Shown here: piece after piece, positions 1-64,000 of the stretch
Layout of the letters: every line of letters begins with the position of its first letter
Position numbering within the stretch: position 1 is the first letter of the stretch
Origin: an uncultured Oscillospiraceae bacterium
GTDB lineage: Bacteria > Bacillota > Clostridia > Oscillospirales > Oscillospiraceae
Length of the DNA: 64,000 nt
Direction of reading: 5' to 3'
NCBI GenBank assembly: GCA_947629245.1
Contig: CANRDC010000001.1
Coordinates: 93,667 to 157,666, forward strand
Notes under the pieces: generated by a model
What the model saw: the letters and a program-made list of their open reading frames with translations, nothing else
Told to the model about the DNA's origin: nothing
Database searches by the model: none
Position numbers and translations under genes: made by a program

Positions 1-28
1 CGGGAGCAGTAGCCGGCGCCCGGAACTT

Positions 29-328
29 GGGTGGCGTTTTCCGTTATCTCTTTTTACGCCACCCATCTTTATAATACTGGACTTCTAAATAAGCACATCT
101 GTTTATGGTGTGTTTCTTTAGGAGCCCATAAGCTACAGCCCGCTTGTGACTCCTTTCTCATGGCGCTACCTCCGTGCCGAAGGTCCTAATCTTTTAGGGC
201 CGCCCTCATGTGGAATGGAGCCGTCCTGGACAGCGGCTCCAGTCTCCTTTGTAAGGCCCACCTTGCGTTACGCAGGGTGGGCTCTACTTTGATATGATAC
301 TTCCTGATGCCTCCGCACTTCGCGGAGG
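29..328 (+). other. Cluster of GC-rich stem-loops in the non-coding leader (29-64, 217-240, 256-282, 310-328)
   Basis: Inverted repeats read directly: GGGTGGCG/CGCCACCC, GGAGCCG/CGGCTCC, GCCCACCTTGCG/CGCAGGGTGGGC (one G-U), CCTCCGC/GCGGAGG. No plausible ORF with an RBS in 1-412. Confidence 0.5.
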
Positions 329-412
329 TTTACCTTTCCCTGTTAGGATTTTGCTCAGATTGCAACCTGAGCATTATACAGAAATATATCATAAATCCTT
401 GGAGGAATTGCA

Positions 413-1027
413 ATGACACTTTCTACACAATCAATCCTTTTTGTTCAGTATTTTGAAGGTACTGACGATTACCTCGTTCACTACGACGGCGGAACCTCCG
501 AAACCTATCATGGGTGGGACAAGGTCAAAGGCACAGATATCGGTAAGTTTATTCGCGAGTGCGAAGAAGCCGGGTGCTATCGACGCAACACCATCTATCT
601 CAACACTGGGAGAGTTGAGGGCGATAAGAAGCTCCAGGTCAAGCAGATAACTTACAGCCGGCTTTTCCGGAATGTCGAGGAGAAATCCGGAAAGAAGCCG
701 AGCATCAACTGGGTGCTATGGTGCCCTCACGAGTGTGAGTGCACTATCAACACTGGCGTTCTTGGATATCAGAAAACTGTTCATGTGAACGCCATCGAGG
801 ACGCCGGGCAGGCTGTGCTGGACTTCATCACATACTGCATAAAGAACGGCGGAACAGCACTCGTTCGCAATGTCAATTCTACCATCAGTGATGGTGGAAA
901 GAAGAAGTTGAGCTCCTACTCTGAATATTATTTCAGTATGGGCTCAAAGATAGTTTACGGTTTTAAGACCGGTGGCGCCAGCACAATCACTGAGCATGAC
1001 ATCCGCGCCATCGGCGTGATTATATAG
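413..1027 (+). CDS. Hypothetical protein with two copies of the repeated ~55-aa module (paralog family member)
   Basis: ATG preceded by GGAGG. Contains ILFVQYFEGTDDYLVHYDGG...KFIRECEEAG and INWVLWCPHECECTINTG...DFITYCIKNG. Confidence 0.65.
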   Translation: MTLSTQSILFVQYFEGTDDYLVHYDGGTSETYHGWDKVKGTDIGKFIRECEEAGCYRRNTIYLNTGRVEGDKKLQVKQITYSRLFRNVEEKSGKKPSINWVLWCPHECECTINTGVLGYQKTVHVNAIEDAGQAVLDFITYCIKNGGTALVRNVNSTISDGGKKKLSSYSEYYFSMGSKIVYGFKTGGASTITEHDIRAIGVII

Positions 1028-1041
1028 GAGGAGTCACTCAT

Positions 1042-2436
1042 ATGAATAAGATGTCACTTGGAGAGACTCTTAAGTCTCAAGAAGGAACAAGCCACACAAT
1101 TGTGGAGTCGTTTGGTCCTGATGGAAAGACTGCCATGTCTCCAGTACCGCCATCTGGAGACATTGTGCATGTAGTACGCAACAATGAGGAACAGAAATAT
1201 TATGTTTATCGTAAGAGCGGTAAGTCAAGCGGTGTAAAGTTTAATGCACTTCCTGAGGACGCGAAGCAGTATGTAAACTACTGCAACGATAAGCACTACT
1301 ATGTAGAGCACACTGTCCCGTACTGGCATATGTCTGGCCCGCAGTATAACCCTTTTGGCACTACGACTATTTTAATCTTCTCTACAGCCTATGGAGAAAA
1401 TTCAGGAAACAGCGAAGGTTCTGAGGCTCCGGCTATGAACATGGCACTCGCTGGTGCTTTGAAGGTGCAGTCCCTGGGATTCTCCAGACCTAAAGATGAA
1501 CTGCTTTGGGCATTTTGGGCACCGGAGATTAACCATCTCGTTTTGAGTACGGTACAGTATCCGGAGCCTCGCTGTTTTAGGGTTAAAAACTTAGCTCTTG
1601 AAGTGCCAGATTTATACTATGTGTTGTGGGACTGCTCAAGGTGCGGTGCACGAAGTAGGGCAGAGATATCACGAGCTAAGGCGATAATTAGCTATAGCGT
1701 GTGCCATTACAGTGCCGCCGGCAGCGATATGAGAGAACTTGTCACTACTGACAAGCAATTTACTACGTATATCTATGTTAACCATCATCGTACTACAATA
1801 AGTGAAATCCCGCTTTCAAGCCCTCCTGAAGAACTGAGTTTTGAGGAAGCGCTACATGGTATCAGCACAGTTGTAACTCCAATCTTAGTGTCTGCAGCAG
1901 ATGTGTCATCTGTAAACGACATTAAGGGTTCCTTTATGGAAATGCGTGACGAGTACGATGTGTCTCATGCCATAGATTATATAATTGTGTACAAGGATAT
2001 CGGACTTCTTGTACTAATGCGCCACTCATGTGAGTATGAAGAAGTATTCGCCGATGATGACATATCTCACTATTCAGCGTATGTGTGCAACACTATAGAG
2101 AGGTATGTTCAGTACGGGCAGGCGTACAAGATTACAGGCGCTGGAGCAAAGGTAACACCACGTGAGGGTGGACAGGAGTGTATCAAACAATGTGACTGCC
2201 TGCTCTTAACACAGGGTATACTTCCTGCAAGCCTGCGTGAAGATGATGACCCATCGGTTCCTCTGCGTAGTCTTGAGTTATTAACATCTGAGGAAGCCGC
2301 GGATTTCTTGCGTAAAGTAAATCTGAACCCTAAGTTCGTATTTGCGGGTAAGCACGAATCTGGAGATAAACTTCAGGAGCTGTTTCCGTATACTGAAAAC
2401 TCGTTCTTTGACCGAAAGCCATATTATTTGGTCTGA
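1042..2436 (+). CDS. Hypothetical protein (464 aa) with one N-terminal copy of the paralog module
   Basis: AGGAGG ~10 nt upstream of the ATG. Contains IVHVVRNNEEQKYYVYRKSG...AKQYVNYCNDKH. The rest has no recognisable motif. Confidence 0.65.
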   Translation: MNKMSLGETLKSQEGTSHTIVESFGPDGKTAMSPVPPSGDIVHVVRNNEEQKYYVYRKSGKSSGVKFNALPEDAKQYVNYCNDKHYYVEHTVPYWHMSGPQYNPFGTTTILIFSTAYGENSGNSEGSEAPAMNMALAGALKVQSLGFSRPKDELLWAFWAPEINHLVLSTVQYPEPRCFRVKNLALEVPDLYYVLWDCSRCGARSRAEISRAKAIISYSVCHYSAAGSDMRELVTTDKQFTTYIYVNHHRTTISEIPLSSPPEELSFEEALHGISTVVTPILVSAADVSSVNDIKGSFMEMRDEYDVSHAIDYIIVYKDIGLLVLMRHSCEYEEVFADDDISHYSAYVCNTIERYVQYGQAYKITGAGAKVTPREGGQECIKQCDCLLLTQGILPASLREDDDPSVPLRSLELLTSEEAADFLRKVNLNPKFVFAGKHESGDKLQELFPYTENSFFDRKPYYLV

Positions 2437-2493
2437 TGAAAGTGAGTCAACTGAGCCGCCAGTCTTACGCACTGAAACCTTTAATATTGTAAT

Positions 2494-2519
2494 ACCTACC
2501 TCCGACTTATGAGGTAGGT
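2494..2519 (+). terminator. Stem-loop after ORF 1042-2436
   Basis: ACCTACCTC-cgacttat-GAGGTAGGT inverted repeat. No clear T-tract. Confidence 0.35.
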
Positions 2520-2566
2520 GTTACCTTTGCCGTATAGACACTTATTGTTTGAAGGAGTGAAAATCT

Positions 2567-3013
2567 GTGAAGAAGTTCGACTATGCTGTAAAGCTTCCAG
2601 TACATCACACTTTCATAAGCGATAGCGGCGACTATGTTCCGATGTTCACTACGACAGAGTATGACTACGCGGTCTACATGCCTCAGCTCAATGAGCTCGT
2701 CTACCGTGAGATTAGCGGCACAGTCTCGAAGCGATACTTCACTGACAGGCCTCTGCTTGCTCCTTGTGGGCTTGGGGAGTTTCTGAAGGAATGTGCAACG
2801 ACTGGCAAAGTCCTTGGGAAGAGAGAAACTTGTGAAGTGATCTTTGATAGCGGAAAGCACTCTATCACGCTTCTCGATATCTTCTTGTTCTCAGAAGACG
2901 CATACGTTGAATACTTCAATGGCGATGCTGAAGCTGTACTCCTTGATGACAGCACAGCACACAATCTACTACAGCCGGTTCCAGCGACAACTATGAAACG
3001 TGTAATCAAATAA
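2567..3013 (+). CDS. Hypothetical protein, paralog family member
   Basis: GTG start 9 nt after GAAGGAG. Contains YDYAVYMPQLNELVYREI...GEFLKECATTG. Confidence 0.5.
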   Translation: MKKFDYAVKLPVHHTFISDSGDYVPMFTTTEYDYAVYMPQLNELVYREISGTVSKRYFTDRPLLAPCGLGEFLKECATTGKVLGKRETCEVIFDSGKHSITLLDIFLFSEDAYVEYFNGDAEAVLLDDSTAHNLLQPVPATTMKRVIK

Positions 3014-3036
3014 ACTTTGAAAGGAGAAAAGAAAGC

Positions 3037-3507
3037 ATGAGCAGCCCTGAAATTGTGGGAATGAATTTGCAGGGCACGACTTCTAAAGTCGTGCAATTTG
3101 CAAACAGCTGGCACACAGTCAGCGACAGGAAGAAGAGGTTGAAGCGTGCAGACCTGTTTGACGACAGGTATCTGTATGTGACATATACACCGCTCGTCGG
3201 GCAGCTTTCGTGGCTGACAGTCGATGACGAAGAGGAAGTTTTCATCGACGTCGACAATCGCGACCAGATACCCAATGATATCGCCGAGTATATGGAAGCC
3301 TGCCTGGTGGACGGCGTTGTGATGAAGCATGACGAGTCGAGACTCTCCAGTATTGTTCGTACCTCTGACCCCGACATGCTTTACGACTATCTGTTCTCCC
3401 ACGACAGTGCGGAAGGGCTTTCGTTCCCTGACGAACAGACTACATTCGCCAGTAAGGAGACAGCCAGCAAAATTGTCACCATGTTCAAGAAGCGACACTT
3501 GAGGTGA
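3037..3507 (+). CDS. Hypothetical protein, paralog family member
   Basis: AAGGAG RBS. Contains YLYVTYTPLVGQLSWLTVDD...IAEYMEACLVDG. Confidence 0.6.
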   Translation: MSSPEIVGMNLQGTTSKVVQFANSWHTVSDRKKRLKRADLFDDRYLYVTYTPLVGQLSWLTVDDEEEVFIDVDNRDQIPNDIAEYMEACLVDGVVMKHDESRLSSIVRTSDPDMLYDYLFSHDSAEGLSFPDEQTTFASKETASKIVTMFKKRHLR

Positions 3508-3512
3508 TTTCT

Positions 3513-4211
3513 ATGAGTCGGATTGTAATGATAGAGTTCTTTCCGGAGTACGACGGATATATTGTCTTCCGCTCAGACGCCACGTTGGAGAAGCTTACTC
3601 CGGATAAGCTTACGAACGAGATGCGAGAGTATATGAGAACCTGTACCTCTCGTGGTGCCTACATCATGCAGAAGGTTCCTTATCATGACCCGACTTTCCG
3701 GTATGATGGTGAGACAGCTATGACCATCTATCTCGATACTATCCGTGAGGACGAGTACGTGGGCCACGACGGCGTTCAGAAGATGTCACTTGGTGAAACG
3801 AAGTCGAGCACCACCTCGACTGAGAAACGCAGGGAGCAAGCTGGGATACGCAAGGCGCGCGATAGTGGAGAGATGTTCGCCTATGTGGTTTACAACCCTT
3901 ACTTCGGGCACATCACCTATATGCGCACTGATGGGAGGAAGAAGGAAATCGAAGCCACTGACGGTGTACCTTCAGCCCTGGTTCCATACATGCACGGCTG
4001 CGCCGAAAATGGTCTGATAATGTGCCATGTGTCTCGTGGTCCTGCTGATGGAGATGGCTCAGCTGTCAGCAGCGATAGCTGCGATTATCTCTTCTCTAAA
4101 GGTTGTATTCCCGCAGAGTTTTATGATGGCGAGGCTCCATATAAAGTCGAGTGGGAGATAGCTAATAAGGCTATCGTCAACCTCCAAATGAGGAAGAGCG
4201 GTAACTACTAA
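3513..4211 (+). CDS. Hypothetical protein with two copies of the paralog module
   Basis: The ORF is open from 3504 (GTG). ATG 3513 sits 8 nt after GAGG. Contains IVMIEFFPEYDGYIVFRSD...REYMRTCTSRG and FAYVVYNPYFGHITYMRTDG...VPYMHGCAENG. Confidence 0.6.
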   Translation: MSRIVMIEFFPEYDGYIVFRSDATLEKLTPDKLTNEMREYMRTCTSRGAYIMQKVPYHDPTFRYDGETAMTIYLDTIREDEYVGHDGVQKMSLGETKSSTTSTEKRREQAGIRKARDSGEMFAYVVYNPYFGHITYMRTDGRKKEIEATDGVPSALVPYMHGCAENGLIMCHVSRGPADGDGSAVSSDSCDYLFSKGCIPAEFYDGEAPYKVEWEIANKAIVNLQMRKSGNY

Positions 4212-4239
4212 AAATTAAAGAAAGGATTGGTGCTTTGTA

Positions 4240-5253
4240 ATGGGCAGAGTAGGTGGCGGTTCATCTGGTGGTGGTCATTCTTCTGGCGGTGGTCACTCCT
4301 TTGGAAGCAGGTCTTCTGGGGGTCATTACGCCAGTCATTCAAGCGGAAGTTCGCATCGTGTGACAGGCTACTCGCACAGCAGTAGCCCTACTTATTCTCG
4401 CGGAGGCAGTTATGACTTTTACAGCTATCGCAGTCCTCGGCGATATTATGGCAACACCTATGTCTACGACTCTCGGCCTGGGTGCTTAACCTCAATCGCC
4501 GGTACAGCAGTGGTCGTTGTAATCTTCGTTGCTGTCGCCATTGCTATTATTGTTGCCTCTATTGCGAGGGGTGGCAATAGTAATGTTCCAGCAAGCACGG
4601 TCAACCGGGAGAAGTTGAACGATGGCAACGCCTATATCAACGACTGTATTATCGACGAGCTCGGCTGGTTTGATAATGTCTCTAAAGTCGAGCACACCTT
4701 GCGTGACAACTTCTGGGAAAAGACCGGTGTCCAGCCCTTCATCTACTTGAGGGACTATGACCCCAGTCTCTACAGTGAGAGTCAGAAACAGGATTGGGCT
4801 GAGAACTATTACGACACACATTTCAAGAATGAGAACATCTTCTTGTTTGTGTACTTCGCCGAGAGAGACACTGATAACGATGTTGGCTACATGTGCTATG
4901 TTAATGGCTATGGTGCATCAACTGTTATGGACTCTGAAGCTGTCGACATCTTCTGGACTTATATTGATAACTACTGGTACAGCGATTTGTCGACAGATAG
5001 CGTGTTCATCAACGTGTTTGATAAGACAGCTGACAGGATAATGCAGAAGACCACAACTAAGACCGACGTGTTCATGTGGATTGCTATCGCCGCGGTTATT
5101 GGCGTCGCCGGGTTTGTGATTATCAAAATCATGAAAACGAAGAGACAGCATGACGCCGAGAAAGCCGCAGAGACGGTCCGTATTCTGAACACACCGCTTG
5201 ACCAAACCTCTGATGAAGAGGAAGCGGAAGACCTGGCGGATAAGTGGAGTTAA
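4240..5253 (+). CDS. Membrane protein with a Gly/Ser/His-rich N-terminus, two TM helices and a TPM-like (TLP18.3/Psb32/MOLO-1-type) domain
   Basis: GGGSSGGGHSSGGGHSFGS low-complexity head. TM helices AGTAVVVVIFVAVAIAIIVASI and VFMWIAIAAVIGVAGFVIIKI. The region between them (IIDELGWFDNVSKVEHTLRDNFWEKTGVQPFIYLRDYD...IFLFVYFAERDTDNDVGYMCYVNGYG) follows the TPM domain pattern. Confidence 0.5.
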   Translation: MGRVGGGSSGGGHSSGGGHSFGSRSSGGHYASHSSGSSHRVTGYSHSSSPTYSRGGSYDFYSYRSPRRYYGNTYVYDSRPGCLTSIAGTAVVVVIFVAVAIAIIVASIARGGNSNVPASTVNREKLNDGNAYINDCIIDELGWFDNVSKVEHTLRDNFWEKTGVQPFIYLRDYDPSLYSESQKQDWAENYYDTHFKNENIFLFVYFAERDTDNDVGYMCYVNGYGASTVMDSEAVDIFWTYIDNYWYSDLSTDSVFINVFDKTADRIMQKTTTKTDVFMWIAIAAVIGVAGFVIIKIMKTKRQHDAEKAAETVRILNTPLDQTSDEEEAEDLADKWS

Positions 5254-5308
5254 AGCTGTAAGGCTCTAAGCCACATTTACATACAAATTATTTAAGGAGG
5301 AAACATCA

Positions 5309-5995
5309 ATGGCATCTATTCTTTCACGTTTCAAGGACATCATGTCTGCTAATGTGAACGCATGGCTCGACGGCAAGGAGGACCCGGAGAAGATGATTGA
5401 CCAGAGCCTTCGCAATCTCCGCGAGCAGCTGGCCGAGGTCAAGGAGCAGACCGCCGGCGTTATCGCTAATCAGAAGCGGGACGCCAGGGCTCTCAGTGAC
5501 GCCGAGGCGGAGGTCGCCAAGCTGAACACGGCCGCCAGAAATGCTGTGGCTGCCGGCGCCGATGACGACGCCAGGAAGTTGCTCCAGCGTAAAGCTGACA
5601 TCGAGGGCAATCTGCCCAACCTGCGGGTGAACGCTGACGCCAGCAAGAAGAACGCCGAGCAGATGCGCCAGATGTACGAGAAGCTCAGCTCCGACATTCA
5701 GACGCTGGAGACCCGGCGCAACACCGTGAAGGCCACCATGGCCAACGCTAAGGCGCAGGAAGCTGTCAACCGCGCTGTGAGTAATACGAAGGACTCCGGC
5801 AGTATCGAGGCCTTCGAGAAGTTCGAGCAGAAAGCGCAGGAGATGCTCGACAGGGCGCAGGCCGAGTCTGAGCTCGGCGGTATGCCTGGACTGAGCGACG
5901 TTGCCGTCCTCACTTCCAAGTGGTCCGGCACTGGTGCTACTGATAGCGCCGTGGAGGACGAGCTTGCTAAGCTCAAGGCTGAGCTCGGTAAGTAA
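5309..5995 (+). CDS. pspA: PspA/IM30/Vipp1 family (phage shock protein A-like, ESCRT-III fold) protein
   Basis: The N-terminus MASILSRFKDIMSANVNAWLDGKEDPEKMIDQSLRNLREQLAEVK aligns by eye to E. coli PspA [43 protein letters not shown]. All-helical coiled coil, with C-terminal ...DELAKLKAELGK like PspA ...EQLAQLKAKM. AAGGAGG RBS. Confidence 0.88.
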   Translation: MASILSRFKDIMSANVNAWLDGKEDPEKMIDQSLRNLREQLAEVKEQTAGVIANQKRDARALSDAEAEVAKLNTAARNAVAAGADDDARKLLQRKADIEGNLPNLRVNADASKKNAEQMRQMYEKLSSDIQTLETRRNTVKATMANAKAQEAVNRAVSNTKDSGSIEAFEKFEQKAQEMLDRAQAESELGGMPGLSDVAVLTSKWSGTGATDSAVEDELAKLKAELGK

Positions 5996-6016
5996 ACATC
6001 AGACTTCAAAATAAAA

Positions 6017-6046
6017 GGCACGAGGTAGATACTTCTACCTCGTGCC
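6017..6046 (+). terminator. Strong hairpin downstream of pspA
   Basis: GGCACGAGGTAGA-tact-TCTACCTCGTGCC, a perfect 13-bp stem 22 nt after the stop. No T-run follows. Confidence 0.5.
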
Positions 6047-6101
6047 ACGTTTGACCCTGTGAAGTTTCGCAGTAATCTAACTGAAGGAGAGAAACCAGAC
6101 T

Positions 6102-6770
6102 ATGAGTGAAATCGCCATGGTTCAGCGCTTTCCTGGGACCGAGAGTTACAATGTATTCTATATAGGTGGAGACTCGAAGCTCAACCTGCATGTCGATGAT
6201 GTTACAAATAATGACATAGGAGAATACATCGCGCAGTGTGAGGCTTCTGGTAACTTCCGCCAGCAGATGATAACGGTACCTAACCGTATGCTGACTGCTG
6301 GTGAGGACACTGTTCGCCAGGTTATCTACATGAAGGCGTTGCAGGTAGAAGCGCCACACGCGACGCAAGGTCAGGTGGCTAATGACGCCAGGCTTCCTGC
6401 TTCCGAAGAACAATCCTCTGAAGAGATAGCCGCCATGTACCGCTATATCAAGTGGATACCTGAGACCAACGAGATAATCACAGTGAGGCGACAGGCTTTG
6501 TTCCCGAAGACGCTGTGCACCGAGGACCCGCGAACCGCACCTAATCATATCTATGACTACATGATGTTCTGCATAGAGCATGGCGTCGTGAAGTCGAGAA
6601 CCTACACTCGCCCTGTGACTCATAATGGTATAACCAGAATGAAACATGTGTGCGAAGTGCTGTTTACACAGAACTTCGTGCCGTCTGAGTTTGTCAAGGA
6701 TTATACCGCACAGGACATGGGAAAGCAGACTGCATACAATTTGTTTAAGAGGAAAGCCACTGAGGAATAA
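6102..6770 (+). CDS. Hypothetical protein with two copies of the paralog module
   Basis: GAAGGAG RBS. Contains IAMVQRFPGTESYNVFYIGG...IGEYIAQCEASG and YRYIKWIPETNEIITVRR...IYDYMMFCIEHG. Confidence 0.62.
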   Translation: MSEIAMVQRFPGTESYNVFYIGGDSKLNLHVDDVTNNDIGEYIAQCEASGNFRQQMITVPNRMLTAGEDTVRQVIYMKALQVEAPHATQGQVANDARLPASEEQSSEEIAAMYRYIKWIPETNEIITVRRQALFPKTLCTEDPRTAPNHIYDYMMFCIEHGVVKSRTYTRPVTHNGITRMKHVCEVLFTQNFVPSEFVKDYTAQDMGKQTAYNLFKRKATEE

Positions 6771-6843
6771 TACGCTATGCGATTGAGGAAGGGCTGACCT
6801 CTAAGAAAGTCGCAGGCGTTAATAATAAAATGGAGGTATAACA

Positions 6844-9663
6844 ATGTTCAACTTTGTAAGGCTGACCACTGTGGACGGTGTCGACAGGAAACTGTTCATC
6901 GACTGCAGTGACAGCGGGTACTCCGCCAAGGATTTGCTCACCGTACCCGGTGCCTACGAGGAGCTGTTTGACGACGATGTGAACGCCGTCAAGTTCATGC
7001 AACTCGTGGGCAAGATTGGCGATTACACTACTGAGTGTTTCGCCATCGTTTTAGGTGACACTGTCACCGATGTCAACGACATCACAAGCGATGTCGTGCG
7101 CATACTCTCTATTCCTGAGACCGCGGCCAAGAGTCTGATGGCCAGCATGCCACCCGATAGGAAAGCAGTGGTAAGTGGCGCTCTGGATACCATCAGGTAC
7201 TACGAGTCGGTTAAGCTCACTACGAAGGTGTGCCTTCCTATCGAGACGCTTTCTGAGCTTCCTGCAGACGTTCGTGAGAAGATGGCTTCTGCGAGAAAGC
7301 ACTATGTGTTGAAGGCTGTCGATAACGTCGAGGTGTTCCAGAAGAGTTTCGATGCACCGTTCTGCATTCAGCTCCCGACTATAGAGGAGCTCCACCCGCC
7401 CGGCACTTATCGCTACAATGCACTTGACCTGCTTCGTGTCACGATGCCTTATCGACGTCCTGGCACCAATATGTACAATTCCGTCTATCATACGCCGTTC
7501 TACCGTTACGGTGTTCTCAACGGTAGCGTACCGAAGTATCTGTCATGGCTTGAAGGTTTTTCAGGCAACGACATGTTGGATATTCAGCCTAACGAGCGGA
7601 AGATGTTCAACAATCTGTACACACTCTACTGCGCGGACATCGAACGTTACACCGCCAGCATTGTGTCCGGCGTGTTCTTCTACACGAAGCTCGGCTCTCT
7701 GCTGATGAAGCTCGTACAGATTAATGACAGCGACGCCATCAACTCTCTGCTGAGCGATATCGCCATGGCTAACAGCGATAAGGCGTCGTGCCATCTGGGT
7801 GTTTCTCAGGTTGAGACACTCCAGCTCAACGGGTGGCAAACTTCCGAAGTCGCCATGGAAATTCAGAACAATGTCCAGATTGCTGACGGCTACATTGAGG
7901 AACTTCTCAACAGCCAGCTCAACTCTGCGCACATCGTGGACACCGACCGTGTGCCGTTCGTTCTCAACTTCGAGGATGCCGAGCTCCAGAAGTATGCCGA
8001 CATGCTTATCGCTAAAGGCTATATCACCTTCGCCATGCGTCGTCTGCTCAACCGCTTGTGCCAGTATGCCTATCAGGTGAACTGGGGACACACTGGTACA
8101 GCTAAGGCTATCCCCGACCTGATTATGGAGAGCAATGTCGCTCCCTTCGATACTCAGTGTGGTCTCTACCTTGCTGATGCTACTCGTGGTCAGGCTGAGC
8201 AGAAGCCGACGTATAATATGCTGTACGCCGGGAGCTACGGCGATGTCGAGGTCGAGGCTGAAACTGAGGAAAGCGAGAACCCCGTAGACGATGGTGACGT
8301 GGCGGCCTTCGAGTTCTATATCACGAAGGACACCTTCAATAAGATTAGGCTTGACGCCTTGTCTCCCAGCTTCTTCACTACTCACCTGACCGCCGCCGAC
8401 AGCCAGGAGGCCCACGTTATTGAACGCTGGCGTGATACGCCTGGTTGCAGTAACATAGTCAACTTCCTGCTGGACGCCTACAATACCACCAGTGACGTGA
8501 AGGTCTTTATTCAGGCTTTCATCAAGCTGATGCGCTGGGGCGACAGGCGTCCCAAGCTCCTTGTCCTCTCCGACCACCCTGAGGTTAGGACTGTGTTTGA
8601 CCTCGGTAATGGCGTAGCTACTGCTAACACTGTTATCGTCGACGAGAACGACCTTGTCAAGACTAATGGGTGCACCTACTCCTTCGCCGGGTTCCTGTGC
8701 TCCAACTCTAATGCCGAAGTTGAGGTCACTGATGTCATTGGTTTCATTCTGCAGAAGAACTACGGCACGGTGAAGCGCGACTATCTGGCATCGTGGACTG
8801 ACCTTGGAGAAATGGTCGCTAATGGCGCTGTCGACATCGGAGAGTTCAAGGCCATGACGCCAATGAACATCACCCCGGACAAGCTCGTTCCTATCGAGGA
8901 GTATGAGAAGAAAGCATACCAGCTCTATGAGAGCGATGCTAATATCTCAGCTGGTCTCCAGCTCAAAATCCCTGGTCGTGAGTTGTCAGAGCTTGTGCTT
9001 CTTACTCGCCCTGGTATCACGGGGACGACAGAGTATATGCGCTCCTTGAGAAATCAGACTATTGTGACTACGAGGGACCGCCAGTATGATATTCTTCGTC
9101 GCTATCTCGATAAGGTGTCTGAGTTTAACAAGGCGTATCGGAACGACATGCTTGCTGTTGGGAACAGCATCCAGCTTCTCGGCATCATTTCGGAGTACAA
9201 TGGCTTTAAGACTTCTTCACAGTCGAAGCCTGAGCATAACGACGTGATGTCCGGCAACGCCTTGGCTCAGATGGACATCGAGGCCGACGATGATAAAATC
9301 ATCTATGATAATGGGCCTCTCACTGGCAAGTTTATGTTGGTGTTCGATGATACCGGACGATATCCTATTGAGGGCATCCAGTTCACGAACCCGACGCTCC
9401 AGAACATTTCGAAGCAACTCCGCAATCGCATCGTATACCTGGTGTGCAACCGTGGTACTGAGTACATCATCTGCCGCAAGGATATCGACAGGTCTGAGCT
9501 CGCCCTGGTGAACACTAACCGCGAAGGCAGAGTTGTCGCCGTGCCTAACAACCGCAAACTGTTTAATTTCTTGCCGTGCATTGAACGGTTGAAGAAGGGG
9601 CAGTCTGCTACAATCAACAATATCCCTGTCAAGATACATGAGTCTTGTAGAGGATATATGTAA
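6844..9663 (+). CDS. Large hypothetical protein (939 aa), no recognisable catalytic motif
   Basis: GGAGG 7 nt upstream of the ATG and an uninterrupted 2.8-kb ORF. No Walker, polymerase or nuclease motifs seen. Confidence 0.7.
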   Translation: MFNFVRLTTVDGVDRKLFIDCSDSGYSAKDLLTVPGAYEELFDDDVNAVKFMQLVGKIGDYTTECFAIVLGDTVTDVNDITSDVVRILSIPETAAKSLMASMPPDRKAVVSGALDTIRYYESVKLTTKVCLPIETLSELPADVREKMASARKHYVLKAVDNVEVFQKSFDAPFCIQLPTIEELHPPGTYRYNALDLLRVTMPYRRPGTNMYNSVYHTPFYRYGVLNGSVPKYLSWLEGFSGNDMLDIQPNERKMFNNLYTLYCADIERYTASIVSGVFFYTKLGSLLMKLVQINDSDAINSLLSDIAMANSDKASCHLGVSQVETLQLNGWQTSEVAMEIQNNVQIADGYIEELLNSQLNSAHIVDTDRVPFVLNFEDAELQKYADMLIAKGYITFAMRRLLNRLCQYAYQVNWGHTGTAKAIPDLIMESNVAPFDTQCGLYLADATRGQAEQKPTYNMLYAGSYGDVEVEAETEESENPVDDGDVAAFEFYITKDTFNKIRLDALSPSFFTTHLTAADSQEAHVIERWRDTPGCSNIVNFLLDAYNTTSDVKVFIQAFIKLMRWGDRRPKLLVLSDHPEVRTVFDLGNGVATANTVIVDENDLVKTNGCTYSFAGFLCSNSNAEVEVTDVIGFILQKNYGTVKRDYLASWTDLGEMVANGAVDIGEFKAMTPMNITPDKLVPIEEYEKKAYQLYESDANISAGLQLKIPGRELSELVLLTRPGITGTTEYMRSLRNQTIVTTRDRQYDILRRYLDKVSEFNKAYRNDMLAVGNSIQLLGIISEYNGFKTSSQSKPEHNDVMSGNALAQMDIEADDDKIIYDNGPLTGKFMLVFDDTGRYPIEGIQFTNPTLQNISKQLRNRIVYLVCNRGTEYIICRKDIDRSELALVNTNREGRVVAVPNNRKLFNFLPCIERLKKGQSATINNIPVKIHESCRGYM

Positions 9664-9669
9664 GACTTT

Positions 9670-9704
9670 GAGGAGGTAGCTTCGGCTACCTCCTCTGATT
9701 TTGC
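9670..9704 (+). terminator. Rho-independent-type terminator
   Basis: GAGGAGGTAGC-ttcg-GCTACCTCCTC followed by TGATTTTG, 7 nt after the stop of the 939-aa ORF. Confidence 0.7.
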
Positions 9705-9800
9705 GTATTCAATTATGACGGCATTGAGGAATTAAATCCGTTCATGGGTCATGGACTGCGTAATCACTGTCCGAAGGACAATGTCGTACATGCTCAGACT

Positions 9801-9950
9801 TTATACACTATCATTACTTGAATTACTCAACACACATTCACAATTAACACTAAATCAACATAACTAATTAACAGTCTACACTGCCATGACACCATAAACT
9901 AACTTTCAATATAACATCGCATTAACTACTTACATTACATTTGTACTGAG
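9801..9950 (+). other. Strongly G-depleted A/C/T tract with short ATTAC/TAAC-type repeats
   Basis: I count about 8 G in 150 nt by eye. Repeated ATTAC, TAAC, ACAC and CATTA words. Lies between a terminator and the FtsK-like gene. Confidence 0.5.
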
Positions 9951-10003
9951 CTTTAATGTATGGCAGGTTCTACAATCTTTTAGAAAATGAGGTGTCATAT
10001 AAA

Positions 10004-10364
10004 ATGATTGAACTGCCATTCGCTGAGGCATCTGATGTTCTTGGCGACATCAAGGAGAGGCTTAAGGCTATGAAGCCTACGCCTGTCAACTTCTATCCGT
10101 ATCTCAAACGTGTTCTAAATGAACAGTATGAGAAATTGAAACCGCAGTATCCTAAGGATATCAAAATCCCTAAGGATACGGCGCATCTGCTCCGACAAGA
10201 CTTTGAGCCGGAGTACGTTATTCACTTGGAGGACGTTCCTCGCATGGAGGACGGAACTCCTATGTGGTTCGAGACATCTGAAGACCAGTGTTGGCTCCGT
10301 TTTGGGTACAATAATATGGATGCAAGGTTTATCTCGGACCAGAAATTGAGCATGGAGTACATAC
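10004..10364 (+). CDS. FtsK/SpoIIIE-type ATPase, exon 1 (N-terminal region, no TM helix)
   Basis: The ORF is open from 9956. ATG 10004 has GAGGTG 9 nt upstream. The frame runs into GTGCG at 10365 and stops at 10397-10399 if unspliced. Confidence 0.6.
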
Positions 10365-11036
10365 GTGCGACTTGTTCCACTATAAGTGCAGTAGCATGAA
10401 GTGTGGCATAGCTATACTATGAACTGATAATCCGAACAGTGAAGTGAATGGGTAACGCCATGAAGCACTGTGCATGATACTCCTGCATGCGACAATAAAT
10501 GTCGTGTGAAGCCAGGTAAAGTCGGCTAAACATCGCCTTGCATTTAGCATGAAACCTGTCACATGGCGGCGTGATGGATAAGCCGGTGCTCTATAAATCA
10601 TCTATGATGAGTATGTGATGTAATCACTGACGAACCTGAGAACTAAAGGGTCCAAGCTCCAATGCATAGAAATGTGCAGAACTCGTGCGGTAAAGTAAGA
10701 GGTGTGTATGGTATGAAATCCGCTGTAGTCGAAGCCGAAAGGTAGCGGGACTACATGTGCGAGTTGACCCACATCAGGCATCTAAGGGTGAATATGTACA
10801 GATAGGATTATCGGAACAAGGAAAGGTATCGAGCCGACAGGTAACTTGACGAAGAAAATAAGCAAGTGTGTCGATACTGAAAAGTAGAGGTCGAACCGGT
10901 GAAGCTTCTGTAATGAAAGTGGAGGAATGGCCTCAAGTCAGATGAAAGTCTGATGGAACGCCGTGTGCGGTGAAAGTCGCATGCACGGTGTGGAGCCGGG
11001 GAAAAGCTTGAGGTAAATTACTTAGAGCTTACCTAT
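10365..11036 (+). ncRNA. ORF-less group II intron (self-splicing ribozyme) interrupting the FtsK-like gene; boundaries approximate
   Basis: 5' GUGCG at 10365-10369. Domain V lies at 10959-10990: lower helix CGCCGUGU/GCACGGUG, 2-nt AU bulge, upper helix GCGGU/GUCGC, GAAA tetraloop, CGC catalytic triad. It is near-identical in layout to the consensus GAGCCGUAUGCGAUGAAAGUCGCACGUACGGUUC. A domain VI-like helix with bulged A follows at 10993-11030. The intron ends ...CUAU. Joining C10364 to G11037 restores the reading frame. Confidence 0.8.
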
Positions 11037-12802
11037 GGCTATACTCATTTTTAGGTGGCTCTTCCGGTCACGGAAAGTCCGTTACACTCAACTCTATGCT
11101 CGCCGCATTGTGCTATGAGTACGCTCCGTGGGAGCTGAATGTCGCCATGTCTGACGCCAAGATTATCGAGTTCAAGAAATATGGCGTCGGACATCTTATT
11201 CCGCACATAACTACCATCGCCGCAACTGCTGATGCTGACTTTGTGGTCTCCGTCTTGCAGAAGGCGTACGATGAAATGAACATGCGCGCCAAGATATTCG
11301 GTAACGTCGGTGCTTCTAACTTGAAGTCATTTAGAAAGAAGACCGGGCTCGCCATGCCTCGCTACCTAATCCTTATGGACGAGGTTGAGTCTACTTTCAA
11401 GATGGCTGGCAAGAAAGCGCAGAAAATCGCTGACCTTATCGACGGCTTCGCCAGGCTTGGCCGCGCCGCCGGTTTCCACATCTTCATGGCCACGCAGAAT
11501 ATGTCCTCTGATATACCGAAGAGCGCCATCGGTCAGATACGCAATCGTATGTGCCTTGGTGCTAACCCTTCGGTGTCCGAGGCTATCCTTGGCAACGGTG
11601 GCGCTTCTGAGAATGTCGGTCGTATTGGCCGCCTCATAGTCAACACTGAGGTCATGAACGGTGGCAATACATTCCCGCATAATATCAAGTATCAGACTCC
11701 CTACCTCTCGGACGATGACTTCGTAGTTGAGATGAAAGAGCTCGAAGCTATGGGCCAGAAGGTCGGGTACAAACCTTCGCTCTCCTTCTATGACGAGGAG
11801 GCCATCGACACTGTCGAGGAGTATCAGCCTATCATTGACAAGGCTCTTGCTCGTATGGCCAAGGTTGGTGAAATAGATGCGCATAACGTTCCGGTTTGCC
11901 TGGGACATCCGGCATTCGTTACGGAGGACCCTGACTCACTGCTGAAGATTAATTTCACTCATAAGGACGTGGAGAATGTTATCATCTGCTCAACGCAGTC
12001 GAGTCATGTTGCGGCACATCTTCATAACATCGCCTACTCTGTGCGTGGCTCGTTCACTGAGTTGCACTACTCAAGCGATGTCGACATGTTCCAGTACACC
12101 CATATGGCCGTCGCTAAAGAGGAAGCGCGTGATGCTTCTCAACCTCCGCTCATTAGTTTGGAAGCTCTCGTGCGTAAGAGGCTGTTTCTTACTTATGCCG
12201 ACAACTTGGCGAAGAATGAGGGCTCTATTTCTTACACCAGAGATAAGGTCGAGGAGATTTTCAAGAAAGACGGAATACCGCAGGAGGCTTGGGGTAACTC
12301 ACTGATGTGCAGAAGAGCCGTCGTGTTCTATGCAGTTCAGAAAGACCCAGCACATGCCTCTATGTGGAAACCTGTGTCCGCCATGTTTAGCAACTTCAAG
12401 GATTACTACGACGAGTGCGTGAAGTATAAGTCTGTTGTCGACCCCATCACCGTTGATAAGTTCGGCAAGGCGATGTACTTCCTCGGCGACCTGTCTAAGA
12501 TTATTGGATATGGTCGAGACTCGAGTAGCAAGATGGTCGGCAACCTAAAGAAGTTACTTCAGGACTGCAACAGGGCGGCTGTCGTCTTCGTCCTCTATAC
12601 GCGAAGCATGGAAGGATTGAACGACTTGCAGTCAGGGCTGCGTTACGCAATCTTTGACTCTCCGGACTCTAAGGACTGGGCTCGTCTCAGGACTGAAGCG
12701 CCGAGTTCGTTGCTGGACTCGCTCGCTGTACTCTATGACTCTCTGGACCCGATAAATCCCCAGAAGAAGTTCAAACGCACTTTGTTGCAACGCACTATCT
12801 AA
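11037..12802 (+). CDS. FtsK/SpoIIIE-type DNA translocase ATPase, exon 2 (P-loop onward, plus a ~370-aa uncharacterised C-terminal region)
   Basis: The frame upstream of the tracked Met reads LYSFLGGSSGHGKSVTLNSML (Walker A), open only back to 11012. Walker B is RYLILMDEVES. RAAGFHIFMATQNMSSDIPKSAIGQIRNRMCLG matches FtsK RAaGIHLilATQRPsvdVitg.IKaN.p.RiaF. Confidence 0.82.
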
Positions 12803-12810
12803 TATCTACA

Positions 12811-12847
12811 TACCGCCTTGGGCTTCTGCCTAAGGCGGTAGCTTTTG
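12811..12847 (+). terminator. Rho-independent-type terminator
   Basis: TACCGCCTTgGGC-ttct-GCCtAAGGCGGTA followed by GCTTTTG. Confidence 0.65.
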
Positions 12848-12879
12848 TCACCGAAACTTTCTAAGGCGGGTGGTTAAAA

Positions 12880-13719
12880 ATGAAATTGGTCTGTCGGTAC
12901 TTTACGAACAAGGTACGCCTCGCTAATGTCATTATGACTTACAGTGAGAGACCGAGCTTCCGTTTCTTTTGCATTAACGGAACTATATCCAAAAATAAAA
13001 GTCAGTACAGCATACTCACTCCGCGTGTGACTGTTGTTATCGCTTATGTCGGGTCTGATGGGAAGAATACTATGCAACTTCTTACTAATGACTCTGAGCT
13101 GAGCAAGTACGACGGGCGTCTCACTGACATTGAGAATATTAATCACGACTCTGTGTTCTACAACCTCTGCATACTTCTGAAAGAGAAGTGCGCCACGACC
13201 GGGAATCCTGCAACCATTGAGTTTAAGTCTGACAAAATGACCGTATCCATCGGAGTATCACCAGTATCTAATCCTGCGCTGGAGTGCACTGTTCGTGGTG
13301 TCGACGGGGACGTAAAAGTTAGTGGCGACGATGGGATAAAGGACGTCTTGGTCCAGTGCAAGTGTGTCTCCTCGTTTAGTTATCAGACTGATACTGAGGA
13401 TTGCCAGCGTGAGGTGACTGTAAGAAAGAGCCGTGGTGAAATCCTTAAGGAAGTCGCCAGGTATTTGAACCGCACCATCGTCATTGTCTCACTGCAGAAT
13501 GGCGAAGATATGTTGGAGCAATACATCAGCTCAACAGGTATGCTGGAAGTAACCACTCGCGCAGATGGAACTAAGGTCTACCATAAGGTAGTGGGTTCAC
13601 GGTTGCGTGATGCTGACCCCTTCTGCATCTATCAGTCTATGGCACGAATTGAGGACATCATTCGTGAGCAAGGACGCGCACTGGCGCCAAGCTTGAGAGG
13701 AAGTGCAAAGAATGCTTAG
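12880..13719 (+). CDS. Hypothetical protein (279 aa); start uncertain
   Basis: Long ORF directly upstream of and overlapping the polymerase gene. Weak RBS. No exonuclease motifs recognised. Confidence 0.5.
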   Translation: MKLVCRYFTNKVRLANVIMTYSERPSFRFFCINGTISKNKSQYSILTPRVTVVIAYVGSDGKNTMQLLTNDSELSKYDGRLTDIENINHDSVFYNLCILLKEKCATTGNPATIEFKSDKMTVSIGVSPVSNPALECTVRGVDGDVKVSGDDGIKDVLVQCKCVSSFSYQTDTEDCQREVTVRKSRGEILKEVARYLNRTIVIVSLQNGEDMLEQYISSTGMLEVTTRADGTKVYHKVVGSRLRDADPFCIYQSMARIEDIIREQGRALAPSLRGSAKNA

Positions 13720-15349
13720 AATAACTGGAGAGAGAACCATCGACGAGTACCTCGATGCGCTCAACACTTCCACAACAATCTATATAGACAAACAGCGCCT
13801 TGAGAACGCTGTAGTGCAGTGCCGCCATCTTAGTCGGGACTATGAGTGGTTGTGCCTGCTTGAGATGAACACAGACTGCCCCGGCTGTTACTCCCGTCTC
13901 TCTAAGGAGAACATTGTGGACTACTTAGAGAACATGGGCGTAACATTTGATAAGAGATATACGTCTCGTGGTGGCACACCCTCTCTCGACATGGCGAAAG
14001 TAATCGACCCACTCATTGAGAAGGGTAAAGCCGTTGAGATGCTGACAATCTATAAGCAGTACCGTTCAGTGTCATCATGGCTCAGCAATCTGAACTCTCT
14101 GCTTGACGCTGAGGACGACGTGTGTATGAATGAAGATGGCCGTCCAATCGCCATATATCATACGACACTCTCACAGCGCGATAACCTCCGCGTATACACC
14201 AGTAACATCAATGTTCAGGGTATCCCTCGTGAATACTCTAACATTGTGACCTCGCCGTCAACGGATTATCACCTTGCATGGTGCGACTACCCGCAGGCTG
14301 ACTGGCGTTTCGCATACAACTTGTTCATACGTGGCGACGATAACTTCGACATCATGCGTCGTTGCACTGACGCCTACGAAGGACTCGCCAGGCTTGTCGA
14401 GGGTGACTCATTTGACCCTGAGAAGTTTAAAGAGCGCCGGAAGGAATATAAGGTCAACTGTCTTAAGACCTTCTATGGTTCCAACGTGAACAAGCCAGTG
14501 CCAAACGCCATGCGTAAGTATTTCATGAGCCGCCCCAAGTACAAGCTGTTTGTGGATACACTCGACGAGTTGTGGCGTCTGCACATGCCTGTTCCTATAA
14601 CTTCTTACTTCGGCTACGAGCAGAGCTTACCCGAAGGTAAGTATCCATCGGCCTTTGTGAGTAAGGGGCTCAACACTCCTATTCAGACGTTGACCTCTCA
14701 CGTTGTCAATGAGACAGTGCTCACACTTCTTGAGAGGTTCTGGGAACGCGGCTACACGAAGGACGATATAAACATCTACTACACCAGGCATGATGAGGCT
14801 ATCTTTAGGTTTAAGGATACTATCCTGCCTGATGCGTGGATTTTCAAGGATTGTTCTCAAATCCATATCGACGGGTTCACTCCTATTGACCTTGAGTTCC
14901 ATTTCGGCAACTACTATAAAGAGGAGGACGAAGCTCTCACCACTACGATATCCGAGCTGATGAACGCACATGACGACATGCTTCACACCTATCCTGCTGG
15001 TGAGATACATGAGTACTTCCCGGTGCCAACAATCAAGCGAGTGTTCCTAAAGCTGTTCTCCTTTGAGGACAAGCCAGGATATCTCTACTATTGGTACGAC
15101 TATGAAACTGGTGAGTTCTATAAGGACTACGACCCAGACCCTGATGTGCGCGTAGGTATCGTCAATGTGCTTGAGCGCGGTATACTTAAGGCGATTGACG
15201 AGCCTGACGACGTACTCATTCAGACCGGTGACCATATCGAGTGGCTCGGAACAGCAACTGCTTCTGATGGCCGCCAGGTCTTGTTGAAAACCCATCTTAA
15301 AGATGACTCAGAATTGGTGGTGGCAATGCGTGGCAAAGAACAGGAATGA
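13712..15349 (+). CDS. Family A DNA polymerase (polymerase domain only)
   Basis: Motif A is LAWCDYPQADWRFAY (compare DYSQIELR). Motif B is RRKEYKVNCLKTFYGS (compare R..AK..NFG..YG). Motif C is YYTRHDEAIF (compare HDE). No 3'-5' or 5'-3' exonuclease motifs seen in this ORF. Confidence 0.8.
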   Translation: MLRITGERTIDEYLDALNTSTTIYIDKQRLENAVVQCRHLSRDYEWLCLLEMNTDCPGCYSRLSKENIVDYLENMGVTFDKRYTSRGGTPSLDMAKVIDPLIEKGKAVEMLTIYKQYRSVSSWLSNLNSLLDAEDDVCMNEDGRPIAIYHTTLSQRDNLRVYTSNINVQGIPREYSNIVTSPSTDYHLAWCDYPQADWRFAYNLFIRGDDNFDIMRRCTDAYEGLARLVEGDSFDPEKFKERRKEYKVNCLKTFYGSNVNKPVPNAMRKYFMSRPKYKLFVDTLDELWRLHMPVPITSYFGYEQSLPEGKYPSAFVSKGLNTPIQTLTSHVVNETVLTLLERFWERGYTKDDINIYYTRHDEAIFRFKDTILPDAWIFKDCSQIHIDGFTPIDLEFHFGNYYKEEDEALTTTISELMNAHDDMLHTYPAGEIHEYFPVPTIKRVFLKLFSFEDKPGYLYYWYDYETGEFYKDYDPDPDVRVGIVNVLERGILKAIDEPDDVLIQTGDHIEWLGTATASDGRQVLLKTHLKDDSELVVAMRGKEQE

Positions 15350-16049
15350 CTCTATCTTTGACTTAAAGCTCATGGACGTCTACGAGAAGTATGGCCTGGC
15401 TAAGTTCATAGACGTCTGCTCTGAGCTTCTCGATATGCGTGACACCACTGGAACCAAGAAGCCTCAGGTTAACGGAGAAGTTTGCGAGATAGTGTTACAT
15501 GTAATGACTGAGCACTATCTCGCAACTAAAGGCAAGAAGGGCCAGGTGTTCCACTCCCTTGTCCTTGGTAATCCTAATAATCCAAATTCCTCATTTAGAA
15601 CAGAGCTCGACGTTACACTTGTAACTCCTTACTTCTGCATAACTGGTGAGTGCAAGTCGTACGCCGGCGACGTCAGAGCAACTGGCGAAGGAAAGCTGAG
15701 ACATAACGGATACCCAGAGACTGATGTTGCTAAGCAGTCTAAGGTTCACGTTAACGCACTAATTCCTTACCTTAAGATGTACACAAAAGCGAAGGTCGGC
15801 GTGGCCTCACCGCCTGTCGGAATGTTTTGCTTTCTGTACTCTAATGGAACAATCACTGACAACAGGGTTGACAGCGCCAAAGATGAATTACCTATACTGA
15901 CGATTAAGAGCCTGTTCAGCTATTACGACAGGCTATTCTCTCAGTATAGGAAGGAGGTCTATGATGTCGAAAAAGCCGGCAAAGCGTTCCAAGCCATGGC
16001 GGACTCGAGAGTTCTACATATCCAGCACGCTAATTATCTTGGTTATTAG
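15303..16049 (+). CDS. Hypothetical protein, possible PD-(D/E)xK nuclease fold
   Basis: ELDVTLVTPYFCITGECKSY resembles D...(E)xK. Start uncertain: it overlaps the end of the polymerase gene, and ATG 15372 is an alternative. Confidence 0.35.
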   Translation: MTQNWWWQCVAKNRNDSIFDLKLMDVYEKYGLAKFIDVCSELLDMRDTTGTKKPQVNGEVCEIVLHVMTEHYLATKGKKGQVFHSLVLGNPNNPNSSFRTELDVTLVTPYFCITGECKSYAGDVRATGEGKLRHNGYPETDVAKQSKVHVNALIPYLKMYTKAKVGVASPPVGMFCFLYSNGTITDNRVDSAKDELPILTIKSLFSYYDRLFSQYRKEVYDVEKAGKAFQAMADSRVLHIQHANYLGY

Positions 16050-16509
16050 TATCGTGCTTTTCGGCACCCATCTTCTTACGCATCGAAAGGTAGACCCTAA
16101 TCACGTTAAGGTTGACTCTGCCTGGATGGAGCAATACATTTGGCTCGTGGAGTCTTATAAAAAGCTCGACGAGGATAAGTACGATGTGTTTCTCGTCGAG
16201 CAAGAACCTGCTTGGGAACCGACATGGGACGACCTCTTGTATACCTTTGAGGTTGCGCCGTACACCGCATTTAACTCATACCATATAATGGACGGTGTGA
16301 ATTGTCAGGGAATGACAATTCACATCGCTGACTGGTGCGCACGAAACGATGTTGAGTACCATGTGACTTGGACTACTAAGCACGTTTGGATTTATGTTCG
16401 CTATGGCGGACAGTGGTACAAGATGGACTTCGGCGCGGCAGACCGTGCAGTAACTGAAACAACTCCATATTATGTAACGGAAGGAATGGTAAAAGATGAC
16501 AATACTTGA
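15961..16509 (+). CDS. Membrane-anchored transglutaminase-like (papain-fold Cys-His-Asp) protein
   Basis: AGGAAGGAGG RBS. N-terminal TM helix STLIILVISIVLFGTHLL. VNCQGMTIHIADWCARN...HVWIYVRYGGQWYKMDFG fits the C...H...D transglutaminase-core spacing. Confidence 0.4.
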   Translation: MMSKKPAKRSKPWRTREFYISSTLIILVISIVLFGTHLLTHRKVDPNHVKVDSAWMEQYIWLVESYKKLDEDKYDVFLVEQEPAWEPTWDDLLYTFEVAPYTAFNSYHIMDGVNCQGMTIHIADWCARNDVEYHVTWTTKHVWIYVRYGGQWYKMDFGAADRAVTETTPYYVTEGMVKDDNT

Positions 16510-17083
16510 TAAAGTTTATGACCAGTTTGCTCACTTGGAAGAGAACTACTCTAAGTCGAAGCAGACACGCTCTGAGTTCGTCAAGGAGAAGTTTGGCGGC
16601 GACATCGCAACTGGCTCTGTAATAATCCTCGACGCCATTCATGCTGAGGGTCTCGACGAGGATCCAGCATACATCGAGAAGGCATCGTTCATCAAGGACA
16701 TCTTCGCCAAGCTGGTTAGCTGTGCTGACAACATCGACCAGCTCGGCTCATTCAACATCGAGGACCTGAGCACGTTCGACAGATTGATGCTTGTTCTGCA
16801 GAAGGCTTACAGCAGCGGGACAAAGCAGGAGGTCGTGAGCCAGAAGTCGATGTGGGCAAGCAAGGAGAAAGTTCTCCACTACACCAGCGGAGCCAATGGC
16901 ATCGCCTACTGCCCGGCGGATAATTGTAGTGTATTCAGGGCCTATAATGAGAGCATGATTGCTCTTATGACTTCTGCGTTCCACCCTGACTCCCAGGTTA
17001 CACTTGACGAGTTTTATCTTCGTAAAGCCGGCGACAGGTTACACCGTATTATGCAACCCGCCGTTGCCAAGAACCTCGTCTGA
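16496..17083 (+). CDS. Hypothetical protein (195 aa)
   Basis: ORF with a GGAAGGA RBS, sitting between the transglutaminase-like and primase genes. Confidence 0.5.
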   Translation: MTILDKVYDQFAHLEENYSKSKQTRSEFVKEKFGGDIATGSVIILDAIHAEGLDEDPAYIEKASFIKDIFAKLVSCADNIDQLGSFNIEDLSTFDRLMLVLQKAYSSGTKQEVVSQKSMWASKEKVLHYTSGANGIAYCPADNCSVFRAYNESMIALMTSAFHPDSQVTLDEFYLRKAGDRLHRIMQPAVAKNLV

Positions 17084-17088
17084 GCGCC

Positions 17089-17868
17089 ATGCCTGGCGAC
17101 ACATTGAACCAGCTCTACAATGAGCTGGTAGAGCAGGTCTACACCGACGATGAATACTCCCAGCGATACTACTTGTCTATGATTGAAGACCAGAGAAAGA
17201 TTGCTGTAGACTACTTGATGATGCGTAAGTGTATGTTTATACCCAATAATGACTACATCACACATTATTTAGGGGTCAGAGCACAGACATATTCTTGTGG
17301 GCTCTATGATGGCGATAACTGCATGTGGGCGCTCTTCATGGTGGCTCCCATTCTTGATTTGGTCGGAGACGTAGTCGGCATCGTAGGCTGGGACGCCGAG
17401 AATAAGCGTAAAGAGCTTGAAGAAGGCGAAAAGGGACTTCCCATGTATAAAGTCTCAAGCAAGTTCGTATTTCCGAGGGAGAGGTACTTTCTCTCGGATA
17501 TTGAACTCCTGCGACAGGAGTTTAGCAAACGAGTCATATTCATCGTTGACGGTGTCTTCGACTCTATCTCCTTAAACTATCATGGTATCCCAGCAGTTAG
17601 TCTGCTGGGTTCTTCCGTGTCCCCGGAAGTCTTGTACTTTCTCAGATGGTACAAATACATCTATGTAGTGCAGGACAATGATAGTGCAGGAATGTCACTC
17701 TATGCCAGATTGGCTAAGGCATTACCGAGGGTATATCGCGTAGTACAGAACAAGACAAAGGACATTGAGGAATTGCTCAGGACCGATGGGCTGAATGGTC
17801 CTGTGACAAAGCAGTTACTCGATACTTTGAACAACCCTGTCTGCGCTGATGTAAGAATAAAGATATAA
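17089..17868 (+). CDS. DnaG-type primase catalytic (Toprim) domain protein, no zinc-finger domain
   Basis: APILDLVGDVVGIVGW (compare PI.D..G.vvGF.GR). MYKVSS (compare KYlNS). IFIVDGVFDSISL (compare EG..D). YVVQDNDSAG (compare DgD.AG). Confidence 0.7.
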   Translation: MPGDTLNQLYNELVEQVYTDDEYSQRYYLSMIEDQRKIAVDYLMMRKCMFIPNNDYITHYLGVRAQTYSCGLYDGDNCMWALFMVAPILDLVGDVVGIVGWDAENKRKELEEGEKGLPMYKVSSKFVFPRERYFLSDIELLRQEFSKRVIFIVDGVFDSISLNYHGIPAVSLLGSSVSPEVLYFLRWYKYIYVVQDNDSAGMSLYARLAKALPRVYRVVQNKTKDIEELLRTDGLNGPVTKQLLDTLNNPVCADVRIKI

Positions 17869-17889
17869 CTTAATACGGAGGTAATCATC

Positions 17890-18762
17890 ATGACAAACAC
17901 TGCAAGAAAAATCGACATCACAGCTTATATTGACAGGCGTGACTCGTCTGCCGCTCGCCTCGCCTCTGAGCAGAAGCTCCAGAATGTGGCGGACGGAATT
18001 GGTCTTGCGCCTCAGCAGCACTCCACCTACGAGTTCGATACCGCGAAGGAGTTTGTGCCTGTCGGCTATGTTCAGAACGCTTTCGGCGTTCCCACAAGCT
18101 ACATCATGATGCGCGCCAACACGAAGGGCAACGCCATGCCTATGAGCGCCGGCGAGTTCGACGAGAAGGTCTCCGAAGGACGTGTCCAGTTCTTCGAGAC
18201 CTGCGATGATGGCCAGGTGGATTTCGTTCTGTCCAGAGAGGAAATCTACCACTACAACAAACTGCTGGACGCGCGGGGCATTGGCTCCAACGTGCGGCGC
18301 TCCGACTATTCCGACTATTTGAAGTACGGAATGGTCTTCAACGCTAAGGACATCGACAAGATGTACGGCGTCTATCAGAAGGTCGTTGACGGCCGACAGA
18401 GCATCACTGACATGCGTTTTGCCGCAAGTGTCATGAACGTCTATCGACGTAATCGTCGTTACATTGCCCAAGTTTATATACTTGGGCCTTGTCAGTTCCA
18501 TGACATTCAGCTGGAGACAATGCACCGCTGTGGCATCGACGCCGAGCGCATCTGCCCCAATCTGCTCTTTGCGGAAATCGACCTCACCCGTGTTGGTATC
18601 CACGGTATGCCTTACAAGTTCTATCTCAGCATGAACAAGAACCGCACAAGGCGCTATGGCATACCTCATACTCCGACCATCATCGCTGATGGTCTGGAGG
18701 AGGATACCGCCGCCGCGCGCAGGGCTTTGAAGAAATTCTGCAAGCTTTGCAAGAAGATATAA
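17890..18762 (+). CDS. Hypothetical protein (290 aa)
   Basis: GGAGG 8 nt upstream. GC3-rich codon usage that creates a long antisense shadow ORF. Confidence 0.6.
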   Translation: MTNTARKIDITAYIDRRDSSAARLASEQKLQNVADGIGLAPQQHSTYEFDTAKEFVPVGYVQNAFGVPTSYIMMRANTKGNAMPMSAGEFDEKVSEGRVQFFETCDDGQVDFVLSREEIYHYNKLLDARGIGSNVRRSDYSDYLKYGMVFNAKDIDKMYGVYQKVVDGRQSITDMRFAASVMNVYRRNRRYIAQVYILGPCQFHDIQLETMHRCGIDAERICPNLLFAEIDLTRVGIHGMPYKFYLSMNKNRTRRYGIPHTPTIIADGLEEDTAAARRALKKFCKLCKKI

Positions 18763-18775
18763 AGGAGGCACGAAG

Positions 18776-19858
18776 ATGCCTTTAACTCCTAAGGAGAAGA
18801 TGGGTTTCCCTGGTGTGTCAATCTCCCATGTGGAAGTTGCCTTGCAGGAATTGAGGCGCCCCGGCATGTTAAATGACTGGGGCCCTCACTTCCTCGAAGT
18901 CATTCGCCAGCATGATATTGAGCATATCAAGTTCGGAGACCCCAATGCAGAAATCCCGGCGGACAAGCTTTACTTCTTGAACGCCAGGCTTCTCGATGAC
19001 CTTATCGCCATCTTTAACGATGTCGAGTCCATACAGAATGTACCCGCCAGCGTGGAGGACCAGTCGGAGTATGTCATGTGCGTTAGACATGATGTGTCTG
19101 ACTTGCTTCGCGATATAGTCTCCATCATCTCGGAGTATCCGCAGGGATACGCTATACACCCGAACCAGTTCGCCAGTGCCTTGCTTGAGCATGCTTTGCC
19201 TGGCGAGCTTCAAGACCCTGATATAATACCTCAGGTAAATCTTGAGTTTGTTCACAAGCGTGGCTGGGAAATAGCAAAGTACAAGGACCCTGGTAGTAGC
19301 AGTTTCAGCACTCAGGTTCAATCTATGGTGCGAAGCGTCTGTCGTGGCGACACGTCTGTCTGGAGAAAGAACGATACACAGCGCGCCCTCCTCACGAACA
19401 TCTACGCACTGAATGGTTTGTGGGACGTACTGCAGACCTGTAAGACTATATTCACGCATGAACTCCAGTATAAGGACGGCCCTGTCTATGACATCGTCGG
19501 CCGCCATGTGAGCAAGACCTTGCAGGGTATACTCGCCCTGTCGTCTGACTGCGGTTGTCCTGACTCTACTGATGCTATTATCAGGGCAATTGACAAGTCG
19601 ATACGCTACTGCATGCCCGACATGCTTTTGCGCCACACTGACATGGTCGAGGTCTACGCACGGCTGGCCAGATACAATCATTCTGGCTTCTACCCGGCAC
19701 AGGTCTACCCTGACGAGTGGTTTGACCTGAAGACTCCGTATGAGTATGCGGTGAAGGTCGGGCTCTATGTGCCTCGCGGTCTCTGTAGCTTCAGCGCAGA
19801 CTCCACGGTTCAAGGGCATATGTGGTCCCTCAGCGATATAAAGAATTGGTGGAGGTAA
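18776..19858 (+). CDS. Hypothetical protein (360 aa)
   Basis: AGGAGG 7 nt upstream. No recognisable motif. Confidence 0.6.
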   Translation: MPLTPKEKMGFPGVSISHVEVALQELRRPGMLNDWGPHFLEVIRQHDIEHIKFGDPNAEIPADKLYFLNARLLDDLIAIFNDVESIQNVPASVEDQSEYVMCVRHDVSDLLRDIVSIISEYPQGYAIHPNQFASALLEHALPGELQDPDIIPQVNLEFVHKRGWEIAKYKDPGSSSFSTQVQSMVRSVCRGDTSVWRKNDTQRALLTNIYALNGLWDVLQTCKTIFTHELQYKDGPVYDIVGRHVSKTLQGILALSSDCGCPDSTDAIIRAIDKSIRYCMPDMLLRHTDMVEVYARLARYNHSGFYPAQVYPDEWFDLKTPYEYAVKVGLYVPRGLCSFSADSTVQGHMWSLSDIKNWWR

Positions 19859-19861
19859 CTT

Positions 19862-21013
19862 ATGGAACTTATAAAGAAAAGTGAACTTTCTAAGTTATCC
19901 TTCGTGTACACGCTCGATTTCAAGGACGACGCCAAGAGGGTTCCTTACTTCGTTCCAGTGAAGAACCAGAACATTTCGAGAAACTGGCTCTACTTCATTC
20001 GCCAGCCTGACGTGTTCAAGCGCAGTCGGACACAGTTCCTCCACGCTATCTATGTGATGCGTCACTCAATGAATATCGTTGAGTATGACGAGACTGAGAT
20101 GACGTGTAAGGACTGCTATGTCTACTCGTGTTTGAGCGATGTCGTATCCATTGCCGGTGCTGAGGGAAGCCTTGATGTCGTAGCTCTGAATGGCGCACTT
20201 GGTCGACTGCTGAATTCGCTTGAGCAGTACGACCACTTCAATCACACGAAGCGAATAACGCCGTGGCTCAACGATGAAGTCGAGGCGAACTTCAATCCGG
20301 ACCTGCGTAAATATGGCGAGGAGTACCCGGTAGTATTCTACACAAGCGCCATTCTCTCGAAGATGATTGACCCCCGCGTGAAGGGTCTTGCTAACGCAAT
20401 GACACTGAGTGAGCTCTTTCATCGGTGCTACTTCCTCTGGAGAATGGAGGGCGTATCACGCTCGACTCCGTGGACAATCTCCACAATGTGGGAGCAGCTC
20501 CAGTTCTACGCACTCACTGGCGTGGTTCCGTCCAGCGAGACCGCCAAGTATTTCATCGGCGTCTATGATGCCACGATGGGGACTTGGCTTCTGCTCAAGT
20601 ACATAAAAGCATTTTTGCGCCTCGATAACCCATCTAATGAGGCGATAGAAATCTGCGCCAAGTATATTACTGACGCAATTACGAGCATAGTCGATGTCGT
20701 CCGTAAGTTCAGCGGCTACGGGCTTACGAGAATTGTCGTCGTCAACATGCTCAATCAGGTGCTCGGACACCTGCTTCCTGAGTATCTTCTTGATGCTTTG
20801 GACTTAGATGCAATAGACAAGCTTCGCTCTCAGGTCAGTATGCCTGAGTTGAAATTCGAGGAGTACATACCTGTAGAGAAGCAGGCTCTAGCTTTTGCAT
20901 CAACACCTGAAAAGCTCGCCTCTATGAATGACATCGTGTTGCCTACGGAGTTAAATGGCTTCTCCACGGGTTGCGATAATTTCAGGGAGATGCTCAGGAG
21001 TAAACTGAACTAA
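19862..21013 (+). CDS. Hypothetical protein (383 aa), predicted mostly helical
   Basis: GGAGG 6 nt upstream. No recognisable motif. Confidence 0.6.
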   Translation: MELIKKSELSKLSFVYTLDFKDDAKRVPYFVPVKNQNISRNWLYFIRQPDVFKRSRTQFLHAIYVMRHSMNIVEYDETEMTCKDCYVYSCLSDVVSIAGAEGSLDVVALNGALGRLLNSLEQYDHFNHTKRITPWLNDEVEANFNPDLRKYGEEYPVVFYTSAILSKMIDPRVKGLANAMTLSELFHRCYFLWRMEGVSRSTPWTISTMWEQLQFYALTGVVPSSETAKYFIGVYDATMGTWLLLKYIKAFLRLDNPSNEAIEICAKYITDAITSIVDVVRKFSGYGLTRIVVVNMLNQVLGHLLPEYLLDALDLDAIDKLRSQVSMPELKFEEYIPVEKQALAFASTPEKLASMNDIVLPTELNGFSTGCDNFREMLRSKLN

Positions 21014-21037
21014 ATTTAATGTAAAGGAATAAATAAA

Positions 21038-22081
21038 ATGAAAGAGATAACTGCGAAAGAAACGCTCGAACGCTTCCTTTGGTGCGAGGACCTTGCAATC
21101 CAGATGCAGTCTGGAAATACTCTGGACCGCTACTACTCGTTCATTCTTCGCCAGCTGACGAAGACGAGACTTGGTCAGCCTCAGCAGGACATCATCGCCT
21201 CCAACGGCTATGATACCGACTTCTTCAGCTACACCATCAGCCTGATTTCTGCCGTGCAGAAGTATCAGGCCGGTGACCCGGAGTTCACGTTCGCGCGGAC
21301 AAAGGACTTTGTGAAGCGAGCTTTCACAAGCCTGTCGGAAATCTACGACAGCTATCCTGGAGATAACGGGAGACTTCCTATGCAGTTCGTCGTCGCTATT
21401 CTTAATGGGTTTGTCCCGAAGGAGCTTTATGACGATGACGCCATGGAGCTGTTCTGCAGTAAGGCGAGAACCGTGTGCGCCATGCAGAAAGCCAATGCCA
21501 TTCGTGGCTCTCGTCAGCCTATGACATGGCTCCTCGACCTCGACAGCCTGATGGACGCGGCCGCTCAGGGAAAGAAGTATGTCACTACAACTCTGAGCAG
21601 TTTCTACACTACCGGCTGGCACACCGTTCGCAACCTCTGGCTTTGTAAAAGAATTATGTCGACAGTCAAGTGCGCGCCTGCCTTAATGGACACAGAGATT
21701 AATGTCTATCGGGAGATGCTTGTCTACCTTCTCAACATGTCCATCTGGTTCGCTCGTATGGAGAACTCCGACTGCGAGCGAATGATTATCTATGCAGTCA
21801 GCGAGTTCCTCGCAGGCGGTGTTCCTGAGAAGCTCTATGAGAAGAAGGACTTCGCGAAGCTCAATAGGATACTCCGTGACGCCGGGCTTCCTGAGGTCCG
21901 TGTTGAACCCGTGCACGAGCCCAACGAGATACTCGACATGAATGACCCTGAGAAGCTGGGTGCTTATGTCGGCATCGTGCTCCCTAAGGAGATGTACGAT
22001 TTCACGGATTTGAACGACGGCCTCGATGATTTGGCCAAGAGATACCTCGAAAAGAAGAAGAACGCACGTAAGTCGCATTGA
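21038..22081 (+). CDS. Hypothetical protein (347 aa)
   Basis: ORF in the operon orientation with an AAAGGA RBS. No recognisable motif. Confidence 0.6.
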   Translation: MKEITAKETLERFLWCEDLAIQMQSGNTLDRYYSFILRQLTKTRLGQPQQDIIASNGYDTDFFSYTISLISAVQKYQAGDPEFTFARTKDFVKRAFTSLSEIYDSYPGDNGRLPMQFVVAILNGFVPKELYDDDAMELFCSKARTVCAMQKANAIRGSRQPMTWLLDLDSLMDAAAQGKKYVTTTLSSFYTTGWHTVRNLWLCKRIMSTVKCAPALMDTEINVYREMLVYLLNMSIWFARMENSDCERMIIYAVSEFLAGGVPEKLYEKKDFAKLNRILRDAGLPEVRVEPVHEPNEILDMNDPEKLGAYVGIVLPKEMYDFTDLNDGLDDLAKRYLEKKKNARKSH

Positions 22082-22229
22082 CGGCTTAAAATGCGCCTGA
22101 GGCCACATTCATAAATTCGGTCCCTATATTTGGTACATTACATATTAAACTGTACCTGAACTGGTGTACTTTAGTGCGCCATGCTTTTCGCCTGCACTGT
22201 TTTTAAGGGCGCATGCCCTTTGTGAAGCG

Positions 22230-22251
22230 CGCTCCCCAACTTCGGGGAGCG
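22230..22251 (+). terminator. Hairpins after ORF 21038-22081 (also 22205-22220)
   Basis: CGCTCCCC-aacttc-GGGGAGCG and AAGGGC-gcat-GCCCTT. Confidence 0.4.
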
Positions 22252-22328
22252 TAGCTTCGCCCTGACAAACTCACCTGCAATAGCAACTGCTATCCAAATA
22301 ACTTAATAAACTAAGGAGGAAAAGAACC

Positions 22329-23783
22329 ATGAATTTGCAGGACATTTTCAAGAAGATGAACAGCGGAGAGGTTTCCGCGCATTCCGAGCTGGGAACTCGG
22401 GATGAAGCAAAGCAAAATCGCAACTATGGCACCCGCTTCCGCAAGATGAAGACGGTGACCGGTATCAACGCCCGCGCTCTGGCGATGAAGGACGTTGTTA
22501 TCCCGTTCAACCCCTTCACCGGCAAGGCTGACGAGCACTACAGCAAGAAGACGCCCTTCCGGCCCATTCTCCTTGTCTCTCAGGTGCTCACCGGTATCAA
22601 CGAGGCCTGCGCCCAGAACCCGCAGATGCAGAAGTTCTGGGAGAACGAGCTTGGCATCGTGATGCCCAGCGGCGCAGCTACGATGGAGGAGTACCAAGCG
22701 TTCAAGCGCGCCGGCTTCATCAAGCCCCGTATCATGTCCTACAGCACCGTCGCCATCAACTTCGGCGGCATCATGGGCTTCCCCGACTTCCGGGTGAAGT
22801 ATACCGTGGACCCCAAGGAGCTCAACGAGCAGGGCACCTACGACTTCCAGTCCGCCCCCATCTGGCACAAGGCCGCCGTGTTCTTCAACGCCATGCTGAA
22901 GAAAGAGGCCGACGAGGTTGTCCACAATCTTGAGGCGAACGGCGCCAACAAGGAGACCATTCAGGCCCAGCGTCGGGCGGTGTACTCCAAGTCCCCCGTC
23001 GGCTTTGTTCAGCCGACCAATCTCATTCCCTACCTGTTCTTCCCGCTGAACGAAATCCCCAAGGACCTCGACGCCGAGCACCCCATGGAGCTTGAGGCGC
23101 ACATTCGGTTCTACTCCTTCGTCGACAAGTGGGTGGTCCCCCTCAAGGAGGCCATGTCCAACCCGCTCTATGACGAGGACATGGATTTCTTCGACTTCAC
23201 TATCAAGACACCGTCTTCCACCGACACCAAGAAGAACGGCCAGGTCTACACGGACGAGGACGCCAACGAGCTCTACGCCGCCATGACCATCACCAACACC
23301 GACGGGCGTCTTTCCTTGCACGGCGGCAAGACCTCTGACGGCACCAAGACCGTCAACAACGAGGACGCATTTGCCCCCGTGTTCGCCTGTGCCAAGGAGT
23401 ACTTCCTGTACAGTCAGGAGCAGTCCTCTATGGAGGGTGGCGAGTCCTTCGAGAAAATCATGGCCGCCAGCTCTCGCTTCCGTCCCATCACCCAGGCGCT
23501 CCAGAACTTTCTGCCGGCCTGCAACGACACGTTCACGTCTACCTTCGCCAACACGAAGTATTGCACGGACGATGTGCGTCGCGCCAACGCCGAGTTCTTC
23601 ACAGCCATGAACCCGAAGAACGCCATCGCTGTGGCCGCCGAGGACGACGAGGACCTGGAGGCTGCCGCCGCCGCTCAGCAGAACAGCATCGGTGACATCA
23701 TCGGCGAAGCTACCGGAAAGACCACCGCTCCTGACGACATGTTCGGCGTCACTCCCGATGCTGACCTCGATTTGGCTGAGTAA
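22329..23783 (+). CDS. Abundant (codon-optimised) protein with an acidic C-terminal tail; candidate ssDNA-binding protein, function unproven
   Basis: AAGGAGG RBS. Marked GC3-rich codon bias. The C-terminus AAEDDEDLEAAAAAQQ...APDDMFGVTPDADLDLAE resembles the acidic tails of phage and bacterial SSBs. Flanked by structured spacers and a terminator, and sits immediately upstream of Rad50/Mre11. Confidence 0.3.
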   Translation: MNLQDIFKKMNSGEVSAHSELGTRDEAKQNRNYGTRFRKMKTVTGINARALAMKDVVIPFNPFTGKADEHYSKKTPFRPILLVSQVLTGINEACAQNPQMQKFWENELGIVMPSGAATMEEYQAFKRAGFIKPRIMSYSTVAINFGGIMGFPDFRVKYTVDPKELNEQGTYDFQSAPIWHKAAVFFNAMLKKEADEVVHNLEANGANKETIQAQRRAVYSKSPVGFVQPTNLIPYLFFPLNEIPKDLDAEHPMELEAHIRFYSFVDKWVVPLKEAMSNPLYDEDMDFFDFTIKTPSSTDTKKNGQVYTDEDANELYAAMTITNTDGRLSLHGGKTSDGTKTVNNEDAFAPVFACAKEYFLYSQEQSSMEGGESFEKIMAASSRFRPITQALQNFLPACNDTFTSTFANTKYCTDDVRRANAEFFTAMNPKNAIAVAAEDDEDLEAAAAAQQNSIGDIIGEATGKTTAPDDMFGVTPDADLDLAE

Positions 23784-23823
23784 TCCATTAGGGTTGCTCT
23801 TCCAGATATACTCCCTTCCTTGT

Positions 23824-23858
23824 GGGCGACTCTCTTTCGAGGGTCGCCCATTATTTTT
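23824..23858 (+). terminator. Rho-independent terminator
   Basis: GGGCGAC-tctctttcgag-GTCGCCC followed by ATTATTTTTG. Confidence 0.75.
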
Positions 23859-23863
23859 GTATG

Positions 23864-23908
23864 TTGACACTTTCACAGGTGTACGTCTAAGTAACTGACG
23901 CACTTCTG
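23864..23908 (+). promoter_or_regulatory. Candidate promoter region: TTGACA box plus the recurrent CACTTCTG motif
   Basis: TTGACA at 23864-23869. GCACTTCTGTG at 23899-23909 lies ~27 nt upstream of the TTG start. No convincing -10 hexamer at 17 +/- 1 nt. Confidence 0.3.
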
Positions 23909-23934
23909 TGAAAATGCCATAAGGAGGTTCTAAC

Positions 23935-25092
23935 TTGAAAAGAGTAACGTTGGAGTTCTATAATCTCCAGAGCCATCAAAGCACTAAGTTCGAGTTAAGA
24001 CCTGGCTTGAACTTTATACTTGCTGACGATAACAATGTCGGCAAGTCAACCATCTTCAAGGTGATTATGTGCGCCATGCGTTTGCCGAAGGTCGACTCTA
24101 ATGAGTTGAATGAGATACTTCGCGGCGGTGCCAATAGTGGGTGTGCTACCTTCTCATTCGATGACTATGTCGCCAGAATGTGGATATTCCACGATAATGG
24201 ACGTGCTCCTCATGCTTTCTTTGAGACAACTTATCCTGATGGCCAGAAGCTTCGTAGCGAGGGCGCTCCTAAGGAATTAGTTGAAGCACTCGATATTGTC
24301 ACTGATAAGAGTGGCAACCTGCTTAACTTCAACGACGCAGACAGCGTACAACTCATTGTGCAGGACACACCTAAGAACGATGAGGTTCTCTCTCAGGTGT
24401 TAATTGACGATAGAGTAGAAAACATTAAGCAGAACATCAGTCGCCTTGTTCCTGAGTTGCAGGGAGATTATACAGTGTCTGCGGCCAGGCTTGAAGATGA
24501 TAAGCGCGTACTATCATCTATCAACTTTGTGGAAACTGTACCTCTTTTCAAGGACGAGTTCGCCATGCTTGAGGCTGGTAGTCGCGTAGCCGATGTATTT
24601 GAGTCTGCTAATTTCGACATACCTGAGCGTCAGATTGGTAGGGTAATTGGCGAGCTCGATGCAATGAGGTCTGCGCTCAATGCGTACACTGTTCTTGAAC
24701 CGCTTAAGTTCACTCCGAGTAAGCTGGCCGACATGCTTTCCACCGAGCAGATAGACAGCATGAAGTCACACATAAAAGTGCTCGAAGCTTTGCAGGAATG
24801 TAAGATTGCGGATACTAAGATACTTGACACTGTTAAGCCAGCATCACTGTCCAATGCATCAAGAGCAATTGAAGTTCTGCAACAGCTTACTAAAGCTGAT
24901 AGCGCCATGCATTTCGCCGACGCTCAGGATAAGACTATGAAGTCAAGCTGGAAGGAAATGCATGGCGTCTACGAGGAGTTGTCAAAGATAGCTCCAAAGG
25001 TTAACTGCCCCGTGAAAGGAGTTGTTTTCTACGGAGAAGAAGAATGTGTACCTGCTGGTGACCGACTTGCATTGCGACACGGAGAAGGCTAA
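23935..25092 (+). CDS. SbcC/Rad50-like ATPase, N-terminal half (Walker A head plus coiled coil)
   Basis: TTG start after AAGGAGG. VTLEFYNLQSHQSTKFELRPGLNFILADDNNVGKSTIFKVIMCAM matches the SMC/Rad50/RecF N-terminal head. The rest looks helical. No signature motif or Walker B in this ORF. Confidence 0.6.
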   Translation: MKRVTLEFYNLQSHQSTKFELRPGLNFILADDNNVGKSTIFKVIMCAMRLPKVDSNELNEILRGGANSGCATFSFDDYVARMWIFHDNGRAPHAFFETTYPDGQKLRSEGAPKELVEALDIVTDKSGNLLNFNDADSVQLIVQDTPKNDEVLSQVLIDDRVENIKQNISRLVPELQGDYTVSAARLEDDKRVLSSINFVETVPLFKDEFAMLEAGSRVADVFESANFDIPERQIGRVIGELDAMRSALNAYTVLEPLKFTPSKLADMLSTEQIDSMKSHIKVLEALQECKIADTKILDTVKPASLSNASRAIEVLQQLTKADSAMHFADAQDKTMKSSWKEMHGVYEELSKIAPKVNCPVKGVVFYGEEECVPAGDRLALRHGEG

Positions 25093-26092
25093 CAGGATTA
25101 ATTACTTTGGCGAAGTGGTTAATTCAATGCAGGACATAATCAATATCGCGGACTCCTATCGTAAGCAAGGCTATTCACCGAGACTGATTTTACTCGGAGA
25201 TGTATTCGATGGAGGAATTGCTAACCCCTCCGATGCCATGCAGTTGATGGAAGTATTCCACTACTTCTGTTCAATGTTTGATAAGACGTGGTCTGTCGTA
25301 GGTAATCACGAGCTGTCTTTTATAACGAACAACCCTTTCTGGTTCCTCGTCACAACCATCGAAGACGACGAGTTATCACGTGTGAAGAAGCTCATACAGC
25401 CTCATGGTCTGACACAGTGTATCACTGTTCCGTCTACTATTGTTGACGGCGATACCACATTCTACTTCAATCATTACGGAATACCACCACATGTGCCACA
25501 GGCGACAGGAACACGCATTGGGCTGTTTCATCAGAATGTCGGCTCTAATGACATTTGCAAAATGTGGGGTACTTTCGACAACGTAGAGGACGCCGCATAC
25601 ATTCAAGGTTACAATTATTCTTTCTTTGGTCATACGCACCTCGCCAAGGGAAGGTATTGGCTTAACAAGGAGCATACTTGCCAGGGTATCTGGCTCGGAA
25701 CCATTGGAAGAACAAAGGCTGATGAAGTAATCGACGACAGCCTGATGGTCGACATTCCTGCTATCATCATCGAAGATGAAAAGTTTCAGCGTATAGAGTA
25801 TCCTCAGATAAAGTTGCAGTCGAGGCTTGAGTGCATTGATGAACTCAAGCTCCAAGCAGCAAAACAAAGTAGGGCTGTTGTTGAAGAGCGTAAGCGCATA
25901 TCTGAGGTTAACTATACTGGTGAAGGGCTCTATGACTCGTTGCGCATATCACTGGCTGATGGACCTCTTGAGTTTATCCTGTCTTTCATGGACGCGTCAT
26001 GGGACGAGATAAGGTCACAGTATAAGGAAACACTCGAACACTTGCCGGAGGGAGACACGGAAAATGGCACAAACAGTAGCACAGTTGAGTAG
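25022..26092 (+). CDS. SbcD/Mre11-like metallophosphoesterase nuclease
   Basis: Calcineurin-fold motifs in order: LVTDLHCD, LLGDVFDGG, VVGNHE, LFHQN, FFGHTH. Start uncertain (TTG 25022 or GTG 25046). Confidence 0.75.
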   Translation: MFSTEKKNVYLLVTDLHCDTEKANRINYFGEVVNSMQDIINIADSYRKQGYSPRLILLGDVFDGGIANPSDAMQLMEVFHYFCSMFDKTWSVVGNHELSFITNNPFWFLVTTIEDDELSRVKKLIQPHGLTQCITVPSTIVDGDTTFYFNHYGIPPHVPQATGTRIGLFHQNVGSNDICKMWGTFDNVEDAAYIQGYNYSFFGHTHLAKGRYWLNKEHTCQGIWLGTIGRTKADEVIDDSLMVDIPAIIIEDEKFQRIEYPQIKLQSRLECIDELKLQAAKQSRAVVEERKRISEVNYTGEGLYDSLRISLADGPLEFILSFMDASWDEIRSQYKETLEHLPEGDTENGTNSSTVE

Positions 26093-26363
26093 CAGACTCA
26101 ACAAGCTTGAGATGGAATATAAGGTTGCCGAGCGCAGGCGCATTGAGGAGATTGACAAAGCCGTTACCGCGCTGGCATCTATAAAGCCTGAGGACGTGGA
26201 ACTCCTAAAGGGTGTCGTTCCTGAGCTCAGTGCAGTTGTGAAGTTCACGAAGCAGGATTTGATGGACGACATGAATGGAGAAGTCGCCATGCTTAGGAAG
26301 GTCACTACTGACTTGGAGTCCTACCTTGAAAGACGACTGACATTCTACGAGGAGCAGCTATGA
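26064..26363 (+). CDS. Small coiled-coil protein (99 aa)
   Basis: GGAGGGAG RBS. Heptad-like, charged helical sequence. Confidence 0.5.
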   Translation: MAQTVAQLSSRLNKLEMEYKVAERRRIEEIDKAVTALASIKPEDVELLKGVVPELSAVVKFTKQDLMDDMNGEVAMLRKVTTDLESYLERRLTFYEEQL

Positions 26364-27628
26364 TTGACCTGAAGTTGCTCGGTCGACTCCAATCCTCCGA
26401 CATGGTTACACTGGTCCTAAAGCAGGTGCACGCTGATGAACTAACGTACTACATTATAGCTAAGAGCATTAACTATACAGCAGTCACTTCTGGTAAGTGT
26501 CACGGAAATGTGCATGGCGATTTCGCCATGTTTAACATCTTGCTATCGAGTTTGCTTCCTATGTTGGATAGAGGTTATAAGTTCAACATTCAGTACGAGG
26601 GTGCTGAGCTGGAGTTTGTGACAGATGATGAAAAGATACATCTGCACCCATTGTGTGTTGAGTACAGTGACCCATCAGTAATGACAGTTGTGAATAAGGT
26701 GGCTAACTTTCTGACTGACATCAGCTCAGATGATACAGTAGACGAGCGTGTCAAAAAAGTCGAGTTCGAGCTAATGGGGTTGCGCGAGCGTCAGAAGCCA
26801 ATAAGCAAAATGGACCTTGAAGGCGCCATGATTTCGAGCAATCCTTTCTCGATGCCTGCTACAGTATTAGAGCCTGACGAGGAGACACAGGCAAAGATAA
26901 ATAAGCTCGAAGCTGACCTTGCTACGTTGAAGAAACGCCAAGGTAAAGTGAGGCCGGTAAACCTTGCACCTTTCAGATATTTGTGTGGTGCAGCCGCCAG
27001 GTCTCATGAACTTTTGAACTTCTGCGAAACTTACGCAGTCATGTCTTTAAAGAACACCTATATACTCCAGAAGGGTCCTTGCCCTATAATGTCCATGCAG
27101 TCAACACTTCTTAACCAGTTGATGATAGATGGCGAGGGCGAGAATTTCTACTGGTACCAGAATGGTCTCGCATACGTATCATATGGTGACTCAACAACTG
27201 TTGTGTTTATGGAGAAGTATCTTCCTAACACATCAATTGACAGTAGCATTGTCACCAGAGGTAAGGTCCTGGAGAAATATCAAATCAACACCCGTGGTGT
27301 GCTTGCAATCGCATCAGTTGTCGGGAGTAAGTTCCCAGTCATGAAGTTGGATATGAGCAGGGGCGTTCTTATTCTTGAGAACGATAAAGGCGAAGTCCTA
27401 CGCTCTGACCTTGGGGAGATTAAGGCCACTACTCCTGAGCTTGAGAAGATGATGCGTGGCGAAGAAACAACCGGTAAGATTGTGATGTCCACGTTGAACA
27501 TACCGCCTGAGGTTCAGCGTTTTCTTAGCTTGTTCCGCGAGCAGTTGAACATCTATGTGAAAGAGCGCAAGATTGTTTTTAATTCAGAGAAACTCTATCT
27601 TGTGTTTGGGAGGGAACGTAGTGTATAG
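26360..27628 (+). CDS. Hypothetical protein (422 aa) between the Mre11-like and Rad50 C-half genes
   Basis: GAGGAG RBS and ATGA overlap with the upstream gene. Has a central coiled-coil segment. No catalytic motif. Confidence 0.55.
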   Translation: MIDLKLLGRLQSSDMVTLVLKQVHADELTYYIIAKSINYTAVTSGKCHGNVHGDFAMFNILLSSLLPMLDRGYKFNIQYEGAELEFVTDDEKIHLHPLCVEYSDPSVMTVVNKVANFLTDISSDDTVDERVKKVEFELMGLRERQKPISKMDLEGAMISSNPFSMPATVLEPDEETQAKINKLEADLATLKKRQGKVRPVNLAPFRYLCGAAARSHELLNFCETYAVMSLKNTYILQKGPCPIMSMQSTLLNQLMIDGEGENFYWYQNGLAYVSYGDSTTVVFMEKYLPNTSIDSSIVTRGKVLEKYQINTRGVLAIASVVGSKFPVMKLDMSRGVLILENDKGEVLRSDLGEIKATTPELEKMMRGEETTGKIVMSTLNIPPEVQRFLSLFREQLNIYVKERKIVFNSEKLYLVFGRERSV

Positions 27629-28271
27629 TGCCAGACTTAGAACCCTGGAGAGGGCGTATAAGAACGCAGAGAAGAATAATAAACTTTACGCCGCTACACA
27701 GGAGAAACAACATCTGCACACCTACCAACTTCAGTTCATAAGTGGACTATTCGAGAACATCAAGGCACTTGACCTTGCAGTTACAAAGCATGAGAGTGAG
27801 TGGCGCCAGGCTGTCCTCTCTATGCTGGAGACAGAGATAATGAATGACCTGTCGTTTGTGTATCCGTCCGACGGGTATCAGGTGTCGCTGTCCTCTAAGG
27901 TTTCGCGTGGCAAGATACACATCAATGCAACCGTCACGTCTACATTCTCAAATGGGTTCCCAGGCAAGATAAAGGGTACGCAAGGAAGATTATTCCAGCA
28001 GCTTGTATCCTTTGCCGCTTTGATTGGCGTCATGTCGTTACTCGGCATTAAGACTGTCTACATTGATGAAGCCTTTTCAGGCGCATCGAAAAAGAATGTC
28101 CAGAAGTTAAATAAACTTCTGGACAGCATCAGAGAACGAGGTTTTAACCTCGTTATTATCGCGCAGGACACATCTATGGCAACGGAGCTCGAAGCTAACA
28201 GAATGTTCTTGGCGAGAACTTTGGATAACAAGACGATTGTACGGCAGGAGGATTACAATGGAGAACAATAA
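27621..28271 (+). CDS. SbcC/Rad50-like ATPase, C-terminal half (short coiled coil, signature-like motif, Walker B/D-loop)
   Basis: GTG 27621 sits 6 nt after GGGAGGG. KTVYIDEAFSGASKKNVQKLNKLL matches hhhhDE plus D-loop of SMC/ABC ATPases. GTQGRLFQQLVSFAAL lies upstream at the signature-motif position. There is no Walker A. Confidence 0.5.
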   Translation: MYSARLRTLERAYKNAEKNNKLYAATQEKQHLHTYQLQFISGLFENIKALDLAVTKHESEWRQAVLSMLETEIMNDLSFVYPSDGYQVSLSSKVSRGKIHINATVTSTFSNGFPGKIKGTQGRLFQQLVSFAALIGVMSLLGIKTVYIDEAFSGASKKNVQKLNKLLDSIRERGFNLVIIAQDTSMATELEANRMFLARTLDNKTIVRQEDYNGEQ

Positions 28272-30135
28272 CAATGTAACCATTCTGGACGTCGAAGAGA
28301 GCGACATTCCTCGCTTCTTTCTCGACAGGGATAAGAAGCGACTTTGCGAGAACATCATCGCAATGGTTCGTCACAATAAAGAACTTGAGAACCCACGCCT
28401 GCCTGTTGTCTTGAAGGCTGTTGGGTTTGAACCTGTGTTTGAAAAAGCACTTGCAAGCTACAATATTTATTGGCTTGTGCCTGGGTTTAAGCCAAAGCCT
28501 GATGCCGAGGTAAAGACAACAATCAGCATCAACTGGCTTGGTGCTGTCGTCACTGAGGCCATGCTTCCCCTTTATGAGGAAGACCTCGACGGGTCTAAGG
28601 AAGACCTCGGCATAATGCGTAAGATAAACGATTTCAAGATGAACTATGAGGTTGAAGATGTTGTAGTTCTTCTCTGTGGAAGCGACTCGACTCTCATAGA
28701 GAAAGCTTGGACATTGTTTAGAGATGACCCCGAGCTGTCACTCATTAGAGCATTTGCTCCAGAGAAAGTAATTCGTAAGACAAGCGTCGTCAGCGGGGGC
28801 CTTGACATCGGTGTCTATGCCCAGCGCATGTTTGAGTATCGTGACAGTGACGTGTACGATATTCATCTTCTACGCAGTGTGCTTAAGGATATCGACACCG
28901 AGATTACTCAGAATGGAAAGCACGTTTTACAGATAATCTCCTCAGACGGTTTGAAGGCAGAGCAAAAGTTGCTCATGCTCTATTGCGTCTTGAAGTATCG
29001 TTTGCCGCCTCCGCTCATACATACGTTCAAGAACGACTATGTCAACAACAGTTTGATATACCCACTTGGTAAACTGTCGCTCTATGAACGTATAATGTGG
29101 CTTAGGGACTTGCCGCAGATTGTCGGGTACATTGGCGAACATATGCATTACACATGCACCTGTCTCGTGGACGCCAAGATTTACCCCGGCATACACAACA
29201 TGTATGCTGTACGTATTGACCCAACCACTGGGGCGTTCAAGGCTTCTCGAATGAGTGAAATCGGTGTCGCAGACGGTCCCGTCAAAGCTTTCATCAGTAA
29301 GGGTCTTGAACCCTGGCTGTTCAAGGGAACGCTCCTTGACTATAAGATGCTGTTCAAAGGAACTGGTAATCCTATAACGAGTGAGCCTCAGACCGCTGGA
29401 CTTGTTATCAGCGGCGGCGATGCAATGGCCCATGACTATAACATGGACAATGCTCTCATTGACCTGTTCACGCAGATTGACGAGATGTCCGTTCAAGACA
29501 CTGGTGAACACCTGTATCTATCCATAAAGAACACAGTGCTATCTAAGTACACGAAGGATTGCTTTATCCTCATGTACTGTCCTGAGGCTTCGGCAGTCCA
29601 CTGCCAGATGACCTCCGAGTACATAGGCGTTGTTAGGAAAACACTCGACGAAGATAAGTTCCCATGCTTCATTGATAGCGGGCTTGAGCTCGCTATTGAG
29701 CAAGGCGAGAAAGCCGCCAGGCAAGAGGAGATTCTTCGTAGTGCGCAGACAACAACTGCGCTAACAGTGACTTCGCCTTATCAGTCTTTTAGTGGTGCTC
29801 TTGCAAGTACCGTCCAAACTTTGCGTCCAGCTATCGACCTTGAGGTCGCTCTGGCGATGAACCTGCTTAGTCCGTTTAAGTCCGGTCTTGGATATTACGA
29901 CATGTCCCTTAGGTGCATGAAGAACATCGTGCCTATTGTGACGACTCCTGACTCTCCGTTGTATGACGACCCAGAGCTCTTGAAGCATCTGTCATTAACG
30001 AACATCAGGAAGTCGAATAAGAAGATTTCCAAGGACACTACGATTAACAGCTTCGGGACGCTCGCTGCATCCGGGGATGAAAATCCCGGAATACCTGTTA
30101 CAATAGAGGCTTTCAAGGGGTGCAAGTTGCTATGA
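28258..30135 (+). CDS. Hypothetical protein (625 aa)
   Basis: AGGAGG 8 nt upstream of ATG 28258. No recognisable motif. Confidence 0.6.
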   Translation: MENNNNVTILDVEESDIPRFFLDRDKKRLCENIIAMVRHNKELENPRLPVVLKAVGFEPVFEKALASYNIYWLVPGFKPKPDAEVKTTISINWLGAVVTEAMLPLYEEDLDGSKEDLGIMRKINDFKMNYEVEDVVVLLCGSDSTLIEKAWTLFRDDPELSLIRAFAPEKVIRKTSVVSGGLDIGVYAQRMFEYRDSDVYDIHLLRSVLKDIDTEITQNGKHVLQIISSDGLKAEQKLLMLYCVLKYRLPPPLIHTFKNDYVNNSLIYPLGKLSLYERIMWLRDLPQIVGYIGEHMHYTCTCLVDAKIYPGIHNMYAVRIDPTTGAFKASRMSEIGVADGPVKAFISKGLEPWLFKGTLLDYKMLFKGTGNPITSEPQTAGLVISGGDAMAHDYNMDNALIDLFTQIDEMSVQDTGEHLYLSIKNTVLSKYTKDCFILMYCPEASAVHCQMTSEYIGVVRKTLDEDKFPCFIDSGLELAIEQGEKAARQEEILRSAQTTTALTVTSPYQSFSGALASTVQTLRPAIDLEVALAMNLLSPFKSGLGYYDMSLRCMKNIVPIVTTPDSPLYDDPELLKHLSLTNIRKSNKKISKDTTINSFGTLAASGDENPGIPVTIEAFKGCKLL

Positions 30136-32513
30136 CAAACGACATCAATCTCATGTCCCTCGCTAATGCGGGGGACAACCCTTTGCCGAAGGAAGAGGAA
30201 GTAGTCCTTGACCTTGGTGGAGGAGACACGCCGCCATGGGACGAGGGTCCTACGACTTCTGGCGAAGCGACAGACTTTGAAGAAGAAACGCTGGAAATAT
30301 ACAAGAAGGCTGAGAGGTTTAAGAAGCTGAAGCTTCTCTCAGGTAACACAATACCTGGCGACCTTGAGGACTATGTTGACAAGACTTACGGAAAGCTTGG
30401 TCGCCAGCGTCTGCTCCTTGCTAAATACGTCATGCGGGTTATGCGATACAACACTTCGCCTGACGTGATGTTGATGCTTGCATCAACTAAAAGGGCGAAG
30501 GTCGTGATTGCCACTGCAGGTGCAGGTAAAACCACTTCGTTACAGGTTCAGATACTGATTGACAAAATGCTCGATAAAGCACTTGGTACCAATGAACTCG
30601 TTCCGGAGCTTGTCGAGGGTACAGCTGTAACCATGCCGCGTATCCTATATCTCAACTACAATAAGCACAACGTCAAGCCTATCGAGGACCGGCATACAGC
30701 TGTCGTGGCGGCACTCAATAAAACATTGAAGCCTGCCGATAGGATTGATGACTCTATCGAGTCTTCGACTGTTCACGCCTTTTGTCATAAGTGGCTGACC
30801 GCTTTCTCTCACGACATTGAGTTGCCTGAGCTTCAAGTAATCTCAGACGAGGATAAGACTAAAGTCTGGACAGCTATTATTACCCCACGATGGAAGAAGT
30901 TCTATGGGGACAATCAGGTGTGCAACGTCGAGTACACCGTACTCGATGAACTTTATACCTATAAGGTTGAGTCAATGCTGGACTGGGACGAATTCTTCAA
31001 CACAGCTAAGTTCATCGACTCTGAGCTTAAGGAAGAGTTCGTGAAGTCATGCATTAAGAAGTACGACTCCATGAAGCGCCAGATGAAGTTGATGGACTTC
31101 ACCGACTATCTCGTCTGGACCATTGAGACCCTGCAAAAGTATCCTGAGTTTAAGAGGAAACTGCAGGAGCGCTATCGCCTGATAATTGCAGACGAGAACC
31201 AGGACTTCACTCGACTGATGAACGAGCTTCTTCTTGAGCTCTACGACCCTGATGTCAATCGCCTTGTTGTCGTGGGTGACCCAGACCAGACGCTCTACGA
31301 GTTCAAGGGTGTGTCGCCTGATAATGTGGTCAATCTAATGGAGAGACTGCGTGAGGCCGAGCTCCTCGGTCTTGATACGAACTATCGCTGCCCTGATAAA
31401 ATTGTCGAAGGTGCCAAGAAGATATTGGACCTCAACGTCCTGCGCTTCGAGAAACCTATCAACACTGTTAGGACTGGTGGGGAGTTCATATGTCACCCGC
31501 TGGCTATTTCGTCCTCCGAGGAGCAAAGTCGCCAGGTTATCCAGCTCCTCAAGAGAATGGGTTCATCGGAGTGGTCGCACACCGTCATTGCCTATCGGAA
31601 CAATCAATCGTCAGTATTCATTGGCGAGGAGTTGTTCTATGAGGGTATCCCGTTTAAGATACTCGATGATAGACGACCGTTCAACAACAATGTGTTCCGC
31701 CAGCTCAATCAGGCCATTAAGGCTCTAAAAGAGAAAGATAACTTCGAGCTGAATAAGCTATTGTATCGGTTCATGCCTGTGACCCGCGGTGACTGGGAGA
31801 AAGTCTTGGAGCTGAATAGACAGGCAAGGCGCAACCACTTGCACGACCTGCTCATACCCTACAGTGAACTTCCGAAAGGCACTGCGGAGGCGATGCGCTC
31901 GCTTATCCGTATCTCCGAGGTTGTTGACTCAGCAGCTGTCTGTGACTACATCGGGCGCCTTGTGGAACTATACCGTCTTTACTACTTCAACTTCATGTTG
32001 CAGTCAGCGAACCCCATTGCACCTGAGAAGTCTATGGACGCCATGTATCTTGAGCGCGCCTTGAAGTTCTTCAACCGTCAGCTCACTTGGGATTACATGC
32101 AGAAGGAGCTTGTCGAGAGAAATGTGGACTCCGAGTTCGGCGTTACACTCTCTACGTTCCATGGGCTGAAAGGGCTGGAGTTCGACCATGTAATCGCCAT
32201 TGACTTCTCTGAGTCACTGTTCCCGAACTTCGCCAGCATTGAGCAGAAGTACAAACCCAATACTGCAATTGCTGAGAAAGAAGCGGAGAACAGGCTGTGC
32301 TATGTCCTCGTGACACGTGCCATAAAGAACATGCACATGTTCTATCCAGAGTCCGACCCATCAATCTATGTATCCATTCTGACGAAGGATAACGCCGTGT
32401 CGAAGCCGAGTTCAGATATATCCAATCTGGACCTCGGAGCGGCAACTTCGCCATCAACTGTAATGACGTCTAAGGCTGACTTCTTGAGTAAACTTCTGAA
32501 CGGTAGGAGGTAA
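30132..32513 (+). CDS. UvrD/Rep/PcrA-type SF1 DNA helicase
   Basis: Motif I VIATAGAGKTTS. Motif II LIIADENQDF. Motif III VVVGDPDQTLYEFKG. Motif IV LDTNYRCP. Motif V LSTFHGLKGLEFDHV. Motif VI RLCYVLVTRAIK. Confidence 0.85.
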   Translation: MTNDINLMSLANAGDNPLPKEEEVVLDLGGGDTPPWDEGPTTSGEATDFEEETLEIYKKAERFKKLKLLSGNTIPGDLEDYVDKTYGKLGRQRLLLAKYVMRVMRYNTSPDVMLMLASTKRAKVVIATAGAGKTTSLQVQILIDKMLDKALGTNELVPELVEGTAVTMPRILYLNYNKHNVKPIEDRHTAVVAALNKTLKPADRIDDSIESSTVHAFCHKWLTAFSHDIELPELQVISDEDKTKVWTAIITPRWKKFYGDNQVCNVEYTVLDELYTYKVESMLDWDEFFNTAKFIDSELKEEFVKSCIKKYDSMKRQMKLMDFTDYLVWTIETLQKYPEFKRKLQERYRLIIADENQDFTRLMNELLLELYDPDVNRLVVVGDPDQTLYEFKGVSPDNVVNLMERLREAELLGLDTNYRCPDKIVEGAKKILDLNVLRFEKPINTVRTGGEFICHPLAISSSEEQSRQVIQLLKRMGSSEWSHTVIAYRNNQSSVFIGEELFYEGIPFKILDDRRPFNNNVFRQLNQAIKALKEKDNFELNKLLYRFMPVTRGDWEKVLELNRQARRNHLHDLLIPYSELPKGTAEAMRSLIRISEVVDSAAVCDYIGRLVELYRLYYFNFMLQSANPIAPEKSMDAMYLERALKFFNRQLTWDYMQKELVERNVDSEFGVTLSTFHGLKGLEFDHVIAIDFSESLFPNFASIEQKYKPNTAIAEKEAENRLCYVLVTRAIKNMHMFYPESDPSIYVSILTKDNAVSKPSSDISNLDLGAATSPSTVMTSKADFLSKLLNGRR

Positions 32514-32518
32514 CAACA

Positions 32519-34012
32519 ATGACTGTCATGGAGTATATAAACTCTGACATGTTTACGCCTGTCTACCAGAATAAGTTGCCGGAGGCCAAGTCGGCGTCAA
32601 TAAGCGCAATATGTAAGGAGCTCTACTACACCATCAAAGCCGGAGAGAAAATCTTCATCTATGGCGATTACGACATGGACGGCTTCTGCTGTAACATGGT
32701 GTGGGACGAAGTTCTATCTACCCTCTACTCTGTCGTTCCGGAGCATTTTCAGTACGGCAGACGCCAGCACACTGTCGACAGTGATATTGTCGAACAGGTG
32801 AGAAAGTCTTCTGCCAGAGTCGTAATCATCTGCGACTCTGGCTCTGGACGAGAAGACAAGACAGTAATCGACAGGCTTCGCATGATGGGCAAAACTCCGA
32901 TTGTAATTGACCATCATGTGTACGCCGGAGATTATGTAAAAGACTTGGACCATTACCTGATGTACAATGCCTATGAAGAACGTGGGATACTTGGCGGGCA
33001 TGAGATTTCCGGAGCCTATGCTTGTCTCCTCGTAGCATCTAATCTATGCGAGCAATATTTTCATCGCACAGTTTCATATAATGCGATGGTCTACGCGCTT
33101 GGCTCTATGTACTCGGACGTAGTCGACATGTCTTCGCCAGTTGGTAGAGCACTCTATAATGCAGTCACTCTCGGCAATATGCCTGGACCTAACTTGTTCA
33201 GAGCACTGAATAAGTGGAACTATCAGTTCACTCGCAGGTTCTTCTCTTACATAATAGGACCAAAGATAAATGCGTGCTTCAGAACTGAGACATATAGATT
33301 GCTCAATCGAGCCATGGCGACGCGGGATAGATACACACTTAACAATCTTTCATCTGAGTTCGATAGTGTTCACGGAGAGTCAAAGAATATCGTGAGCTAC
33401 ACTATTGGATTGTTTGATGTTGAGAAGTATGGCGATATCACTTTCGCCGTGCATGAAATGAACAGCGAAACGGCCGCCCTTCACGTGAGAAACTTTAGCG
33501 GACTTATTGCCAATCAGATTGCCAAGGAAAATAAGTGCGTTGCCGTTGTTACAATCAAAGTCGGAGACATATACTACGGCTCATTTAGGGACTTCTACAA
33601 TCGTAAAATGCTGAACACCTTCAGGGCTTTCTGCAAGGCTGAGGGGCACGACCAAGCGTTTGGCATACAGTTCACTAACATCACGGAGTTTCGTCGCTAT
33701 CTTAGAATACTATCAACACAGCTCGAAACTGGGAGTGCGCGTGATTACACTGTTCTCGCCGGTAGCATGATAAAGGACAAGGACGACGTGGAGACACTCG
33801 CCATGTATAATGAGTACATGAATGTTCAGCCGAGAGTTGACATCACCTATCGTTGTCCATACGCCAGGCTTGTAAAGTCCACATCGTATCGAAAGTTCTA
33901 CGATGTCGGACTTCCATATCAAATCCAATCGACTAACCCTGTAATCGCAGGCTCAAATGTTCTGCTTGAACCCTGTATTTGTAGTGCAGTAGAACTGCGC
34001 TGCGTTGACTGA
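32519..34012 (+). CDS. RecJ-like DHH-family ssDNA exonuclease/phosphoesterase
   Basis: IFIYGDYDMDGFCC (DxDxDG), VVIICDSGSG (D.G) and PIVIDHHV (DHH) occur in the canonical order. Confidence 0.7.
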   Translation: MTVMEYINSDMFTPVYQNKLPEAKSASISAICKELYYTIKAGEKIFIYGDYDMDGFCCNMVWDEVLSTLYSVVPEHFQYGRRQHTVDSDIVEQVRKSSARVVIICDSGSGREDKTVIDRLRMMGKTPIVIDHHVYAGDYVKDLDHYLMYNAYEERGILGGHEISGAYACLLVASNLCEQYFHRTVSYNAMVYALGSMYSDVVDMSSPVGRALYNAVTLGNMPGPNLFRALNKWNYQFTRRFFSYIIGPKINACFRTETYRLLNRAMATRDRYTLNNLSSEFDSVHGESKNIVSYTIGLFDVEKYGDITFAVHEMNSETAALHVRNFSGLIANQIAKENKCVAVVTIKVGDIYYGSFRDFYNRKMLNTFRAFCKAEGHDQAFGIQFTNITEFRRYLRILSTQLETGSARDYTVLAGSMIKDKDDVETLAMYNEYMNVQPRVDITYRCPYARLVKSTSYRKFYDVGLPYQIQSTNPVIAGSNVLLEPCICSAVELRCVD

Positions 34013-34026
34013 ATGGTGGTGAGCTA

Positions 34027-34653
34027 ATGAAGATTGTTCATATCTATGCGAAGAACATAAAGATGTTCGTCGATGCAGTCGAGGATACTGACTGCCGATT
34101 GAACGCTTCGACAGACTTGAACTACTTGATTAGCTCACTACAACGCTATAATGTGCGCGACGTGCTTGGACTTATAATCTTCTCCAATCCAATGACGAAG
34201 AAGTGTTTAAAACTAATGCACGCGTTCGACGACTTGTTCGTCTTTAAGAGGTTGCCTATAATTATCATTTCCGATGATGCTGACGAGCTCAAAGAGGCTG
34301 GGTACTTTAAGGTGAATAACTCAGACCTCTACACTGTTAACTCTGAAGATAATAGCATATCGGATATTGATATCAATAATATATTTACAACGCTTATTGC
34401 ATCGAGTGATGAAGTGTACGACCTCAGCGCCATTCCTGCAGAGAAGAAGCTGAGAGACTACGCGAGAACACATGGCGAAAAGACTGAGCGCCAGATGTCA
34501 CAACAGCTGGTAGAATTATTAAAGTACCTTGGAAGGAGTGAGATAGATGAACATAACAGTTCTGGACAACAGCGCGAGTTCTCAGAAAACTACTCAGGCC
34601 CCTCAGCGGAAGACCTCGCGAAATTCTCGGAGCGCGGGGTTCAAACCCAGTAG
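34027..34653 (+). CDS. Hypothetical protein, possible flavodoxin/receiver-like alpha-beta fold
   Basis: MKIVHIYAK...LGLIIFSN...LPIIIISDD shows an alternating strand-helix pattern. The last 107 nt overlap the next ORF. Confidence 0.4.
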   Translation: MKIVHIYAKNIKMFVDAVEDTDCRLNASTDLNYLISSLQRYNVRDVLGLIIFSNPMTKKCLKLMHAFDDLFVFKRLPIIIISDDADELKEAGYFKVNNSDLYTVNSEDNSISDIDINNIFTTLIASSDEVYDLSAIPAEKKLRDYARTHGEKTERQMSQQLVELLKYLGRSEIDEHNSSGQQREFSENYSGPSAEDLAKFSERGVQTQ

Positions 34654-35425
34654 AACGACAGCCCCGAGTAGTCAGGCCGCCAGGCGTCCTGCTCCTACCA
34701 AGCCTGCTACTGAGGAGACTACGGCAGCTGAGTCTAAGCCGTTGCAGTCTGCTGACGAACTTCTCGAAGCAATGGACACCGCTTCGGGTGTCGCTACACA
34801 AATGGATACAGAGCTGAACGGAGCTCACGAAGATGCTGATAGTGGTATGACCTCGTCTACGACTGAGGACGATGAAGCTACGGAGGCAGAGGAAGCGGCT
34901 CCTGTGCATGCACCTCGTGCGAAGATATCTACGTCTGGACGTCGCAGTGTTAGTGACATTGTAGATGATGGGCCTGACGATGATGAAGACGATGACGATT
35001 TCGAGGACGAAGATGATGACGATGATGATTTTCGTCCTGGAAAAACTATCGGTCGTCGCTCTAATATCCAGCCACCCAAGTCAAGACAGAAGAAAGTTGA
35101 ACCTGCACCGTCTGCTAAGAAGAGACAGCCTGAGCAGAAACCTGCGCAGAAGAAGCAACCTGCACCGCCTCAGAAGAGACAGCCTGCGCCTAAAGCACAG
35201 CCGCCTAAACGTAGGCCTGTAACTGTTGAAGATGAGGACGAAGACGACATGCTTGTCAGCCGTCCTGCAAACGATAAGCCTGGGCGCCCTCAGGTCATTG
35301 TGAAGCAGGAGTCGTTCCTTTCGCAGTTTGTAGTAGTTATTGAGGTTATTGTCGGAGCAGGCCTCGCCTTCTTTGGCGGTACTCAAATCGCTAACATTTT
35401 AATTCAGCGACTTATGAATGGCTGA
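34547..35425 (+). CDS. Disordered Pro/Lys/Gln-rich and poly-acidic protein with a C-terminal TM anchor
   Basis: GGAAGGAG RBS. Contains DDGPDDDEDDDDFEDEDDDDDDF and KKRQPEQKPAQKKQPAPPQKRQPAPKAQPPKRRP. C-terminal TM helix FVVVIEVIVGAGLAFFGG. Confidence 0.55.
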   Translation: MNITVLDNSASSQKTTQAPQRKTSRNSRSAGFKPSRTTAPSSQAARRPAPTKPATEETTAAESKPLQSADELLEAMDTASGVATQMDTELNGAHEDADSGMTSSTTEDDEATEAEEAAPVHAPRAKISTSGRRSVSDIVDDGPDDDEDDDDFEDEDDDDDDFRPGKTIGRRSNIQPPKSRQKKVEPAPSAKKRQPEQKPAQKKQPAPPQKRQPAPKAQPPKRRPVTVEDEDEDDMLVSRPANDKPGRPQVIVKQESFLSQFVVVIEVIVGAGLAFFGGTQIANILIQRLMNG

Positions 35426-35445
35426 CAGGAGGAGGTTAAAGAAAG

Positions 35446-37041
35446 ATGATTTCCCCTGTTGACTTTAAGGTTGCGGACTTCACAGCTAACCTCAGTCCTC
35501 AGATGGCGGCCTCTCTTACGATGGAGGACCTGCATGGTTCAGAGCTGATAGACAATCTGATACTCTTGAAGTTCGTGGACCCTGCGGATATTCAGAGCAT
35601 CTTGCGGACTAAGTACAGTCTTCCCTTCACGATGCTGAAGATAGACCCAACACCTGAGGACTTAAGGCAGTTCGCCGATAAGTATAAAGTCCTGCTTCAG
35701 CGTAATAGGGACACCCTTGTGTGCTATCTCCCTCTTGGACTTCAGCTTGACAACGCCGCACTTGAGGTTGATATCCCGAACTACCGTATAAGGTATATCT
35801 ACATTCCTGACTCGGATTACAACCTCATAAAGACTGGTTTGTCCAGTGATACCATTTCGAGACGAATTGCGGATTTCCGTCCGCTCCTCGTGTTTCGTCG
35901 CTTAGTCATTGACTGCCTGATGCGCGGCGGGACTGACTTACATATGCAGTCACGCTATGTGAATAAGCTTCCTGCGCATTTCATCTTCTACCGCATCAAG
36001 CGTGAAATGACTGCGTCGAACTTTCATATTGACTACGACATGATGCAGAGGGTTGTCAAAGACGCGGTCGGAAAACTCTCTACTGCATCTGCCGCAGATA
36101 TCGACTCGCAGTACGGTGTCACTACTCAGATACCCGACCTGTTCAAAGATGGTACAACTGATGTGCGTTTCCAGTGCATTAGAAATAATGCCGGCCTCAT
36201 GGCGGAGTGCGCCATTCAGAGCATCACGACTACGAATATGAAAGTAGACGAACTCGGCTTTCCTAAGAGTGACGTGGAGCTCATCCGTACTATCTCCAAA
36301 CGTCGCACTGGTTTGACCCTTGTTACTGGTGAGATGCGTTCCGGTAAGAACACCACAATCATGGCGATGGTCAATGAGATTAAGGACGACCCTATCAACA
36401 TCGTGGAGTATTCAAACCCTGTCGAGGTTCGTATGAGCCACAGCCAGCTTGATTATCGTGGTGACATCGACTTGCTTCTGAACCACATGAAGATGGCGAA
36501 GAAGTTCGACATCGACATCGCTATACTCAACGAGATACCTAACTCTGAAGTCGCTTTCGCCGTGCGTGACTTGGTTAACTCCGCCATTGGTGTAACGACC
36601 ACTACGCACATCGACCGCTTGTGGCACGCACCGAATAAGCTGAACGAGTTCTTCGAGAAGGACTATAAGACCATAATCTCTCAGCTTAACGCTATCATCA
36701 ATCATAAGATGTTTAGGCGTTGGTCTGGTCCTGACCTCGTGAAACGTATGCTTTCACCGGAGCAGGGAGACTTCGAGAAGTTCGCGTACAAGGCCGGAGT
36801 GCGCCAGTACTTCGTGCCTAAGGACGCATCTAAGATGAAGTACAGTCTTCAGCCGCTTGTCGAGATACTCGTTATCACCGACGAGATGAAAACCGCCATG
36901 CTTAACTATGATGAGCTTTGGCGTGCTGAGCAGATGCTTCGTTCGCACCTTGAGAGAGCTCACGCTACTATCGAGAATAAGCTCGCAGAGTATATAAATA
37001 GTGGCTTGTGCTCACTCGACGAAATGCGTCTAATCTATTAA
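35446..37041 (+). CDS. GspE/PilB/VirB11-superfamily secretion (traffic) ATPase with a GspE_N-like N-domain and a deviant Walker A
   Basis: LTLVTGEMRSGKNTTIMAMV versus GspE LvTGPTGSGKSTTLya. IVEYSNPVEV versus iEdPvE. FDIDIAILNEIPNSEVAFAVRDLVNSAIGVTTTTH versus dPDvimvGEiRD.ET......AalTGHlVlsTLH. GGAGGAGG RBS. Confidence 0.75.
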   Translation: MISPVDFKVADFTANLSPQMAASLTMEDLHGSELIDNLILLKFVDPADIQSILRTKYSLPFTMLKIDPTPEDLRQFADKYKVLLQRNRDTLVCYLPLGLQLDNAALEVDIPNYRIRYIYIPDSDYNLIKTGLSSDTISRRIADFRPLLVFRRLVIDCLMRGGTDLHMQSRYVNKLPAHFIFYRIKREMTASNFHIDYDMMQRVVKDAVGKLSTASAADIDSQYGVTTQIPDLFKDGTTDVRFQCIRNNAGLMAECAIQSITTTNMKVDELGFPKSDVELIRTISKRRTGLTLVTGEMRSGKNTTIMAMVNEIKDDPINIVEYSNPVEVRMSHSQLDYRGDIDLLLNHMKMAKKFDIDIAILNEIPNSEVAFAVRDLVNSAIGVTTTTHIDRLWHAPNKLNEFFEKDYKTIISQLNAIINHKMFRRWSGPDLVKRMLSPEQGDFEKFAYKAGVRQYFVPKDASKMKYSLQPLVEILVITDEMKTAMLNYDELWRAEQMLRSHLERAHATIENKLAEYINSGLCSLDEMRLIY

Positions 37042-37056
37042 GGAGGTTGTTGTAAA

Positions 37057-37413
37057 GTGCCAAACATAGGTAATAAGAGGCCGCCCACTGCCGTATCAAC
37101 GAAGGGCAAACATACTCCTGAGGCTCAGAGAAGACGCCGCGAGACAGACGACGATGCACCTATCCGCGCCAGCGATATGAGGCGTCAGCAACAGCAACGT
37201 CCTCCTAAACCCACCGTGCCTAAGGCCGACCCGTTCTCCGATGGTATTGTGTCCATTAGATTAAAGGACGCCACGGTTGTTCCTCGTGTCGGTGGAGACG
37301 AAGTAACGCTCCTTCGTGAGTTCCTGCAATACTATACGGAGGAAAATGTCCATGTAACTAACATCATGACGAGGAATTCCTTCATGAAGAAGGCGGGAGG
37401 TAGACTATTATGA
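37057..37413 (+). CDS. Small protein with a highly basic, disordered N-terminus (118 aa)
   Basis: GTG start after AAGGAGG. Contains KRPPTAVSTKGKHTPEAQRRRRE...RRQQQQRPPKP. Confidence 0.45.
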   Translation: MPNIGNKRPPTAVSTKGKHTPEAQRRRRETDDDAPIRASDMRRQQQQRPPKPTVPKADPFSDGIVSIRLKDATVVPRVGGDEVTLLREFLQYYTEENVHVTNIMTRNSFMKKAGGRLL

Positions 37414-37910
37414 TAAAGAAGCTTATCCTCCTCGTACTCGCCATCGGTGCGGCTTATGGCGCCTTGCTTTCTCCGTACAGCTACAAGGCGAACGAGAATG
37501 TCCCACAGGAAATCAAACAGGTGCAGATGGAGCTCAATGACGCTGAGGTTAACTCAGTTAAAGCTCGTGAGGAGATGCATAACGCTAAAGCGACGTTTGA
37601 TAACAACCACAGTTTTGACGTTGCGTACAATGACCTCTCTAAGCTCTCTAAGCTCTTGAGCATAACAGCTGGTATCTCGGTGTCTGGCATGTCTGCATAC
37701 GACCCTGTGAGTCAGATGGAGATAGGGCCCTGTGACCCTGAGAGTGGTGCTGAGCTTCCTGCGGCTATCCTCATGAAGTTGGTTGTTGACGATATCAACG
37801 GCGGGCTTCGTGTGGTTAATCGACTTGAGCTTCCGGTAATTTCCCTCACAGTGAATGAGCCCGGCAACATTGATGTTATCTTCTTGACTGGAGGTGACAT
37901 CGATGCCTAA
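37410..37910 (+). CDS. Bitopic membrane protein, PilO/PilN-like topology (N-terminal TM, coiled coil, small globular domain)
   Basis: TM helix KKLILLVLAIGAAYGALL, then coiled coil QVQMELNDAEVNSVKAREEMHNAKATF. GGGAGG RBS. Sits next to the GspE-like ATPase. Confidence 0.35.
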   Translation: MIKKLILLVLAIGAAYGALLSPYSYKANENVPQEIKQVQMELNDAEVNSVKAREEMHNAKATFDNNHSFDVAYNDLSKLSKLLSITAGISVSGMSAYDPVSQMEIGPCDPESGAELPAAILMKLVVDDINGGLRVVNRLELPVISLTVNEPGNIDVIFLTGGDIDA

Positions 37911-39126
37911 TGCTCTGTTTGTCGACGTCTCTAATCTGAACACACTGTTTAAGGTTGGAGACAGGTTTGTGCTTGGGACCAGTTACCTCTCCTGCCCTGA
38001 CCGTATCGCCATTGATGCGCAGGCACTTGGGGCTTCTTACGATATTTATTTGTCGATGCTTCCGAGGCCGAAGGGTGAGGGCGACGGTGTCATATCCGCC
38101 TTGTCTATCGGCGGTGTTCCGTTCACCGTTCTTAAGGAGGAAGTCGATAAAGTTATCAAACTTGTCGAGAATACTCCTGGCGTCGGTACTGTATACATTT
38201 GCAATGCCCTCGCTAACTTCGCCATCAACGCACGTGTGCCGAAGTTTGAGTCCGTCATAAACTATGGTAGTCGAGTCGCCCTGTTCTCGGTCAAAGATAA
38301 AATGCTGGAGACGCTGAAGGTCTATGACTCTCAGTCCGCGCTCTTTGAGGATAAAGGCGAGGAGTTTACTTGCTATGGCGACATCGACCTTCTCGACGTT
38401 GACGCCATGAAGTCCCAGTACAGCGAACTCTCCGAGTGCAGTAAGTCTGCACTTGTTGCACTGGCTCCGCTGATTGCCTCATATCACTCTCCGTACAATG
38501 TTGATATCGAGACTGTCAAAGCGCAGCTTGGGCTTGGAGAGTACGCCGGAACTGTTAAGGAAAAGCCTGAGCCTGAAGAAGAAAGAAGACCCGCACCTGT
38601 CTACACGCCGCCTGTTGATGAAGAAGAGGACGACGATGATGATTTCGAGGAGCGTGAAGCGCCCCGTAGGGTTGTTGTACGTAAGGCGAGACTTAGTGTC
38701 GTCAATGTACTTCTGACTATAATCATTATCGCTGGGTGCGCCTGGACTGGCATCGGCTACGGACTGAGTAAACATGCTGGAGACGCCGACGCTATCCGAG
38801 CTGAGCTTACACCCTATCAGACTCAGACACATCACGATAACGTCGTGGCTGAGATGTGGACAAATGCTTACGGGTTCACGCAGGAAGTGCTCGACCTCGT
38901 TGACGTGGTGAATGGCTCTGAACTCGGCGCTCACATCTATGCAATCAGCGCTACAACTGACAGCATAGTTATCGAGTGCAATGCTGCTAACTCAGATATA
39001 ATGACACAGCTTGTCGGAGTAATTACTGGGAACGGCTACTCTAATCCAACTCTGAATGAGCTTGATGCTGTTCAGTCCGCTGACGGAACGACCAGCTACA
39101 ATTATCGCCTGACAGTGGCGAAATAA
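37903..39126 (+). CDS. Bitopic membrane protein: cytoplasmic domain, acidic linker, TM, PilN/PilO-like C-terminal domain
   Basis: GGAGG RBS before ATG 37903. Linker VDEEEDDDDDFEEREAPRR, then TM helix LSVVNVLLTIIIIAGCAWTGIGYGL. The C-terminus AHIYAISATTDSIVIECNAANSDIMTQLVGVITGNGYSNPTLNEL...YNYRLTV fits the PilN/PilO ferredoxin-like pattern. Confidence 0.35.
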   Translation: MPNALFVDVSNLNTLFKVGDRFVLGTSYLSCPDRIAIDAQALGASYDIYLSMLPRPKGEGDGVISALSIGGVPFTVLKEEVDKVIKLVENTPGVGTVYICNALANFAINARVPKFESVINYGSRVALFSVKDKMLETLKVYDSQSALFEDKGEEFTCYGDIDLLDVDAMKSQYSELSECSKSALVALAPLIASYHSPYNVDIETVKAQLGLGEYAGTVKEKPEPEEERRPAPVYTPPVDEEEDDDDDFEEREAPRRVVVRKARLSVVNVLLTIIIIAGCAWTGIGYGLSKHAGDADAIRAELTPYQTQTHHDNVVAEMWTNAYGFTQEVLDLVDVVNGSELGAHIYAISATTDSIVIECNAANSDIMTQLVGVITGNGYSNPTLNELDAVQSADGTTSYNYRLTVAK

Positions 39127-39148
39127 ATATATAAAAGGAGATAAAGAC

Positions 39149-39895
39149 ATGAGCGAAGAAATCATCAACGGAAAGGTGAAACCTATTTCGATGGACAGTG
39201 CAAATGCAAAGTTTGTGAAGTTCAATCGGGATATGGTCACCGACTACAACACCCTGTGCTCCTACATCAACAGCCTCATTTTTGGACGCGAGGCTGTTGG
39301 TGGCGACAGCCTGACTGTTCACGGCTACACCACTCATAAGGTGGTGTACGCTGAGGTCTCCGGCTACACTCCTGAGACTGTGGCCGAAGTCGTGAAGAGC
39401 TATGAGGCCGCCGGGTTCAGCACGGTTCAGTTCGGCATCGATGCGGACTCTGAGTCCAACATCCACTTCCTCGGCGTCATGTGGGACGAGAACATCAAGG
39501 TATCAACCACCGAGCTCGACACCCTGATAAAGTTCTTCGAGGACGAAGCGGAAGGCGACGACGCCTTGGCGGATACTGCCGAGACGATGGACGGCATCGC
39601 TGAGGTCGACTCTACGGAGAAGCCTGACCTCATGGAGCATATGGTCGCTGGGACCACGGAGGAGTTCCTCACCAGGCGTGCGGGCGAAGGTGACATTCAC
39701 CCTGAGCCCGCCATGCATTCCGACTTCGAGACGGATAATATGGAGCCCGTGGTAACTGGCTTCAAGCCTGCTGAGGTCGCGATGCTTGATATACCTGGTG
39801 ATGACTTCGACCCCGACATGCCGTCCGGCGTGCCCGACTTCGGGAGTATGACAGCTGAAATCCCTACCCGCAGCGACGAGGCTTACCTCGGCTAA
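39149..39895 (+). CDS. Acidic hypothetical protein (248 aa), codon-optimised
   Basis: AAGGAG RBS. The C-terminal half is very D/E-rich (EDEAEGDDALADTAETMDG...DDFDPDMPSGVPDF). Confidence 0.55.
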   Translation: MSEEIINGKVKPISMDSANAKFVKFNRDMVTDYNTLCSYINSLIFGREAVGGDSLTVHGYTTHKVVYAEVSGYTPETVAEVVKSYEAAGFSTVQFGIDADSESNIHFLGVMWDENIKVSTTELDTLIKFFEDEAEGDDALADTAETMDGIAEVDSTEKPDLMEHMVAGTTEEFLTRRAGEGDIHPEPAMHSDFETDNMEPVVTGFKPAEVAMLDIPGDDFDPDMPSGVPDFGSMTAEIPTRSDEAYLG

Positions 39896-40166
39896 TCCTT
39901 GAAGCTTGGATTTCACTGAGGCGTAAACGATGTCTGTGAACGCTTTAACCACTCGGTACTGGGTCTGTTTGAAGCGGTCAGGTCCTCCCAAAATCTAACG
40001 AGAGATTGAGCTGTGGGATAGACACTCGTTGACTCCGACTGCATTATTGAATTGTCGATATGCTGTCGCTTGGCGTCATGCAGTGCGCCTTTTCAATCTA
40101 CGCCATCGTTGACGGTGGTGAGACACTACTGGTGGCGTAGCCATTGACAAACCGTATAAATATAGA

Positions 40167-40191
40167 GGGGTGGATAGTTATTATCCACCCC
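40167..40191 (+). other. Perfect 10-bp hairpin in the 5' region of ORF 40222
   Basis: GGGGTGGATA-gttat-TATCCACCCC, 30 nt upstream of the ATG. A TTGACA box lies at 40144-40149. Confidence 0.4.
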
Positions 40192-40221
40192 TTCGTCGTC
40201 TGATACAAAAGGAGATTTAGA

Positions 40222-40683
40222 ATGGATAACCCTATACTCGCTAAAGCAACCATTTCCGCATATGGTATGAGTTTCAGCGGTGATCTCGATATCCCATGCG
40301 AAGATATCCTCCTCAGACATCCGAGAGATGTACATACTTGGCATCAGTCAGACTTTCTTAATATAGCACTCGCATGTGCTTCCTTTGTACTTAATGTGCA
40401 AAGCGACCCAGAGCTTGCTGTAAATGCGCGCCCTATTGTAGTTACCATCGACTACACAGAAGAAGTCAATGATGCCGCGTTTGAGAAGTTTATTATCAAT
40501 GCTGTTGGTTCTGGTATCGACGTGCGTTCTATTGACTTCGTTACGCATACCGTCGCTATCAACATCGGTCTCAAGACCATGAGCGATAATACCTTAACTT
40601 CTGTGATAAACCGCAGTCTCTCACGCTTCGCAGACAAATATGAGGGAAATAAGACTATTCCGGAGACAATAACAATCAGGTAA
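40222..40683 (+). CDS. Hypothetical protein (153 aa)
   Basis: AAGGAG 7 nt upstream. No motif recognised. Confidence 0.55.
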   Translation: MDNPILAKATISAYGMSFSGDLDIPCEDILLRHPRDVHTWHQSDFLNIALACASFVLNVQSDPELAVNARPIVVTIDYTEEVNDAAFEKFIINAVGSGIDVRSIDFVTHTVAINIGLKTMSDNTLTSVINRSLSRFADKYEGNKTIPETITIR

Positions 40684-40708
40684 GAAGATAAGAAAGAGGT
40701 ACAGAGAT

Positions 40709-41269
40709 ATGTCAGCTCCACTTTTAGCGACGAAGCGCTTTGACCTTATGCCCTTGCTCGTCAGAAACGCTCCTCAGATGTATTCCAGATGGTTAACCGA
40801 TAAGGAGGTCGCCAGGTTTTGTACCTGGACCCCAAATCGCAGTATGGAGCAGGCAGTCTCCTATGTTGAGTCAGAAGTCGAAAGAGACAAACGTGACGAC
40901 TACTTCGCATGGGGAATGTACTTTGACTCATATAAGAAGAACTCCTACCACCCGCAAATCTTTGGGCAGATTACACTCGCCGTGAACACAAAGACTTCAA
41001 CTGGTTCTGTCGAGTTTGTAGTCATGCGCCCTGAGTGGAACAAGGGCTACGCAACCGAGGCTGTTGCTAAGGTTGTTGAGTTTGCTCTGCATAATCTCGC
41101 ACTCCGACGTGTCATTGCGACATGCAATGTGGAGTGCATAGCGGCACAGCATGTGCTTGAGAACGTTGGCATGAAGAGACTCTACGAGTTTCACATGCCT
41201 TGGAAGACAAAAGAAGGGTGCAACATGGTGCGCTATCAGGTTACGCGCGAGCAGTATTTTGGCGAATAG
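40709..41269 (+). CDS. GNAT-family N-acetyltransferase (RimJ/RimL-like)
   Basis: VVMRPEWNKGYATEAVAKVVEFALHNL is the typical GNAT motif A of this subfamily (..GkGyatEA......a). The length of 186 aa fits. Confidence 0.75.
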   Translation: MSAPLLATKRFDLMPLLVRNAPQMYSRWLTDKEVARFCTWTPNRSMEQAVSYVESEVERDKRDDYFAWGMYFDSYKKNSYHPQIFGQITLAVNTKTSTGSVEFVVMRPEWNKGYATEAVAKVVEFALHNLALRRVIATCNVECIAAQHVLENVGMKRLYEFHMPWKTKEGCNMVRYQVTREQYFGE

Positions 41270-41288
41270 TGCAGGTTGAAAATACCTC

Positions 41289-41297
41289 TGCTATAAT
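41289..41297 (+). promoter_or_regulatory. Extended -10 promoter element TGcTATAAT upstream of the actin-like gene
   Basis: TGCTATAAT read directly, 26 nt upstream of ATG 41324. No good -35, which extended -10 promoters tolerate. Confidence 0.45.
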
Positions 41298-41323
41298 ACT
41301 ACTGAAAGGATGAAGTAAGAACC

Positions 41324-42610
41324 ATGTTAGGAGAAAGCAGGATTAAGAAGGGGTCCGGCATCGTTATCAAGGAGGGTAACTCACTGTCCAGCAGTGTTAA
41401 CCTCATTGCTGGTATCGACGCTGGTTCCACCGAGACTCGCGTATGCTTGGCTGACGCTACCGACGCCGAGCTCTTTGCGAACGAGTCGAGAGTGAAGGAG
41501 GCCCTGCAGGCTTTGGGGAAAGTCTACACCATTCCTTCCACCTATGCAACTACAATGGACAACAGAGAGATAATCCCTGCGAGTCAGAATATCGAGGACA
41601 ACTATGACAGTACCATCATGATGGTGCGTGTGTCTGCTGAGCACCCTATGGTCACGCGGCACCGTGTTCTCCGTGGGAAGAAGATGCGCGACGCGACTGG
41701 TCTGGTCGCCAGGTATCTCGACAGCAGTACAAACAAATCGGATAACCCGATTTTCTACATAAACATTATCGACGCCCTTGGCTATGCCATCATGCATAAG
41801 TACAACGGTGCCATTCCGAGAACGGTCAACGTTCAGATGGTCTTGTCAGTCAGGCCGAAGGAGCAGACCTCTATCTGCCGTGACCGCATGATTGAAAACA
41901 TCATCGGTCAGTTCATCTTCTCGTGGAAGAACACAAGCATCACGCTAAACATTCAGAGCATCGACTTCACAACGGAGCCGGAGGCACAGGTGTTCGGCAC
42001 TACAACTATCTGCGACCTGAAATACACGGAGAACCCCGACACCGGCGAAAGCTTCAAGGAGCTGGCCGACAGGCTTTCCAACTCTCGTACATACATTCAC
42101 ATCGAGGGTGGTGGCTCCTCTATCGGCGTCGAGGTGGTTCGTGACGGTCAGCTGGTCGACAGCTGTTCGAGCACGTTCCAGCTCGGCGGGAACTACCTCT
42201 GCCAGATTTTCATCGACAGGGTTCGTGAAAGCATCGGAAGGACGGTGTCTGTCGACGCCGCGAATGAAGCCCTCGTTACTACGCTCCTGCGTGATGGGCG
42301 TGATACCATTGATGTCAACGGCATCGTGGCGGACTGCAAGAACCAGTTGGCTCTCGACATTGTCGAGCGCCTGCGCCACAATGTGATTGACCTCAATCAC
42401 TGGCTGTCCTTGCAGGACGTTGAGTTCATAACACTCGGCGGAAGGCTGTTCCGTCAGGATAAGAGAGGCAACACAATCAGCACCTATCTGAGGGAGTATA
42501 TACAGCAGATTTCTCCTAACACCGACGTAATCGTCTTGACGGAGAACTGCATACCTCAGGGCAACCTCGTTATTGGTTTGAACGCCGATAACGAGAGTGC
42601 CACAGCGTAA
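41324..42610 (+). CDS. Actin-like ATPase (ParM/Alp-type segregation protein; a PilM/FtsA-like role is not excluded)
   Basis: Phosphate-1 LIAGIDAGSTETRV, phosphate-2 YIHIEGGGSSIGVEV and adenosine motif FITLGGRLF occur in the order typical of the ASKHA/actin fold. Confidence 0.65.
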   Translation: MLGESRIKKGSGIVIKEGNSLSSSVNLIAGIDAGSTETRVCLADATDAELFANESRVKEALQALGKVYTIPSTYATTMDNREIIPASQNIEDNYDSTIMMVRVSAEHPMVTRHRVLRGKKMRDATGLVARYLDSSTNKSDNPIFYINIIDALGYAIMHKYNGAIPRTVNVQMVLSVRPKEQTSICRDRMIENIIGQFIFSWKNTSITLNIQSIDFTTEPEAQVFGTTTICDLKYTENPDTGESFKELADRLSNSRTYIHIEGGGSSIGVEVVRDGQLVDSCSSTFQLGGNYLCQIFIDRVRESIGRTVSVDAANEALVTTLLRDGRDTIDVNGIVADCKNQLALDIVERLRHNVIDLNHWLSLQDVEFITLGGRLFRQDKRGNTISTYLREYIQQISPNTDVIVLTENCIPQGNLVIGLNADNESATA

Positions 42611-42625
42611 GTTCAGCGAAATCTT

Positions 42626-42656
42626 TGCACCCTGGGCGCCATGTGTTCAGGGTGCA
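42626..42656 (+). terminator. Hairpin after the actin-like gene
   Basis: TGCACCCTG-ggcgccatgtgtt-CAGGGTGCA. No T-tract. Confidence 0.35.
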
Positions 42657-42676
42657 TATAAAGTGGAGGAATACCT

Positions 42677-42970
42677 ATGCCAATCTATGGAAGGTTTGAA
42701 CTCAACGTGACAGTCGCTACACAAGAGGAACTCGATAAGATTGCTGAAGCGGTGTACAGCGGTCTCGCAGAAGCTTGTATCAAAGATGTCGTTCTTTGGG
42801 ATGGCGCCTTGCAAGGTAAGCGTGATGCTGTACGCTCAGAAAGCAATGTCGAGCTCAAACGCATAGATACTGGCGCGGAGTTAGGAACTTCACTGACACC
42901 CATCGTAGAAAAGAAAGAAAGAGTCACCGGCGTGATGGGCCGGGGAAGAATGGGGAGGCGACCTGGATGA
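42677..42970 (+). CDS. Small protein with an N-terminal ribbon-helix-helix-like segment and an Arg/Gly-rich tail; candidate ParR-like adaptor
   Basis: GGAGG RBS. RFELNVTVATQEELDKIAEAVYSGL reads as a strand followed by a helix. C-terminal GVMGRGRMGRRPG. Sits directly downstream of the ParM-like gene. Confidence 0.35.
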   Translation: MPIYGRFELNVTVATQEELDKIAEAVYSGLAEACIKDVVLWDGALQGKRDAVRSESNVELKRIDTGAELGTSLTPIVEKKERVTGVMGRGRMGRRPG

Positions 42971-43773
42971 TAACACCGCTTATGCACATTCTCAGCTGTC
43001 TCGATAAGGACTATTCGATGGTCTCACCGTTGAGTATCCTCTACCTGAATAAGGTCGATAGGGACGTAATAATCTCCGAAGCTAAGAGAATGTGCGACAT
43101 GCTTTTCGATGGCGACATAATTGCCATCGACGACCAGCCGAGCCTCGATGGAAGGTATCTGGTGAGCAGAGACCAAGTTGTCAACGACTCGTATAGAACT
43201 ATCAATGTCTATACTCAGCTCCTGCTTACACGGATACGTGACTGTGCGAGAAAGTACGTTGCAGACGTGAACAACGTGGCTAAGCAAGAGGACGATGAGG
43301 ACCTAAGCGCCGAGTCAACCGTTCTCAACATGGAAGGCAACCCGGAGTATGTATACAAGTTTGTGTACACTACGATGCGAGGCGCCACCCAGTCGAACTT
43401 TGGCAGCAAGATTGAGAAGTTGCAGGAAATCTATTCTGTACTCATTTCGCATACCGATGTCCAAGAGGGCGACGATAAGGCTATGCTCGACAGGCTTGGC
43501 GCTCAGGCTCAAATGAACTATTGGCGTACACTTCTAATGCGCGATTACATGCAGGCGTTTCGCACACTCCCTCCTGAGTTCAATGCAACTACGGTGGAGG
43601 AAATCAGAGAGGACTTACAGAGTCTTGGCTTCTATGGCTTTGTCAATCCTCTTGAGATGTATAATGCCTTTTCACGTTCCCGCATTGGAAGAAAGTCCAA
43701 TGTCGTCGTTGAGCCTACGTCCATAGAGTTCCTTCGTGACGCAATACTTGCTGGTGGAGGTAAGGTAGAGTGA
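42967..43773 (+). CDS. Hypothetical protein (268 aa)
   Basis: GGGAGG RBS and ATGA overlap with the upstream gene. Confidence 0.55.
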   Translation: MITPLMHILSCLDKDYSMVSPLSILYLNKVDRDVIISEAKRMCDMLFDGDIIAIDDQPSLDGRYLVSRDQVVNDSYRTINVYTQLLLTRIRDCARKYVADVNNVAKQEDDEDLSAESTVLNMEGNPEYVYKFVYTTMRGATQSNFGSKIEKLQEIYSVLISHTDVQEGDDKAMLDRLGAQAQMNYWRTLLMRDYMQAFRTLPPEFNATTVEEIREDLQSLGFYGFVNPLEMYNAFSRSRIGRKSNVVVEPTSIEFLRDAILAGGGKVE

Positions 43774-44876
43774 AGAGTATCATCGACGTTTCGTCAGTGG
43801 TTTATGCTGGCCACGCCGGCAGACCCGACATGCAGTTTCAGGGATTTCCTATCGGTGGACTGAATAAAATACTGCGCCTTATCTACTCTGAGTTGTTTAA
43901 TGGGAGCGTCGCCTTGTGTTTCGATGGCGGTAATATCCTTAAGAAGGAGCTACTTCCGACGTATAAGGCAGAGCGTATTCCTGACTACTCAGTTATGGCG
44001 CAGATTGACGTCCTCAAGGAAATACTGACTGGGTGTAACATTCCGTTCTACTTCGACCCGAAGTACGAGGCCGATGACTTCGTGTACAGTGTTGTCAATC
44101 AGTGCACTTGTCTCGGCGATAAGTCGGAGATTAGGGTTTACTCCGACGACAGGGATATCTCTTGCTGTGTCAAGCCCAACTGTTCCGTCTATCCTGTCTC
44201 GTCTCATGGCACTATCATCAACATGTCGAACTACTCAGAGCATGTGGTTCGCGACAGGAGTATTCCGTACAACAGTATCTTGCTGTGGAAGATTTTCCAT
44301 GGCGACGCATCAGATAAATATAAGGGGATTACAATCCCCGGCGTGAACTTCGATACTTTTGCCCATGACTATATCGCGGAGGTTTCACCATTCATTGAGA
44401 ACGGCAGCTTCCCTGATACCTACTATGCAGAATATGAGGTCCTTGAAGCTTTTGTCAGCTCTTACAACGGGTTGTCCAGCGAGGGCGCAAAGAAGACATT
44501 TCTTGAGCAGGGGCGCATTGTGTTCCCCTACAAGTTGGAAACCTTGACATCAAGCATGGACGATGTCGTCGCCGACTTGCAAAAGGGTATGACTGTTCTG
44601 CAAGCTGAGCAGAAGCATATGAAGTTCTTTGACAGCAGTTCGATAGATGGTGCTCGCTTTGAGTTCGTTACTTCGATGCTTAACCATCGTGGTAAGCTTA
44701 TGCGGCGGCATCACAAATATAACGAGGACGATGCTGAGGGCGACGAGGTTCGTAAGTTCTTTAGCCTAAGAGCTAAGGACTTGTCGTCCGGTGTGTTCGC
44801 CGCTGAGCGGTATAAAAATCGCCAGGCCATAATGCCCCAGACTGAAGTCCTCAAGAATATGGACTTGCCTATATGA
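43770..44876 (+). CDS. Flap endonuclease / 5'-3' exonuclease (PIN-like plus H3TH, Pol I 5'-exo family)
   Basis: ALCFDGG, LLPTYKAERI (compare YKA.R), KYEADDFV (compare EADD), VYSDDRDISCCV (compare DkDl.QL) and HGDASDKYKGI (compare GD.sDNiPGv). Confidence 0.8.
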   Translation: MKSIIDVSSVVYAGHAGRPDMQFQGFPIGGLNKILRLIYSELFNGSVALCFDGGNILKKELLPTYKAERIPDYSVMAQIDVLKEILTGCNIPFYFDPKYEADDFVYSVVNQCTCLGDKSEIRVYSDDRDISCCVKPNCSVYPVSSHGTIINMSNYSEHVVRDRSIPYNSILLWKIFHGDASDKYKGITIPGVNFDTFAHDYIAEVSPFIENGSFPDTYYAEYEVLEAFVSSYNGLSSEGAKKTFLEQGRIVFPYKLETLTSSMDDVVADLQKGMTVLQAEQKHMKFFDSSSIDGARFEFVTSMLNHRGKLMRRHHKYNEDDAEGDEVRKFFSLRAKDLSSGVFAAERYKNRQAIMPQTEVLKNMDLPI

Positions 44877-45493
44877 TAAGAGGGGTGATTACAGTGGGGC
44901 ATGACCGCGTATACGACCTGTATTTCCGTGTGAGGACTTCTCAGTTGGAAAACGGAACTTACAGCCTGGAGTTCTTGAATTGGATAAAAGCTGGCGTGGC
45001 GTACAATATTCGTGGCGTCGAGGTCAGCTCAAGAAAGATTTCCTATTTTGCTGAGCTCTATGGTAAAGTAATGTCGGGTGAAGATATGCACCCCTATACA
45101 CGGGAATTGCGCGTCGCACTGTCTCGCTTCTACGAGGACTTATATAGGCTTTACCACGACCATGTAACCGCGGCGCGAAACGCTGCTGGTAAGAAGGGAA
45201 ACGGTTCTATACCGTTGATAACTAATCTGCTCTTAGTTCCTGCTTTTGAGCAGACTCCGTTTATGAGGGACCTGTTCCCAACGAGGGAAGTAATTATTGA
45301 TGATTATGTACCTCAACACCCACTGGAGATGAACAGAGAGCAGGATACCATTCACCTTGAGTCAAAGGACGTCTGGTACAAAGCAATGGCGCTCTACTAC
45401 GACTGTGGGGTTAAAACCTCTATCAAGGCAAACAGTGGCGCCAGCAATTCTGAGGAAAGTGCTTTCCTGTTGGAGGTAACAAAATGCCAGTGA
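44873..45493 (+). CDS. Hypothetical protein (206 aa)
   Basis: ATGA overlap with the FEN gene. No motif recognised. Confidence 0.5.
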   Translation: MIRGVITVGHDRVYDLYFRVRTSQLENGTYSLEFLNWIKAGVAYNIRGVEVSSRKISYFAELYGKVMSGEDMHPYTRELRVALSRFYEDLYRLYHDHVTAARNAAGKKGNGSIPLITNLLLVPAFEQTPFMRDLFPTREVIIDDYVPQHPLEMNREQDTIHLESKDVWYKAMALYYDCGVKTSIKANSGASNSEESAFLLEVTKCQ

Positions 45494-46077
45494 CAGATAC
45501 TGAGCGGATTACTATGAGGGTGCCCCTTAATATGGGGCACCTGATTGGCAACACGCTGAGACAATACGCCATGCGTGGCAGCCACACATGGCAGATAGCC
45601 GCGTATAATGTCGGGCCCAGAGCTGGTAGCTATGGCTTTGCAAACGAGCTTAGTTTTAGCTGTCTTGACCTTCTTAAGGGTGTGCTCATATGTAATGATA
45701 AGCCCGAACCTGGGAAGGAAAAGAAGTGCGTGTTCCAGCTAAAAGGCAACGAATACGTATGCGGCGACATGAAAATCGTCAACCTTGGCAATCTCGGAAT
45801 AACATCTATGAACGTGTGTTTGGTCTGCGCAAGTGGAACACGCACGGCGGAGCAAAATTTTGAGGTTGCGAAAAGGCTGTGTCCTGCGGAACAATCGGAC
45901 TTTGTCGCCGTGCCGAGCCGACATACAAGGGCCATAAAATTCCGCTACGAAGTAACACCGTACGATTTAACCACAGAGATACTGGATATTGAGGCGACAG
46001 CTGGAGTGGTCAACTTCGCCCGTAGCGCCGCTATTCAGTCTCTCCAAGAGCTCTCCATGCAGGTTCAGCCCGCATAA
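45484..46077 (+). CDS. RNA polymerase alpha-subunit N-terminal-domain-like protein (no linker or CTD); tentative
   Basis: GGAGG RBS. By-eye collinear match to E. coli RpoA 1-235: [34 protein letters not shown] versus [46 protein letters not shown] versus [28 protein letters not shown] versus [44 protein letters not shown] versus [30 protein letters not shown]. Confidence 0.45.
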   Translation: [197 protein letters not shown]

Positions 46078-46082
46078 CGAAT

Positions 46083-46460
46083 ATGGGCACTAAATCTGAG
46101 TATGCCCCTGTATTCGGGTTGTATCTAAACCCTGCTGACCTACGCATTTTGTATGATAATACTGCGTTGAGCACAGTCCCAGCGTCTCAGTATTTTGAAA
46201 TGCAAGCGCGTGGAGAAGGCATCGGAGAGTATCTTCCTATCCCTGATGGCACAACGCATTGGAAGTCCGCCTGGTATAAGAACTTCTTAGTTAATGCCAG
46301 CGTAGAGGGCGAGGACCTCTATGTACTGGCTAATGACGCGAGGTTTGGACTGACGTACTTTCATTATGTGTTTGCTAAAGATAAAAGACTCTATAGGTAT
46401 TGCAATGATATGCCTTATAGGGTCGTAATACTCGAAAGGAGAAAAATACCATGCCCGTAA
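46083..46460 (+). CDS. Hypothetical protein (125 aa)
   Basis: ORF in the operon that overlaps the next gene by 10 nt. No obvious RBS. Confidence 0.45.
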   Translation: MGTKSEYAPVFGLYLNPADLRILYDNTALSTVPASQYFEMQARGEGIGEYLPIPDGTTHWKSAWYKNFLVNASVEGEDLYVLANDARFGLTYFHYVFAKDKRLYRYCNDMPYRVVILERRKIPCP

Positions 46461-47827
46461 CCTCTAATCTCGCGAACGTTGCCAACAATGCCAGAATGGT
46501 TGCTCCTATGGACCTCGGCGGCAGCGCTCCCAGCATCCCCGGTGACTTCACCGGTGGCATCACCACCGCGACCGGCGACCTCTCCGCCCGTATTCAGAAG
46601 GCTGTTCAGAAGTACGGCTATCTGTACGGCTATATCATGAGGTACGCTCCCCGCATCGAGTTCGCCATGCTCAAGAAGAAGAAGGACAAGGGTACCGCTG
46701 AGTACGAAATCGGCGTCCGTCAGACCCGTCCCTCCAGCATCGAGCGCGTCCTCGTGACCCTGCCCGCCATGGCTATTTGCAACGGCGAGCACACCATCGC
46801 CTCCCCTGAGGAAATCCAGCAGTGCGCCGTTGACTACAACAGGCCCGTGACTGACGTCGTGAACCTGGTGTGGGAGAAGGACGTTGCTTGCGCCTACCTG
46901 CTGGCCCTCGGCGGCATCATTCCGGAGTACAAGCCCAACGTGGTCGAGGGCGCCAGCGAGCAGTGGCCCGCTCAGCTCCTTGAGTCCGGTTCTCCCGATG
47001 TCTCCTATGTGAAGGTCACGGCTCGCAAGAAGCCCAACGCCGCCACCGGCATCACCATGAACCTGAAGTGCACCACTCGGCGTACCCTCCTCACTCAGCA
47101 CAACTTCGTCGCCCTCCGCGCCTATGAGCACATTCCTCTGAAGCCCAAGGCCGACGCCGCCTTCATGTATGAGCTGAACGAGTCTGCTTTCGGCACCTGG
47201 AGGAACCGCCGTCTCAACCGTGAGAGCACTGTCTCCATGCTTGAGGACGCCATCAACCAGTGCCCGAGCCAGATTGCTCGTACCACCTACACCTTCACCG
47301 ACAAGAACGGCGAGACTGTCGAGAAGAACGACGGCATCATGTCCTGCTTCACTCTCGACAAGAACGCGAAGGACAATGCCCTGAAGCTCTCCGGCGCTCA
47401 TGCTGAGATGGTCCAGGCCATGACCGCGACCTCCGCGAAGTTCGTGCCCTGGTACACCGCCGCTACTCAGAAGAAGGACGAGAAGACCTCCTATGAGAGC
47501 GCGACCCGCATCGTCAAGCGCGAGTATCGTGAGACCAAGAGCGGCGACAAGAAGCTCCGCACCATTCCTCTGAACTGGCGTGACAACAAGAACGCCGAGG
47601 AGTTCGCTCCTTACGTCTCCTTCGCCGCCAACGCTCAGAGCGCGGGCTATGTGACCGCGGCTCAGCTCGACTCCCTGGCCACCGCCTCCAACCGCGGCAG
47701 CAAGCAGAAGACCAACCTGCTCGCTGACAAGGATATCAAGGCCGGCTTCACCGCCATGCTCCGCGACGACACCTTCAAGAGCCGTCTGGACGAGGCCCGT
47801 CGGGAGTTCGCCGTTCAGGGTGTGTAA
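46451..47827 (+). CDS. Highly expressed (codon-optimised) protein of unknown function (458 aa); possibly the main structural or DNA-associated protein of the element
   Basis: AAGGAG RBS. Very strong GC3 codon bias that produces a full-length antisense shadow ORF. Followed by two strong hairpins. Confidence 0.6.
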   Translation: MPVTSNLANVANNARMVAPMDLGGSAPSIPGDFTGGITTATGDLSARIQKAVQKYGYLYGYIMRYAPRIEFAMLKKKKDKGTAEYEIGVRQTRPSSIERVLVTLPAMAICNGEHTIASPEEIQQCAVDYNRPVTDVVNLVWEKDVACAYLLALGGIIPEYKPNVVEGASEQWPAQLLESGSPDVSYVKVTARKKPNAATGITMNLKCTTRRTLLTQHNFVALRAYEHIPLKPKADAAFMYELNESAFGTWRNRRLNRESTVSMLEDAINQCPSQIARTTYTFTDKNGETVEKNDGIMSCFTLDKNAKDNALKLSGAHAEMVQAMTATSAKFVPWYTAATQKKDEKTSYESATRIVKREYRETKSGDKKLRTIPLNWRDNKNAEEFAPYVSFAANAQSAGYVTAAQLDSLATASNRGSKQKTNLLADKDIKAGFTAMLRDDTFKSRLDEARREFAVQGV

Positions 47828-47829
47828 TC

Positions 47830-47840
47830 CACACTTCTGC
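47830..47840 (+). repeat. Direct repeat copy 1: CACACTTCTGC
   Basis: Exact 11-mer starting 3 nt after the stop codon of ORF 46451-47827. It recurs exactly 400 nt downstream. Confidence 0.8.
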
Positions 47841-47862
47841 GGCTTACCGGCAGCATAAGAAA

Positions 47863-47893
47863 GTGGGTAAGGTCGAAATGCGGCCTTACCCAC
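47863..47893 (+). terminator. Strong hairpin after the codon-optimised gene
   Basis: GTGGGTAAGG-tcgaaatgcgg-CCTTACCCAC. Confidence 0.5.
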
Positions 47894-48166
47894 ACTACTG
47901 CATTGGCGCCGCCTAATGGGTGGCGGTGACCTGCGAAAATGAGAGATTGTGACGTCCTTGCCGGCTTGTAGGTTAGGCAGATTTTATCAGTACGAGGTTC
48001 TCGTCTAACTGAAAATCGCCGCCATAAGACCCTGCTTGGCTTGCCATGGTGCCCTTGTTACGGTTAGTTTTTCCGTTTGGCGCCGCGTAATGTAGCATTT
48101 AAGCCTGAGTGAATCGGGCATCGGATTAGCTCTATAAAAACTAAAGACTTAAGTGCTCCCAGAAAC

Positions 48167-48209
48167 GAAGCCCCCGAAGTTAGGAATAGTTCCTGACTTC
48201 GGGGGCTTT
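48167..48209 (+). terminator. Long GC-rich hairpin (terminator-like)
   Basis: GAAGCCCCCGAAGT-TAGGAAtagTTCCTG-ACTTCGGGGGCTT followed by TG. Confidence 0.6.
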
Positions 48210-48229
48210 GCCGTCTCCCTGCAAGATTT

Positions 48230-48240
48230 CACACTTCTGC
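48230..48240 (+). repeat. Direct repeat copy 2: CACACTTCTGC
   Basis: Exact 11-mer located 36 nt upstream of ATG 48276. Confidence 0.8.
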
Positions 48241-48275
48241 ACCAACACTGAAATATATCCTAAGGGGTGGTCGCC

Positions 48276-49376
48276 ATGTTAACTATCAACAGTCTCGACG
48301 ACGTTCGTGGGAATAACGTTGTCATTTATTCAATCAAGAAACTCCTCGCCAACCGCACATATCCTACATTCTCGATAATGTCTGGTAATATGGGCGTTGG
48401 CAAATCGACAGTCGCCAGGCTTGTCGCTGAAGCGTTAAACATGTCTGAGGCTCCTGTTCATATCTATAACTTCGGCATGGATATCAACATGAAGGAGCTT
48501 GAGGAAACTGTTTTCAAGATGAACCCTTCTGAGCCAAGGGCTTTCGTCTTTGAGGAGCTTCATGGATTGGACAAAAGTCAACAGACTGCATTGCTTACCA
48601 TGCTCGACTCGCAACCCTCTAACGTTTATATAATATGTACGACTACCGAAATCTACAAAGTTCTAAGGACTATTCGTAGCCGCGCACACGTTTGGGAGTT
48701 CCGCTTGCTTGGTGAACGCCAGCTTGCTCAGCTTCTTGATGACTATCTCGAAGCCGAAGGAATAACCAATTTCTCTAAAACCGCCAAGTCCGTTCTTCTT
48801 AAGTCGGCTCGTGGTGTACCTCGTGACCTTCTAAAGAATACAGATATTGCAATCGCCGGCGAGTTTAACAGTGAGAATTTGAACCAATTATTAGGTCAAG
48901 TTTCGGAAGACCTGATTTTCGCGCTCTTTTGCTCATTAAAAACACAGTCGGTTGAGTTCACGAGCAACATATCCCAGTTGATGGATGAAGGCAGTGAGCA
49001 CAAGTTAGCTCAACTGCGTGATTTCTGGACGCGTTATCTTCTCGAACAACGCGGCATTGATAACCCGACAATCTCTAAAGATAAGTTGGAGCAGCTCTCA
49101 TTGTTGTTCTCGGTTGACGAGGCTATTAAAGTCGCCAGGACTTTAATCCGTGCCACAGAGGACACTCTGATGCTGGAACTGGTCGCCTTGAATATGGAGC
49201 TCACTAAAACCTCAGCTGGTTATCAGGTTGGTCAGCAAAAGGATAAGAGAGCACAGGGCACAGCGCAGGGTATTGTTACTGCTCCCTCTGAGGCTGTCGC
49301 GCGAAGGAAAGAAAACGCCAGGATTTCACCCATCAGCTTAGATGGCTATCAATTGAATTCATCGAAGGAGAAGTGA
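48276..49376 (+). CDS. Clamp-loader AAA+ ATPase (DnaX/HolB, RFC-like)
   Basis: Walker A SGNMGVGKST. Walker B AFVFEELHGL. Sensor/SRC-type motif KVLRTIRSRAHVWEF (compare tI.SRC..f.f). Confidence 0.75.
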   Translation: MLTINSLDDVRGNNVVIYSIKKLLANRTYPTFSIMSGNMGVGKSTVARLVAEALNMSEAPVHIYNFGMDINMKELEETVFKMNPSEPRAFVFEELHGLDKSQQTALLTMLDSQPSNVYIICTTTEIYKVLRTIRSRAHVWEFRLLGERQLAQLLDDYLEAEGITNFSKTAKSVLLKSARGVPRDLLKNTDIAIAGEFNSENLNQLLGQVSEDLIFALFCSLKTQSVEFTSNISQLMDEGSEHKLAQLRDFWTRYLLEQRGIDNPTISKDKLEQLSLLFSVDEAIKVARTLIRATEDTLMLELVALNMELTKTSAGYQVGQQKDKRAQGTAQGIVTAPSEAVARRKENARISPISLDGYQLNSSKEK

Positions 49377-49380
49377 TGCC

Positions 49381-49812
49381 ATGCGTATTAAGGTTGGTAG
49401 ATTAGTTGATGTTGAAAAGGACGTCAACTTAGCTGACCTCTCTCCGCTTGACAGAGTTATCGCCGCCGCTACAAATGCGTATCGTAATACGAAAATGTAT
49501 AAACGCCGTTACGCTGAGACGGAGGAGAAACGCGAGGCTCAAAGACGTAAGGTCCGAGAGGCACTAACTGACTCTATACTGGCGGCGATACACCCGGAGC
49601 TTGACTTAAACAAGACCCTAAAAGATAAGGGAGATACTTGTATTGGAGTCTTGCTTAAGATACCGGCAAGGTACCACGTGTTCCTCCACGATGTGCTTGA
49701 AGCACATGAATTCGATGCATATAGCACAATGATTATACCACCATCTAAGTCATTGTGTAAGTTTAGTAATCCACCGTATCTTTTATATGTCGAGAATAGA
49801 GGAGGTGTCTAA
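49381..49812 (+). CDS. Hypothetical protein (143 aa)
   Basis: GAAGGAG RBS. No motif recognised. Confidence 0.5.
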   Translation: MRIKVGRLVDVEKDVNLADLSPLDRVIAAATNAYRNTKMYKRRYAETEEKREAQRRKVREALTDSILAAIHPELDLNKTLKDKGDTCIGVLLKIPARYHVFLHDVLEAHEFDAYSTMIIPPSKSLCKFSNPPYLLYVENRGGV

Positions 49813-49815
49813 GAA

Positions 49816-52800
49816 ATGCGTAAGCGTTTTAAAGGCATAATCGTACGTGTGTCTGCCTTTATGCTGGTCTTGGTTATGACCATGACTGAAGCGTTGGCTG
49901 TGAACAAAGAAGTCAAAGTGTTCGGCGCCAAGTCTATTAACGACATGGGTGGGAGCGACCATCGCGTTACGATGGACGAACTCTATGATGATTACTCTGA
50001 CTTTGTTCAGGTTGACACACTTCGCGAGTATTTCCATAAAGACCAACCATCTCCTGCTAAGGCCGACCTCGGCACTGAGCTGAGTTGGTTGATTGACAAC
50101 AACATCATATCACGCGATAGTGTGATAATTGTCTCCAATGTTGGTGACAACACTATTCCTGAAGTCAACATTGAAAAGATGGATATTTCCCAGATAAACG
50201 TACAGAGCGTAACGAGGACCGACCTTATTATGCATCTGTATAAGGCTGTGTTCGGTCCCATCAATGCCAGGAGTATTGGCGTTGAAACTGCTAACGTTCG
50301 CGTTGATGACGGCGAGTACATAACACTCGAAGACCTTATGAAGAAGAGTGGGTTCTCTGAAGGTGTTAGCACACCTGTTGTTCCGCCGTATGATATAACC
50401 ACTGAGGGCGCCAGCGGAGGAGCTGGTGGTAGTGGTGGAGCCGGAGCTGTCAGCGGTCAGGGTGGCGAAGGCGGCGAAGGTGGCAAAACCTCTACTGGCG
50501 GAAATATGACACAGCAGGCAAATAACGACTCTTCTAACTGGAGGTACCAGCCACAGGGTGATTTGTGGGAAAGTATCTTTGGTGACACTAACATCTTCAT
50601 CAGCCAGAACGAGTTCACGCAGACGCAGACCGGCGGTACCGGCGGTAATGGCGGCGGAGGCGGTAACGGAGGAGAAGGCGGAGATGCTGATAAGGGCGGC
50701 GATGGCGGTGACGGTGGTGACGCTTCCGGCGGAGGCATCGACGACGACGGCAATACCATAGAGGGAACTCCTGGTGGCGACGGGGGCGATGGTGGTGACT
50801 CACTTGGTGGCGGCGGAGGCGGCGGCGGCTCCGGTGGAACTGGCGGGCAGGCCGTTACCGGTCCGAACCAGATTGACTACGAGACTGACTACAAGCAAAT
50901 CTACTTCATTCCTGGCGCCGACATCCTGTTCTACAACACTAACGATGTACCTGAGCCTTACATTCGTGAAGCCTTGGCGAAGGGACTTCTCACAGGTGAT
51001 AAAGAACTGAGGACTGAGGAGTTCAATAAGACATTCATTGACTTCTACTCTAACGATAACACCATTCGTGCATCGTGGGAGGGAAGCGTTCCGGCGTATG
51101 TTGTCAACCGCTCAATCAATAAGTTGAAGACTTATGCGAACGTCGATAATGTCGCCATGCAGTTTGTCCTTGGCTCTTGCTGGAATGTGTCTTACTCTAA
51201 CGGCACTATGACTATCGAAAGACTCAACCCCTTCGAGGCTAAGTCTGGTTACTTCTCCTCCGAGTATGTAACGAAGATGGAAATGTACCGCTACATTTAT
51301 GAGTTCCTGTACGCAAACGAGAAGGTCCTCTCGGACCTCGAACGTGATATCGTGAACTATAAGTATGGTACTCAGCTTGAGGGCATTGTGAACGGTGAAG
51401 ATGCTGAAATCATTGAGTATCTGATTGCAAAGGGAATTATCAACTATGATATCTCCACGGAATTTATGAACCTTGGTAACCCTGTGCACTGGTGCGATTT
51501 GATTAGTATGCTCTATCGCCTGGCGAATAAGAACGCTCGCTATGACTTCTCCGTCATTCAGCTGACTGACTCTGAAGCTGCTTGGAAGGCTCGCGGCTTT
51601 GGTCCTCGTACGCTAACTGCTGTGCCTTCGTCTTCGACTGGTACTATTAGGTTGGCGGACGAGAATGCTCCGGACTTTAATGGAGACAATGTTCTTATAT
51701 CCGAAGAAGTCGGCGAGTCATTTGAGGCAGTTGCAACATCTAAGGTAGACGACGGTTATAACTTTGTTAACTTCGGAGACCCAACTGACAACACGATAGC
51801 TACCGCGAGCACATCTGATATGTACAGCTATCGGTACACTTTCACAACAACTGGTCTTGCGCTGACTCTTAATGATGCTACTTCAACTCTATCAAGTGTG
51901 CTAAATAGAGAAGTAGATTACAATGCGATTGGACTCGCTGGACAACCGCAGACTGCAGCTGGTAGATATGTTGCAGTAATGCTGTACGACATGTTCACTA
52001 ACAAAAGCGGGTATACAAAGAAGAACGGGTACAACTCAACTGATGCATATCAGGCTGATGTACTCGACTGGCCTACGACTTGTACTGGTGATGACCCAGC
52101 TGGAAGAATACTTGCTGATGTCCTTTGTAATATGTGGGTCATAGGGACATGGCAGAAAAATCCTCAGGACCGTTCGAGGAACGAGGTCGCACATATACTT
52201 ACTGATGTTATGGCGTACATGAAGGAGAAAGAGGAAAAGCATAAAGCTAATCCTGATAATCCGCTCTATCCTGCACGTACGGCTGAGGAGAACCTTGCAT
52301 ATAATGCACTTATATCGTTGGACCAGCGATATCATGAGAGCTATAAAGAAGACAGTGGCCCTCAGAACATCAGCTTCGTGTTCTTGAATAAAGGCGCGGC
52401 TGATGGAGCAACTAAGTTCCAGAAACTCACTACTCCGGGAGCGTACTCTCAGAGCTTTGGCGATTGCTTTAATGGGCTCGCAGGCTGTACATATAATATT
52501 AAGGTTGACGGTGTCACTAAGAACTACGTTGCACAATTTGCTTCATTGCCCTCTGTAAATACTCAACGTGTTGTCAATGGTGACCCTCTGATACTGGAGA
52601 TTGCCGGTAACTGCCAGCTCAACGTTGTTACCGCTACGGAGGATAACGACCTTGCCAAAGCAGTTAAGGCTGCTGGTAATAGCTCTGGTAGTCTCGGCGC
52701 ATTTGATGCTGCGAGTATGACAGTTGGCATTACTACGCAGGTTTCTAATTCCGGCTCAGAGGGCTTTGTGTCTCGTAGCCAGATTGAGCAATATAATACA

Positions 52801-55575
52801 AGTTGCACCAATCAGGACGACATGCTGCCACTCACTTTTATAAGTGACTTTATAATTCTTAACACTCAGACCAACACGAGAGCTTATTTCTACAATGACA
52901 ATACAGACGCTAATAAATCCATTGCGCTTGTAGGTAATGAAGTGGTGACTGGCGACAGCCAGCTTGGCGTTGTGTTCAGAAGCGGTGAAGGTGAGTCAGC
53001 AGACATCTACTATCACATTAATGCAATTAGACTGCTTGTCGACTCGAAGCAGGAAGCCTCTATACTCGGTGGAGTATGTCCGTTGCCACTTGCTGACGTT
53101 GTCGTTACTGAGAACCTTAAAGAGGTTGTAGTCGATAATGGCTCGGGGACTAATACTATAACAGTACCAGGCCTGTGGGTCCTTATGAGTAAGGACGATG
53201 AGACTACATCTAAGTCGCTCCCAACTGACTCGGTGTACTTCAGTAGCCCAGCGTTTTATAATATGCGATGGGGTGAATTCATTGGACTATCTCAGTCCAA
53301 TAGAATGGCGAATGCAGTCGCCAGGCAGTACACCTATGAATATAACGGCGCGACACAGGCAGTCTACATGGTTCTTATGTTTGAACCGCTGTCCGTGCAG
53401 GCTATGGGTTCTGAAACTGTTACAAGTGAGATGTCTATGGAGGACCTGCTTGACGGCATAACTCAGCCACCTGCAGATAGTGTAGCAAAGCAAATTTGGA
53501 CTACGAATAAAGAGCGGGCAAACGCCTTCGCTAACTGGATTTACCAGACCACTGGTGTGAATTATGTTAACACTGGCTACCTGGAGCCACACGCATACAT
53601 CTACAGCACTGATGGTCAGGCGAGTAGCCATGTCCCAGCATCTTTCTGGTCAGCACTTGATGCAGTCGCAGGGCTTCGCGGTAATGTCACCGAGGTTCAG
53701 CTGATGAATGTGAGTGATGGTGCTCTTGCTCCTCCGGGTTCTGGTAAGCCAACTATCTCTAATACGAGTTATATCAGTAGTCCGCAGCATAAGGCGAATT
53801 ACCTGCTATCAGCAGACTACAAAGTAGCCGTTGTAGGAAACCGTGTTTATGTGAATGTTGGCTGCTTCCCGAATATAGAGCAAGGCGGCAGCGATTCTAA
53901 CTTCAGATATCGTACCAGTGGCGTTGGACGAAATCTCGCTACATTTACTGTTGGCAGTGTAATCAAGTTAGATAAGATTAAAGGCATCGTGTTCGACGGG
54001 GTCAAGGTTCCAAAGCTTACTGTTACTAAAACAGCAAGTGATGGAACTATTACGTGCCAGTTTGGCCCTATTGTAGGGCCGTCGTTCAAGGTTGGCAGCT
54101 CAACTGTTGTGCTTCGTGAAAATGTAGTTGATGGCGAAAAGACATTGACTCTTAACGATGCTCAATCAGGAGCCATAAATCGTATCAGATACATCTATGA
54201 ACAGGTGTTTAGAGACTCACTTGGTATACCCTGGGAAAACTTCTCTGTTGCTGAAAACCCGGCTCTTGATGTTGATACGACACGCACCCTTGTAAACACC
54301 GGTGCCAAGACGTGGGTAATGAACGGGAATGGAAATAGTAAGACTGGCGAAGTAGACACACTAAAGTACGATGGCGAGAGCGCCATCGAGACAGAGCTAA
54401 ATGCCTGGGTGAGCGCTAATAGTGGTAAGCTGTCACGTGAGGCAGCTAGCAATACTGAGACTTTTCTTACTGTAAAGTTTAGTGCCCTCGAATACCGTGT
54501 GGAGAATGGAACATTGATTAAGGGTCCCTCTCGTGTGAGTGATTTTGTGTCGCCTGAACTTTTCACTTCGCTTAACGACTTGATTATCGATAAGATGATA
54601 AGTGAAGATACTGGCGCCATCCCTCTCGAAGAGGTTCCGGACGGTTCGCTTGTCTTGATGGGTAGCGACTACTATGCCGCATCTGGTGGTTCAGCAGCTG
54701 ATAAAAAGTTTATCGGTTACTCGGCGCTTAACGGTACTGGGACTATCGAGCAATCGTATGCGACAGAGCAGGACGCGGCGAAATCCTTTGCGTCACATTT
54801 CATTTATGTTGGCAATCAGCCAATGAACATTACGCACTTCTTTACCGAGTTCTGGGTCATTACGTCGTTTACGGAAGAGCAGAAAACTGCGCTCCAGATA
54901 TGCGCCGATAATTTACAGTCTGGGCTGTATAGCCGTAAAGCTCTTGGACGCTTGCCAGGTAGTGTTACGACTACGATAGTTGATAAGGGGTATGGCGCAG
55001 ACACTCGTTTCTATGCACCAGTGCAGATTAAAGTACAGCCTGGGACACTTCTTGCTTATGAGACTTCGTCTCCGAATGACGCTGTTAAGAAGTATGAAAT
55101 TATTCCTACTGCTGATAGCGCCATGAGTGGCGCGCTTGATAATCTACCATTCTTCAATGACAGCGTGCTTAGTGGAACTGCTCGAAGCGTCACCACTGAC
55201 GTTATTCAGGGTGGGTTCAAGAAGTATGAGGGTGCGAAGTCCATTCTCGAAGACGTGGAAACTGAGTACGAGTATGGGTTCGCCAGCGATTTGTTCACCC
55301 TTGCACGCATGTTAGTCTTCATCGTTTTGGTATGGTTGGTGTGTGCAAGCTGGCTGTGCTTCGGTTGTTATTATGGTGGACTTATGCCGGTGCTTGAGTC
55401 CATCAGATACCCCACTAATAATAGAGAGGGAAAGGGCATCGATTTGTTCAAAATAGTCTCTCTCGGCTCCATTTCGATGGAGACTGATTTTAAGGTGGGG
55501 CGTTTCATTCAGTACAATCTCGTTCTTGCTGTACTGCTCGTGGTGGTTTGGCTGAGCGGGAACATCACATTCTAA
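49816..55575 (+). CDS. Giant secreted/envelope protein (1919 aa): signal peptide, Gly-rich low-complexity region, SLH-like motifs, two C-terminal TM helices
   Basis: Signal peptide MRKRFKGIIVRVSAFMLVLVMTMTEALA. Gly-rich run GGAGGSGGAG...GGDGGDGGDS. SLH-like IIEYLIAKGIINYD...VHWCDLISMLYRLA and SVTRTDLIMHLYKAV. C-terminal TM helices LVFIVLVWLVCASWLCFGCYYGG and LVLAVLLVVVWLSG. Confidence 0.65.
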   Translation: MRKRFKGIIVRVSAFMLVLVMTMTEALAVNKEVKVFGAKSINDMGGSDHRVTMDELYDDYSDFVQVDTLREYFHKDQPSPAKADLGTELSWLIDNNIISRDSVIIVSNVGDNTIPEVNIEKMDISQINVQSVTRTDLIMHLYKAVFGPINARSIGVETANVRVDDGEYITLEDLMKKSGFSEGVSTPVVPPYDITTEGASGGAGGSGGAGAVSGQGGEGGEGGKTSTGGNMTQQANNDSSNWRYQPQGDLWESIFGDTNIFISQNEFTQTQTGGTGGNGGGGGNGGEGGDADKGGDGGDGGDASGGGIDDDGNTIEGTPGGDGGDGGDSLGGGGGGGGSGGTGGQAVTGPNQIDYETDYKQIYFIPGADILFYNTNDVPEPYIREALAKGLLTGDKELRTEEFNKTFIDFYSNDNTIRASWEGSVPAYVVNRSINKLKTYANVDNVAMQFVLGSCWNVSYSNGTMTIERLNPFEAKSGYFSSEYVTKMEMYRYIYEFLYANEKVLSDLERDIVNYKYGTQLEGIVNGEDAEIIEYLIAKGIINYDISTEFMNLGNPVHWCDLISMLYRLANKNARYDFSVIQLTDSEAAWKARGFGPRTLTAVPSSSTGTIRLADENAPDFNGDNVLISEEVGESFEAVATSKVDDGYNFVNFGDPTDNTIATASTSDMYSYRYTFTTTGLALTLNDATSTLSSVLNREVDYNAIGLAGQPQTAAGRYVAVMLYDMFTNKSGYTKKNGYNSTDAYQADVLDWPTTCTGDDPAGRILADVLCNMWVIGTWQKNPQDRSRNEVAHILTDVMAYMKEKEEKHKANPDNPLYPARTAEENLAYNALISLDQRYHESYKEDSGPQNISFVFLNKGAADGATKFQKLTTPGAYSQSFGDCFNGLAGCTYNIKVDGVTKNYVAQFASLPSVNTQRVVNGDPLILEIAGNCQLNVVTATEDNDLAKAVKAAGNSSGSLGAFDAASMTVGITTQVSNSGSEGFVSRSQIEQYNTSCTNQDDMLPLTFISDFIILNTQTNTRAYFYNDNTDANKSIALVGNEVVTGDSQLGVVFRSGEGESADIYYHINAIRLLVDSKQEASILGGVCPLPLADVVVTENLKEVVVDNGSGTNTITVPGLWVLMSKDDETTSKSLPTDSVYFSSPAFYNMRWGEFIGLSQSNRMANAVARQYTYEYNGATQAVYMVLMFEPLSVQAMGSETVTSEMSMEDLLDGITQPPADSVAKQIWTTNKERANAFANWIYQTTGVNYVNTGYLEPHAYIYSTDGQASSHVPASFWSALDAVAGLRGNVTEVQLMNVSDGALAPPGSGKPTISNTSYISSPQHKANYLLSADYKVAVVGNRVYVNVGCFPNIEQGGSDSNFRYRTSGVGRNLATFTVGSVIKLDKIKGIVFDGVKVPKLTVTKTASDGTITCQFGPIVGPSFKVGSSTVVLRENVVDGEKTLTLNDAQSGAINRIRYIYEQVFRDSLGIPWENFSVAENPALDVDTTRTLVNTGAKTWVMNGNGNSKTGEVDTLKYDGESAIETELNAWVSANSGKLSREAASNTETFLTVKFSALEYRVENGTLIKGPSRVSDFVSPELFTSLNDLIIDKMISEDTGAIPLEEVPDGSLVLMGSDYYAASGGSAADKKFIGYSALNGTGTIEQSYATEQDAAKSFASHFIYVGNQPMNITHFFTEFWVITSFTEEQKTALQICADNLQSGLYSRKALGRLPGSVTTTIVDKGYGADTRFYAPVQIKVQPGTLLAYETSSPNDAVKKYEIIPTADSAMSGALDNLPFFNDSVLSGTARSVTTDVIQGGFKKYEGAKSILEDVETEYEYGFASDLFTLARMLVFIVLVWLVCASWLCFGCYYGGLMPVLESIRYPTNNREGKGIDLFKIVSLGSISMETDFKVGRFIQYNLVLAVLLVVVWLSGNITF
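50401..50850 (+). repeat. Coding low-complexity GGN-rich region (Gly/Asp/Glu/Ser repeats)
   Basis: Reiterated GGCGGTGAC, GGCGAAGGC and GGTGGC units read directly. Encodes GGxGG repeats. Confidence 0.7.
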
Positions 55576-55590
55576 AGGAGGAAACTCACA

Positions 55591-56721
55591 ATGACTTCTA
55601 CTGCAAAGTCTAAGTCGAGAGTATCTGCCTGGCTTCCTGGGTTTATCACGGTTCTTGCCGTGATTGTTATCGCAGGTGCCGCCACGTTTGCGAGCGTTGG
55701 TGCAAGGGCCGATAACTTCACCGACATCTTCTATACGAACAGCTTCCGCGGCGCCTTCAGCTGGATTGCAAAGCTGAACTGGGTCGGCACTATTGTGCAG
55801 GCTGTTATCTCAATCTTCTCCCTGCTCGGCGTCGCCTTGCTGACTATTCGTATTATGACCTCACTCCTCTACCTTTCCGCTAAGGGGATGTGGGAGGAAG
55901 TGCATGACCTTAAGAGCCAGGGCTCCCAGCAGGAGAAAGACTTCCTCGGACTGATGGGCATGGCTAAGACCTGGGCCTCCGGCTCTAAGGGTACTGGTCT
56001 TGATGCCATTATTGTCGCCGTGCTTATGCTCCTTCCCGATGTTAAGAGCTACTCTGACTTCAGTGATAAGGCTGGCGATAAATTCTCCAATGATATTTCT
56101 GCGTCGCAGTATATCTTGAAGATTGCTCTACCTACTGTTATGACGGTGTTCTTCTTCGCCATGGGTTTCAACGGTACCTTGTTCCAGGCTCTCGCTATTA
56201 CGGTCGATGCTCTCGGCACTGTGGCTGATAAGGTTATCTCTATTAACTACTCTGGCATCATTGAGGACCTTGTTAACACTGGTACTGGTTATAAGTTCGT
56301 CTACGATATCGACGGCACTGAACTTGGACAGTTGAAACAGTCAATTGCCGTTGATGTCTATGGTCAGGTCATTCGCCAGATTAAAGATGCTGATGCAAAT
56401 CAGCTCTATGATATGGGTCAGAAGGTCCAGACCTTCGTTGACCAGATAGACTACAGTACGCTAAGGGATGCAGCCGGTACATCTGCGCAGATGAAGACCA
56501 ATCTCGACGGTGAGGACCAAGATGAATTTGTTCAGTACTTCGGATATGAAGTTGTTGTATCTGGAACTGATATGGGTGATAAGGCTACCCTCAGCTGGGC
56601 GATGTCTGAGTTCATGCCAGAGACAGGTGTCGGAGCAGTTAACACGGATAGAACATTCTATCTTGGTGTTACACTCAAACAGAATAAGGAGTACAACGGT
56701 GGCTTTGTAAGCCGCCGGTGA
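55591..56721 (+). CDS. Polytopic membrane protein (376 aa) with a soluble C-terminal domain
   Basis: AAGGAGG RBS. At least four hydrophobic helices (FITVLAVIVIAGAATFA, VGTIVQAVISIFSLLGVALLTI, LDAIIVAVLMLL, LPTVMTVFFFAMGF). Confidence 0.6.
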   Translation: MTSTAKSKSRVSAWLPGFITVLAVIVIAGAATFASVGARADNFTDIFYTNSFRGAFSWIAKLNWVGTIVQAVISIFSLLGVALLTIRIMTSLLYLSAKGMWEEVHDLKSQGSQQEKDFLGLMGMAKTWASGSKGTGLDAIIVAVLMLLPDVKSYSDFSDKAGDKFSNDISASQYILKIALPTVMTVFFFAMGFNGTLFQALAITVDALGTVADKVISINYSGIIEDLVNTGTGYKFVYDIDGTELGQLKQSIAVDVYGQVIRQIKDADANQLYDMGQKVQTFVDQIDYSTLRDAAGTSAQMKTNLDGEDQDEFVQYFGYEVVVSGTDMGDKATLSWAMSEFMPETGVGAVNTDRTFYLGVTLKQNKEYNGGFVSRR

Positions 56722-56741
56722 AACTCAGAGTAATAATGTTG

Positions 56742-56780
56742 GCCGGTGTAGGTGTGAAAGCCTACACCGGCTTTTCTTTT
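56742..56780 (+). terminator. Rho-independent terminator
   Basis: GCCGGTGTAGG-tgtgaaag-CCTACACCGGC followed by TTTTCTTTT. Confidence 0.8.
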
Positions 56781-56870
56781 GTGGTGCAAGACTTCTGCTA
56801 ATGATACTTTAGCTAACATCATTGGTGGAAGTGTTGAACTTCAACACATTAAAGAAAGGAGCCAACTGTG

Positions 56871-57128
56871 ATGAAACAGAAACTAATTTATATCGTTGGC
56901 ATTATCTTAGTGGCTGCTATTGTCATTTATTCGCCATTTGAGAGAAAAAACTCAGAAATAGGCGACATACTCAACGACTGGGGTGAACATCAGCAGGAAA
57001 TGTCTGATAAGTTCACTGACCAAGTAGTATCAGGTGCAGAGGGCTCCTGGGTCGGCGAGCATCAAGTCGACGGCTCTAACTGGAGTATTCCTAATATTCT
57101 TCGTCATATCCTGGGGGTAGACAGATGA
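56871..57128 (+). CDS. Small single-pass membrane protein (85 aa)
   Basis: AAGGAG RBS. TM helix LIYIVGIILVAAIVIY. ATGA overlap with the next gene. Confidence 0.5.
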   Translation: MKQKLIYIVGIILVAAIVIYSPFERKNSEIGDILNDWGEHQQEMSDKFTDQVVSGAEGSWVGEHQVDGSNWSIPNILRHILGVDR

Positions 57129-60100
57129 AACAGATTTTCAAAAGAGTGACATGCATTTGCCTCGTCGCTTTAATGCTCTCAACATTGGCCGTTAATGCCT
57201 TCGCAGCGTCGACGCTGTGGAAGTGGGATAAGCAGGGTAAGAATGTAACTGGTTCAGGTATCCAGACAATGTTTATGCACGGTAACTGGATTGATGTGAC
57301 AACCGCAGGCAAGCAGACTGTCGACTATGCTAAATACGCTGATGTTCTATTGGGACAGATGAACTCATTTAAGGCGACAATAGACTCTTCAACAGATGAA
57401 GAACAACTGGTGACGGCGTATCTGAAGTATCTAGTTGCTTTATGCTGGTTAGACTTTAATATACTTTCGCCGCTCGACGGAGCTAATGCAAGTTCAGGTG
57501 AAGATGCTACGGGCAATTATTTTCTAAGTGCATCGGGTAACTCACTACCAGAGAGTGGTGTTCCAATCGCAACCTACAAAGATGTAAATGATACTATGGC
57601 TACGGCTATTCAGCAGTATAATGAGATATGTAATACTTTGAAGGGGAAGAAATGGTCTGACACTACTGACTATATGGCCGGAACTTATAGTCTTAAGGAG
57701 TACTTCAGCAAAGACAACACAATCGAGGTGGAGAACTGGACTACAGATGAAGTCACAGGTGAGGCCTACTATGATACAACCCCTCGTCGTACAGCATACA
57801 TTAGGGCGAATAACCTTCTTAATGCTTATGTGCGTAATGGTTCAGCAGTAGCTCTCGCTAAAACTATTCCGCTTGGGGACCAGACTGAGGCCGGACTTGC
57901 TGCTCTACTTGGTGGTGCATTAACTCCGAGTAATGTTCTTGATTGGCTGGAAGAGGATTTAAAGAGTAAAGCGAAGGAGAACGGCGAAAAACCAACCTCT
58001 GATGTGATTACCAACTCAGACTCGTATATAGTTGGCGATATGCCAATCTTCGACATGGCGATGAACAACTACTGGACCAATCTTTCGGACATAATAAAGG
58101 AAATTCATGGGTCTGATACTGCGTCACAGACCAATTATGAAGTAGGTGATATTGGGGATAAACACTTTGAATATGTAGATAGTGAGACAAATGGAACGCT
58201 TACGTGGAACGAGTGGAATGCCAATCAGTATATTAGCTTGGAAGTGCCAGTGTCTGGGGAGAGCCCTGGCTTGTATGGCACTATACAGGGACCAAGCTAT
58301 GATGGTCATAAAGATGGTGACACGTGGGCTGTTACAACTGCAATGAAAAATGCTGCTAAGGCTATACACGAGGCTGACGAGAAAGATGGCGTTACTAATC
58401 GTGTGCATAATATATACATCATGTTTGGTAACTCTCAGTTTTTTAGATATTTTAATGATACTGGTGAAGGTACCTTATTTAATGGTATTGGTAATACCGA
58501 ATTTTCAGTTAGTGAGGCAAATGAAAAATACCTCGAGAACATAGAAAGTTATGCCAGGCATTTGTTTTCAGCAATAAGTTCAATTATAGACGAGTTTGAG
58601 GGTGAGAATTGCCGTATCTATGTGTGCTCTTTGTTGCCCGGTATAACAGACGAGACAGAGTACACTGTTGGAATAAATAAAATAAAGGTAAGTGGTAAGC
58701 GTACTATATCAATTACTGTAGACTCAAGTGATACGGAAGACTTTACGAAAACGCACGCAGAGGCTGTTGCAGATTTAAATGCGGAGCTCGAAGAGCTGAT
58801 AGGTTATGCATCTGGCTGGGCTAATGTGACATGGTTTCCAATGGATAAGCTTGTTGTTACTAATGGTCAACAGAAACAGGAAGTGAGTTCTCCGCTGGTT
58901 GCAGGAAGTAGTAATGAGCTTAATACAACCTTACTAAATCCGTTACGGGAGATAGGGAGTGAGGGTGTCTACACTGCAATAAATGACCTCCCGTTTAATA
59001 ATTCGGCAAGCCACTGGTATGATAACTACGTACATTCATTGTCCCTTAATAAGTCTGGTACTGATGCTATCATTGAGATGCTCGGTATAAATAAGAAGAT
59101 AGACTGGGACCTCAATGGTAGTATGAATGGGTTTAACAACAGTGACTTGCAAGACTTATATAATGCGAGCAAGGATAAACTTTTACCAAGATTACGTGCG
59201 TATTCCAATGTCAGGACATACTACGAGCAACTGTTTATGAATGGTTATGCATCAGTTAAAAACAGTGACGGACAGGAATGGCGAGCGTATCAGTTCTACG
59301 ACCCTGAGATGTATAATCTTTTCAACATGGGTGACCTTGTCAACTCGCTCTATGATATAACCTTCGGGCAACACAGTGATATGGCCAATGGTAGCCTTCT
59401 ATCGAGTGGCGCGAATGACTTTACTTCAAATCTGCCGCAAGACCTTAATAAGAGTGTGCTTGAGATAATAGCCAACGCCAAGCTTGATAAGGGTGATATC
59501 GTGTGGGACGAGGGCGAGCACTCTATGACGGAGCTCGGATATATATTCCTCTGCGCTGGGGTGTGCTATGACCCGTTCAACTCAACTGCTGGTAATGAGA
59601 CATATCTTAACCTGGTACTTGATAGGTTTAGCGGACAGAATGGTAGTGAAGAACAGAACGAAAAAGTAAAGGCGTTACTACAGGAGGCAATTCAAAAGAA
59701 GAAGCCACTCTATGTAACAGAAGGTTCTAAGAGTTCGTGGACTAACGAAGAAGATTTATTTGAGATACCAGTTGCTAACTATCGTATTGCTTTCTTGTCT
59801 GATGTATTTCAGGAGAAGTCGTCTACCGTGAAAGCGTATGCAGTGGTATCCGGTGAGATGAACCCCTCAGCAGTTGACTCCTCGACTTGGGAGTATAAAA
59901 GCGGCGGAGCTGAGGCCAGTACTACTGGCTCTGCTACAGGGACGACAGACACAACAGGGGCTACTGCGGACACTCCTACTATTCAGAACAACAGTTCCTC
60001 CGCAGCACAGGGCTCTAATGTGGTTGCTGGTACTCAGTTGACTGCGGCCGGGGCAGAAATGTCACGTCCAGTGCTCTTAACAGCTGGTGCGAAGGAAGGC

Positions 60101-63100
60101 TGGATGAAGGGAAACTGGGGCGCCATGCAGGAGGGCTATGCCGCAAACGTTGGTGGTTTGACTGAAATCATTTTGCATAACGCCAGGCAGGACGCAAAGA
60201 ATAATAAACACCTTCAATCTGCGGATAGTGAGATGCTCTTCCTAAATGGACTTGGAGATATCATCCTTTCAGACAATACTATTGTGCTTCCGGCCATAGC
60301 GAACCCTATAATCTATGAGTATAGTGGCATCCAATATGATACTTATAACTCTGCCATACGCTTTTACACTCCAGAGACTGATTATCAGTCAGTCTCTGTA
60401 CTCGGTGGTAGTGGCAGCGGAAACCCCATCGTACAGGGGCCAAACGATAGCTTGTTCACAGCTGAAGATGAGGCATCTAAGATTTATGATGACACTAAAG
60501 GGTACTACCCATACTCAGCGGCGTTCATGAACCACTATCCATCTGCCATTATAAATATGGAAGGCGACTTGGCTCTGTCAAATAAGAACGACGAAGGTAA
60601 GTATGTCATCACGATTAATACTCGTGGGGCTGTACTCGCCAGGCGTATTCAGTCTGTTAGTAATCGCTCCGTTGCCACACTATACTATCGGGGTGGAGGT
60701 GTGACTGTCCCTAACATTCAGGCGTTGTCATTCTGTGTTGCGGATAACATCGATTACCTTGGTAACGTTATACCCTTCCGTAGTGGTTCCGATAAGGGTG
60801 ACAATTGGACGAACGCAGCTGAGTCTACGATGTACATGACGAAGGACACTCCGTTCAATAGTAACGAACAGCCATTCTTTCCACTCATTGAGCCAGATGC
60901 CGAGCAGATGGAGGATTTCATCATGCTCGCTTCGCCACTTATGACATCGGCTTACCGCTTCTTGACTGGTCGTACAGTTGAGACTGCGAATAAGGCGAGA
61001 GATACATTCAACATGGAGCACTATGTTGAGATGTGTGGCGAAGGGCTCCTCGGAACTCAGTATGCGGACACACTCATTAAGAACTATAAGGTCTCCTACG
61101 ATGATATGGTAGACGACACGCAGGGGCGCTTTACTCGTTGGCTTACTCAGCTGACTACTTCCACTGTCGATACCATCGGGAAAATTGACGGTGTACTCGC
61201 CATTAAGAACGGTTACGAGAATACCTTCTTCAATCTGATTGTGCAATTCATTCAGGAGTTCTACCTGCTGATTGTGATTGTACTTTTAATCATCGTCGCC
61301 ATTAAGTTTTTGCGTGGACACTACAACCTAATCTATGTGTGCTTCATCGGACTTCTCTGCTTGTGTGGCTTCGAGGTCTATGCTAACTGGATGCCAACTA
61401 TTGTGCCTGGTGCGTATAACTTCGCGGTCAACGATGCAGTGGAGCAAATCGCCTGGAATACTGTTGCATATAACGCCGAGTCTTACACTGAAACCTATAA
61501 AGACTCGGATAGAAAAGATGCAACAACTGGCGCGCTGAAGCCGTACACTGCGACCATCACACTGTATAAGATGTCGCAGGACGACATGGAGACTGTGGCC
61601 GCCAGGATTGGCACCACCTATGAAAGTATCAAGAAAGGCGAGGTTTACTACCTTGATGAAGCCGCCGGCGTCTTTGTGCAAGGCGATTGCATTAAGATGT
61701 CGGTGGATAAGTTGCTCGTTAACAACTCTATCAGGGGAATGTATTATAGCCAGTGGAAAGCGCAAGGAACCAACATCACTGGCTCGTCTGAGTTCATTCA
61801 GCCAGCAGTAGCGACGTACACTGACAACCCGTATCTGCTCGAGCTGGAGGAACCCTACGTCTCACTTGAGGCGTATTACATTCCTTTCAATGAGTTCGAG
61901 AGAGCGTTCCTCGCTAACTTGAATACTTTCACACAGTTCTTCCGCCTTGAGCGAAATCAGTTTTCCTACGACCGCGGACTCTATAAAGACGCCTTCGTGT
62001 TTAACTGTTTCACTAACTCAGGTATCTTTACGGCACCTGGGGACAGGCGTGTCTTGCTCCAGAACCTTGCTGTTGGAACGCTTGATACAAGCCGAATTCA
62101 GGACACTGACATGTTCCTTGATGAAATTGAGGAATACTTCATGCCTGAGGCTGACTGGCTAAATCTCGACATGGTGTTCGAGCATCCGTCAGTTAATATG
62201 CAGGACTCTCTATGGGGTAAGACATTGCAGGATAGAGGCTGGTACGACGCTGACTGGAACATCACGGTCAACGGACGTAAGGAGCTTGGTGAACTAATCG
62301 GCTATATCAATAATATGACGAAGCAGTTCATCATTGATAACCTTGACCAGTTGAACTTCTGCTCGGATGAAAATGCTATAAAGTTGACCACGCTTTATGC
62401 GACGACATGCTTTACGCATTATGTGTCTGAGTTCGGAAACTGGCTCTATCCTAACTATCTCAACGCGGCAGACATGGAATTGAAGGACGTTATGTACGGT
62501 TCCATGACTACGCTGAGGGATAGGAACTTCGCCTATGATGGAACTGTTGTAAACACAGTCGCCTTGAACCTTGGGTTCTTCGGCGTCTTGTTCATCTTCT
62601 TCATCACCATCTTTGCGACAGTCTTTGTGTTCGTCATGACCTATCTCGTTCCTATCCTGTACGCCATGTTTGGCGCCATCATTGTTCTCAAGCTTGTTCT
62701 TAGTAAAGACGGGTTTGGTATGGTACAGGGGTATATTAAGGTGACATTAGTCACCGCGATACTCTACTTCATCTTCTCACTATCGCTGAGACTGGTTGAG
62801 GTTGGTGGCTACGCCTGGTATGGATACCTCGGCTGTGCACTCATTATATTCCTCTGTGATTACATGATGTTCTGGGTGTGTCTCTCTGTCGTGCAGAACG
62901 CCGGTGAGATGGGTAACGATGTGCTTGGTCGTAACCTACTTCATGGACTGGATAAGCTGACGCATGGCGCCGTGTCCAAGCTTGGCGTCGACAGAATGTT
63001 TGCTAACAGACAGTCGGCGAAATATGGGAACGGTGGCGCCATGCCTGTGCCATATCAGTATGGGCGGCACTATAATGTCGACCACTATGACCCCAGCCGT

Positions 63101-63361
63101 TCTTCTCGTCGTGGTTTGTTCGGGCGCGGTCGTTCTCGTACTGAGGACGCTTACTCTGCTTATGGTCATGGAATGTCCTATGACGAAGCTGCTTCTTATC
63201 GTGATAGCGACAGCCATATGCCTAACTTCTTGCGTCGCGCAACTCCGGAAGAACGTGCCGCCAGGCGTGAAGAGCGCCGTGTTCAGCATGAAACTAATCG
63301 ACGTAGAAATCGTGCAGCTCGTAATGTTGAATACGGAGACTACGATAGTCAGGACCTTTGA
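57125..63361 (+). CDS. Giant envelope protein (2078 aa): signal peptide, large extracytoplasmic region with an SGNH-like segment, VirB6/TcpH/ConG-like polytopic C-terminal region, basic tail
   Basis: Signal peptide MKQIFKRVTCICLVALMLSTLAVNAFA. Two TM helices around FYLLIVIVLLIIVAI/LIYVCFIGLLCLCGF. A ~380-aa loop, then at least four TM helices (FFGVLFIFFITIFATVFVFVMTYLVPILYAMFGAIIVL ... LGCALIIFLCDYMMFWVCLSV). Arg-rich C-terminus. Confidence 0.6.
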   Translation: MKQIFKRVTCICLVALMLSTLAVNAFAASTLWKWDKQGKNVTGSGIQTMFMHGNWIDVTTAGKQTVDYAKYADVLLGQMNSFKATIDSSTDEEQLVTAYLKYLVALCWLDFNILSPLDGANASSGEDATGNYFLSASGNSLPESGVPIATYKDVNDTMATAIQQYNEICNTLKGKKWSDTTDYMAGTYSLKEYFSKDNTIEVENWTTDEVTGEAYYDTTPRRTAYIRANNLLNAYVRNGSAVALAKTIPLGDQTEAGLAALLGGALTPSNVLDWLEEDLKSKAKENGEKPTSDVITNSDSYIVGDMPIFDMAMNNYWTNLSDIIKEIHGSDTASQTNYEVGDIGDKHFEYVDSETNGTLTWNEWNANQYISLEVPVSGESPGLYGTIQGPSYDGHKDGDTWAVTTAMKNAAKAIHEADEKDGVTNRVHNIYIMFGNSQFFRYFNDTGEGTLFNGIGNTEFSVSEANEKYLENIESYARHLFSAISSIIDEFEGENCRIYVCSLLPGITDETEYTVGINKIKVSGKRTISITVDSSDTEDFTKTHAEAVADLNAELEELIGYASGWANVTWFPMDKLVVTNGQQKQEVSSPLVAGSSNELNTTLLNPLREIGSEGVYTAINDLPFNNSASHWYDNYVHSLSLNKSGTDAIIEMLGINKKIDWDLNGSMNGFNNSDLQDLYNASKDKLLPRLRAYSNVRTYYEQLFMNGYASVKNSDGQEWRAYQFYDPEMYNLFNMGDLVNSLYDITFGQHSDMANGSLLSSGANDFTSNLPQDLNKSVLEIIANAKLDKGDIVWDEGEHSMTELGYIFLCAGVCYDPFNSTAGNETYLNLVLDRFSGQNGSEEQNEKVKALLQEAIQKKKPLYVTEGSKSSWTNEEDLFEIPVANYRIAFLSDVFQEKSSTVKAYAVVSGEMNPSAVDSSTWEYKSGGAEASTTGSATGTTDTTGATADTPTIQNNSSSAAQGSNVVAGTQLTAAGAEMSRPVLLTAGAKEGWMKGNWGAMQEGYAANVGGLTEIILHNARQDAKNNKHLQSADSEMLFLNGLGDIILSDNTIVLPAIANPIIYEYSGIQYDTYNSAIRFYTPETDYQSVSVLGGSGSGNPIVQGPNDSLFTAEDEASKIYDDTKGYYPYSAAFMNHYPSAIINMEGDLALSNKNDEGKYVITINTRGAVLARRIQSVSNRSVATLYYRGGGVTVPNIQALSFCVADNIDYLGNVIPFRSGSDKGDNWTNAAESTMYMTKDTPFNSNEQPFFPLIEPDAEQMEDFIMLASPLMTSAYRFLTGRTVETANKARDTFNMEHYVEMCGEGLLGTQYADTLIKNYKVSYDDMVDDTQGRFTRWLTQLTTSTVDTIGKIDGVLAIKNGYENTFFNLIVQFIQEFYLLIVIVLLIIVAIKFLRGHYNLIYVCFIGLLCLCGFEVYANWMPTIVPGAYNFAVNDAVEQIAWNTVAYNAESYTETYKDSDRKDATTGALKPYTATITLYKMSQDDMETVAARIGTTYESIKKGEVYYLDEAAGVFVQGDCIKMSVDKLLVNNSIRGMYYSQWKAQGTNITGSSEFIQPAVATYTDNPYLLELEEPYVSLEAYYIPFNEFERAFLANLNTFTQFFRLERNQFSYDRGLYKDAFVFNCFTNSGIFTAPGDRRVLLQNLAVGTLDTSRIQDTDMFLDEIEEYFMPEADWLNLDMVFEHPSVNMQDSLWGKTLQDRGWYDADWNITVNGRKELGELIGYINNMTKQFIIDNLDQLNFCSDENAIKLTTLYATTCFTHYVSEFGNWLYPNYLNAADMELKDVMYGSMTTLRDRNFAYDGTVVNTVALNLGFFGVLFIFFITIFATVFVFVMTYLVPILYAMFGAIIVLKLVLSKDGFGMVQGYIKVTLVTAILYFIFSLSLRLVEVGGYAWYGYLGCALIIFLCDYMMFWVCLSVVQNAGEMGNDVLGRNLLHGLDKLTHGAVSKLGVDRMFANRQSAKYGNGGAMPVPYQYGRHYNVDHYDPSRSSRRGLFGRGRSRTEDAYSAYGHGMSYDEAASYRDSDSHMPNFLRRATPEERAARREERRVQHETNRRRNRAARNVEYGDYDSQDL

Positions 63362-63429
63362 TACTGCGTTTTAGGCAGGCGGCATTAAAACTCGCATCGT
63401 AGTTCAGAAGGCGAATTAAGACTCGATTT

Positions 63430-63470
63430 GGGCCACTCAGCTTTCATTGCTGAGTGGCCCTTTTCTTTCT
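63430..63470 (+). terminator. Rho-independent terminator
   Basis: GGGCCACTCAG-ctttcattg-CTGAGTGGCCC followed by TTTTCTTTCT. Confidence 0.8.
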
Positions 63471-63504
63471 CTTGCAAAACTATTCAAGGAGTGAGGTGAG
63501 CCAG

Positions 63505-64000
63505 ATGCCTAATATGTACAGTGACTCCGATGACATTTCCTATACCCCATCGACGGAACCTGAAGATGAACGAATGGAAACTCTCGTGTTTCCGCTTAAT
63601 GTTCATGAGTCTATTAAGGCTTCTGGTGGCCTCAAGAAGTCTGAGAAGACAGGTATCATAATATCTTTCTGGATATTCGGATGCGCCATTCTCGCTTACT
63701 TCATGATTAGTTGGCTTAGACCTGTCGTGCCTGGCCACTATATTCTAATAACTGTAGTTGTCGAAATTCTACTTCAGCTGACTGTCGGCATGTACCTGCT
63801 TCGTTTCCTACTCGACGAAAAGTCTATGATGAACGAGGTAGGAAATAAGGAGACAAGCTTCGCAGAGTTTTTCAGAATTTACAAGGAGCGCCTTGCTGCC
63901 GAGGGAACGTATCCATTCGACTTACTTGAGATGAATGACGGCAGTTACGCCGTGTTCATTGAATGTCGCCTCGGTCACAATACTAACACCCGGTCGGAGA
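63505..64000 (+). CDS. Membrane protein, 5' partial (runs off the window): TM hairpin then a soluble region; possible VirB3-VirB4-type T4SS component
   Basis: ATG 63505 follows GGAGTGAGGTGAG and the frame is open to the window end. TM helices IIISFWIFGCAILAYFMISWL and ILITVVVEILLQLTVGMYLL. Then ...DLLEMNDGSYAVFIECRLGHNT, which resembles VirB4 N-terminal regions. This ORF is not in the supplied track because it has no stop. Confidence 0.4.
   Translation, partial: MPNMYSDSDDISYTPSTEPEDERMETLVFPLNVHESIKASGGLKKSEKTGIIISFWIFGCAILAYFMISWLRPVVPGHYILITVVVEILLQLTVGMYLLRFLLDEKSMMNEVGNKETSFAEFFRIYKERLAAEGTYPFDLLEMNDGSYAVFIECRLGHNTNTRSE

What the first reader, a model, noticed from the sequence alone, without database searches (positions are those of the whole stretch)
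10365..11036. ORF-less group II intron splitting an FtsK/SpoIIIE ATPase gene immediately before its P-loop
ORF 9956-10399 and ORF 11096-12802 are two halves of one gene.
- Reading the downstream frame upstream of its first Met gives LYSFLGGSSGHGKSVTLNSML, the missing Walker A. That frame is open only back to 11012.
- The ~670 nt in between is non-coding. It starts with GUGCG (10365), the group II 5' consensus GUGYG.
- At 10959-10990 it contains a 32-nt hairpin with the exact domain V architecture: 8-bp lower helix with a CGC catalytic triad, 2-nt bulge, 5-bp upper helix, GAAA tetraloop. Compare the canonical GAGCCGUAUGCGAUGAAAGUCGCACGUACGGUUC.
- A domain VI-like helix with a bulged A follows.
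- Joining C10364 (codon phase 1) to G11037 (after ...CUAU) gives an in-frame ...SMEYI-R-LYSFLGGSSGHGKSV...

There is no reverse transcriptase or maturase ORF inside. Splicing must therefore be autonomous or depend on a protein encoded elsewhere. That would make production of the translocase conditional on splicing.
Basis: partly seen in the sequence, partly recalled or inferred. Interest (0 to 1): 0.85.

Follow-up and report, generated by a model that had tools for sequence, protein, structure and literature searches.

The report
ORF-less group II intron in translocase gene
A 678-base self-splicing-type (group II) intron with no protein gene of its own splits an FtsK-like DNA-pumping ATPase gene just before its ATP-binding loop; it is real and well preserved, but such introns in phages and plasmids of Firmicutes are already documented.

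Summary
The finding is real. Window 10365-11042 (678 nt, + strand) is a complete ORF-less group II intron. It matches Rfam RF02004 group-II-D1D4-5 (129 bits, E 5e-28) and RF00029 domain V/VI (55 bits). These are the only Rfam hits in the 64 kb.

It splits an FtsK/SpoIIIE-family gene (exon 1 10004-10364, exon 2 11043-12802). More than 85 uninterrupted homologs of about 706 aa all read ...I-H-xFLGGSSGHGKS.

Splicing at 11042|11043 rebuilds the invariant His codon (C|AC) with no indel and gives a 706-aa protein.

Sibling introns sit at the same codon in at least five other diverged alleles. Three full-length copies show 65 compensatory base pairs out of 169. EBS1, EBS2 and the gamma-gamma' pair covary with each intron's own exons and last nucleotide.

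Relatives in IMG/VR carry a roughly 630-aa RT/HNH ORF in domain IV, where this intron has only an 18-nt hairpin. No RT gene lies in the window.

ORF-less IIB introns in Firmicutes jumbo phages and plasmids are published (Merk et al. 2025; Tourasse & Kolstø 2008). This is a new member of a known kind. Splicing itself is inferred, not shown.

The parts
9989..9994 (+). Likely Shine-Dalgarno GAGGTG, 9 nt upstream of the probable true start codon
   Evidence: Read directly from the sequence. Homologs align from residue 17 of the 9956 ORF. Gene callers on identical contigs call a 131-aa exon-1 product.
10004..10364 (+). Exon 1 of the FtsK/SpoIIIE-like ATPase gene (120 codons plus the first base, C, of the His codon)
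   Evidence: With exon 2 it gives a 706-aa product, the length of the intron-less homologs.
10353..10358 (+). IBS2 (UGGAGU), pairs with EBS2
   Evidence: The pairing covaries in the siblings: L008 ACUCCA:UGGAGU, L004 UUCC:GGAA, L055 GGAAA:UUUCC.
10360..10364 (+). IBS1 (CAUAC), the last 5 nt of exon 1, pairs with EBS1
10365..11042 (+). Complete ORF-less group II (IIB-type) intron, 678 nt, 5' GUGCG ... 3' AU
   Evidence: Rfam hits. Boundaries fixed by intron-less homologs and an empty site. No internal ORF longer than 30 aa on the + strand.
10371..10820 (+). Domain I (outer stem CUUGUU/AACAAG); contains the RF02004 match at 10419-10597
   Evidence: RNAalifold on three orthologous introns plus pair counts; Rfam alignment.
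10601..10611 (+). 5' half of a candidate GAAA-tetraloop receptor (zeta'), UCUAUGAUGAG
   Evidence: Siblings have CCUAUGG / CCUACGG here, paired with CCUAAGGG. The window's U-A replaces their C-G pair. The assignment is an inference from the canonical 11-nt receptor motif.
10656..10661 (+). EBS2 (GCUCCA)
10706..10710 (+). EBS1 (GUAUG) in a terminal loop of domain I
   Evidence: At the homologous loop, five introns each carry the complement of their own 5' exon end: win GUAUG:CAUAC, L004 GGAUGA:UCAUUC, L008 GGAUGU:AUAUUC, L054 CCAGGU:ACCUGG, L055 GGUUAC:GUAAUU.
10779..10790 (+). 3' half of the candidate tetraloop receptor (CAUCUAAGGGUG)
10825..10878 (+). Domain II
   Evidence: helix 20: 5 of 8 pairs compensatory.
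10883..10883 (+). gamma nucleotide (A) in J2/3 (GAAAAGUA, 10879-10886), pairs with the last intron nucleotide
   Evidence: This is the only column of the five-intron alignment with pattern A,C,C,A,A. That pattern is complementary to the last nucleotides U,G,G,U,U.
10887..10934 (+). Domain III
10937..10954 (+). Domain IV reduced to a 7-bp hairpin with a GAAA loop; relatives carry the RT ORF here
   Evidence: 4 of 7 pairs are compensatory. Relatives L013, L021, L034 and L016 have about 2 kb inserted at this exact point. The insert encodes RVT_1, with an HNH match in two of the three scanned.
10958..10991 (+). Domain V (34 nt): CGC catalytic triad, 2-nt AU bulge, GAAA tetraloop
   Evidence: RF00029 alignment; fold; pair counts.
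10994..11040 (+). Domain VI with bulged branch-point A at 11035, 7 nt from the 3' splice site
   Evidence: The bulged A sits 7 nt from the 3' end in all siblings.
11042..11042 (+). gamma' (last intron nucleotide, U); the 3' splice site is 11042|11043
11043..12802 (+). Exon 2 (AC completes the His codon; includes the stop codon)
   Evidence: PF01580 FtsK_SpoIIIE E 1e-19 on the spliced protein.
11054..11080 (+). Walker A / P-loop codons GGSSGHGKS; they lie upstream of the first start codon of the downstream ORF (11096)
   Evidence: These residues are invariant in 35 aligned homologs.

Best explanation
Window 10365-11042 is a structurally intact group II intron of the IIB type that has lost its intron-encoded reverse transcriptase/maturase. 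Domain IV is now an 18-nt hairpin. The intron interrupts the codon of an invariant histidine, four codons upstream of the Walker A loop. The gene encodes a 706-aa FtsK/SpoIIIE-family ATPase and lies on a large, unclassified mobile element, probably from gut Clostridia.

Inferred mechanism:
1. The gene is transcribed as one pre-mRNA.
2. Domain I positions the 5' exon through EBS1:IBS1 (GUAUG:CAUAC) and EBS2:IBS2 (GCUCCA:UGGAGU).
3. The 2'-OH of bulged A11035 attacks the 10364|10365 bond.
4. The freed exon-1 3'-OH attacks 11042|11043, guided by gamma-gamma' (A10883:U11042).
5. The exons ligate to ...UACAUAC|ACUCAUUU..., rebuilding CAC (His) and the reading frame ...SMEYIHSFLGGSSGHGKS....

Without splicing no polypeptide can contain the P-loop. 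Translation of exon 1 ends at a stop at 10400, and the downstream ORF starts after the P-loop.

What is shown: the intron's identity, boundaries, structure and evolutionary maintenance.

What is inferred: that it splices in vivo, and whether it does so alone or with a maturase supplied in trans by another intron of the element or the host.
For: - Rfam: RF02004 129.4 bits (gathering 34.5) and RF00029 55.1 bits (gathering 40). These are the only hits in 64 kb, even at E<=0.5.
- The spliced protein has more than 90 uninterrupted homologs of about 700-706 aa covering 97% of it. In the 88 that were aligned, the junction reads I-H-xFLGGSSGHGKS with no gap and an invariant His. Only the 11042|11043 join reproduces this.
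- The DNA empty site in intron-less L052 reads ...GAGTTCATCC|ATGGCTTC....
- Sibling introns occupy the same codon in L004/L005 and L008 (full length, both Rfam models). They also occur in L006, L007, L009 and L010 (3' parts).
- In the three-way alignment, 96.2% of cells are paired and 65 of 169 pairs are compensatory. Slid controls give 2-7 compensatory pairs, and 0 of 500 shuffles reach the observed values.
- EBS1 at one homologous loop complements each of five different 5' exons. EBS2 covaries likewise.
- gamma-gamma' covaries (A-U in three introns, C-G in two). It maps to the single matching alignment column, which lies in J2/3.
- The spliced genes of the window and L004 are intact, at 706 and 707 aa. 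The window protein keeps all 100+ columns that are invariant across 35 homologs.
- Relatives in IMG/VR carry an RT ORF of about 630 aa exactly at domain IV; Pfam finds RVT_1 in all three scanned and HNH in two.
Against: - There is no RNA evidence; splicing is inferred only.
- No maturase/RT gene was found among the 53 ORFs of 150 aa or more in the window. Bacterial group II introns usually need one in vivo. The rest of the roughly 229-kb genome could not be read.
- EBS1:IBS1 in the window is only 5 bp. A second, non-conserved 7-bp candidate exists at 10611-10617.
- The covariation structure was predicted from the same three sequences it was scored on, which inflates the contrast with the slid controls.
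- EBS3/IBS3, expected for a IIB intron, could not be located.
Confidence: 0.9

Rival explanations
1. The intron is a dead relic. It no longer splices, because it lacks a maturase, and the translocase gene in this genome is therefore a pseudogene.
For: No RT/maturase lies in the intron or in the 64-kb window. ORF-less bacterial group II introns are described as infrequent and generally dependent on a protein for splicing in vivo (PMC2504315).
Against: - Both exons are intact and in frame, and they keep every invariant residue of the family.
- The intron keeps the GUGCG 5' end, the catalytic triad, the bulge, the branch A, and the EBS1, EBS2 and gamma pairings.
- Three lineages that differ at about 30% of intron positions keep 96% of pairs through 65 compensatory changes.
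- The exon-binding sites track exon changes. A decaying relic would not do this.
Confidence: 0.06
2. The intron splices at the reader's 3' site (11036|11037), giving ...EYI-R-LYSFLGG....
For: The join is in frame (672 nt) and follows a ...CUAU sequence.
Against: - It inserts two residues and removes the His that is invariant in all 88 aligned uninterrupted homologs.
- It would put the 3' splice site one nucleotide after the bulged A of domain VI, instead of the 7 nt seen in the Rfam alignment and in all siblings.
- The empty site of L052 fits 11042|11043.
- In the siblings, gamma-gamma' covariation uses the nucleotide homologous to 11042.
Confidence: 0.02
3. The two ORFs are expressed as separate polypeptides that assemble into a split ATPase without RNA splicing.
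For: Gene callers annotate them as two genes. One homolog, L011, is also called as two overlapping ORFs with no intron hit.
Against: - The Walker A codons (11054-11080) lie between a stop at 11009-11011 and the first start codon at 11096, so neither product would contain the P-loop.
- The intervening 678 nt is a full ribozyme under structural selection.
- About 90 homologs are single polypeptides.
Confidence: 0.02

Closest known systems
ORF-less group IIB introns of Firmicutes jumbo phages (Listeria phage LPJP1 vRNAP-beta and terminase introns, Bacillus phage Internexus, Staphylococcus phage PALS_2, Clostridium phage c-st), Merk, Jones & Eddy, NAR 2025 (PMC12350094)
   Same: - Most hit the same Rfam model, group-II-D1D4-5, plus RF00029, and all are assigned to class B in their Table S1 (c-st has a D5/D6 hit only).
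- Sizes are similar at 580-690 nt, and none has an IEP.
- CGC or AGC triad, 5' GTGCG/GTATG/GTGTG, 3' AT.
- All are inserted in conserved genes of large Firmicutes mobile genomes and were validated against intron-less homologs.
- Domain V/VI of LPJP1, c-st, MarsHill and Internexus match this intron at 80-86%.
   Different: - The host gene differs: an FtsK/SpoIIIE-like ATPase, which that paper's text does not mention.
- The host element has no close relative in INPHARED, the IMG/VR subset or PLSDB, and is not shown to be a phage.
- Here the same insertion site is documented in six diverged alleles with covariation.
IEP-containing relatives of the same intron lineage in IMG/VR (e.g. L013, L021, L034, L016)
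   Same: Domains I-III and V-VI align with the window intron, at 69-80% in short stretches of I-III and 83-96% in V/VI.
   Different: They carry about 2 kb in domain IV encoding a roughly 630-aa RVT_1 protein, with HNH in two of three scanned. The window intron has an 18-nt hairpin there.
ORF-less group II introns on Bacillus cereus-group plasmids (B.th.I2 on pAW63; B.c.I7 copies on pE33L466), Tourasse & Kolstø 2008 (PMC2504315)
   Same: These are ORF-less derivatives of RT-encoding introns on large Firmicutes extrachromosomal elements. The authors propose trans-complementation by a full-length copy.
   Different: The intron sequences and host genes differ. No full-length partner has been found here, and the rest of the genome was not visible.
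Ll.LtrB in the relaxase gene ltrB of Lactococcus conjugative element pRS01 (from my own knowledge; Mills et al. 1996)
   Same: A group II intron interrupts a DNA-transfer gene of a Firmicutes mobile element, so that the gene's function depends on splicing.
   Different: Ll.LtrB is class IIA and encodes its own RT/maturase, LtrA. The dependence of conjugation on splicing was shown experimentally, whereas nothing has been tested here.

Membership tests
Group II intron (ribozyme) | Covariance-model match to domain V/VI (Rfam RF00029) above the gathering score | tested here: met
   55.1 bits against 40, E 4.4e-08, full-length model, 10956-11042.
Group II intron (ribozyme) | 5' GUGYG and 3' AY termini | tested here: met
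   GUGCG at 10365 and ...AU at 11041-11042. Siblings end in AG or AA, a deviation compensated at gamma.
Group II intron (ribozyme) | 34-nt domain V with an AGC/CGC triad, 2-nt bulge and terminal tetraloop | tested here: met
   10958-10991: CGC with G.U, AU bulge, GAAA loop.
Group II intron (ribozyme) | Domain VI with a bulged adenosine 7-8 nt from the 3' splice site | tested here: met
   A11035 is 7 nt from 11042, and the spacing is the same in all siblings.
Group II intron (ribozyme) | Six helical domains around a central wheel, supported by covariation | tested here: met
   169 pairs, 96.2% of cells paired, 65 compensatory pairs, against 2-7 in slid controls. Caveat: there are only three sequences, and the structure was predicted from the same alignment.
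Group II intron (ribozyme) | EBS1:IBS1 and EBS2:IBS2 pairing with the 5' exon | tested here: met
   EBS1 complements five different exons at one homologous loop. EBS2 does so in four of five introns.
Group II intron (ribozyme) | gamma-gamma' pair between J2/3 and the last intron nucleotide | tested here: met
   A-U in three introns and C-G in two. Only one alignment column fits, at window 10883.
Group II intron (ribozyme) | zeta-zeta': the domain V GAAA tetraloop docks into an 11-nt-type receptor in domain I | tested here: inconclusive
   A CCUAAG/UAUGG-like motif is present in the siblings. The window has UCUAAG/UAUGA with a compensating pair. The assignment rests on motif resemblance only.
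Group II intron (ribozyme) | Splicing through a lariat, in vitro or in vivo | not testable with these tools
   Needs RNA-seq or RT-PCR, or an in vitro splicing assay.
Mobile group II intron (retroelement with IEP) | RT/maturase ORF in domain IV | tested here: not met
   Domain IV is 18 nt, and the largest + strand ORF in the intron is 30 aa. No RVT_1, GIIM or HNH was found in the 53 window ORFs. So it is a ribozyme-only (ORF-less) derivative, not an autonomous retroelement.
Group IIB subclass | Match to the class-specific D1-D4 model RF02004, which Merk et al. Table S1 equates with class B in all nine phage cases | tested here: met
   129.4 bits against 34.5, over the full 201-position model; class mapping.
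Group IIB subclass | EBS3:IBS3 (coordination loop) pairing with the first 3'-exon nucleotide | tested here: inconclusive
   The only column covarying with IBS3 (A,A,A,A,C) lies inside a helix, at 10488. No credible EBS3 was found.
FtsK/SpoIIIE ATPase family (host gene) | Pfam PF01580 above the gathering score, with Walker A and Walker B | tested here: met
   Spliced protein: 71.3 bits against 24. GGSSGHGKS and LILMDEVE are present. The homolog profile hits the FtsK motor 2iuu at E 2.8e-19.
Bacteriophage (host element) | Capsid, terminase or tail genes | tested here: inconclusive
   - The window holds only replication-type genes plus PspA, T2SSE and ParB-like genes.
- A 658-aa ATPase 6 kb downstream gives only sub-threshold TerL, TraG P-loop and HerA hits.
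- There are no close relatives in phage or plasmid collections.

The most novel reading that the evidence does not exclude
An IEP-less group II ribozyme may have been kept for a long time at one codon of a translocase gene in a previously undescribed family of 190-300-kb Clostridial elements. It has co-diverged with its host gene (intron 67-71% against exon 60-67% nucleotide identity) while keeping every catalytic and exon-binding contact. This would imply one of two things. Either it splices efficiently in vivo without any protein, or it obligatorily uses a maturase from the bacterial host or another intron. The latter would make translocase production, and hence DNA transfer or packaging by the element, contingent on the host's intron complement.
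Probability: 0.15. Interest if true: 0.55.

Novelty: new member of a known kind. Interest (0 to 1): 0.3.

Why it matters
- It corrects an annotation artefact. Databases hold this gene as two unrelated ORFs, of which one lacks the P-loop. The same error affects at least five other alleles.
- It adds a well-documented case, with intron-plus and intron-minus alleles and covariation, to the recently recognised presence of ORF-less group IIB introns in large Firmicutes mobile genomes.
- The multi-allele series gives natural compensatory mutants for EBS1, EBS2 and gamma-gamma'.
- It would be a convenient system to ask whether such introns self-splice in vivo or borrow a maturase.
- It does not change current understanding of group II introns.

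Tried and rejected
2. An alternative EBS1 at 10611-10617 (GUAUGUG, 7 bp with the exon) was rejected. The homologous positions in L004 and L008 do not pair with their exons, whereas the loop at 10706-10710 does in all five introns.
3. RNAalifold's helix between columns 2-5 and 543-546 (the 5' GUGCG with J2/3) was dropped as probably spurious before counting pairs.
4. EBS3 search: the only covarying column lies inside a helix, so it remains unassigned.
5. Search for an IEP:
   - No RT, maturase or HNH was found among the 53 window ORFs.
   - Walking outwards gained only about 6 kb downstream and 1.5 kb upstream, with no Pfam family on record for any called gene there.
6. Relatives of the host protein: none in the IMG/VR subset. 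INPHARED phages and PLSDB plasmids gave only matches of about 30% identity or less, covering under half the protein.
7. Classifying the host element as phage or plasmid left it undecided.
8. PDB sequence searches with the two giant ORFs gave nothing.
9. A combined D1/D2-junction plus domain V pattern gave no hit in IMG/VR. It gave three ORF-less siblings in other genes in JGI/ENA metagenomes.

Full report
**1. What is in the sequence**

- GUGCG lies at 10365-10369.
- An upstream ORF (9956-10399) and a downstream ORF (11096-12802) are in the same frame.
- The downstream frame, read upstream of its first Met, gives ...LYSFLGGSSGHGKSVTLNSML. It is closed by TGA at 11009-11011.
- No + strand ORF longer than 30 aa lies inside the interval.

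A scan of the whole 64-kb window against Rfam gave exactly two hits.
- RF02004 group-II-D1D4-5 at 10419-10597: 129.4 bits, gathering score 34.5, E 4.9e-28, full-length model.
- RF00029 (domain V/VI) at 10956-11042: 55.1 bits, gathering score 40, E 4.4e-08.

A permissive scan at E<=0.5 added nothing. The intron is therefore single in this window, and chance is excluded.

**2. The gene and the exact splice sites**

Joining the exons gives a protein with PF01580 FtsK_SpoIIIE (E 1e-19). It has more than 90 uninterrupted homologs of about 700-706 aa, at 43-75% identity and 97% coverage. A profile of these homologs hits the FtsK motor domain, EccC and conjugative coupling proteins in the PDB.

At the junction, every one of the 88 aligned homologs reads ...(E/D)(Y/F)I-H-xFLGGSSGHGKS, with an invariant His and no gap.
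That is two extra residues and no His.
- The join 10364|11043 gives ...SMEYI-H-SFLGG, which matches exactly.

That site agrees with three other lines of evidence:
- the Rfam domain VI alignment, with bulged A11035 7 nt from the 3' end;
- the siblings, which show the same spacing;
- the contiguous DNA of an intron-less allele, L052...GAGTTCATCC|ATGGCTTC....

The intron is therefore 10365-11042 (678 nt), 6 nt longer than reported.

Homologs and gene callers start at Met17 of the long ORF. ATG 10004 is preceded by GAGGTG. With that start the spliced product is 706 aa, the length of the family.

Neither ORF alone can encode the P-loop. Its codons (11054-11080) lie between a stop and the first start codon.

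**3. Comparative evidence that the ribozyme is maintained**

Six of about 90 protein clusters are truncated at the P-loop. Their contigs carry an intron at the same codon.
- L004/L005 and L008 are full length and hit both Rfam models.
- L006, L007, L009 and L010 begin inside domain V.

On the three full-length copies (intron identity 67-71%), RNAalifold returns a six-domain wheel. After one dubious helix was removed, the counts were as follows:
- 96.2% of pair cells are standard pairs;
- 65 of 169 pairs show changes on both sides;
- slid controls show 2-7 such pairs and 35-40% pairing;
- no shuffle out of 500 reaches the observed values.

The caveat is that only three sequences were used, and the structure was predicted on the same alignment.

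Independent of that prediction, three tertiary and exon contacts covary.

*EBS1.* The loop at 10706-10710 complements the last 5-6 nt of each intron's own 5' exon. This holds for the three orthologs. It also holds for two siblings found in unrelated exons.

| Intron | EBS1 | IBS1 |
|---|---|---|
| window | GUAUG | CAUAC |
| L004 | GGAUGA | UCAUUC |
| L008 | GGAUGU | AUAUUC |
| L054 | CCAGGU | ACCUGG |
| L055 | GGUUAC | GUAAUU |

*EBS2.* The site at 10656-10661 behaves likewise in four of the five introns.

*gamma-gamma'.* The last intron nucleotide is U, G, G, U, U across the five introns. Exactly one alignment column is A, C, C, A, A. It lies in J2/3 (window 10883), where gamma is expected.

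Domain V (10958-10991) has the CGC triad with a G.U, a 2-nt bulge and a GAAA loop. The siblings have a CCUAAG/UAUGG-type receptor motif in domain I. The window's version carries a compensating U-A pair. I treat this zeta-zeta' assignment as an inference.

**4. ORF-less status and lineage**

Domain IV is an 18-nt hairpin at 10937-10954. Relatives found in IMG/VR through a domain V pattern align with domains I-III and V-VI. They carry about 2 kb exactly at domain IV. That insert encodes a roughly 630-aa protein. Pfam finds RVT_1 in all three scanned and HNH in two of them. Its closest solved structures are group II intron RTs.

The window intron is thus an ORF-deleted derivative of an RT-encoding lineage. 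None of the 53 window ORFs of 150 aa or more has RVT_1, GIIM or HNH. The rest of the genome could not be examined. The longest contig carrying the protein is 228,842 bp. Walking outwards gave only a few extra kb.

**5. Distribution**

In a neighbour-joining tree of the host protein, the six intron-bearing alleles sit in six separate places. Each has intron-less nearest neighbours. For example, P0030 is 87% identical to intron-less P0003, and P0076 is 87% identical to P0037.

Intron divergence tracks exon divergence.

| Pair | Intron nt identity | Exon nt identity |
|---|---|---|
| window - L004 | 71% | 67% |
| window - L008 | 67% | 60% |
| L004 - L008 | 67% | 62% |

The copies are therefore old, not recent near-identical transfers. 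The data do not separate an ancient gain followed by repeated precise loss from repeated homing among related elements.

**6. Mechanism**

Shown: identity, boundaries, structure, exon-binding contacts, and purifying selection on both the ribozyme and the exons.

Inferred: standard two-step transesterification. A11035 attacks the 5' splice site, and exon 1 then attacks 11042|11043. This restores CAC (His) and the P-loop frame.

Whether this occurs without a protein or with a maturase supplied in trans is unknown. Trans-complementation has been proposed for ORF-less copies in Listeria phage LPJP1 (PMC12350094). It has also been proposed for copies on B. cereus plasmids (PMC2504315).

**7. Comparison with what is known**

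Merk, Jones & Eddy (NAR 2025) searched phage genomes with the same Rfam models. They found 20 curated phage group II introns, six of them ORF-less. They also found hits in 9,229 IMG/VR genomes.

In their Table S1, every intron that hits group-II-D1D4-5 is class B. The ORF-less ones of 580-690 nt occur in LPJP1, Internexus and PALS_2. The ORF-less c-st intron is also class B but hit only the D5/D6 model. Domain V/VI of LPJP1, c-st, MarsHill and Internexus are the only DNA matches of this region in the phage collection.

ORF-less group II introns on Firmicutes plasmids were described in 2008. This intron passes all the ribozyme membership features I could test. It fails only the feature "encodes an IEP". 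It is a new member of a known kind.

What is new is modest:
- the host gene, an FtsK-like ATPase hit at the His codon four residues before Walker A;
- the multi-allele series;
- the host element.

**8. The host element**

All long ORFs are on the + strand. The recognisable ones are replication and partition genes: PolA-like, clamp loader, Toprim primase, UvrD, RecJ-like, 5'-3' exonuclease and ParB-like. There are also PspA, NERD and a T2SSE ATPase.

The FtsK-like protein has no close relative in INPHARED, PLSDB or the IMG/VR subset. Its relatives in GTDB genomes are in Clostridia:
- an uncultured Clostridia MAG (196-kb contig);
- Lachnospiraceae bacterium 47-T17;
- Clostridium paraputrificum.

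Whether the element is a jumbo phage or a megaplasmid is undecided.

**9. Verdict**

The case is well supported but ordinary in kind, and I score interest at 0.3.

Noticed in passing
window 1-64000 (e.g. 5309-5995 PspA; 15303-16049 NERD; 17089-17868 Toprim; 30120-32513 UvrD; 32519-34012 RecJ-like; 35446-37041 T2SSE ATPase): The window belongs to a large element; related contigs reach 190-306 kb.
- Every long ORF is on the + strand.
- It has its own replication gene set and a PspA/IM30 homolog (E 7.7e-40).
- There are no recognisable virion genes and no tRNA.
- Its FtsK-like protein has no close relative in reference phage or plasmid collections, and its relatives are in Clostridia genomes.
- Phage or megaplasmid status is undecided.
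   Followed up: partly
window 49816-55575 and 57125-63361: Two giant ORFs (1919 and 2078 aa) have no Pfam, PHROG or PDB sequence match.
   Followed up: partly
L054 247-837 (JGI Ga0265298_10073327): A 591-nt ORF-less sibling intron of the same subfamily sits in what looks like another FtsK-like gene. The upstream ORF reads ...LLIVVDE...CTQRNDASVIPG, so the site is different, after the TQR/IP motif. It appears to lack the EBS2 region. A 319-aa ORF of unknown nature follows it.
   Followed up: partly
L053 (ERZ1029884 contig, - strand 4600-5219) and L055 62-812: These are two more ORF-less siblings in unrelated exons. L055 is 751 nt, and L053 is cut at its 5' end by the contig end. L053 sits upstream of ORFs that I only eyeballed as conjugation- or coupling-protein-like and did not scan.
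   Followed up: partly
L006, L007, L009, L010 position 1: Four independent Logan contigs carrying intron-bearing alleles all begin within 5 nt of each other inside domain V. This suggests assembly-graph breaks at the conserved domain V sequence. Multiple group II introns sharing this domain V would then be present in those samples, though not necessarily in the same genome.
   Followed up: no
L011 22-2102: One homolog (P0093) is called as two overlapping ORFs (22-459 and 456-2102) with no Rfam intron hit. This could be a frameshift, an assembly error or a genuinely split gene.
   Followed up: no
L004 3043, L008 3022, L007, L009, L010 (intron 3' ends): The sibling introns end in AG or AA rather than the usual AY. 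In the two full-length cases (both ending in G), the change is compensated at gamma (C instead of A in J2/3).
   Followed up: yes
window 10375-10420: A 46-nt hairpin-containing insertion near the 5' end of domain I is present in the window and in L004, L054 and L055. It is absent from L008, so it is a dispensable peripheral element.
   Followed up: no

What the first reader, a model, noticed from the sequence alone, without database searches (positions are those of the whole stretch)
34027..39126. Orphan type IV pilus/T2SS-like assembly module: GspE/PilB ATPase with a deviant P-loop plus PilN/O-like proteins, but no pilin, platform or peptidase
ORF 35446-37041 is clearly a GspE/PilB/VirB11-superfamily ATPase, with a GspE_N-like head, Asp box, Walker B region and His box. 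Its Walker A reads GEMRSGKNT instead of GPTGSGK[ST]T. The conserved fourth Gly is Arg, and the Mg-coordinating Ser/Thr after Lys is Asn.

It is flanked by:
- a receiver-like small protein
- a disordered, acidic, Pro-rich TM-anchored protein
- a very basic 118-aa protein
- two bitopic proteins whose topology and C-terminal sequences resemble PilO and PilN, the second fused to a ~220-aa cytoplasmic domain

I find no PilC/GspF-type polytopic platform, no class III (G|FTLIE) pilin and no prepilin peptidase in the window. This could be a re-purposed traffic-ATPase machine, for example for DNA or protein export together with the downstream envelope module.
Basis: partly seen in the sequence, partly recalled or inferred. 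Interest (0 to 1): 0.7.

Follow-up and report, generated by a model that had tools for sequence, protein, structure and literature searches.

The report
Pilin-less GspE–GspL-type ATPase module
A very large, uncatalogued mobile element from gut Clostridia carries a conserved operon with the motor ATPase and membrane anchor of a pilus/type II secretion machine, but none of the parts that build a pilus, so the motor has probably been re-used for another, still unknown membrane task.

Summary
ORF 35446-37041 is a GspE/PilB-clade traffic ATPase: Pfam T2SSE E=2e-13, and hhalign 99.6% to E. coli GspE. Its Walker A reads GEMRSGKNTT, and the Asn is present in 101 of 104 family clusters. The Asp box (YSNPVE) and Walker B (LNEIPN) are also altered, and the zinc-binding tetracysteine motif is lost. 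The 410-aa neighbour has the GspL architecture, equivalent to PilM+PilN in one chain: an actin-like cytoplasmic domain, one TM helix, and a PilN/GspL-type ectodomain. The support is an AlphaFold model, a Foldseek match to XcpY, and a profile link to a genuine PilN. The 166-aa protein fits GspM/PilO only by topology and position. "Receiver-like" and "GspE_N-like head" are unsupported. No platform, pilin or prepilin peptidase was found in the window or in 17 related loci; the pilin scan passed a positive control. The six-gene operon is strictly syntenic in every relative examined. These are contigs of roughly 100-470 kb, absent from IMG/VR and without close relatives in INPHARED or PLSDB. The operon sits inside the element's replication/repair block. 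Best reading: a re-purposed, membrane-anchored E-L-(M) motor subcomplex that is a core function of a new element family. Its output is unknown. New variant of a known kind; interest about 0.55.

The parts
34027..34653 (+). 208-aa conserved acidic protein ('up2'), first gene of the module.
   Evidence: Orthologues with the MK(I/L)V... N-terminus sit in the DHH-to-ATPase interval in all loci compared. No Pfam, PHROG, NCBIfam or PDB-profile match. No conserved Asp at receiver positions (read from alignment A4).
34547..35425 (+). 292-aa disordered, charged, Pro-rich protein, tail-anchored by a C-terminal TM helix (residues 257-275, nt 35315-35371). It overlaps up2 by 107 nt.
   Evidence: TM scan. 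pI 4.86, 9.6% Pro and a good RBS at the ATG at 34547. The same architecture but very variable length (36-378 aa) in L005, L007, L008, L011 and L012; the gene at this position in L010 and L013 is different.
35446..37041 (+). 531-aa GspE/PilB-clade traffic ATPase: an uncharacterised N-terminal head (residues 1-149), then the N2E-like and CTE domains.
   Evidence: Pfam T2SSE E=2.2e-13. PDB profile search: EpsE 2.6e-31, ahead of PilF, PilB, PilT, DotB and BfpD. hhalign to E. coli GspE 99.6%. NCBIfam scores lie far below every equivalog cut-off.
36328..36357 (+). Deviant Walker A, GEMRSGKNTT (residues 295-304). The canonical fourth Gly is Arg, and the Mg-coordinating Ser/Thr after Lys is Asn.
   Evidence: Alignment A1. 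Census: 101 of 104 clusters have GK-N, 2 have GKT and 1 has GKS. Aligned to GspE GPTGSGKSTT. Coordinates.
36406..36426 (+). Altered Asp box, EYSNPVE (residues 321-327); canonical is VEDPVE. P325 and E327 are invariant.
   Evidence: Distant member P0097 keeps YEDPVE and P0102 keeps YSDPVE.
36508..36543 (+). Altered Walker B, DIDIAILNEIPN (residues 355-366); canonical is D..V.MVGEIRD. The catalytic-position Glu363 is invariant.
36586..36615 (+). His box, IGVTTTTHID (residues 381-390); H388 is invariant.
36715..36735 (+). Site of the lost first CxxC of the GspE/PilB zinc-binding subdomain (RRWSGPD, residues 424-430).
   Evidence: Two CxxC pairs are kept only in distant family members within P0092-P0104. 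The site aligns to GspE CPQC...GCPHC.
37057..37413 (+). 118-aa basic protein (pI 10.3) with no TM helix. It has a disordered N-terminal half and a conserved C-terminal ...KK.GG.LL motif.
   Evidence: No family match. Present in all relatives at 88-135 aa; the C-terminal motif is absent in L005 and L010.
37410..37910 (+). 166-aa bitopic protein: TM helix at residues 2-20, a helical segment, then a C-terminal domain. It occupies the GspM/PilO position and is translationally coupled on both sides.
   Evidence: TM scan. Gene overlaps of 4 and 17 nt. Orthologues of 152-169 aa in most loci and 252 aa in L010. Fold untested: AF2 pLDDT 37. No PDB, Pfam or hhalign link.
37894..39126 (+). 410-aa ORF (probable start ATG 37903, 407 aa): a GspL-type protein, i.e. 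PilM-like and PilN-like parts in one chain.
   Evidence: AF2 with a 17-sequence alignment, mean pLDDT 77. Foldseek PDB search. A closed family of 53 clusters.
37894..38553 (+). Cytoplasmic actin-like (ASKHA-fold) domain, residues 1-220. It lacks the DxG and GGG phosphate-binding motifs.
   Evidence: Foldseek: MreB, actin and Arp at E=5e-4 to 8e-3. The conserved N-terminal motif is D-x-S-N-L-N rather than DxG[ST] (alignment A2).
38689..38763 (+). Single TM helix of the GspL-type protein (residues ~266-290), continuing into a long helix that ends at residue 341.
38917..39123 (+). Extracytoplasmic beta-beta-alpha-beta-beta domain of PilN / GspL-periplasmic type (residues 342-410).
   Evidence: Foldseek: 6ghu_A, the XcpY (GspL) periplasmic domain, TM-score 0.66 normalised to the target, 20% identity. 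The family profile finds P0198 at E=1.2e-4 in 1.84 billion proteins. P0198 is a true Pfam PilN, 26.3 bits against GA 22.8. hhalign gives 74%, E=2.9e-5, on the globular domain.
41324..42610 (+). 428-aa ParM/actin-like ATPase with intact DAGSTETR and EGGGSS motifs. It follows the GspL-type gene in most relatives; whether it belongs to the module is uncertain.
   Evidence: phrog_691 partition protein E=1.8e-6. Synteny. No detectable paralogy with the actin-like domain of the 410-aa protein.

Best explanation
Window 34027-39126 is one tightly packed six-gene operon. It is a core module of an uncharacterised family of large elements from animal-gut Clostridia metagenomes.

Shown:
- The motor is a GspE/PilB-clade hexameric traffic ATPase.
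- Its nucleotide site has been remodelled in a conserved, family-wide way: Walker A GK-N, Asp box SN, Walker B NEIPN, and loss of the Zn-binding tetracysteine.
- The 407/410-aa protein has the GspL architecture: a truncated actin-like cytoplasmic domain, one TM helix, a long helix, and a PilN/GspL-type ectodomain.
- No platform, pilin or prepilin peptidase is encoded nearby.

Inferred from T2SS/T4P biology:
- The actin-like domain recruits the ATPase to the inner face of the membrane.
- The TM helix, long helix and ectodomain pair with the translationally coupled 166-aa bitopic protein, which sits in the GspM/PilO position.
- Nucleotide-driven domain movements of the ATPase are passed on to membrane partners.

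My commitment for the output: this is not a pilus-building machine. It is a re-purposed, element-specific membrane motor or switch that also uses the three family-specific proteins (208 aa, tail-anchored 292 aa, basic 118 aa). It serves a membrane-associated step in the propagation of the element's DNA, either transfer or egress across the envelope, or membrane anchoring of replicating DNA. This last step is speculation, guided only by gene context.
For: ATPase identity and clade.

Conserved remodelling of the active site, with E327, E363 and H388 invariant.

Directional divergence from a PilB-like ancestor: the distant clade keeps GKS/GKT, ED and CxxC, and scores 69-76 bits against a clostridial PilB, versus 34 bits for the window.

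GspL architecture of the 410-aa protein: AF2 pLDDT 77; actin/MreB and XcpY periplasmic-domain matches; PilN link by profile and by hhalign.

E. coli GspL is 387 aa and GspM 153 aa, against 407 and 166 aa here.

Strict synteny of up2, ATPase, the 88-135-aa gene, the small bitopic gene (152-252 aa) and the ~390-430-aa gene in L001-L003 and L005-L013; the gene at the tail-anchored position differs in L010 and L013.

Translational coupling and strong RBSs.

No pilin, platform or peptidase in 352 kb of fetched element sequence (overlapping loci counted more than once); the pilin scan passed a positive control.

The module lies between UvrD/DHH and ParM-like/FEN/clamp-loader genes.

Established knowledge that GspL anchors GspE, that PilM-PilN corresponds to GspL, and that GspL pairs with GspM: PMC4471445.
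Against: - Only about 72 kb of a ~229-kb element could be read, so missing parts could lie elsewhere.
- The 166-aa protein has no demonstrated PilO/GspM fold.
- The ATPase head shows no similarity to the GspL-binding N1 domain of GspE, so the E-L contact is unproven.
- The actin-like domain matches generic actin/MreB better than GspL or PilM in the listed Foldseek hits.
- The Asn in Walker A, the SN Asp box and the loss of zinc (reported essential for EpsE; title and abstract of PMC5061722, seen) could mean weak or no ATPase activity.
- No platform-less member of this ATPase clade is known to me apart from T4SS-associated ones.
- Nothing directly ties the module to DNA handling.
Confidence: 0.45

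Rival explanations
1. Host hijack. The element supplies only a motor (ATPase) and alignment proteins (GspL-like, GspM-position). These dock onto the host's own type IV pilus or competence platform, pilins and peptidase, so that pilus assembly comes under the element's control, for example for contact, spread or DNA movement.
For: The retained parts are the ones that contact the platform and the pilins in canonical systems (PMC4471445). Gut Clostridia do carry canonical PilB-PilT-PilC-pilin loci (L022). No platform or pilin lies in or near the module.
Against: The ATPase and its partners are extremely diverged from host-type proteins: 22% identity and 34-54 bits to a clostridial PilB, and no detectable similarity to HofM/N/O or GspL/M. 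The active site is remodelled. Three further family-specific proteins travel with the module. No host is identified.
Confidence: 0.2
2. An ordinary, complete type IV filament system whose platform, pilin and peptidase genes lie elsewhere on the ~229-kb element, outside the 64-kb window.
For: About 70% of the element was not readable with the tools at hand. T4P genes are often scattered in several loci.
Against: In canonical systems pilB/pilC, gspE/gspF and pilMNO cluster together (L018, L021, L022). None appears within +/-10 kb of the ATPase in any relative examined, nor in the window plus 7.5 kb. The catalytic site and zinc motif are non-canonical.
Confidence: 0.15
3. Catalytically impaired pseudo-ATPase complex. 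The module acts as a decoy, scaffold or inhibitor, for example blocking host pili for superinfection exclusion or sequestering host PilN/PilO/pilins, rather than as a motor.
For: Walker A Ser/Thr is replaced by Asn, Asp-box ED by SN, GEIRD by NEIPN, and the zinc site is lost. Zinc coordination is reported as essential for EpsE (title and abstract of PMC5061722).
Against: K301, E327, E363, H388 and T303/T304 are invariant across members as distant as 25% identity. This looks like purifying selection on a working nucleotide site. A core, six-gene, translationally coupled operon is a heavy investment for an inhibitor.
Confidence: 0.1
4. VirB11-like ATPase of a novel Gram-positive conjugation (type IV secretion) apparatus, working with the FtsK/SpoIIIE-like protein and the giant membrane proteins of the element.
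For: Orphan GspE-type ATPases do occur inside conjugation regions (the P. veronii plasmid, MPF_F). The window encodes an FtsK/SpoIIIE-like motor, giant membrane proteins and a UvrD-type helicase next to the module.
Against: The ATPase belongs with GspE/PilB: N2E+CTE, an ancestral tetracysteine, EpsE at 2.6e-31 versus DotB at 1.9e-5, and no VirB11 hit. TraJ scores only E=0.0035. No VirB4, relaxase or VirB6 family was detected among the window ORFs scanned. The FtsK-like gene is 22 kb away.
Confidence: 0.1

Closest known systems
[quoted passage not shown] Vibrio EpsE/L/M, Pseudomonas XcpR/Y/Z)
   Same: The ATPase is closest to GspE over N2E+CTE. A ~400-aa bitopic partner has an actin-like cytoplasmic domain and a GspL-type ectodomain. 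It sits next to a ~160-aa bitopic partner. Sizes match E. coli GspL (387 aa) and GspM (153 aa).
   Different: No GspF, pseudopilins, GspO, GspC or secretin. The gene order is M-position then L, not L then M. Walker A, Asp box and Walker B are altered and zinc is lost. No Pfam T2SSL or T2SSM match. The host is probably a monoderm Firmicute, where classical T2SS does not exist. The module is carried on a mobile element.
PilB-PilM-PilN-PilO of type IVa pili
   Same: The same functional logic, and PilM+PilN corresponds to GspL (PMC4471445). The C-terminal domain of the 410-aa protein is linked by sequence profile to a genuine PilN.
   Different: Here PilM-like and PilN-like parts are fused. The actin-like domain lacks ATP-binding motifs, whereas PilM binds ATP. 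No PilC, PilA, PilD or PilT is present. A canonical clostridial locus (L022) looks entirely different.
BfpD-BfpC of the type IVb bundle-forming pilus
   Same: A traffic ATPase paired with a bitopic protein whose cytoplasmic domain is GspL/PilM-like (PMC4471445). BfpD is hit weakly by the ATPase profile (3.3e-5).
   Different: The Bfp system has a platform (BfpE), pilins and a peptidase. There is no sequence relationship beyond the superfamily.
Orphan T2SSE-family ATPases on mobile elements (VirB11/DotB/TraJ-type; the GspE-annotated gene in the MPF_F region of the P. veronii plasmid)
   Same: A traffic ATPase on a large mobile element without a cognate platform or pilins.
   Different: Those work with a T4SS (VirB4 and others) and have no GspL/GspM-type partners. 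The present ATPase is GspE/PilB-clade, not VirB11-clade.
ComGA of the Gram-positive competence pilus
   Same: A Firmicute T2SSE ATPase linked to DNA movement. NCBIfam ComGA gives E=4.5e-12.
   Different: The score of 45 bits is far below the cut-off of 300. ComGA is shorter and works with ComGB, ComGC-GG and ComC, none of which is present here.

Membership tests
T2SSE / GspE-PilB traffic ATPase | Pfam PF00437 above the gathering score | tested here: met
   50.1 bits against 24.9, E=2.2e-13.
T2SSE / GspE-PilB traffic ATPase | N2E + CTE two-domain core alignable with GspE/PilB | tested here: met
   EpsE E=2.6e-31 over profile positions 150-527. hhalign to E. coli GspE 99.6% over 367 columns.
T2SSE / GspE-PilB traffic ATPase | Canonical Walker A G-x-x-G-x-G-K-[ST] | tested here: not met
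   The motif reads GEMRSGKNT. Asn follows Lys in 101 of 104 clusters.
T2SSE / GspE-PilB traffic ATPase | Asp box, Walker B Glu and His box | tested here: inconclusive
   E327, E363 and H388 are invariant, but ED has become SN and GEIRD has become NEIPN. Activity cannot be judged from sequence.
T2SSE / GspE-PilB traffic ATPase | Tetracysteine zinc-binding subdomain of assembly ATPases | tested here: not met
   Absent in the window's clade. Two CxxC pairs occur only in distant members within P0092-P0104.
T2SSE / GspE-PilB traffic ATPase | Membership of a named equivalog (GspE, PilB, ComGA, PilT, TfpB) | tested here: not met
   The best score is 58 bits against a cut-off of 630.
T2SSE / GspE-PilB traffic ATPase | N-terminal N1E / T2SSE_N domain | tested here: inconclusive
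   No Pfam match. MshE N-domain at E=1.2 only. hhalign against GspE residues 1-120 gives 0.1%. No structure model was made.
GspL (= PilM + PilN) | Cytoplasmic actin-like (ASKHA) domain of ~230 aa | tested here: met
   AF2 pLDDT is mostly 75-94 over residues 1-210. Foldseek hits MreB, actin and Arp. GspL and PilM themselves are not among the 50 hits listed.
GspL (= PilM + PilN) | A single TM helix followed by a ferredoxin-like ectodomain of GspL-periplasmic / PilN type | tested here: met
   6ghu_A XcpY, TM-score 0.66 normalised to the target. A PilN link by profile and by hhalign.
GspL (= PilM + PilN) | Match to Pfam T2SSL, GspL_C, PilM_2 or PilN, or sequence similarity to E. coli GspL | tested here: not met
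   No Pfam or NCBIfam family. hhalign against E. coli GspL gives 0.4%.
GspL (= PilM + PilN) | Binds the N-terminal domain of its ATPase | not testable with these tools
   This needs a multimer model or an experiment.
GspM / PilO | Bitopic N-in topology with a helical stalk, encoded next to the L/N-type partner | tested here: met
   TM helix at residues 2-20. Overlapping genes. Conserved position.
GspM / PilO | Ferredoxin-like ectodomain, or a sequence match to PilO, T2SSM, GspM or HofO | tested here: inconclusive
   The single-sequence AF2 model is unusable, pLDDT 37. No PDB, Pfam or hhalign signal.
Type IV filament system (T4P, T2SS, Com, Tad) | Polytopic platform protein (PilC/GspF/TadB) | tested here: not met
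   No T2SSF match among the ORFs scanned. phmmer with three platform proteins against 1,972 ORF segments from 352 kb finds nothing. Valid only for the sequence that could be read.
Type IV filament system (T4P, T2SS, Com, Tad) | Class III signal-peptide pilins | tested here: not met
   Strict and permissive motif scans give no hit on the coding strand of the window, and the strict scan finds none in 17 related loci. The positive control (the L022 pilin) was found.
Type IV filament system (T4P, T2SS, Com, Tad) | Prepilin peptidase (A24) | tested here: not met
   No Pfam hit among the ORFs scanned. phmmer with GspO finds nothing. No suitable polytopic ORF.
Type IV secretion VirB11-type ATPase | Closest similarity to VirB11/DotB/TraJ, and an accompanying VirB4 | tested here: not met
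   DotB at 1.9e-5 versus GspE at 2.6e-31. TraJ at E=0.0035. No VirB4-like Pfam among the window ORFs scanned.

The most novel reading that the evidence does not exclude
The module is a platform-less, pilin-less machine in which a remodelled GspE/PilB-type ATPase, a GspL-type anchor and family-specific membrane proteins form a new kind of envelope device. That device moves the DNA, or particles, of a previously unrecognised class of ~200-kb elements or viruses of gut Clostridia. It would be a third functional offshoot of the traffic-ATPase machinery, beside pili/T2SS and T4SS.
Probability: 0.2. Interest if true: 0.85.

Novelty: new variant of a known kind. Interest (0 to 1): 0.55.

Why it matters
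All well-studied GspE/PilB-clade ATPases work through a PilC/GspF platform to polymerise pilins. A deeply conserved E-L-(M) trio that has lost these partners would show that the ATPase/anchor subcomplex can be an autonomous evolutionary and functional unit. Here the trio travels as a core operon of a large uncultured element.

The family-wide substitutions at Mg-coordinating positions (GK-N, SN, NEIPN, loss of zinc) are a natural experiment on the catalytic mechanism of traffic ATPases.

The carrier is also of interest. It is a prevalent family on contigs of roughly 100-470 kb. It is absent from IMG/VR and has no close relatives in INPHARED or PLSDB. It has its own replisome, PspA, an FtsK-like motor, a ParM-like actin and giant membrane proteins. 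This looks like unexplored gut mobile-element or viral dark matter, and this module is one of its few interpretable handles.

Tried and rejected
Structure and homology of the small proteins
- An AF2 model of the 166-aa protein from a single sequence failed (pLDDT 37). Only one homologue was retrievable by the permitted route.
- Profiles of the 166-aa family found nothing against the PDB, the 410-aa family (TM region only), E. coli GspM and HofO or Pfam per member.
- The ATPase head gave nothing significant against the PDB, Pfam or the GspE N1 domain.
- The 208-aa 'receiver-like' protein has no homology by any library. I dropped the receiver label.
- hhalign of the 410-aa family against E. coli GspL was negative. 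The link to the family rests on structure and on PilN.
- I tested whether the actin-like domain of the 410-aa protein is a paralogue of the neighbouring ParM-like gene. It is not detectably so.

Identity of the element
- No DNA or protein relatives turned up in INPHARED.
- IMG/VR has none.
- PLSDB has only distant GspE genes.
- GTDB has two MAG contigs.
- There is a weak terminase-like PHROG hit just outside the window, with no PDB or phage support.
- There are no tRNAs, and four literature searches for the element family found no description of it.
- The single 'phage' tblastn hit (MT836798) turned out to be a mislabelled bacterial T4P locus. I used it as a positive control.

Other
- I rejected the VirB11/T4SS reading on profile ranking.
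- The promoter and terminator scan was not above chance.
- I could not walk along the element beyond about 7.5 kb, because look-ups are restricted to window proteins.

Full report
**What is there**

The finding spans six co-directional genes on the + strand:
- 34027-34653 (208 aa)
- 34547-35425 (292 aa)
- 35446-37041 (531 aa)
- 37057-37413 (118 aa)
- 37410-37910 (166 aa)
- 37894-39126 (410 aa)

The 410-aa ORF probably starts at the ATG at 37903, giving 407 aa. Every gene has a GGAGG-type Shine-Dalgarno sequence. Gaps are -107 to +20 nt, so the set looks like one Firmicutes-style operon. The first sizeable intergenic gap (39896-40221) lies one gene further downstream and contains an 11-bp-stem hairpin.

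**The ATPase**

The 531-aa protein passes Pfam T2SSE (50.1 bits against a cut-off of 24.9). A profile of 27 family members hits Vibrio EpsE/GspE best (E=2.6e-31, over N2E+CTE). PilF, PilB, PilT, DotB and BfpD follow. hhalign against E. coli GspE gives 99.6%. It therefore belongs to the assembly-ATPase (GspE/PilB) clade, not the VirB11 clade. It still scores far below every NCBIfam equivalog cut-off (58 against 630 bits).

In 104 clusters of homologues the residue after GK is Asn in 101, Thr in 2 and Ser in 1.

- The Asp box is YSNPVE; canonical is VEDPVE.
- Walker B is LNEIPN; canonical is VGEIRD.
- Both CxxC pairs of the zinc-binding subdomain are gone.
- K301, T303, T304, P325, E327, E363 and H388 remain invariant down to 25% identity.

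The most distant family members keep GKS/GKT, ED or SD, and the tetracysteine. They score 69-76 bits against a clostridial PilB, compared with 34 bits for the window's protein. The picture is a PilB-like ancestor whose nucleotide site was progressively and coherently remodelled, not random decay.

The N-terminal 150 residues have no significant match. The MshE N-domain scores E=1.2, and there is nothing against GspE N1.

**The neighbours**

*The 410-aa protein.* This was modelled from a 17-sequence alignment (mean pLDDT 77). The model has four parts:
- an alpha/beta domain (residues 1-220);
- a disordered acidic, Pro-rich linker;
- a TM helix running into a long helix (residues 269-341);
- a beta-beta-alpha-beta-beta domain (residues 347-409).

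Foldseek matches the first domain to MreB, actin and Arp. It matches the last domain to the periplasmic domain of XcpY, the Pseudomonas GspL (6ghu, TM-score 0.66 normalised to the target, 20% identity).

Independent sequence evidence agrees. The family profile was searched against 1.84 billion representative proteins. It found only 53 clusters, nearly all with the same ~400-aa architecture. At the edge it found P0198 (E=1.2e-4). P0198 is a genuine PilN (Pfam 26.3 bits against GA 22.8). hhalign places the similarity on the globular domain (74%, E=2.9e-5).

An actin-like domain, a TM helix and a PilN-type domain together make up the GspL architecture. The PilM-PilN complex is regarded as the orthologue of GspL, and GspL is what anchors GspE to the membrane (PMC4471445). 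The actin-like domain lacks the DxG and GGG phosphate loops, as expected for a GspL-type rather than a PilM-type domain. That comparison rests on my own knowledge of EpsL.

*The 166-aa protein.* It has an N-terminal TM helix. It overlaps both neighbouring genes and is conserved in position and mostly in size. Its fold could not be established. 'PilO/GspM-like' is therefore a positional inference only.

*The other three proteins.*
- The 118-aa protein is basic (pI 10.3) and has a conserved C-terminal KK.GG.LL motif.
- The 292-aa protein is a tail-anchored, disordered protein of very variable length.
- The 208-aa protein is conserved but matches nothing, and it lacks receiver-type aspartates.

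**What is missing**

- Pfam, NCBIfam and PHROG scans of the window's larger ORFs found no T2SSF, pilin or A24 peptidase. The precomputed Pfam calls on overlapping contigs found none either.
- A class III signal-peptide scan, strict and permissive, found no candidate on the coding strand of the window, and the strict scan found none in 17 related loci. It did find the pilin of a canonical clostridial locus used as a positive control.
- phmmer queries were run against all 1,972 ORF segments of 352 kb of fetched element sequence (overlapping loci counted more than once). The queries were clostridial PilC, E. coli and Janthinobacterium GspF, GspO, GspG, the clostridial pilin, GspL/M and HofM/N/O. 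None hit; only PilB hit, and it hit the ATPases.

**Context**

The ATPase family (104 clusters at 90% identity) lies on metagenomic contigs whose larger examples run from roughly 100 to 470 kb. The window's own protein is on a 228,842-bp contig. The family:
- is absent from IMG/VR;
- has no DNA or meaningful protein relatives in INPHARED;
- has only distant GspE relatives in PLSDB;
- appears in GTDB only on two MAG contigs, binned as uncultured Clostridia and Lachnobacterium.

In every locus examined the order is UvrD, DHH, a small variable interval, ATPase, an 88-135-aa gene, a small bitopic gene (152-252 aa), then a ~390-430-aa gene. A ParM-like actin usually follows, then a 5'-3' exonuclease and a clamp-loader AAA+ protein. 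Occasional accessory genes are inserted.

The window also encodes:
- a Toprim primase and an SbcCD-like pair;
- an FtsK/SpoIIIE-like motor;
- PspA/IM30;
- two giant membrane proteins.

A weak terminase-like hit lies about 5 kb beyond the window end. I could not decide whether the element is a jumbo phage, a plasmid or something else.

**How it most likely works**

Shown:
- a GspE/PilB-clade ATPase with a conserved but remodelled active site;
- a GspL-type partner;
- a co-translated small bitopic partner;
- strict co-inheritance;
- no platform, pilins or peptidase in reach.

Inferred by analogy with GspE-GspL-GspM and PilB-PilM-PilN-PilO (PMC4471445): the actin-like domain docks the ATPase hexamer at the membrane, the L-type and M-position proteins pair across and beyond the membrane, and nucleotide-driven movements are transmitted to membrane partners.

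Speculative: because the pilus-building parts are absent and three family-specific proteins travel with the trio, I favour an element-specific, non-pilus output. That output would be tied to a membrane step of the element's DNA propagation (confidence 0.45).

Rivals:
- docking onto host PilC and pilins (0.2);
- a complete system split across the unread part of the element (0.15);
- an impaired pseudo-ATPase acting as a scaffold or inhibitor (0.1);
- a VirB11-like role in a novel conjugation system (0.1).

**Comparison and novelty**

The module works like, and descends from, the E-L-M / PilB-M-N-O subcomplex. It fails the membership test for a type IV filament system: platform, pilin and peptidase were tested and not met within the readable sequence. 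It also fails every named ATPase equivalog.

Orphan GspE-type ATPases on mobile elements are not unprecedented. One sits in an F-type transfer region of a P. veronii plasmid. Those lack L/M-type partners.

I rate this a new variant of a known kind. The carrier element family itself may be the more novel object.

**Limits**

- About 70% of the element could not be read.
- The 166-aa fold, the E-L contact and ATPase activity are untested.
- The host and the element type are unknown.

Noticed in passing
whole window; loci L001-L017: The window belongs to a prevalent, uncatalogued family of elements on contigs whose larger examples run from ~100 to 470 kb. All genes seen are on one strand. The element has its own replisome and repair set: primase, a weak polymerase-like hit, a clamp loader, FEN, UvrD, DHH and SbcCD-like proteins. 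The family is absent from IMG/VR, has no close relatives in INPHARED or PLSDB, and was binned only with Clostridia and Lachnobacterium MAGs. Phage, plasmid or other: undecided.
   Followed up: partly
window 22329-23783 and 46451-47827: Two Ala-rich genes (484 and 458 aa) have third-position GC of 0.84 and 0.82, in a window of ~0.48 GC. This creates long spurious antisense ORFs. The codon bias suggests very highly expressed, perhaps structural, proteins. No Pfam, PHROG or PDB match, and the two are not similar to each other.
   Followed up: partly
window 49816-55575, 55591-56721, 57125-63361: Two giant proteins (1919 and 2078 aa) with an N-terminal signal or TM helix and several C-terminal TM helices flank a 376-aa three-TM protein. 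None has a Pfam or PHROG match. No link to the ATPase operon was found.
   Followed up: partly
window 5309-5995: A clear PspA/IM30 (ESCRT-III-type membrane-remodelling) homologue, E=7.7e-40, on the element.
   Followed up: no
window 11096-12802: An FtsK/SpoIIIE-like motor domain (Pfam E=2.4e-10; phrog_1358 E=8.7e-24; weak EssC similarity). It has no TM segment, and the match begins at residue 1, as if the N-terminal part were missing or encoded separately.
   Followed up: no
window 41324-42610: A ParM/actin-like ATPase with intact nucleotide-binding motifs. It follows the GspL-type gene in most relatives, immediately in L005, L008 and L013. In the window it is separated by a three-gene accessory insertion (39149-41269, which includes a GNAT acetyltransferase).
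   Followed up: partly
window 40166-40192: A perfect 11-bp-stem hairpin (AGGGGTGGATA...TATCCACCCCT) lies in the only large intergenic gap near the module. It may be a terminator or a regulatory site.
   Followed up: no
L016:16530-18506 (about 5 kb beyond the window end): A 658-aa protein with a weak match to the terminase large subunit (phrog_2666, E=1.2e-4, a 49-residue stretch). No PDB or phage tblastn support. This is the only hint of a virion-type gene.
   Followed up: partly
L010:3059-8261; L013:4327-9236: The interval between DHH and the ATPase is a hot spot for accessory genes in relatives: NrdD and a YkuD L,D-transpeptidase in L010, and dUTPase plus PD-(D/E)XK/AAA proteins in L013. L011 and L012 carry 2-4 extra genes between the ATPase and the small basic protein.
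   Followed up: no
L022 (GenBank MT836798.1): A record deposited as 'Bacteriophage sp.' from human faeces is in fact a bacterial fragment. It carries sporulation sigma-factor genes and a canonical PilB-PilT-PilC-pilin locus.
   Followed up: yes
L020 (P. veronii plasmid LT599585.1, locus 8896-10536): An orphan GspE-annotated ATPase is embedded in an F-type conjugative transfer region. This is a precedent for lone traffic ATPases on mobile elements.
   Followed up: no

Follow-up and report, generated by a model that had tools for sequence, protein, structure and literature searches.

The window analysed here, a 64-kb stretch of DNA taken at its full length, encodes a small protein that is a true, if highly diverged, homologue of the dimerisation and assembly domain of the bacterial RNA polymerase (RNAP) alpha subunit, its N-terminal domain (NTD). 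The family to which this alpha-like protein belongs has neither the linker nor the C-terminal DNA- and activator-binding domain (CTD) of alpha, and its gene is conserved as part of the core of a large family of metagenomic elements, 100-470 kb in size. The best explanation of its function, which we put forward tentatively, is that a CTD-less alpha protomer is incorporated in host RNAP beside host alpha.

Alpha is the universal assembly platform of multisubunit RNAPs. The multisubunit RNAPs of phages are reported to do without it (PMC7598289). A search of the literature found no phage- or plasmid-encoded alpha homologue. We know of no mobile element for which a take-over of transcription at the level of core-enzyme assembly has been described. 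If the protein does enter a hybrid host enzyme, a mobile element would be altering which subunits make up the host core, a principle of take-over that would be new. If it belongs instead to an RNAP encoded by the element, it would represent an unrecognised lineage of element-encoded RNAPs that keeps the alpha platform, and would bear on how the phage enzymes lost alpha. The protein is small, confidently modelled and directly testable.

The alpha-like gene and its neighbourhood

The gene lies among the following features:

43770-44876 (+): 5'-3' exonuclease / flap endonuclease (FEN) gene (Pfam 5_3_exonuc_N; PHROG exonuclease), by synteny always two genes upstream of the alpha-like gene
44873-45493 (+): conserved 206-aa gene with no assigned function, coupled to the alpha-like gene (overlaps; synteny)
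45472-45476 (+): Shine-Dalgarno sequence GGAGG of the alpha-like gene, 7 nt 5' of the ATG, read directly from the sequence
45484-46077 (+): alpha-like gene, 197 aa plus stop, translation read directly from the open reading frame (ORF)
46083-47827 (+): conserved downstream gene in two overlapping ORFs (46083-46460 and 46451-47827), a single 561-602-aa protein in relatives
48267-49376 (+): clamp-loader-like AAA+ gene (PHROG clamp loader, 6.6e-29; Pfam DNA_pol3_delta2 and AAA)

The earlier note had placed a 197-aa ORF at 45484-46077 on the plus strand, and the translation is identical to the protein that it quoted. The ORF has a Shine-Dalgarno site and overlapping neighbours and is a genuine, conserved, expressed-looking gene. 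Its first 10 nt overlap the end of the upstream ORF, and the gene is translationally coupled to its neighbours. More generally, a similar Shine-Dalgarno site is found in front of most ORFs of the window.

Twenty-six homologues share 47-60% identity with the protein and are each 189-208 aa long; the family extends to about 40 more cluster representatives of 153-227 aa. The search for representatives also returned 13 long multi-stretch matches, of which the 6 inspected are repetitive adhesin-like proteins and were set aside as artefacts. The order in relatives is constant, namely FEN, a gene of 190-206 aa, the alpha-like gene, a gene of about 580 aa and the clamp loader, and it is unchanged down to about 20% identity.

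The upstream 206-aa gene was considered as a second alpha-like (Rpb11-type) partner and rejected, hhalign against the alpha-like family profile being negative; the AlphaFold model of its product, from 3 sequences, is poor (pLDDT 51.5). The downstream gene is GC-rich and has a terminator-like hairpin behind it. Its product of about 580 aa has no match in PDB (including by profile), Pfam or PHROGs, and no Asp is invariant throughout its family.

In cells, rpoA belongs to the ribosomal-protein operon rpsM-rpsK-rpsD-rpoA-rplQ. The alpha-like gene differs in lying not in a ribosomal-protein operon but in an operon of a mobile element by replication genes, flanked by the 5'-3' exonuclease, unassigned genes and the clamp loader on a mobile-element-like contig. 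This setting raises the alternative that the alpha-NTD fold has been recruited as a dimeric scaffold with a role outside RNAP, for example in the replisome of the element. The fixed place between flap endonuclease and clamp loader, with its constant gene order, the translational coupling to neighbours and the lack of recognisable function in the immediate neighbours would all suit such a scaffold. We nevertheless consider it very unlikely, since every significant fold or profile match described below is to RNAP alpha and the most conserved residues fall at beta and beta' contact places rather than at new sites. Moreover, RNAP-binding genes can occur within replication clusters, as in T4, where rpbA adjoins gene 45, and we know of no use of the two-domain alpha-NTD fold outside RNAP.

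The carrier elements

The carriers of the gene are 100-470 kb extrachromosomal-type elements with strong Shine-Dalgarno sites, and one relative comes from a Lachnospiraceae MAG contig. Their gene content includes a partition-like gene together with replication and T4SS-like modules. About 25 kb of sequence beyond the window, seen in relatives, adds a VirB4/TraG-like ATPase, cell-wall hydrolases and a Gre-factor homologue. The Gre-factor homologues of relatives, sited in the T4SS-like module, have an intact GD[LF]xEN acidic tip and match the bacterial family at E 1e-12. The elements also encode an SNF2-type helicase of the kind that, according to Iyer et al., tracks with phage RNAP genes (PMC7824862).

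No match was found in INPHARED phages (DNA and protein), PLSDB plasmids or IMG/VR, and GTDB genomes were negative with the alpha-like protein; tblastn of the clamp loader and of the T2SSE-type ATPase against phages and plasmids gave remote, uninformative matches only. The elements are almost wholly unannotated, with most of their genes invisible to Pfam. Matches to sigma-70-type promoters are not enriched at 39-58 kb (24 observed versus 20.4 expected), the motif CACTTCTGY, spotted by eye, shows no overall enrichment, and k-mer enrichment of intergenic regions recovered terminator T-runs only. Hairpin-plus-T-run sites resembling intrinsic terminators follow many genes.

Homology to the alpha N-terminal domain

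The AlphaFold model of the alpha-like protein (pLDDT 86.6, pTM 0.73) has the split two-domain topology of alpha (strand-H1-strand / insert / strands-H3). Foldseek comparison of this model with PDB gave 292 matches at E<=1e-3, the best at E of about 1e-7 to RNAP alpha, and the best 50 of the 292 are bacterial RNAP entries throughout, including 1bdf (E. coli alpha NTD), at TM 0.50-0.62. The model thus resembles bacterial alpha NTDs, and the fold similarity on which the earlier note had hinged its proposal is present. This structural match was obtained independently of the distant members of the family, with the close family only as input. Among BFVD viral structures there was no significant match, and the two highest-probability rows are poxvirus RPO35 (E 0.12 and 0.24, TM 0.28).

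At the level of sequence, identity to cellular alphas is 10-19%. A 50-sequence family profile matched 47 sequences in PDB, all 47 of them named RNAP alpha, with the best match at 4.2e-11 and spanning alpha 30-229; hhalign of the family against the E. coli alpha NTD gave a probability of 89% and E 2.4e-6. A distant syntenic member (P0069) reaches NCBIfam rpoA models at 2.8e-13 and aligns with the close family by hhalign at E 8e-11, and another syntenic member (P0073) reaches rpoA models at 1.5e-10. The distant syntenic members are required for the sequence link, because the query and the close-family profile by themselves fall short of significance. More specifically, the query alone gave no match, or none significant, in Pfam, PHROGs, NCBIfam, PADLOC and PDB (phmmer), and the close-family profile alone recovered from PDB and E. 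coli alpha the helix-1 motif only, or nothing significant. The profile similarity to alpha that the earlier note anticipated is therefore significant with the 50-sequence profile and the syntenic distant members and not with the query alone. Its by-eye match to the RpoA NTD agrees with the profile alignments, which recovered all four of the E. coli alpha correspondences that it had drawn; LDLLKG is aligned to LLNLKG of E. coli alpha, AVPSRHT..F.YEV is aligned to DACYSPV..AYNVE, and the C-terminal helix is aligned as well.

Bacterial RpoA, the comparison class, is defined by TIGR02027 and by Pfam PF01193, PF01000 and PF03118. The curated rpoA and RNA_pol_L cut-offs were not reached: the query has no match at all, and the highest scores among relatives are 49.5 bits where NF003519 requires 277, and 20-22 bits where PF01193 requires 24.

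Domain organization

The model and the alignments divide the alpha-like gene as follows:

45484-45609 (+): dimerisation-domain part 1, residues 1-42, a strand, helix H1 (18-30) and a strand (model secondary structure; aligns with E. coli alpha 31-59)
45562-45564 (+): codon of Gln27, the equivalent of the beta-binding determinant Arg45 of E. coli alpha (alignment)
45610-45903 (+): insert domain, residues 43-140, shorter than domain 2 of bacterial alpha (model; HMM alignment to P. gingivalis alpha)
45904-46056 (+): dimerisation-domain part 2, residues 141-191, strands followed by the C-terminal helix H3 (175-188) (model and profile alignments)

Helix H1 carries the conserved family motif G-x-x-I-G-N-x-L-R-Q, and 90% or more of the members share G18, G22, R26 and W36. 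The insert domain contains a conserved G118-x-R-T-x-x-x-N125 stretch, aligned with the bacterial RGRGYV loop region, in which N125 is invariant (50/50 members). In the second part of the dimerisation domain, V143, S145, H147, F153, Y155 and V157 align within E. coli alpha 173-187.

The match to alpha stops at query residue ~191, equivalent to alpha residue ~229-232, where the alpha linker would begin, and the protein finishes 6 residues later with the flexible linker and CTD absent. The earlier note was thus right that the protein stops where linker and CTD would start (~191 of 197 residues). Family members of alpha-like length span 153-227 aa, and the family therefore has no linker or CTD. 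Compared with the RpoA NTD (E. coli ~1-235; PDB 1bdf), the protein has the same split two-domain fold, is collinear over alpha 30-229 and shares the helix-1 motif G-H-x-x-G-N-x-L-R. It differs from RpoA in its 197-aa length without linker or CTD, its shorter insert domain, its low identity, its scores far under the trusted rpoA and Pfam cut-offs and its Gln or Lys in place of Arg45.

Putative surfaces for beta and beta'

The most conserved residues of the family fall where alpha contacts beta and beta'. Arg45 of E. coli alpha is essential for binding beta, and R45A abolishes formation of alpha2-beta but is tolerated in oriented heterodimers (PMC3294249). At the equivalent column, which is a single column of a remote alignment, the 50 alpha-like members have Q in 33, K in 11 and R in 2. 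The same substitution is found in Francisella, where alpha2, with Gln at the Arg45 position, is the beta'-side, non-beta-binding half of a natural alpha heterodimer whose other half, alpha1, bears the Arg (PMC3294249). By this likeness the protomer would not bind beta and would depend on an Arg-bearing partner. Whereas Francisella alpha2 is chromosomal and full-length, with its partner in the same genome, the alpha-like protein is NTD-only and element-encoded, and host alpha is its presumed partner.

On the other side, positions 173, 180 and 200 of E. coli alpha are beta'-binding determinants (PMC3294249). The alpha-like family keeps hydrophobic residues at positions so mapped, and the conserved V143, F153, Y155 and V157 align with E. 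coli V173, I183, Y185 and V187. W36, N125, S145 and H147, which are near-invariant or invariant, are family-specific and replace bacterial signatures.

These surfaces bear on the possibility that the protein is a decoy or inhibitor, dimerising with host alpha or binding free beta' to give dead-end sub-assemblies. It would then lower the supply of host RNAP or titrate alpha-binding regulators, and no working hybrid enzyme would result. Loss of the Arg45 equivalent would leave homodimers unable to bind beta, like E. coli R45A (PMC3294249), and phages are known to target alpha by other means, namely ADP-ribosylation or Rac-induced cleavage (PMC7824862). We regard such a role as improbable, since the strong conservation of the region aligned with the beta'-binding determinants suggests productive docking. 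In addition, the partition-like gene, replication and T4SS-like module give the elements the look of long-term residents, for which poisoning RNAP assembly would be costly.

Search for large subunits

The main rival to a hybrid host enzyme, which we judge somewhat unlikely, is that the protein is the assembly-platform subunit of an element-encoded multisubunit RNAP, whose beta- and beta'-like genes would be in that part of each element, 70% or more, which lies beyond the sequence read. An alpha-like homodimer, or a pairing with an undetected partner, would nucleate its assembly in the manner of the Rpb3-like subunits of poxviruses and giant viruses.

The sequence surveyed for beta and beta' amounts to about 76 kb of elements 100-470 kb long, with at least 70% of each element outside it. 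The earlier note had recognised no such gene in the window, and the survey bears this out: a Pfam sweep of the 49 window ORFs found no RNAP domain among the best 25 of 32 matched families, and the DxDGD motif is present in no large ORF of the 64 kb. Nor did the additional ~25 kb from relatives yield beta or beta' by Pfam annotation or by a scan for DFDGD, which in loci L001-L017 gave out-of-frame chance matches only; loci L020-L022 have no RNAP domain in precomputed Pfam annotation. Two giant ORFs were considered as beta and beta' and ruled out by their signal peptides, C-terminal transmembrane segments and Gly-rich repeats; they also have no DxDGD motif and no family or PDB match. Among the 49 window ORFs there is no second alpha-like or Rpb11-like gene, and no Arg-bearing alpha-like partner is encoded there.

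The absence of large subunits from the window and from the extra stretches of relatives counts against an element-encoded enzyme. Such an enzyme would also be without precedent, since the known phage multisubunit RNAPs have no alpha (PMC7598289), and the Gre homologue looks conventional, as would suit a factor directed at an enzyme of bacterial type, possibly that of the host. Several observations nonetheless favour it. Deep divergence and family-specific conserved residues on the partner-binding surfaces fit co-evolution with partners that have diverged as far. The gene is inherited vertically as a core gene, its synteny fixed down to about 20% identity, in elements that are large and encode a Gre-like factor and an SNF2-type helicase alongside, and sigma-70-type promoters are not enriched. 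Because most element genes are invisible to Pfam, a diverged beta or beta' could escape detection. To our knowledge, alpha-like subunits occur in every known system together with large subunits of their own, which likewise counts against a host enzyme.

Proposed incorporation into host RNA polymerase

In the preferred arrangement, the alpha-like protein would dimerise through helices H1 and H3 and dock on an RNAP large subunit. Because it has Gln or Lys at the Arg45 site and keeps the beta'-side hydrophobics, a heterodimer with host alpha is the most likely arrangement, in which host alpha would take the beta-bound position (alpha-I) and the element protein the beta'-bound one (alpha-II). Host core assembled anew would then have one alpha CTD instead of two, and such a core would be expected to serve UP-element- and class I activator-dependent host promoters more weakly and to offer a distinct surface to element factors. 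For a heterodimer, in which one host CTD would stay, the earlier note goes too far in suggesting a polymerase blind to UP elements and class I activators.

The Gln or Lys at the Arg45 equivalent, the kept beta'-side hydrophobics and the conventional Gre factor give indirect support for the heterodimer with host alpha. The negative search for beta and beta', the lack of a second alpha in the window, the Gre homologues and the intrinsic-terminator-like sites point in the same direction, towards host RNAP. Since the elements also encode a Gre-type secondary-channel factor, the alpha-like protein may belong to a set of factors with which a bacterial-type multisubunit RNAP is re-tooled. It is conceivable, if a good deal less than assured, that giant Clostridia-associated mobile elements of a widespread family re-build the host RNAP core with their own Gre factor and a CTD-less alpha-II-type protomer that pairs with host alpha, giving a hybrid enzyme with a single alpha CTD. 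Against host RNAP, the deep divergence (10-19%) and the family-specific residues argue against a fit to the highly conserved surfaces of host beta and beta', sigma-70-type promoters are not enriched, and replacement of alpha during assembly would be a slow way to take over a host.

Known systems offer partial parallels. Archaeal Rpo3 (RpoD), eukaryotic Rpb3/AC40 and poxvirus RPO35 are likewise assembly subunits that are naturally without a bacterial-type CTD, and the viral cases are examples of a mobile genome with an alpha-like subunit of its own. They differ in that they work with an Rpb11-like partner and with large subunits encoded by virus or cell, neither of which was found in the window, and the affinity of the alpha-like protein is to bacterial alpha (47/47 profile matches; best 50 fold matches) rather than to archaeal or eukaryotic subunits. 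The jumbo phages phiKZ and AR9 resemble the elements as large mobile genomes with homologues of bacterial RNAP subunits, but the situation is reversed: their enzymes consist of split beta and beta' pieces with no alpha or omega (PMC7598289), whereas here an alpha homologue is present with no beta or beta' in the sequence read.

For a hybrid host enzyme an analogue is TraR of the F plasmid, a small protein of a conjugative element that plugs into host RNAP as a secondary-channel binder. TraR and Gre factors bind finished RNAP, whereas the alpha-like protomer would enter the core during assembly. The TraR-RNAP complex 6psq is among the Foldseek matches of the alpha-like model.

Identity of the alpha-like protein

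The earlier note had described, by eye, a counterpart of the N-terminal domain (NTD) of RNA polymerase alpha (RpoA) without the C-terminal domain (CTD), and the 197-aa sequence quoted there is the exact translation of the second feature below.

45472-45476, + strand: Shine-Dalgarno GGAGG, 7 nt before the alpha-like start, read from the sequence
45484-46077, + strand: alpha-like ORF, 197 aa by direct translation

This ORF begins within the upstream ORF, with a 10-nt overlap of start and stop, and its own stop is separated by 5 nt from the next start. Among 5.8 billion proteins, a word-indexed search found 26 homologues (47-60% identity, 189-208 aa each), all from metagenome contigs, the largest of 306 kb, and all without a name or Pfam domain, and the family profile, run with HMMER over all of 1.84 billion cluster representatives, gave 53 matches, about 40 of them of 153-227 aa. 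Long proteins with many short matched stretches made up 13 of the 53; the six inspected were repetitive and adhesin-like, and these six were treated as artefacts. The alpha-like gene is a real and conserved gene. One constant gene order (5'-3' exonuclease, 189-206-aa protein, alpha-like protein, 561-602-aa protein, clamp loader, 105-154-aa protein, giant membrane protein) is found in relatives at 58%, 49%, 36% and ~20% identity, and the alpha-like gene is among the core genes of a large family of giant elements.

Three lines of evidence, namely structure, profiles and a stepping-stone family member, identify the product as a highly diverged, CTD-less homologue of the bacterial alpha NTD. An AlphaFold2 model with the close family (the homologues nearest the query) as sole input has a mean pLDDT of 86.6, a pTM of 0.73 and the split topology of alpha: a strand, helix 18-30, a strand, a beta-rich insert at ~43-140, three strands and a C-terminal helix at 175-188. 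The structural likeness to the RpoA NTD was borne out by Foldseek, in which this model gave 292 PDB matches at E<=1e-3. Each of the best 50 of the 292 is a chain from a bacterial RNAP entry, among them 1bdf (the crystal structure of the E. coli alpha NTD), and RNAP alpha chains score at E ~1e-7, probability 1.00, TM 0.50-0.62 and 10-19% identity.

A3, a profile of 50 family sequences including distant members, matched 47 distinct PDB sequences, and all 47 bear the name RNA polymerase subunit alpha. The strongest matches are P. gingivalis (4.2e-11), 9n9p (1.1e-9) and C. difficile (9.6e-7), with E. coli at ~3e-3. The match spans profile positions 9-186 and alpha residues 30-229, nearly the entire NTD. 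Aligned by hhalign with the E. coli NTD, A3 gave an E-value of 2.4e-6 and a probability of 89%. The stepping stone is P0069, a distant member of ~20% identity with the same gene order as in the window, which joins the close family at an hhalign E-value of 8e-11 and by itself matches the NCBIfam rpoA equivalog models at 2.8e-13, in the NTD part only and far under the trusted cut-offs. Several distant members also show split, sub-threshold matches to Pfam RNA_pol_L. Neither the query alone nor the close-family profile alone has significant sequence similarity to alpha; for the query, the sequence claim is therefore a chain through the family, joined to an independent fold match.

All four of the by-eye correspondences to RpoA were recovered in HMM alignments, and the proposed end at the start of the alpha linker also stood, since the alignment stops at query ~191 (alpha ~229-232), six residues before the stop. 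Every family member of alpha-like size is too short for a linker and CTD. Although homologous to RpoA, the protein differs from it in four defining features (scores under the curated cut-offs, no CTD, no Arg45, another operon context), and it is a variant of the alpha-like subunit kind, not a bona fide RpoA. Phage multisubunit RNAPs are without alpha according to reviews (PMC7598289), in keyword searches of jumbo-phage papers alpha came up solely as something that phages modify (PMC7824862, PMC13282480), and no phage or megaplasmid alpha homologue was found in the literature searched.

Possible role in transcription

The most conserved family residues (G18, G22 and R26 in helix 1; W36, G118 and N125; S145, H147, F153, Y155 and V157) lie by alignment in the two E. 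coli determinant regions for beta (positions 45 and 48) and beta' (86, 173, 180 and 200) (PMC3294249), and hydrophobic residues are kept at positions aligned with V173, I183, Y185 and V187. We infer that the protein keeps the job of alpha, dimerising and docking to RNAP large subunits. At the position of Arg45 the query has Gln27, in a family column of Q 33, K 11 and R 2 among 50 sequences. In E. coli, R45A abolishes alpha2-beta formation, and oriented heterodimers tolerate it in one of their protomers (PMC3294249). Like the alpha-like protein, Francisella alpha2 carries a Gln at this position, and its natural partner alpha1 bears the Arg (PMC3294249).

The earlier statement that the window encodes no beta or beta' was upheld, no RNAP large-subunit Pfam domain being among the matches listed and DxDGD occurring in no large ORF; the window has no second alpha-like gene either. 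The extra stretches of relatives gave no beta/beta' by Pfam annotation, nor by a DFDGD scan of part of the loci, window and stretches together covering less than one third of a typical element. Because the Gln is as in alpha2, the beta'-side residues are retained and neither beta/beta' nor a second alpha-like gene occurs in what was searched, we tentatively favour a reading in which the protein would enter host RNAP as the beta'-side protomer, with host alpha as its partner in a heterodimer. In the main rival reading, the protein would serve as platform for an element-encoded RNAP with large subunits located elsewhere. Its deep divergence, its family-specific conserved residues and the rule that an alpha-like subunit, to our knowledge, accompanies large subunits of its own speak for this reading, which we regard as somewhat unlikely. 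Less likely than either are a decoy or inhibitor, which we think improbable, and a non-RNAP scaffold in the replication module, which we think more improbable still.

A GreA/GreB-type transcript-cleavage factor (Pfam GreA_GreB_N) is encoded in three loci from related elements:

L020 16379-16969: GreA/GreB-type factor
L021 16089-16610: GreA/GreB-type factor
L022 14830-15369: GreA/GreB-type factor

GreA_GreB_N matched at 1e-12 and 1.3e-11 in two relatives, and in the closest relative both domains were sub-threshold. On contig k141_5516418, the sole relative with both genes placed, the Gre gene lies ~30 kb downstream of the alpha-like gene. The homologues keep an acidic tip, GD[LF]xEN, corresponding to D41/E44 of E. 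coli GreA, which indicates that the element factors act on the active site of a bacterial-type multisubunit RNAP. A Gre factor in the same elements also fits the heterodimer with host alpha.

Hairpin-plus-T-run sites resembling intrinsic terminators follow many genes. Sigma-70 consensus promoters were not enriched, and no alternative promoter motif was found. Exact copies of CACTTCTGY occur at window 23901, 47832 and 48232, all three intergenic and on the + strand and two of them 25-35 nt before start codons, with a near-match at 56790; the motif has no overall enrichment and may be due to chance.

Neighbouring genes

Comparison with the family profile ruled out the upstream 189-206-aa protein as alpha-like, and its model was too poor for use. 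The downstream 561-602-aa protein has no detected relatives of known structure and no Asp invariant across its family. Its gene corresponds in the window to two overlapping ORFs in different frames, 46083-46460 (125 aa) and 46451-47827 (458 aa), the second with its own GGAG site and a start that, in alignment, falls on a Met or Val close to where the two parts join in the fused relatives. A true split, an internal start, a frameshift site and an assembly error are all possible explanations.

The ~580-aa gene is separated from the clamp loader by 280-560 non-coding nt (window 47828-48266, L005 12377-12738, L006 12394-12675, L016 12308-12864), flanked in the window and three relatives by two strong hairpin-plus-T-run sites. 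This stretch is a candidate small RNA gene; no Rfam match reached the gathering threshold.

ORFs 22329-23783 and 46451-47827, for which no family match was found, lie in the two most GC-rich 2-kb stretches of the window (0.55-0.57 vs 0.43-0.52 elsewhere). Both contain long antisense ORFs and are followed by a terminator-like hairpin, and their products may be very highly expressed.

The element

Over the 64 kb, every credible gene is on the + strand; most have a strong GGAGG site, and the window has no tRNA gene. No DNA or protein matches were found in INPHARED phages, PLSDB plasmids or IMG/VR, and GTDB representative genomes gave no match to the alpha-like protein. The Pfam sweep covered 49 ORFs and recognised few genes, with Toprim, Metallophos and NERD domains in addition to the following:

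5309-5995: PspA/IM30, membrane-stress protein homologue (Pfam E 7.7e-40)
11096-12802: FtsK/SpoIIIE-type ATPase
30120-32513: UvrD helicase
32519-34012: DHH (RecJ-like)
35446-37041: T2SSE-type ATPase
40709-41269: GNAT
41324-42610: partition-like protein
43770-44876: 5'-3' exonuclease
48267-49376: clamp loader

Gly-rich repeats occur in the products of two giant ORFs (1919 and 2078 aa), together with signal peptides and membrane segments at the C-terminus, and SLH domains occur in one giant protein of a relative. Just past the window is a P-loop ATPase of 658 aa; TraG-P-loop/HerA domains are present in its homologues, and its family has more than 100 clusters on contigs of 100-470 kb; in relatives it is followed by an M23 peptidase, a 3D-domain protein, a NERD protein, the Gre-factor homologue, a SNF2-type helicase and DnaB. 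What looks like a Gram-positive T4SS-like module (window 49816-55575 and 57125-63361; L008 16530-18506; L021 12028-15234; L022 3095-7141) comprises the two giant secreted or membrane-anchored Gly-rich-repeat proteins, a multi-pass membrane protein (55591-56721), the VirB4/TraG-like ATPase, the M23 peptidase, the 3D-domain protein and the relative's SLH-bearing giant protein.

There are only two clues to the host. One is L023 (CATOJY010000001.1, 310,254 bp; 174919-196865), a related element whose VirB4-like ATPase is 35% identical and is surrounded by ORFs of similar size and order; it belongs to the largest contig of a MAG that is a GTDB representative and is labelled uncultured Lachnospiraceae. 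The other is P0198, a partial homologue labelled Paraclostridium bifermentans. The elements are probably a family of giant, plasmid-like, conjugative elements of Clostridia; they may instead be phages, at most ~76 kb of any one genome having been seen.

An Rfam group II intron (10419-11042; matches 10419-10597 and 10956-11042; D1-D4 129 bits, D5/D6 55 bits), with no intron-encoded ORF of at least 110 aa listed, lies between ORFs 9956-10399 and 11096-12802 and seems to split the FtsK/SpoIIIE (VirD4-like) ATPase gene. Because the Pfam match of the downstream ORF begins with profile position 59 at its first residue, the 147-aa ORF 9956-10399 may be exon 1.

L010 1-1900 (5' of window position 1) and window 1-412 are hairpin-rich, with ~1.9 kb lacking a called gene before the first window gene and no Rfam match in the region. 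Three independent assemblies end 0.45-1.5 kb upstream of the window start, and a repeat, an origin and a genome end are all possible readings of the region.
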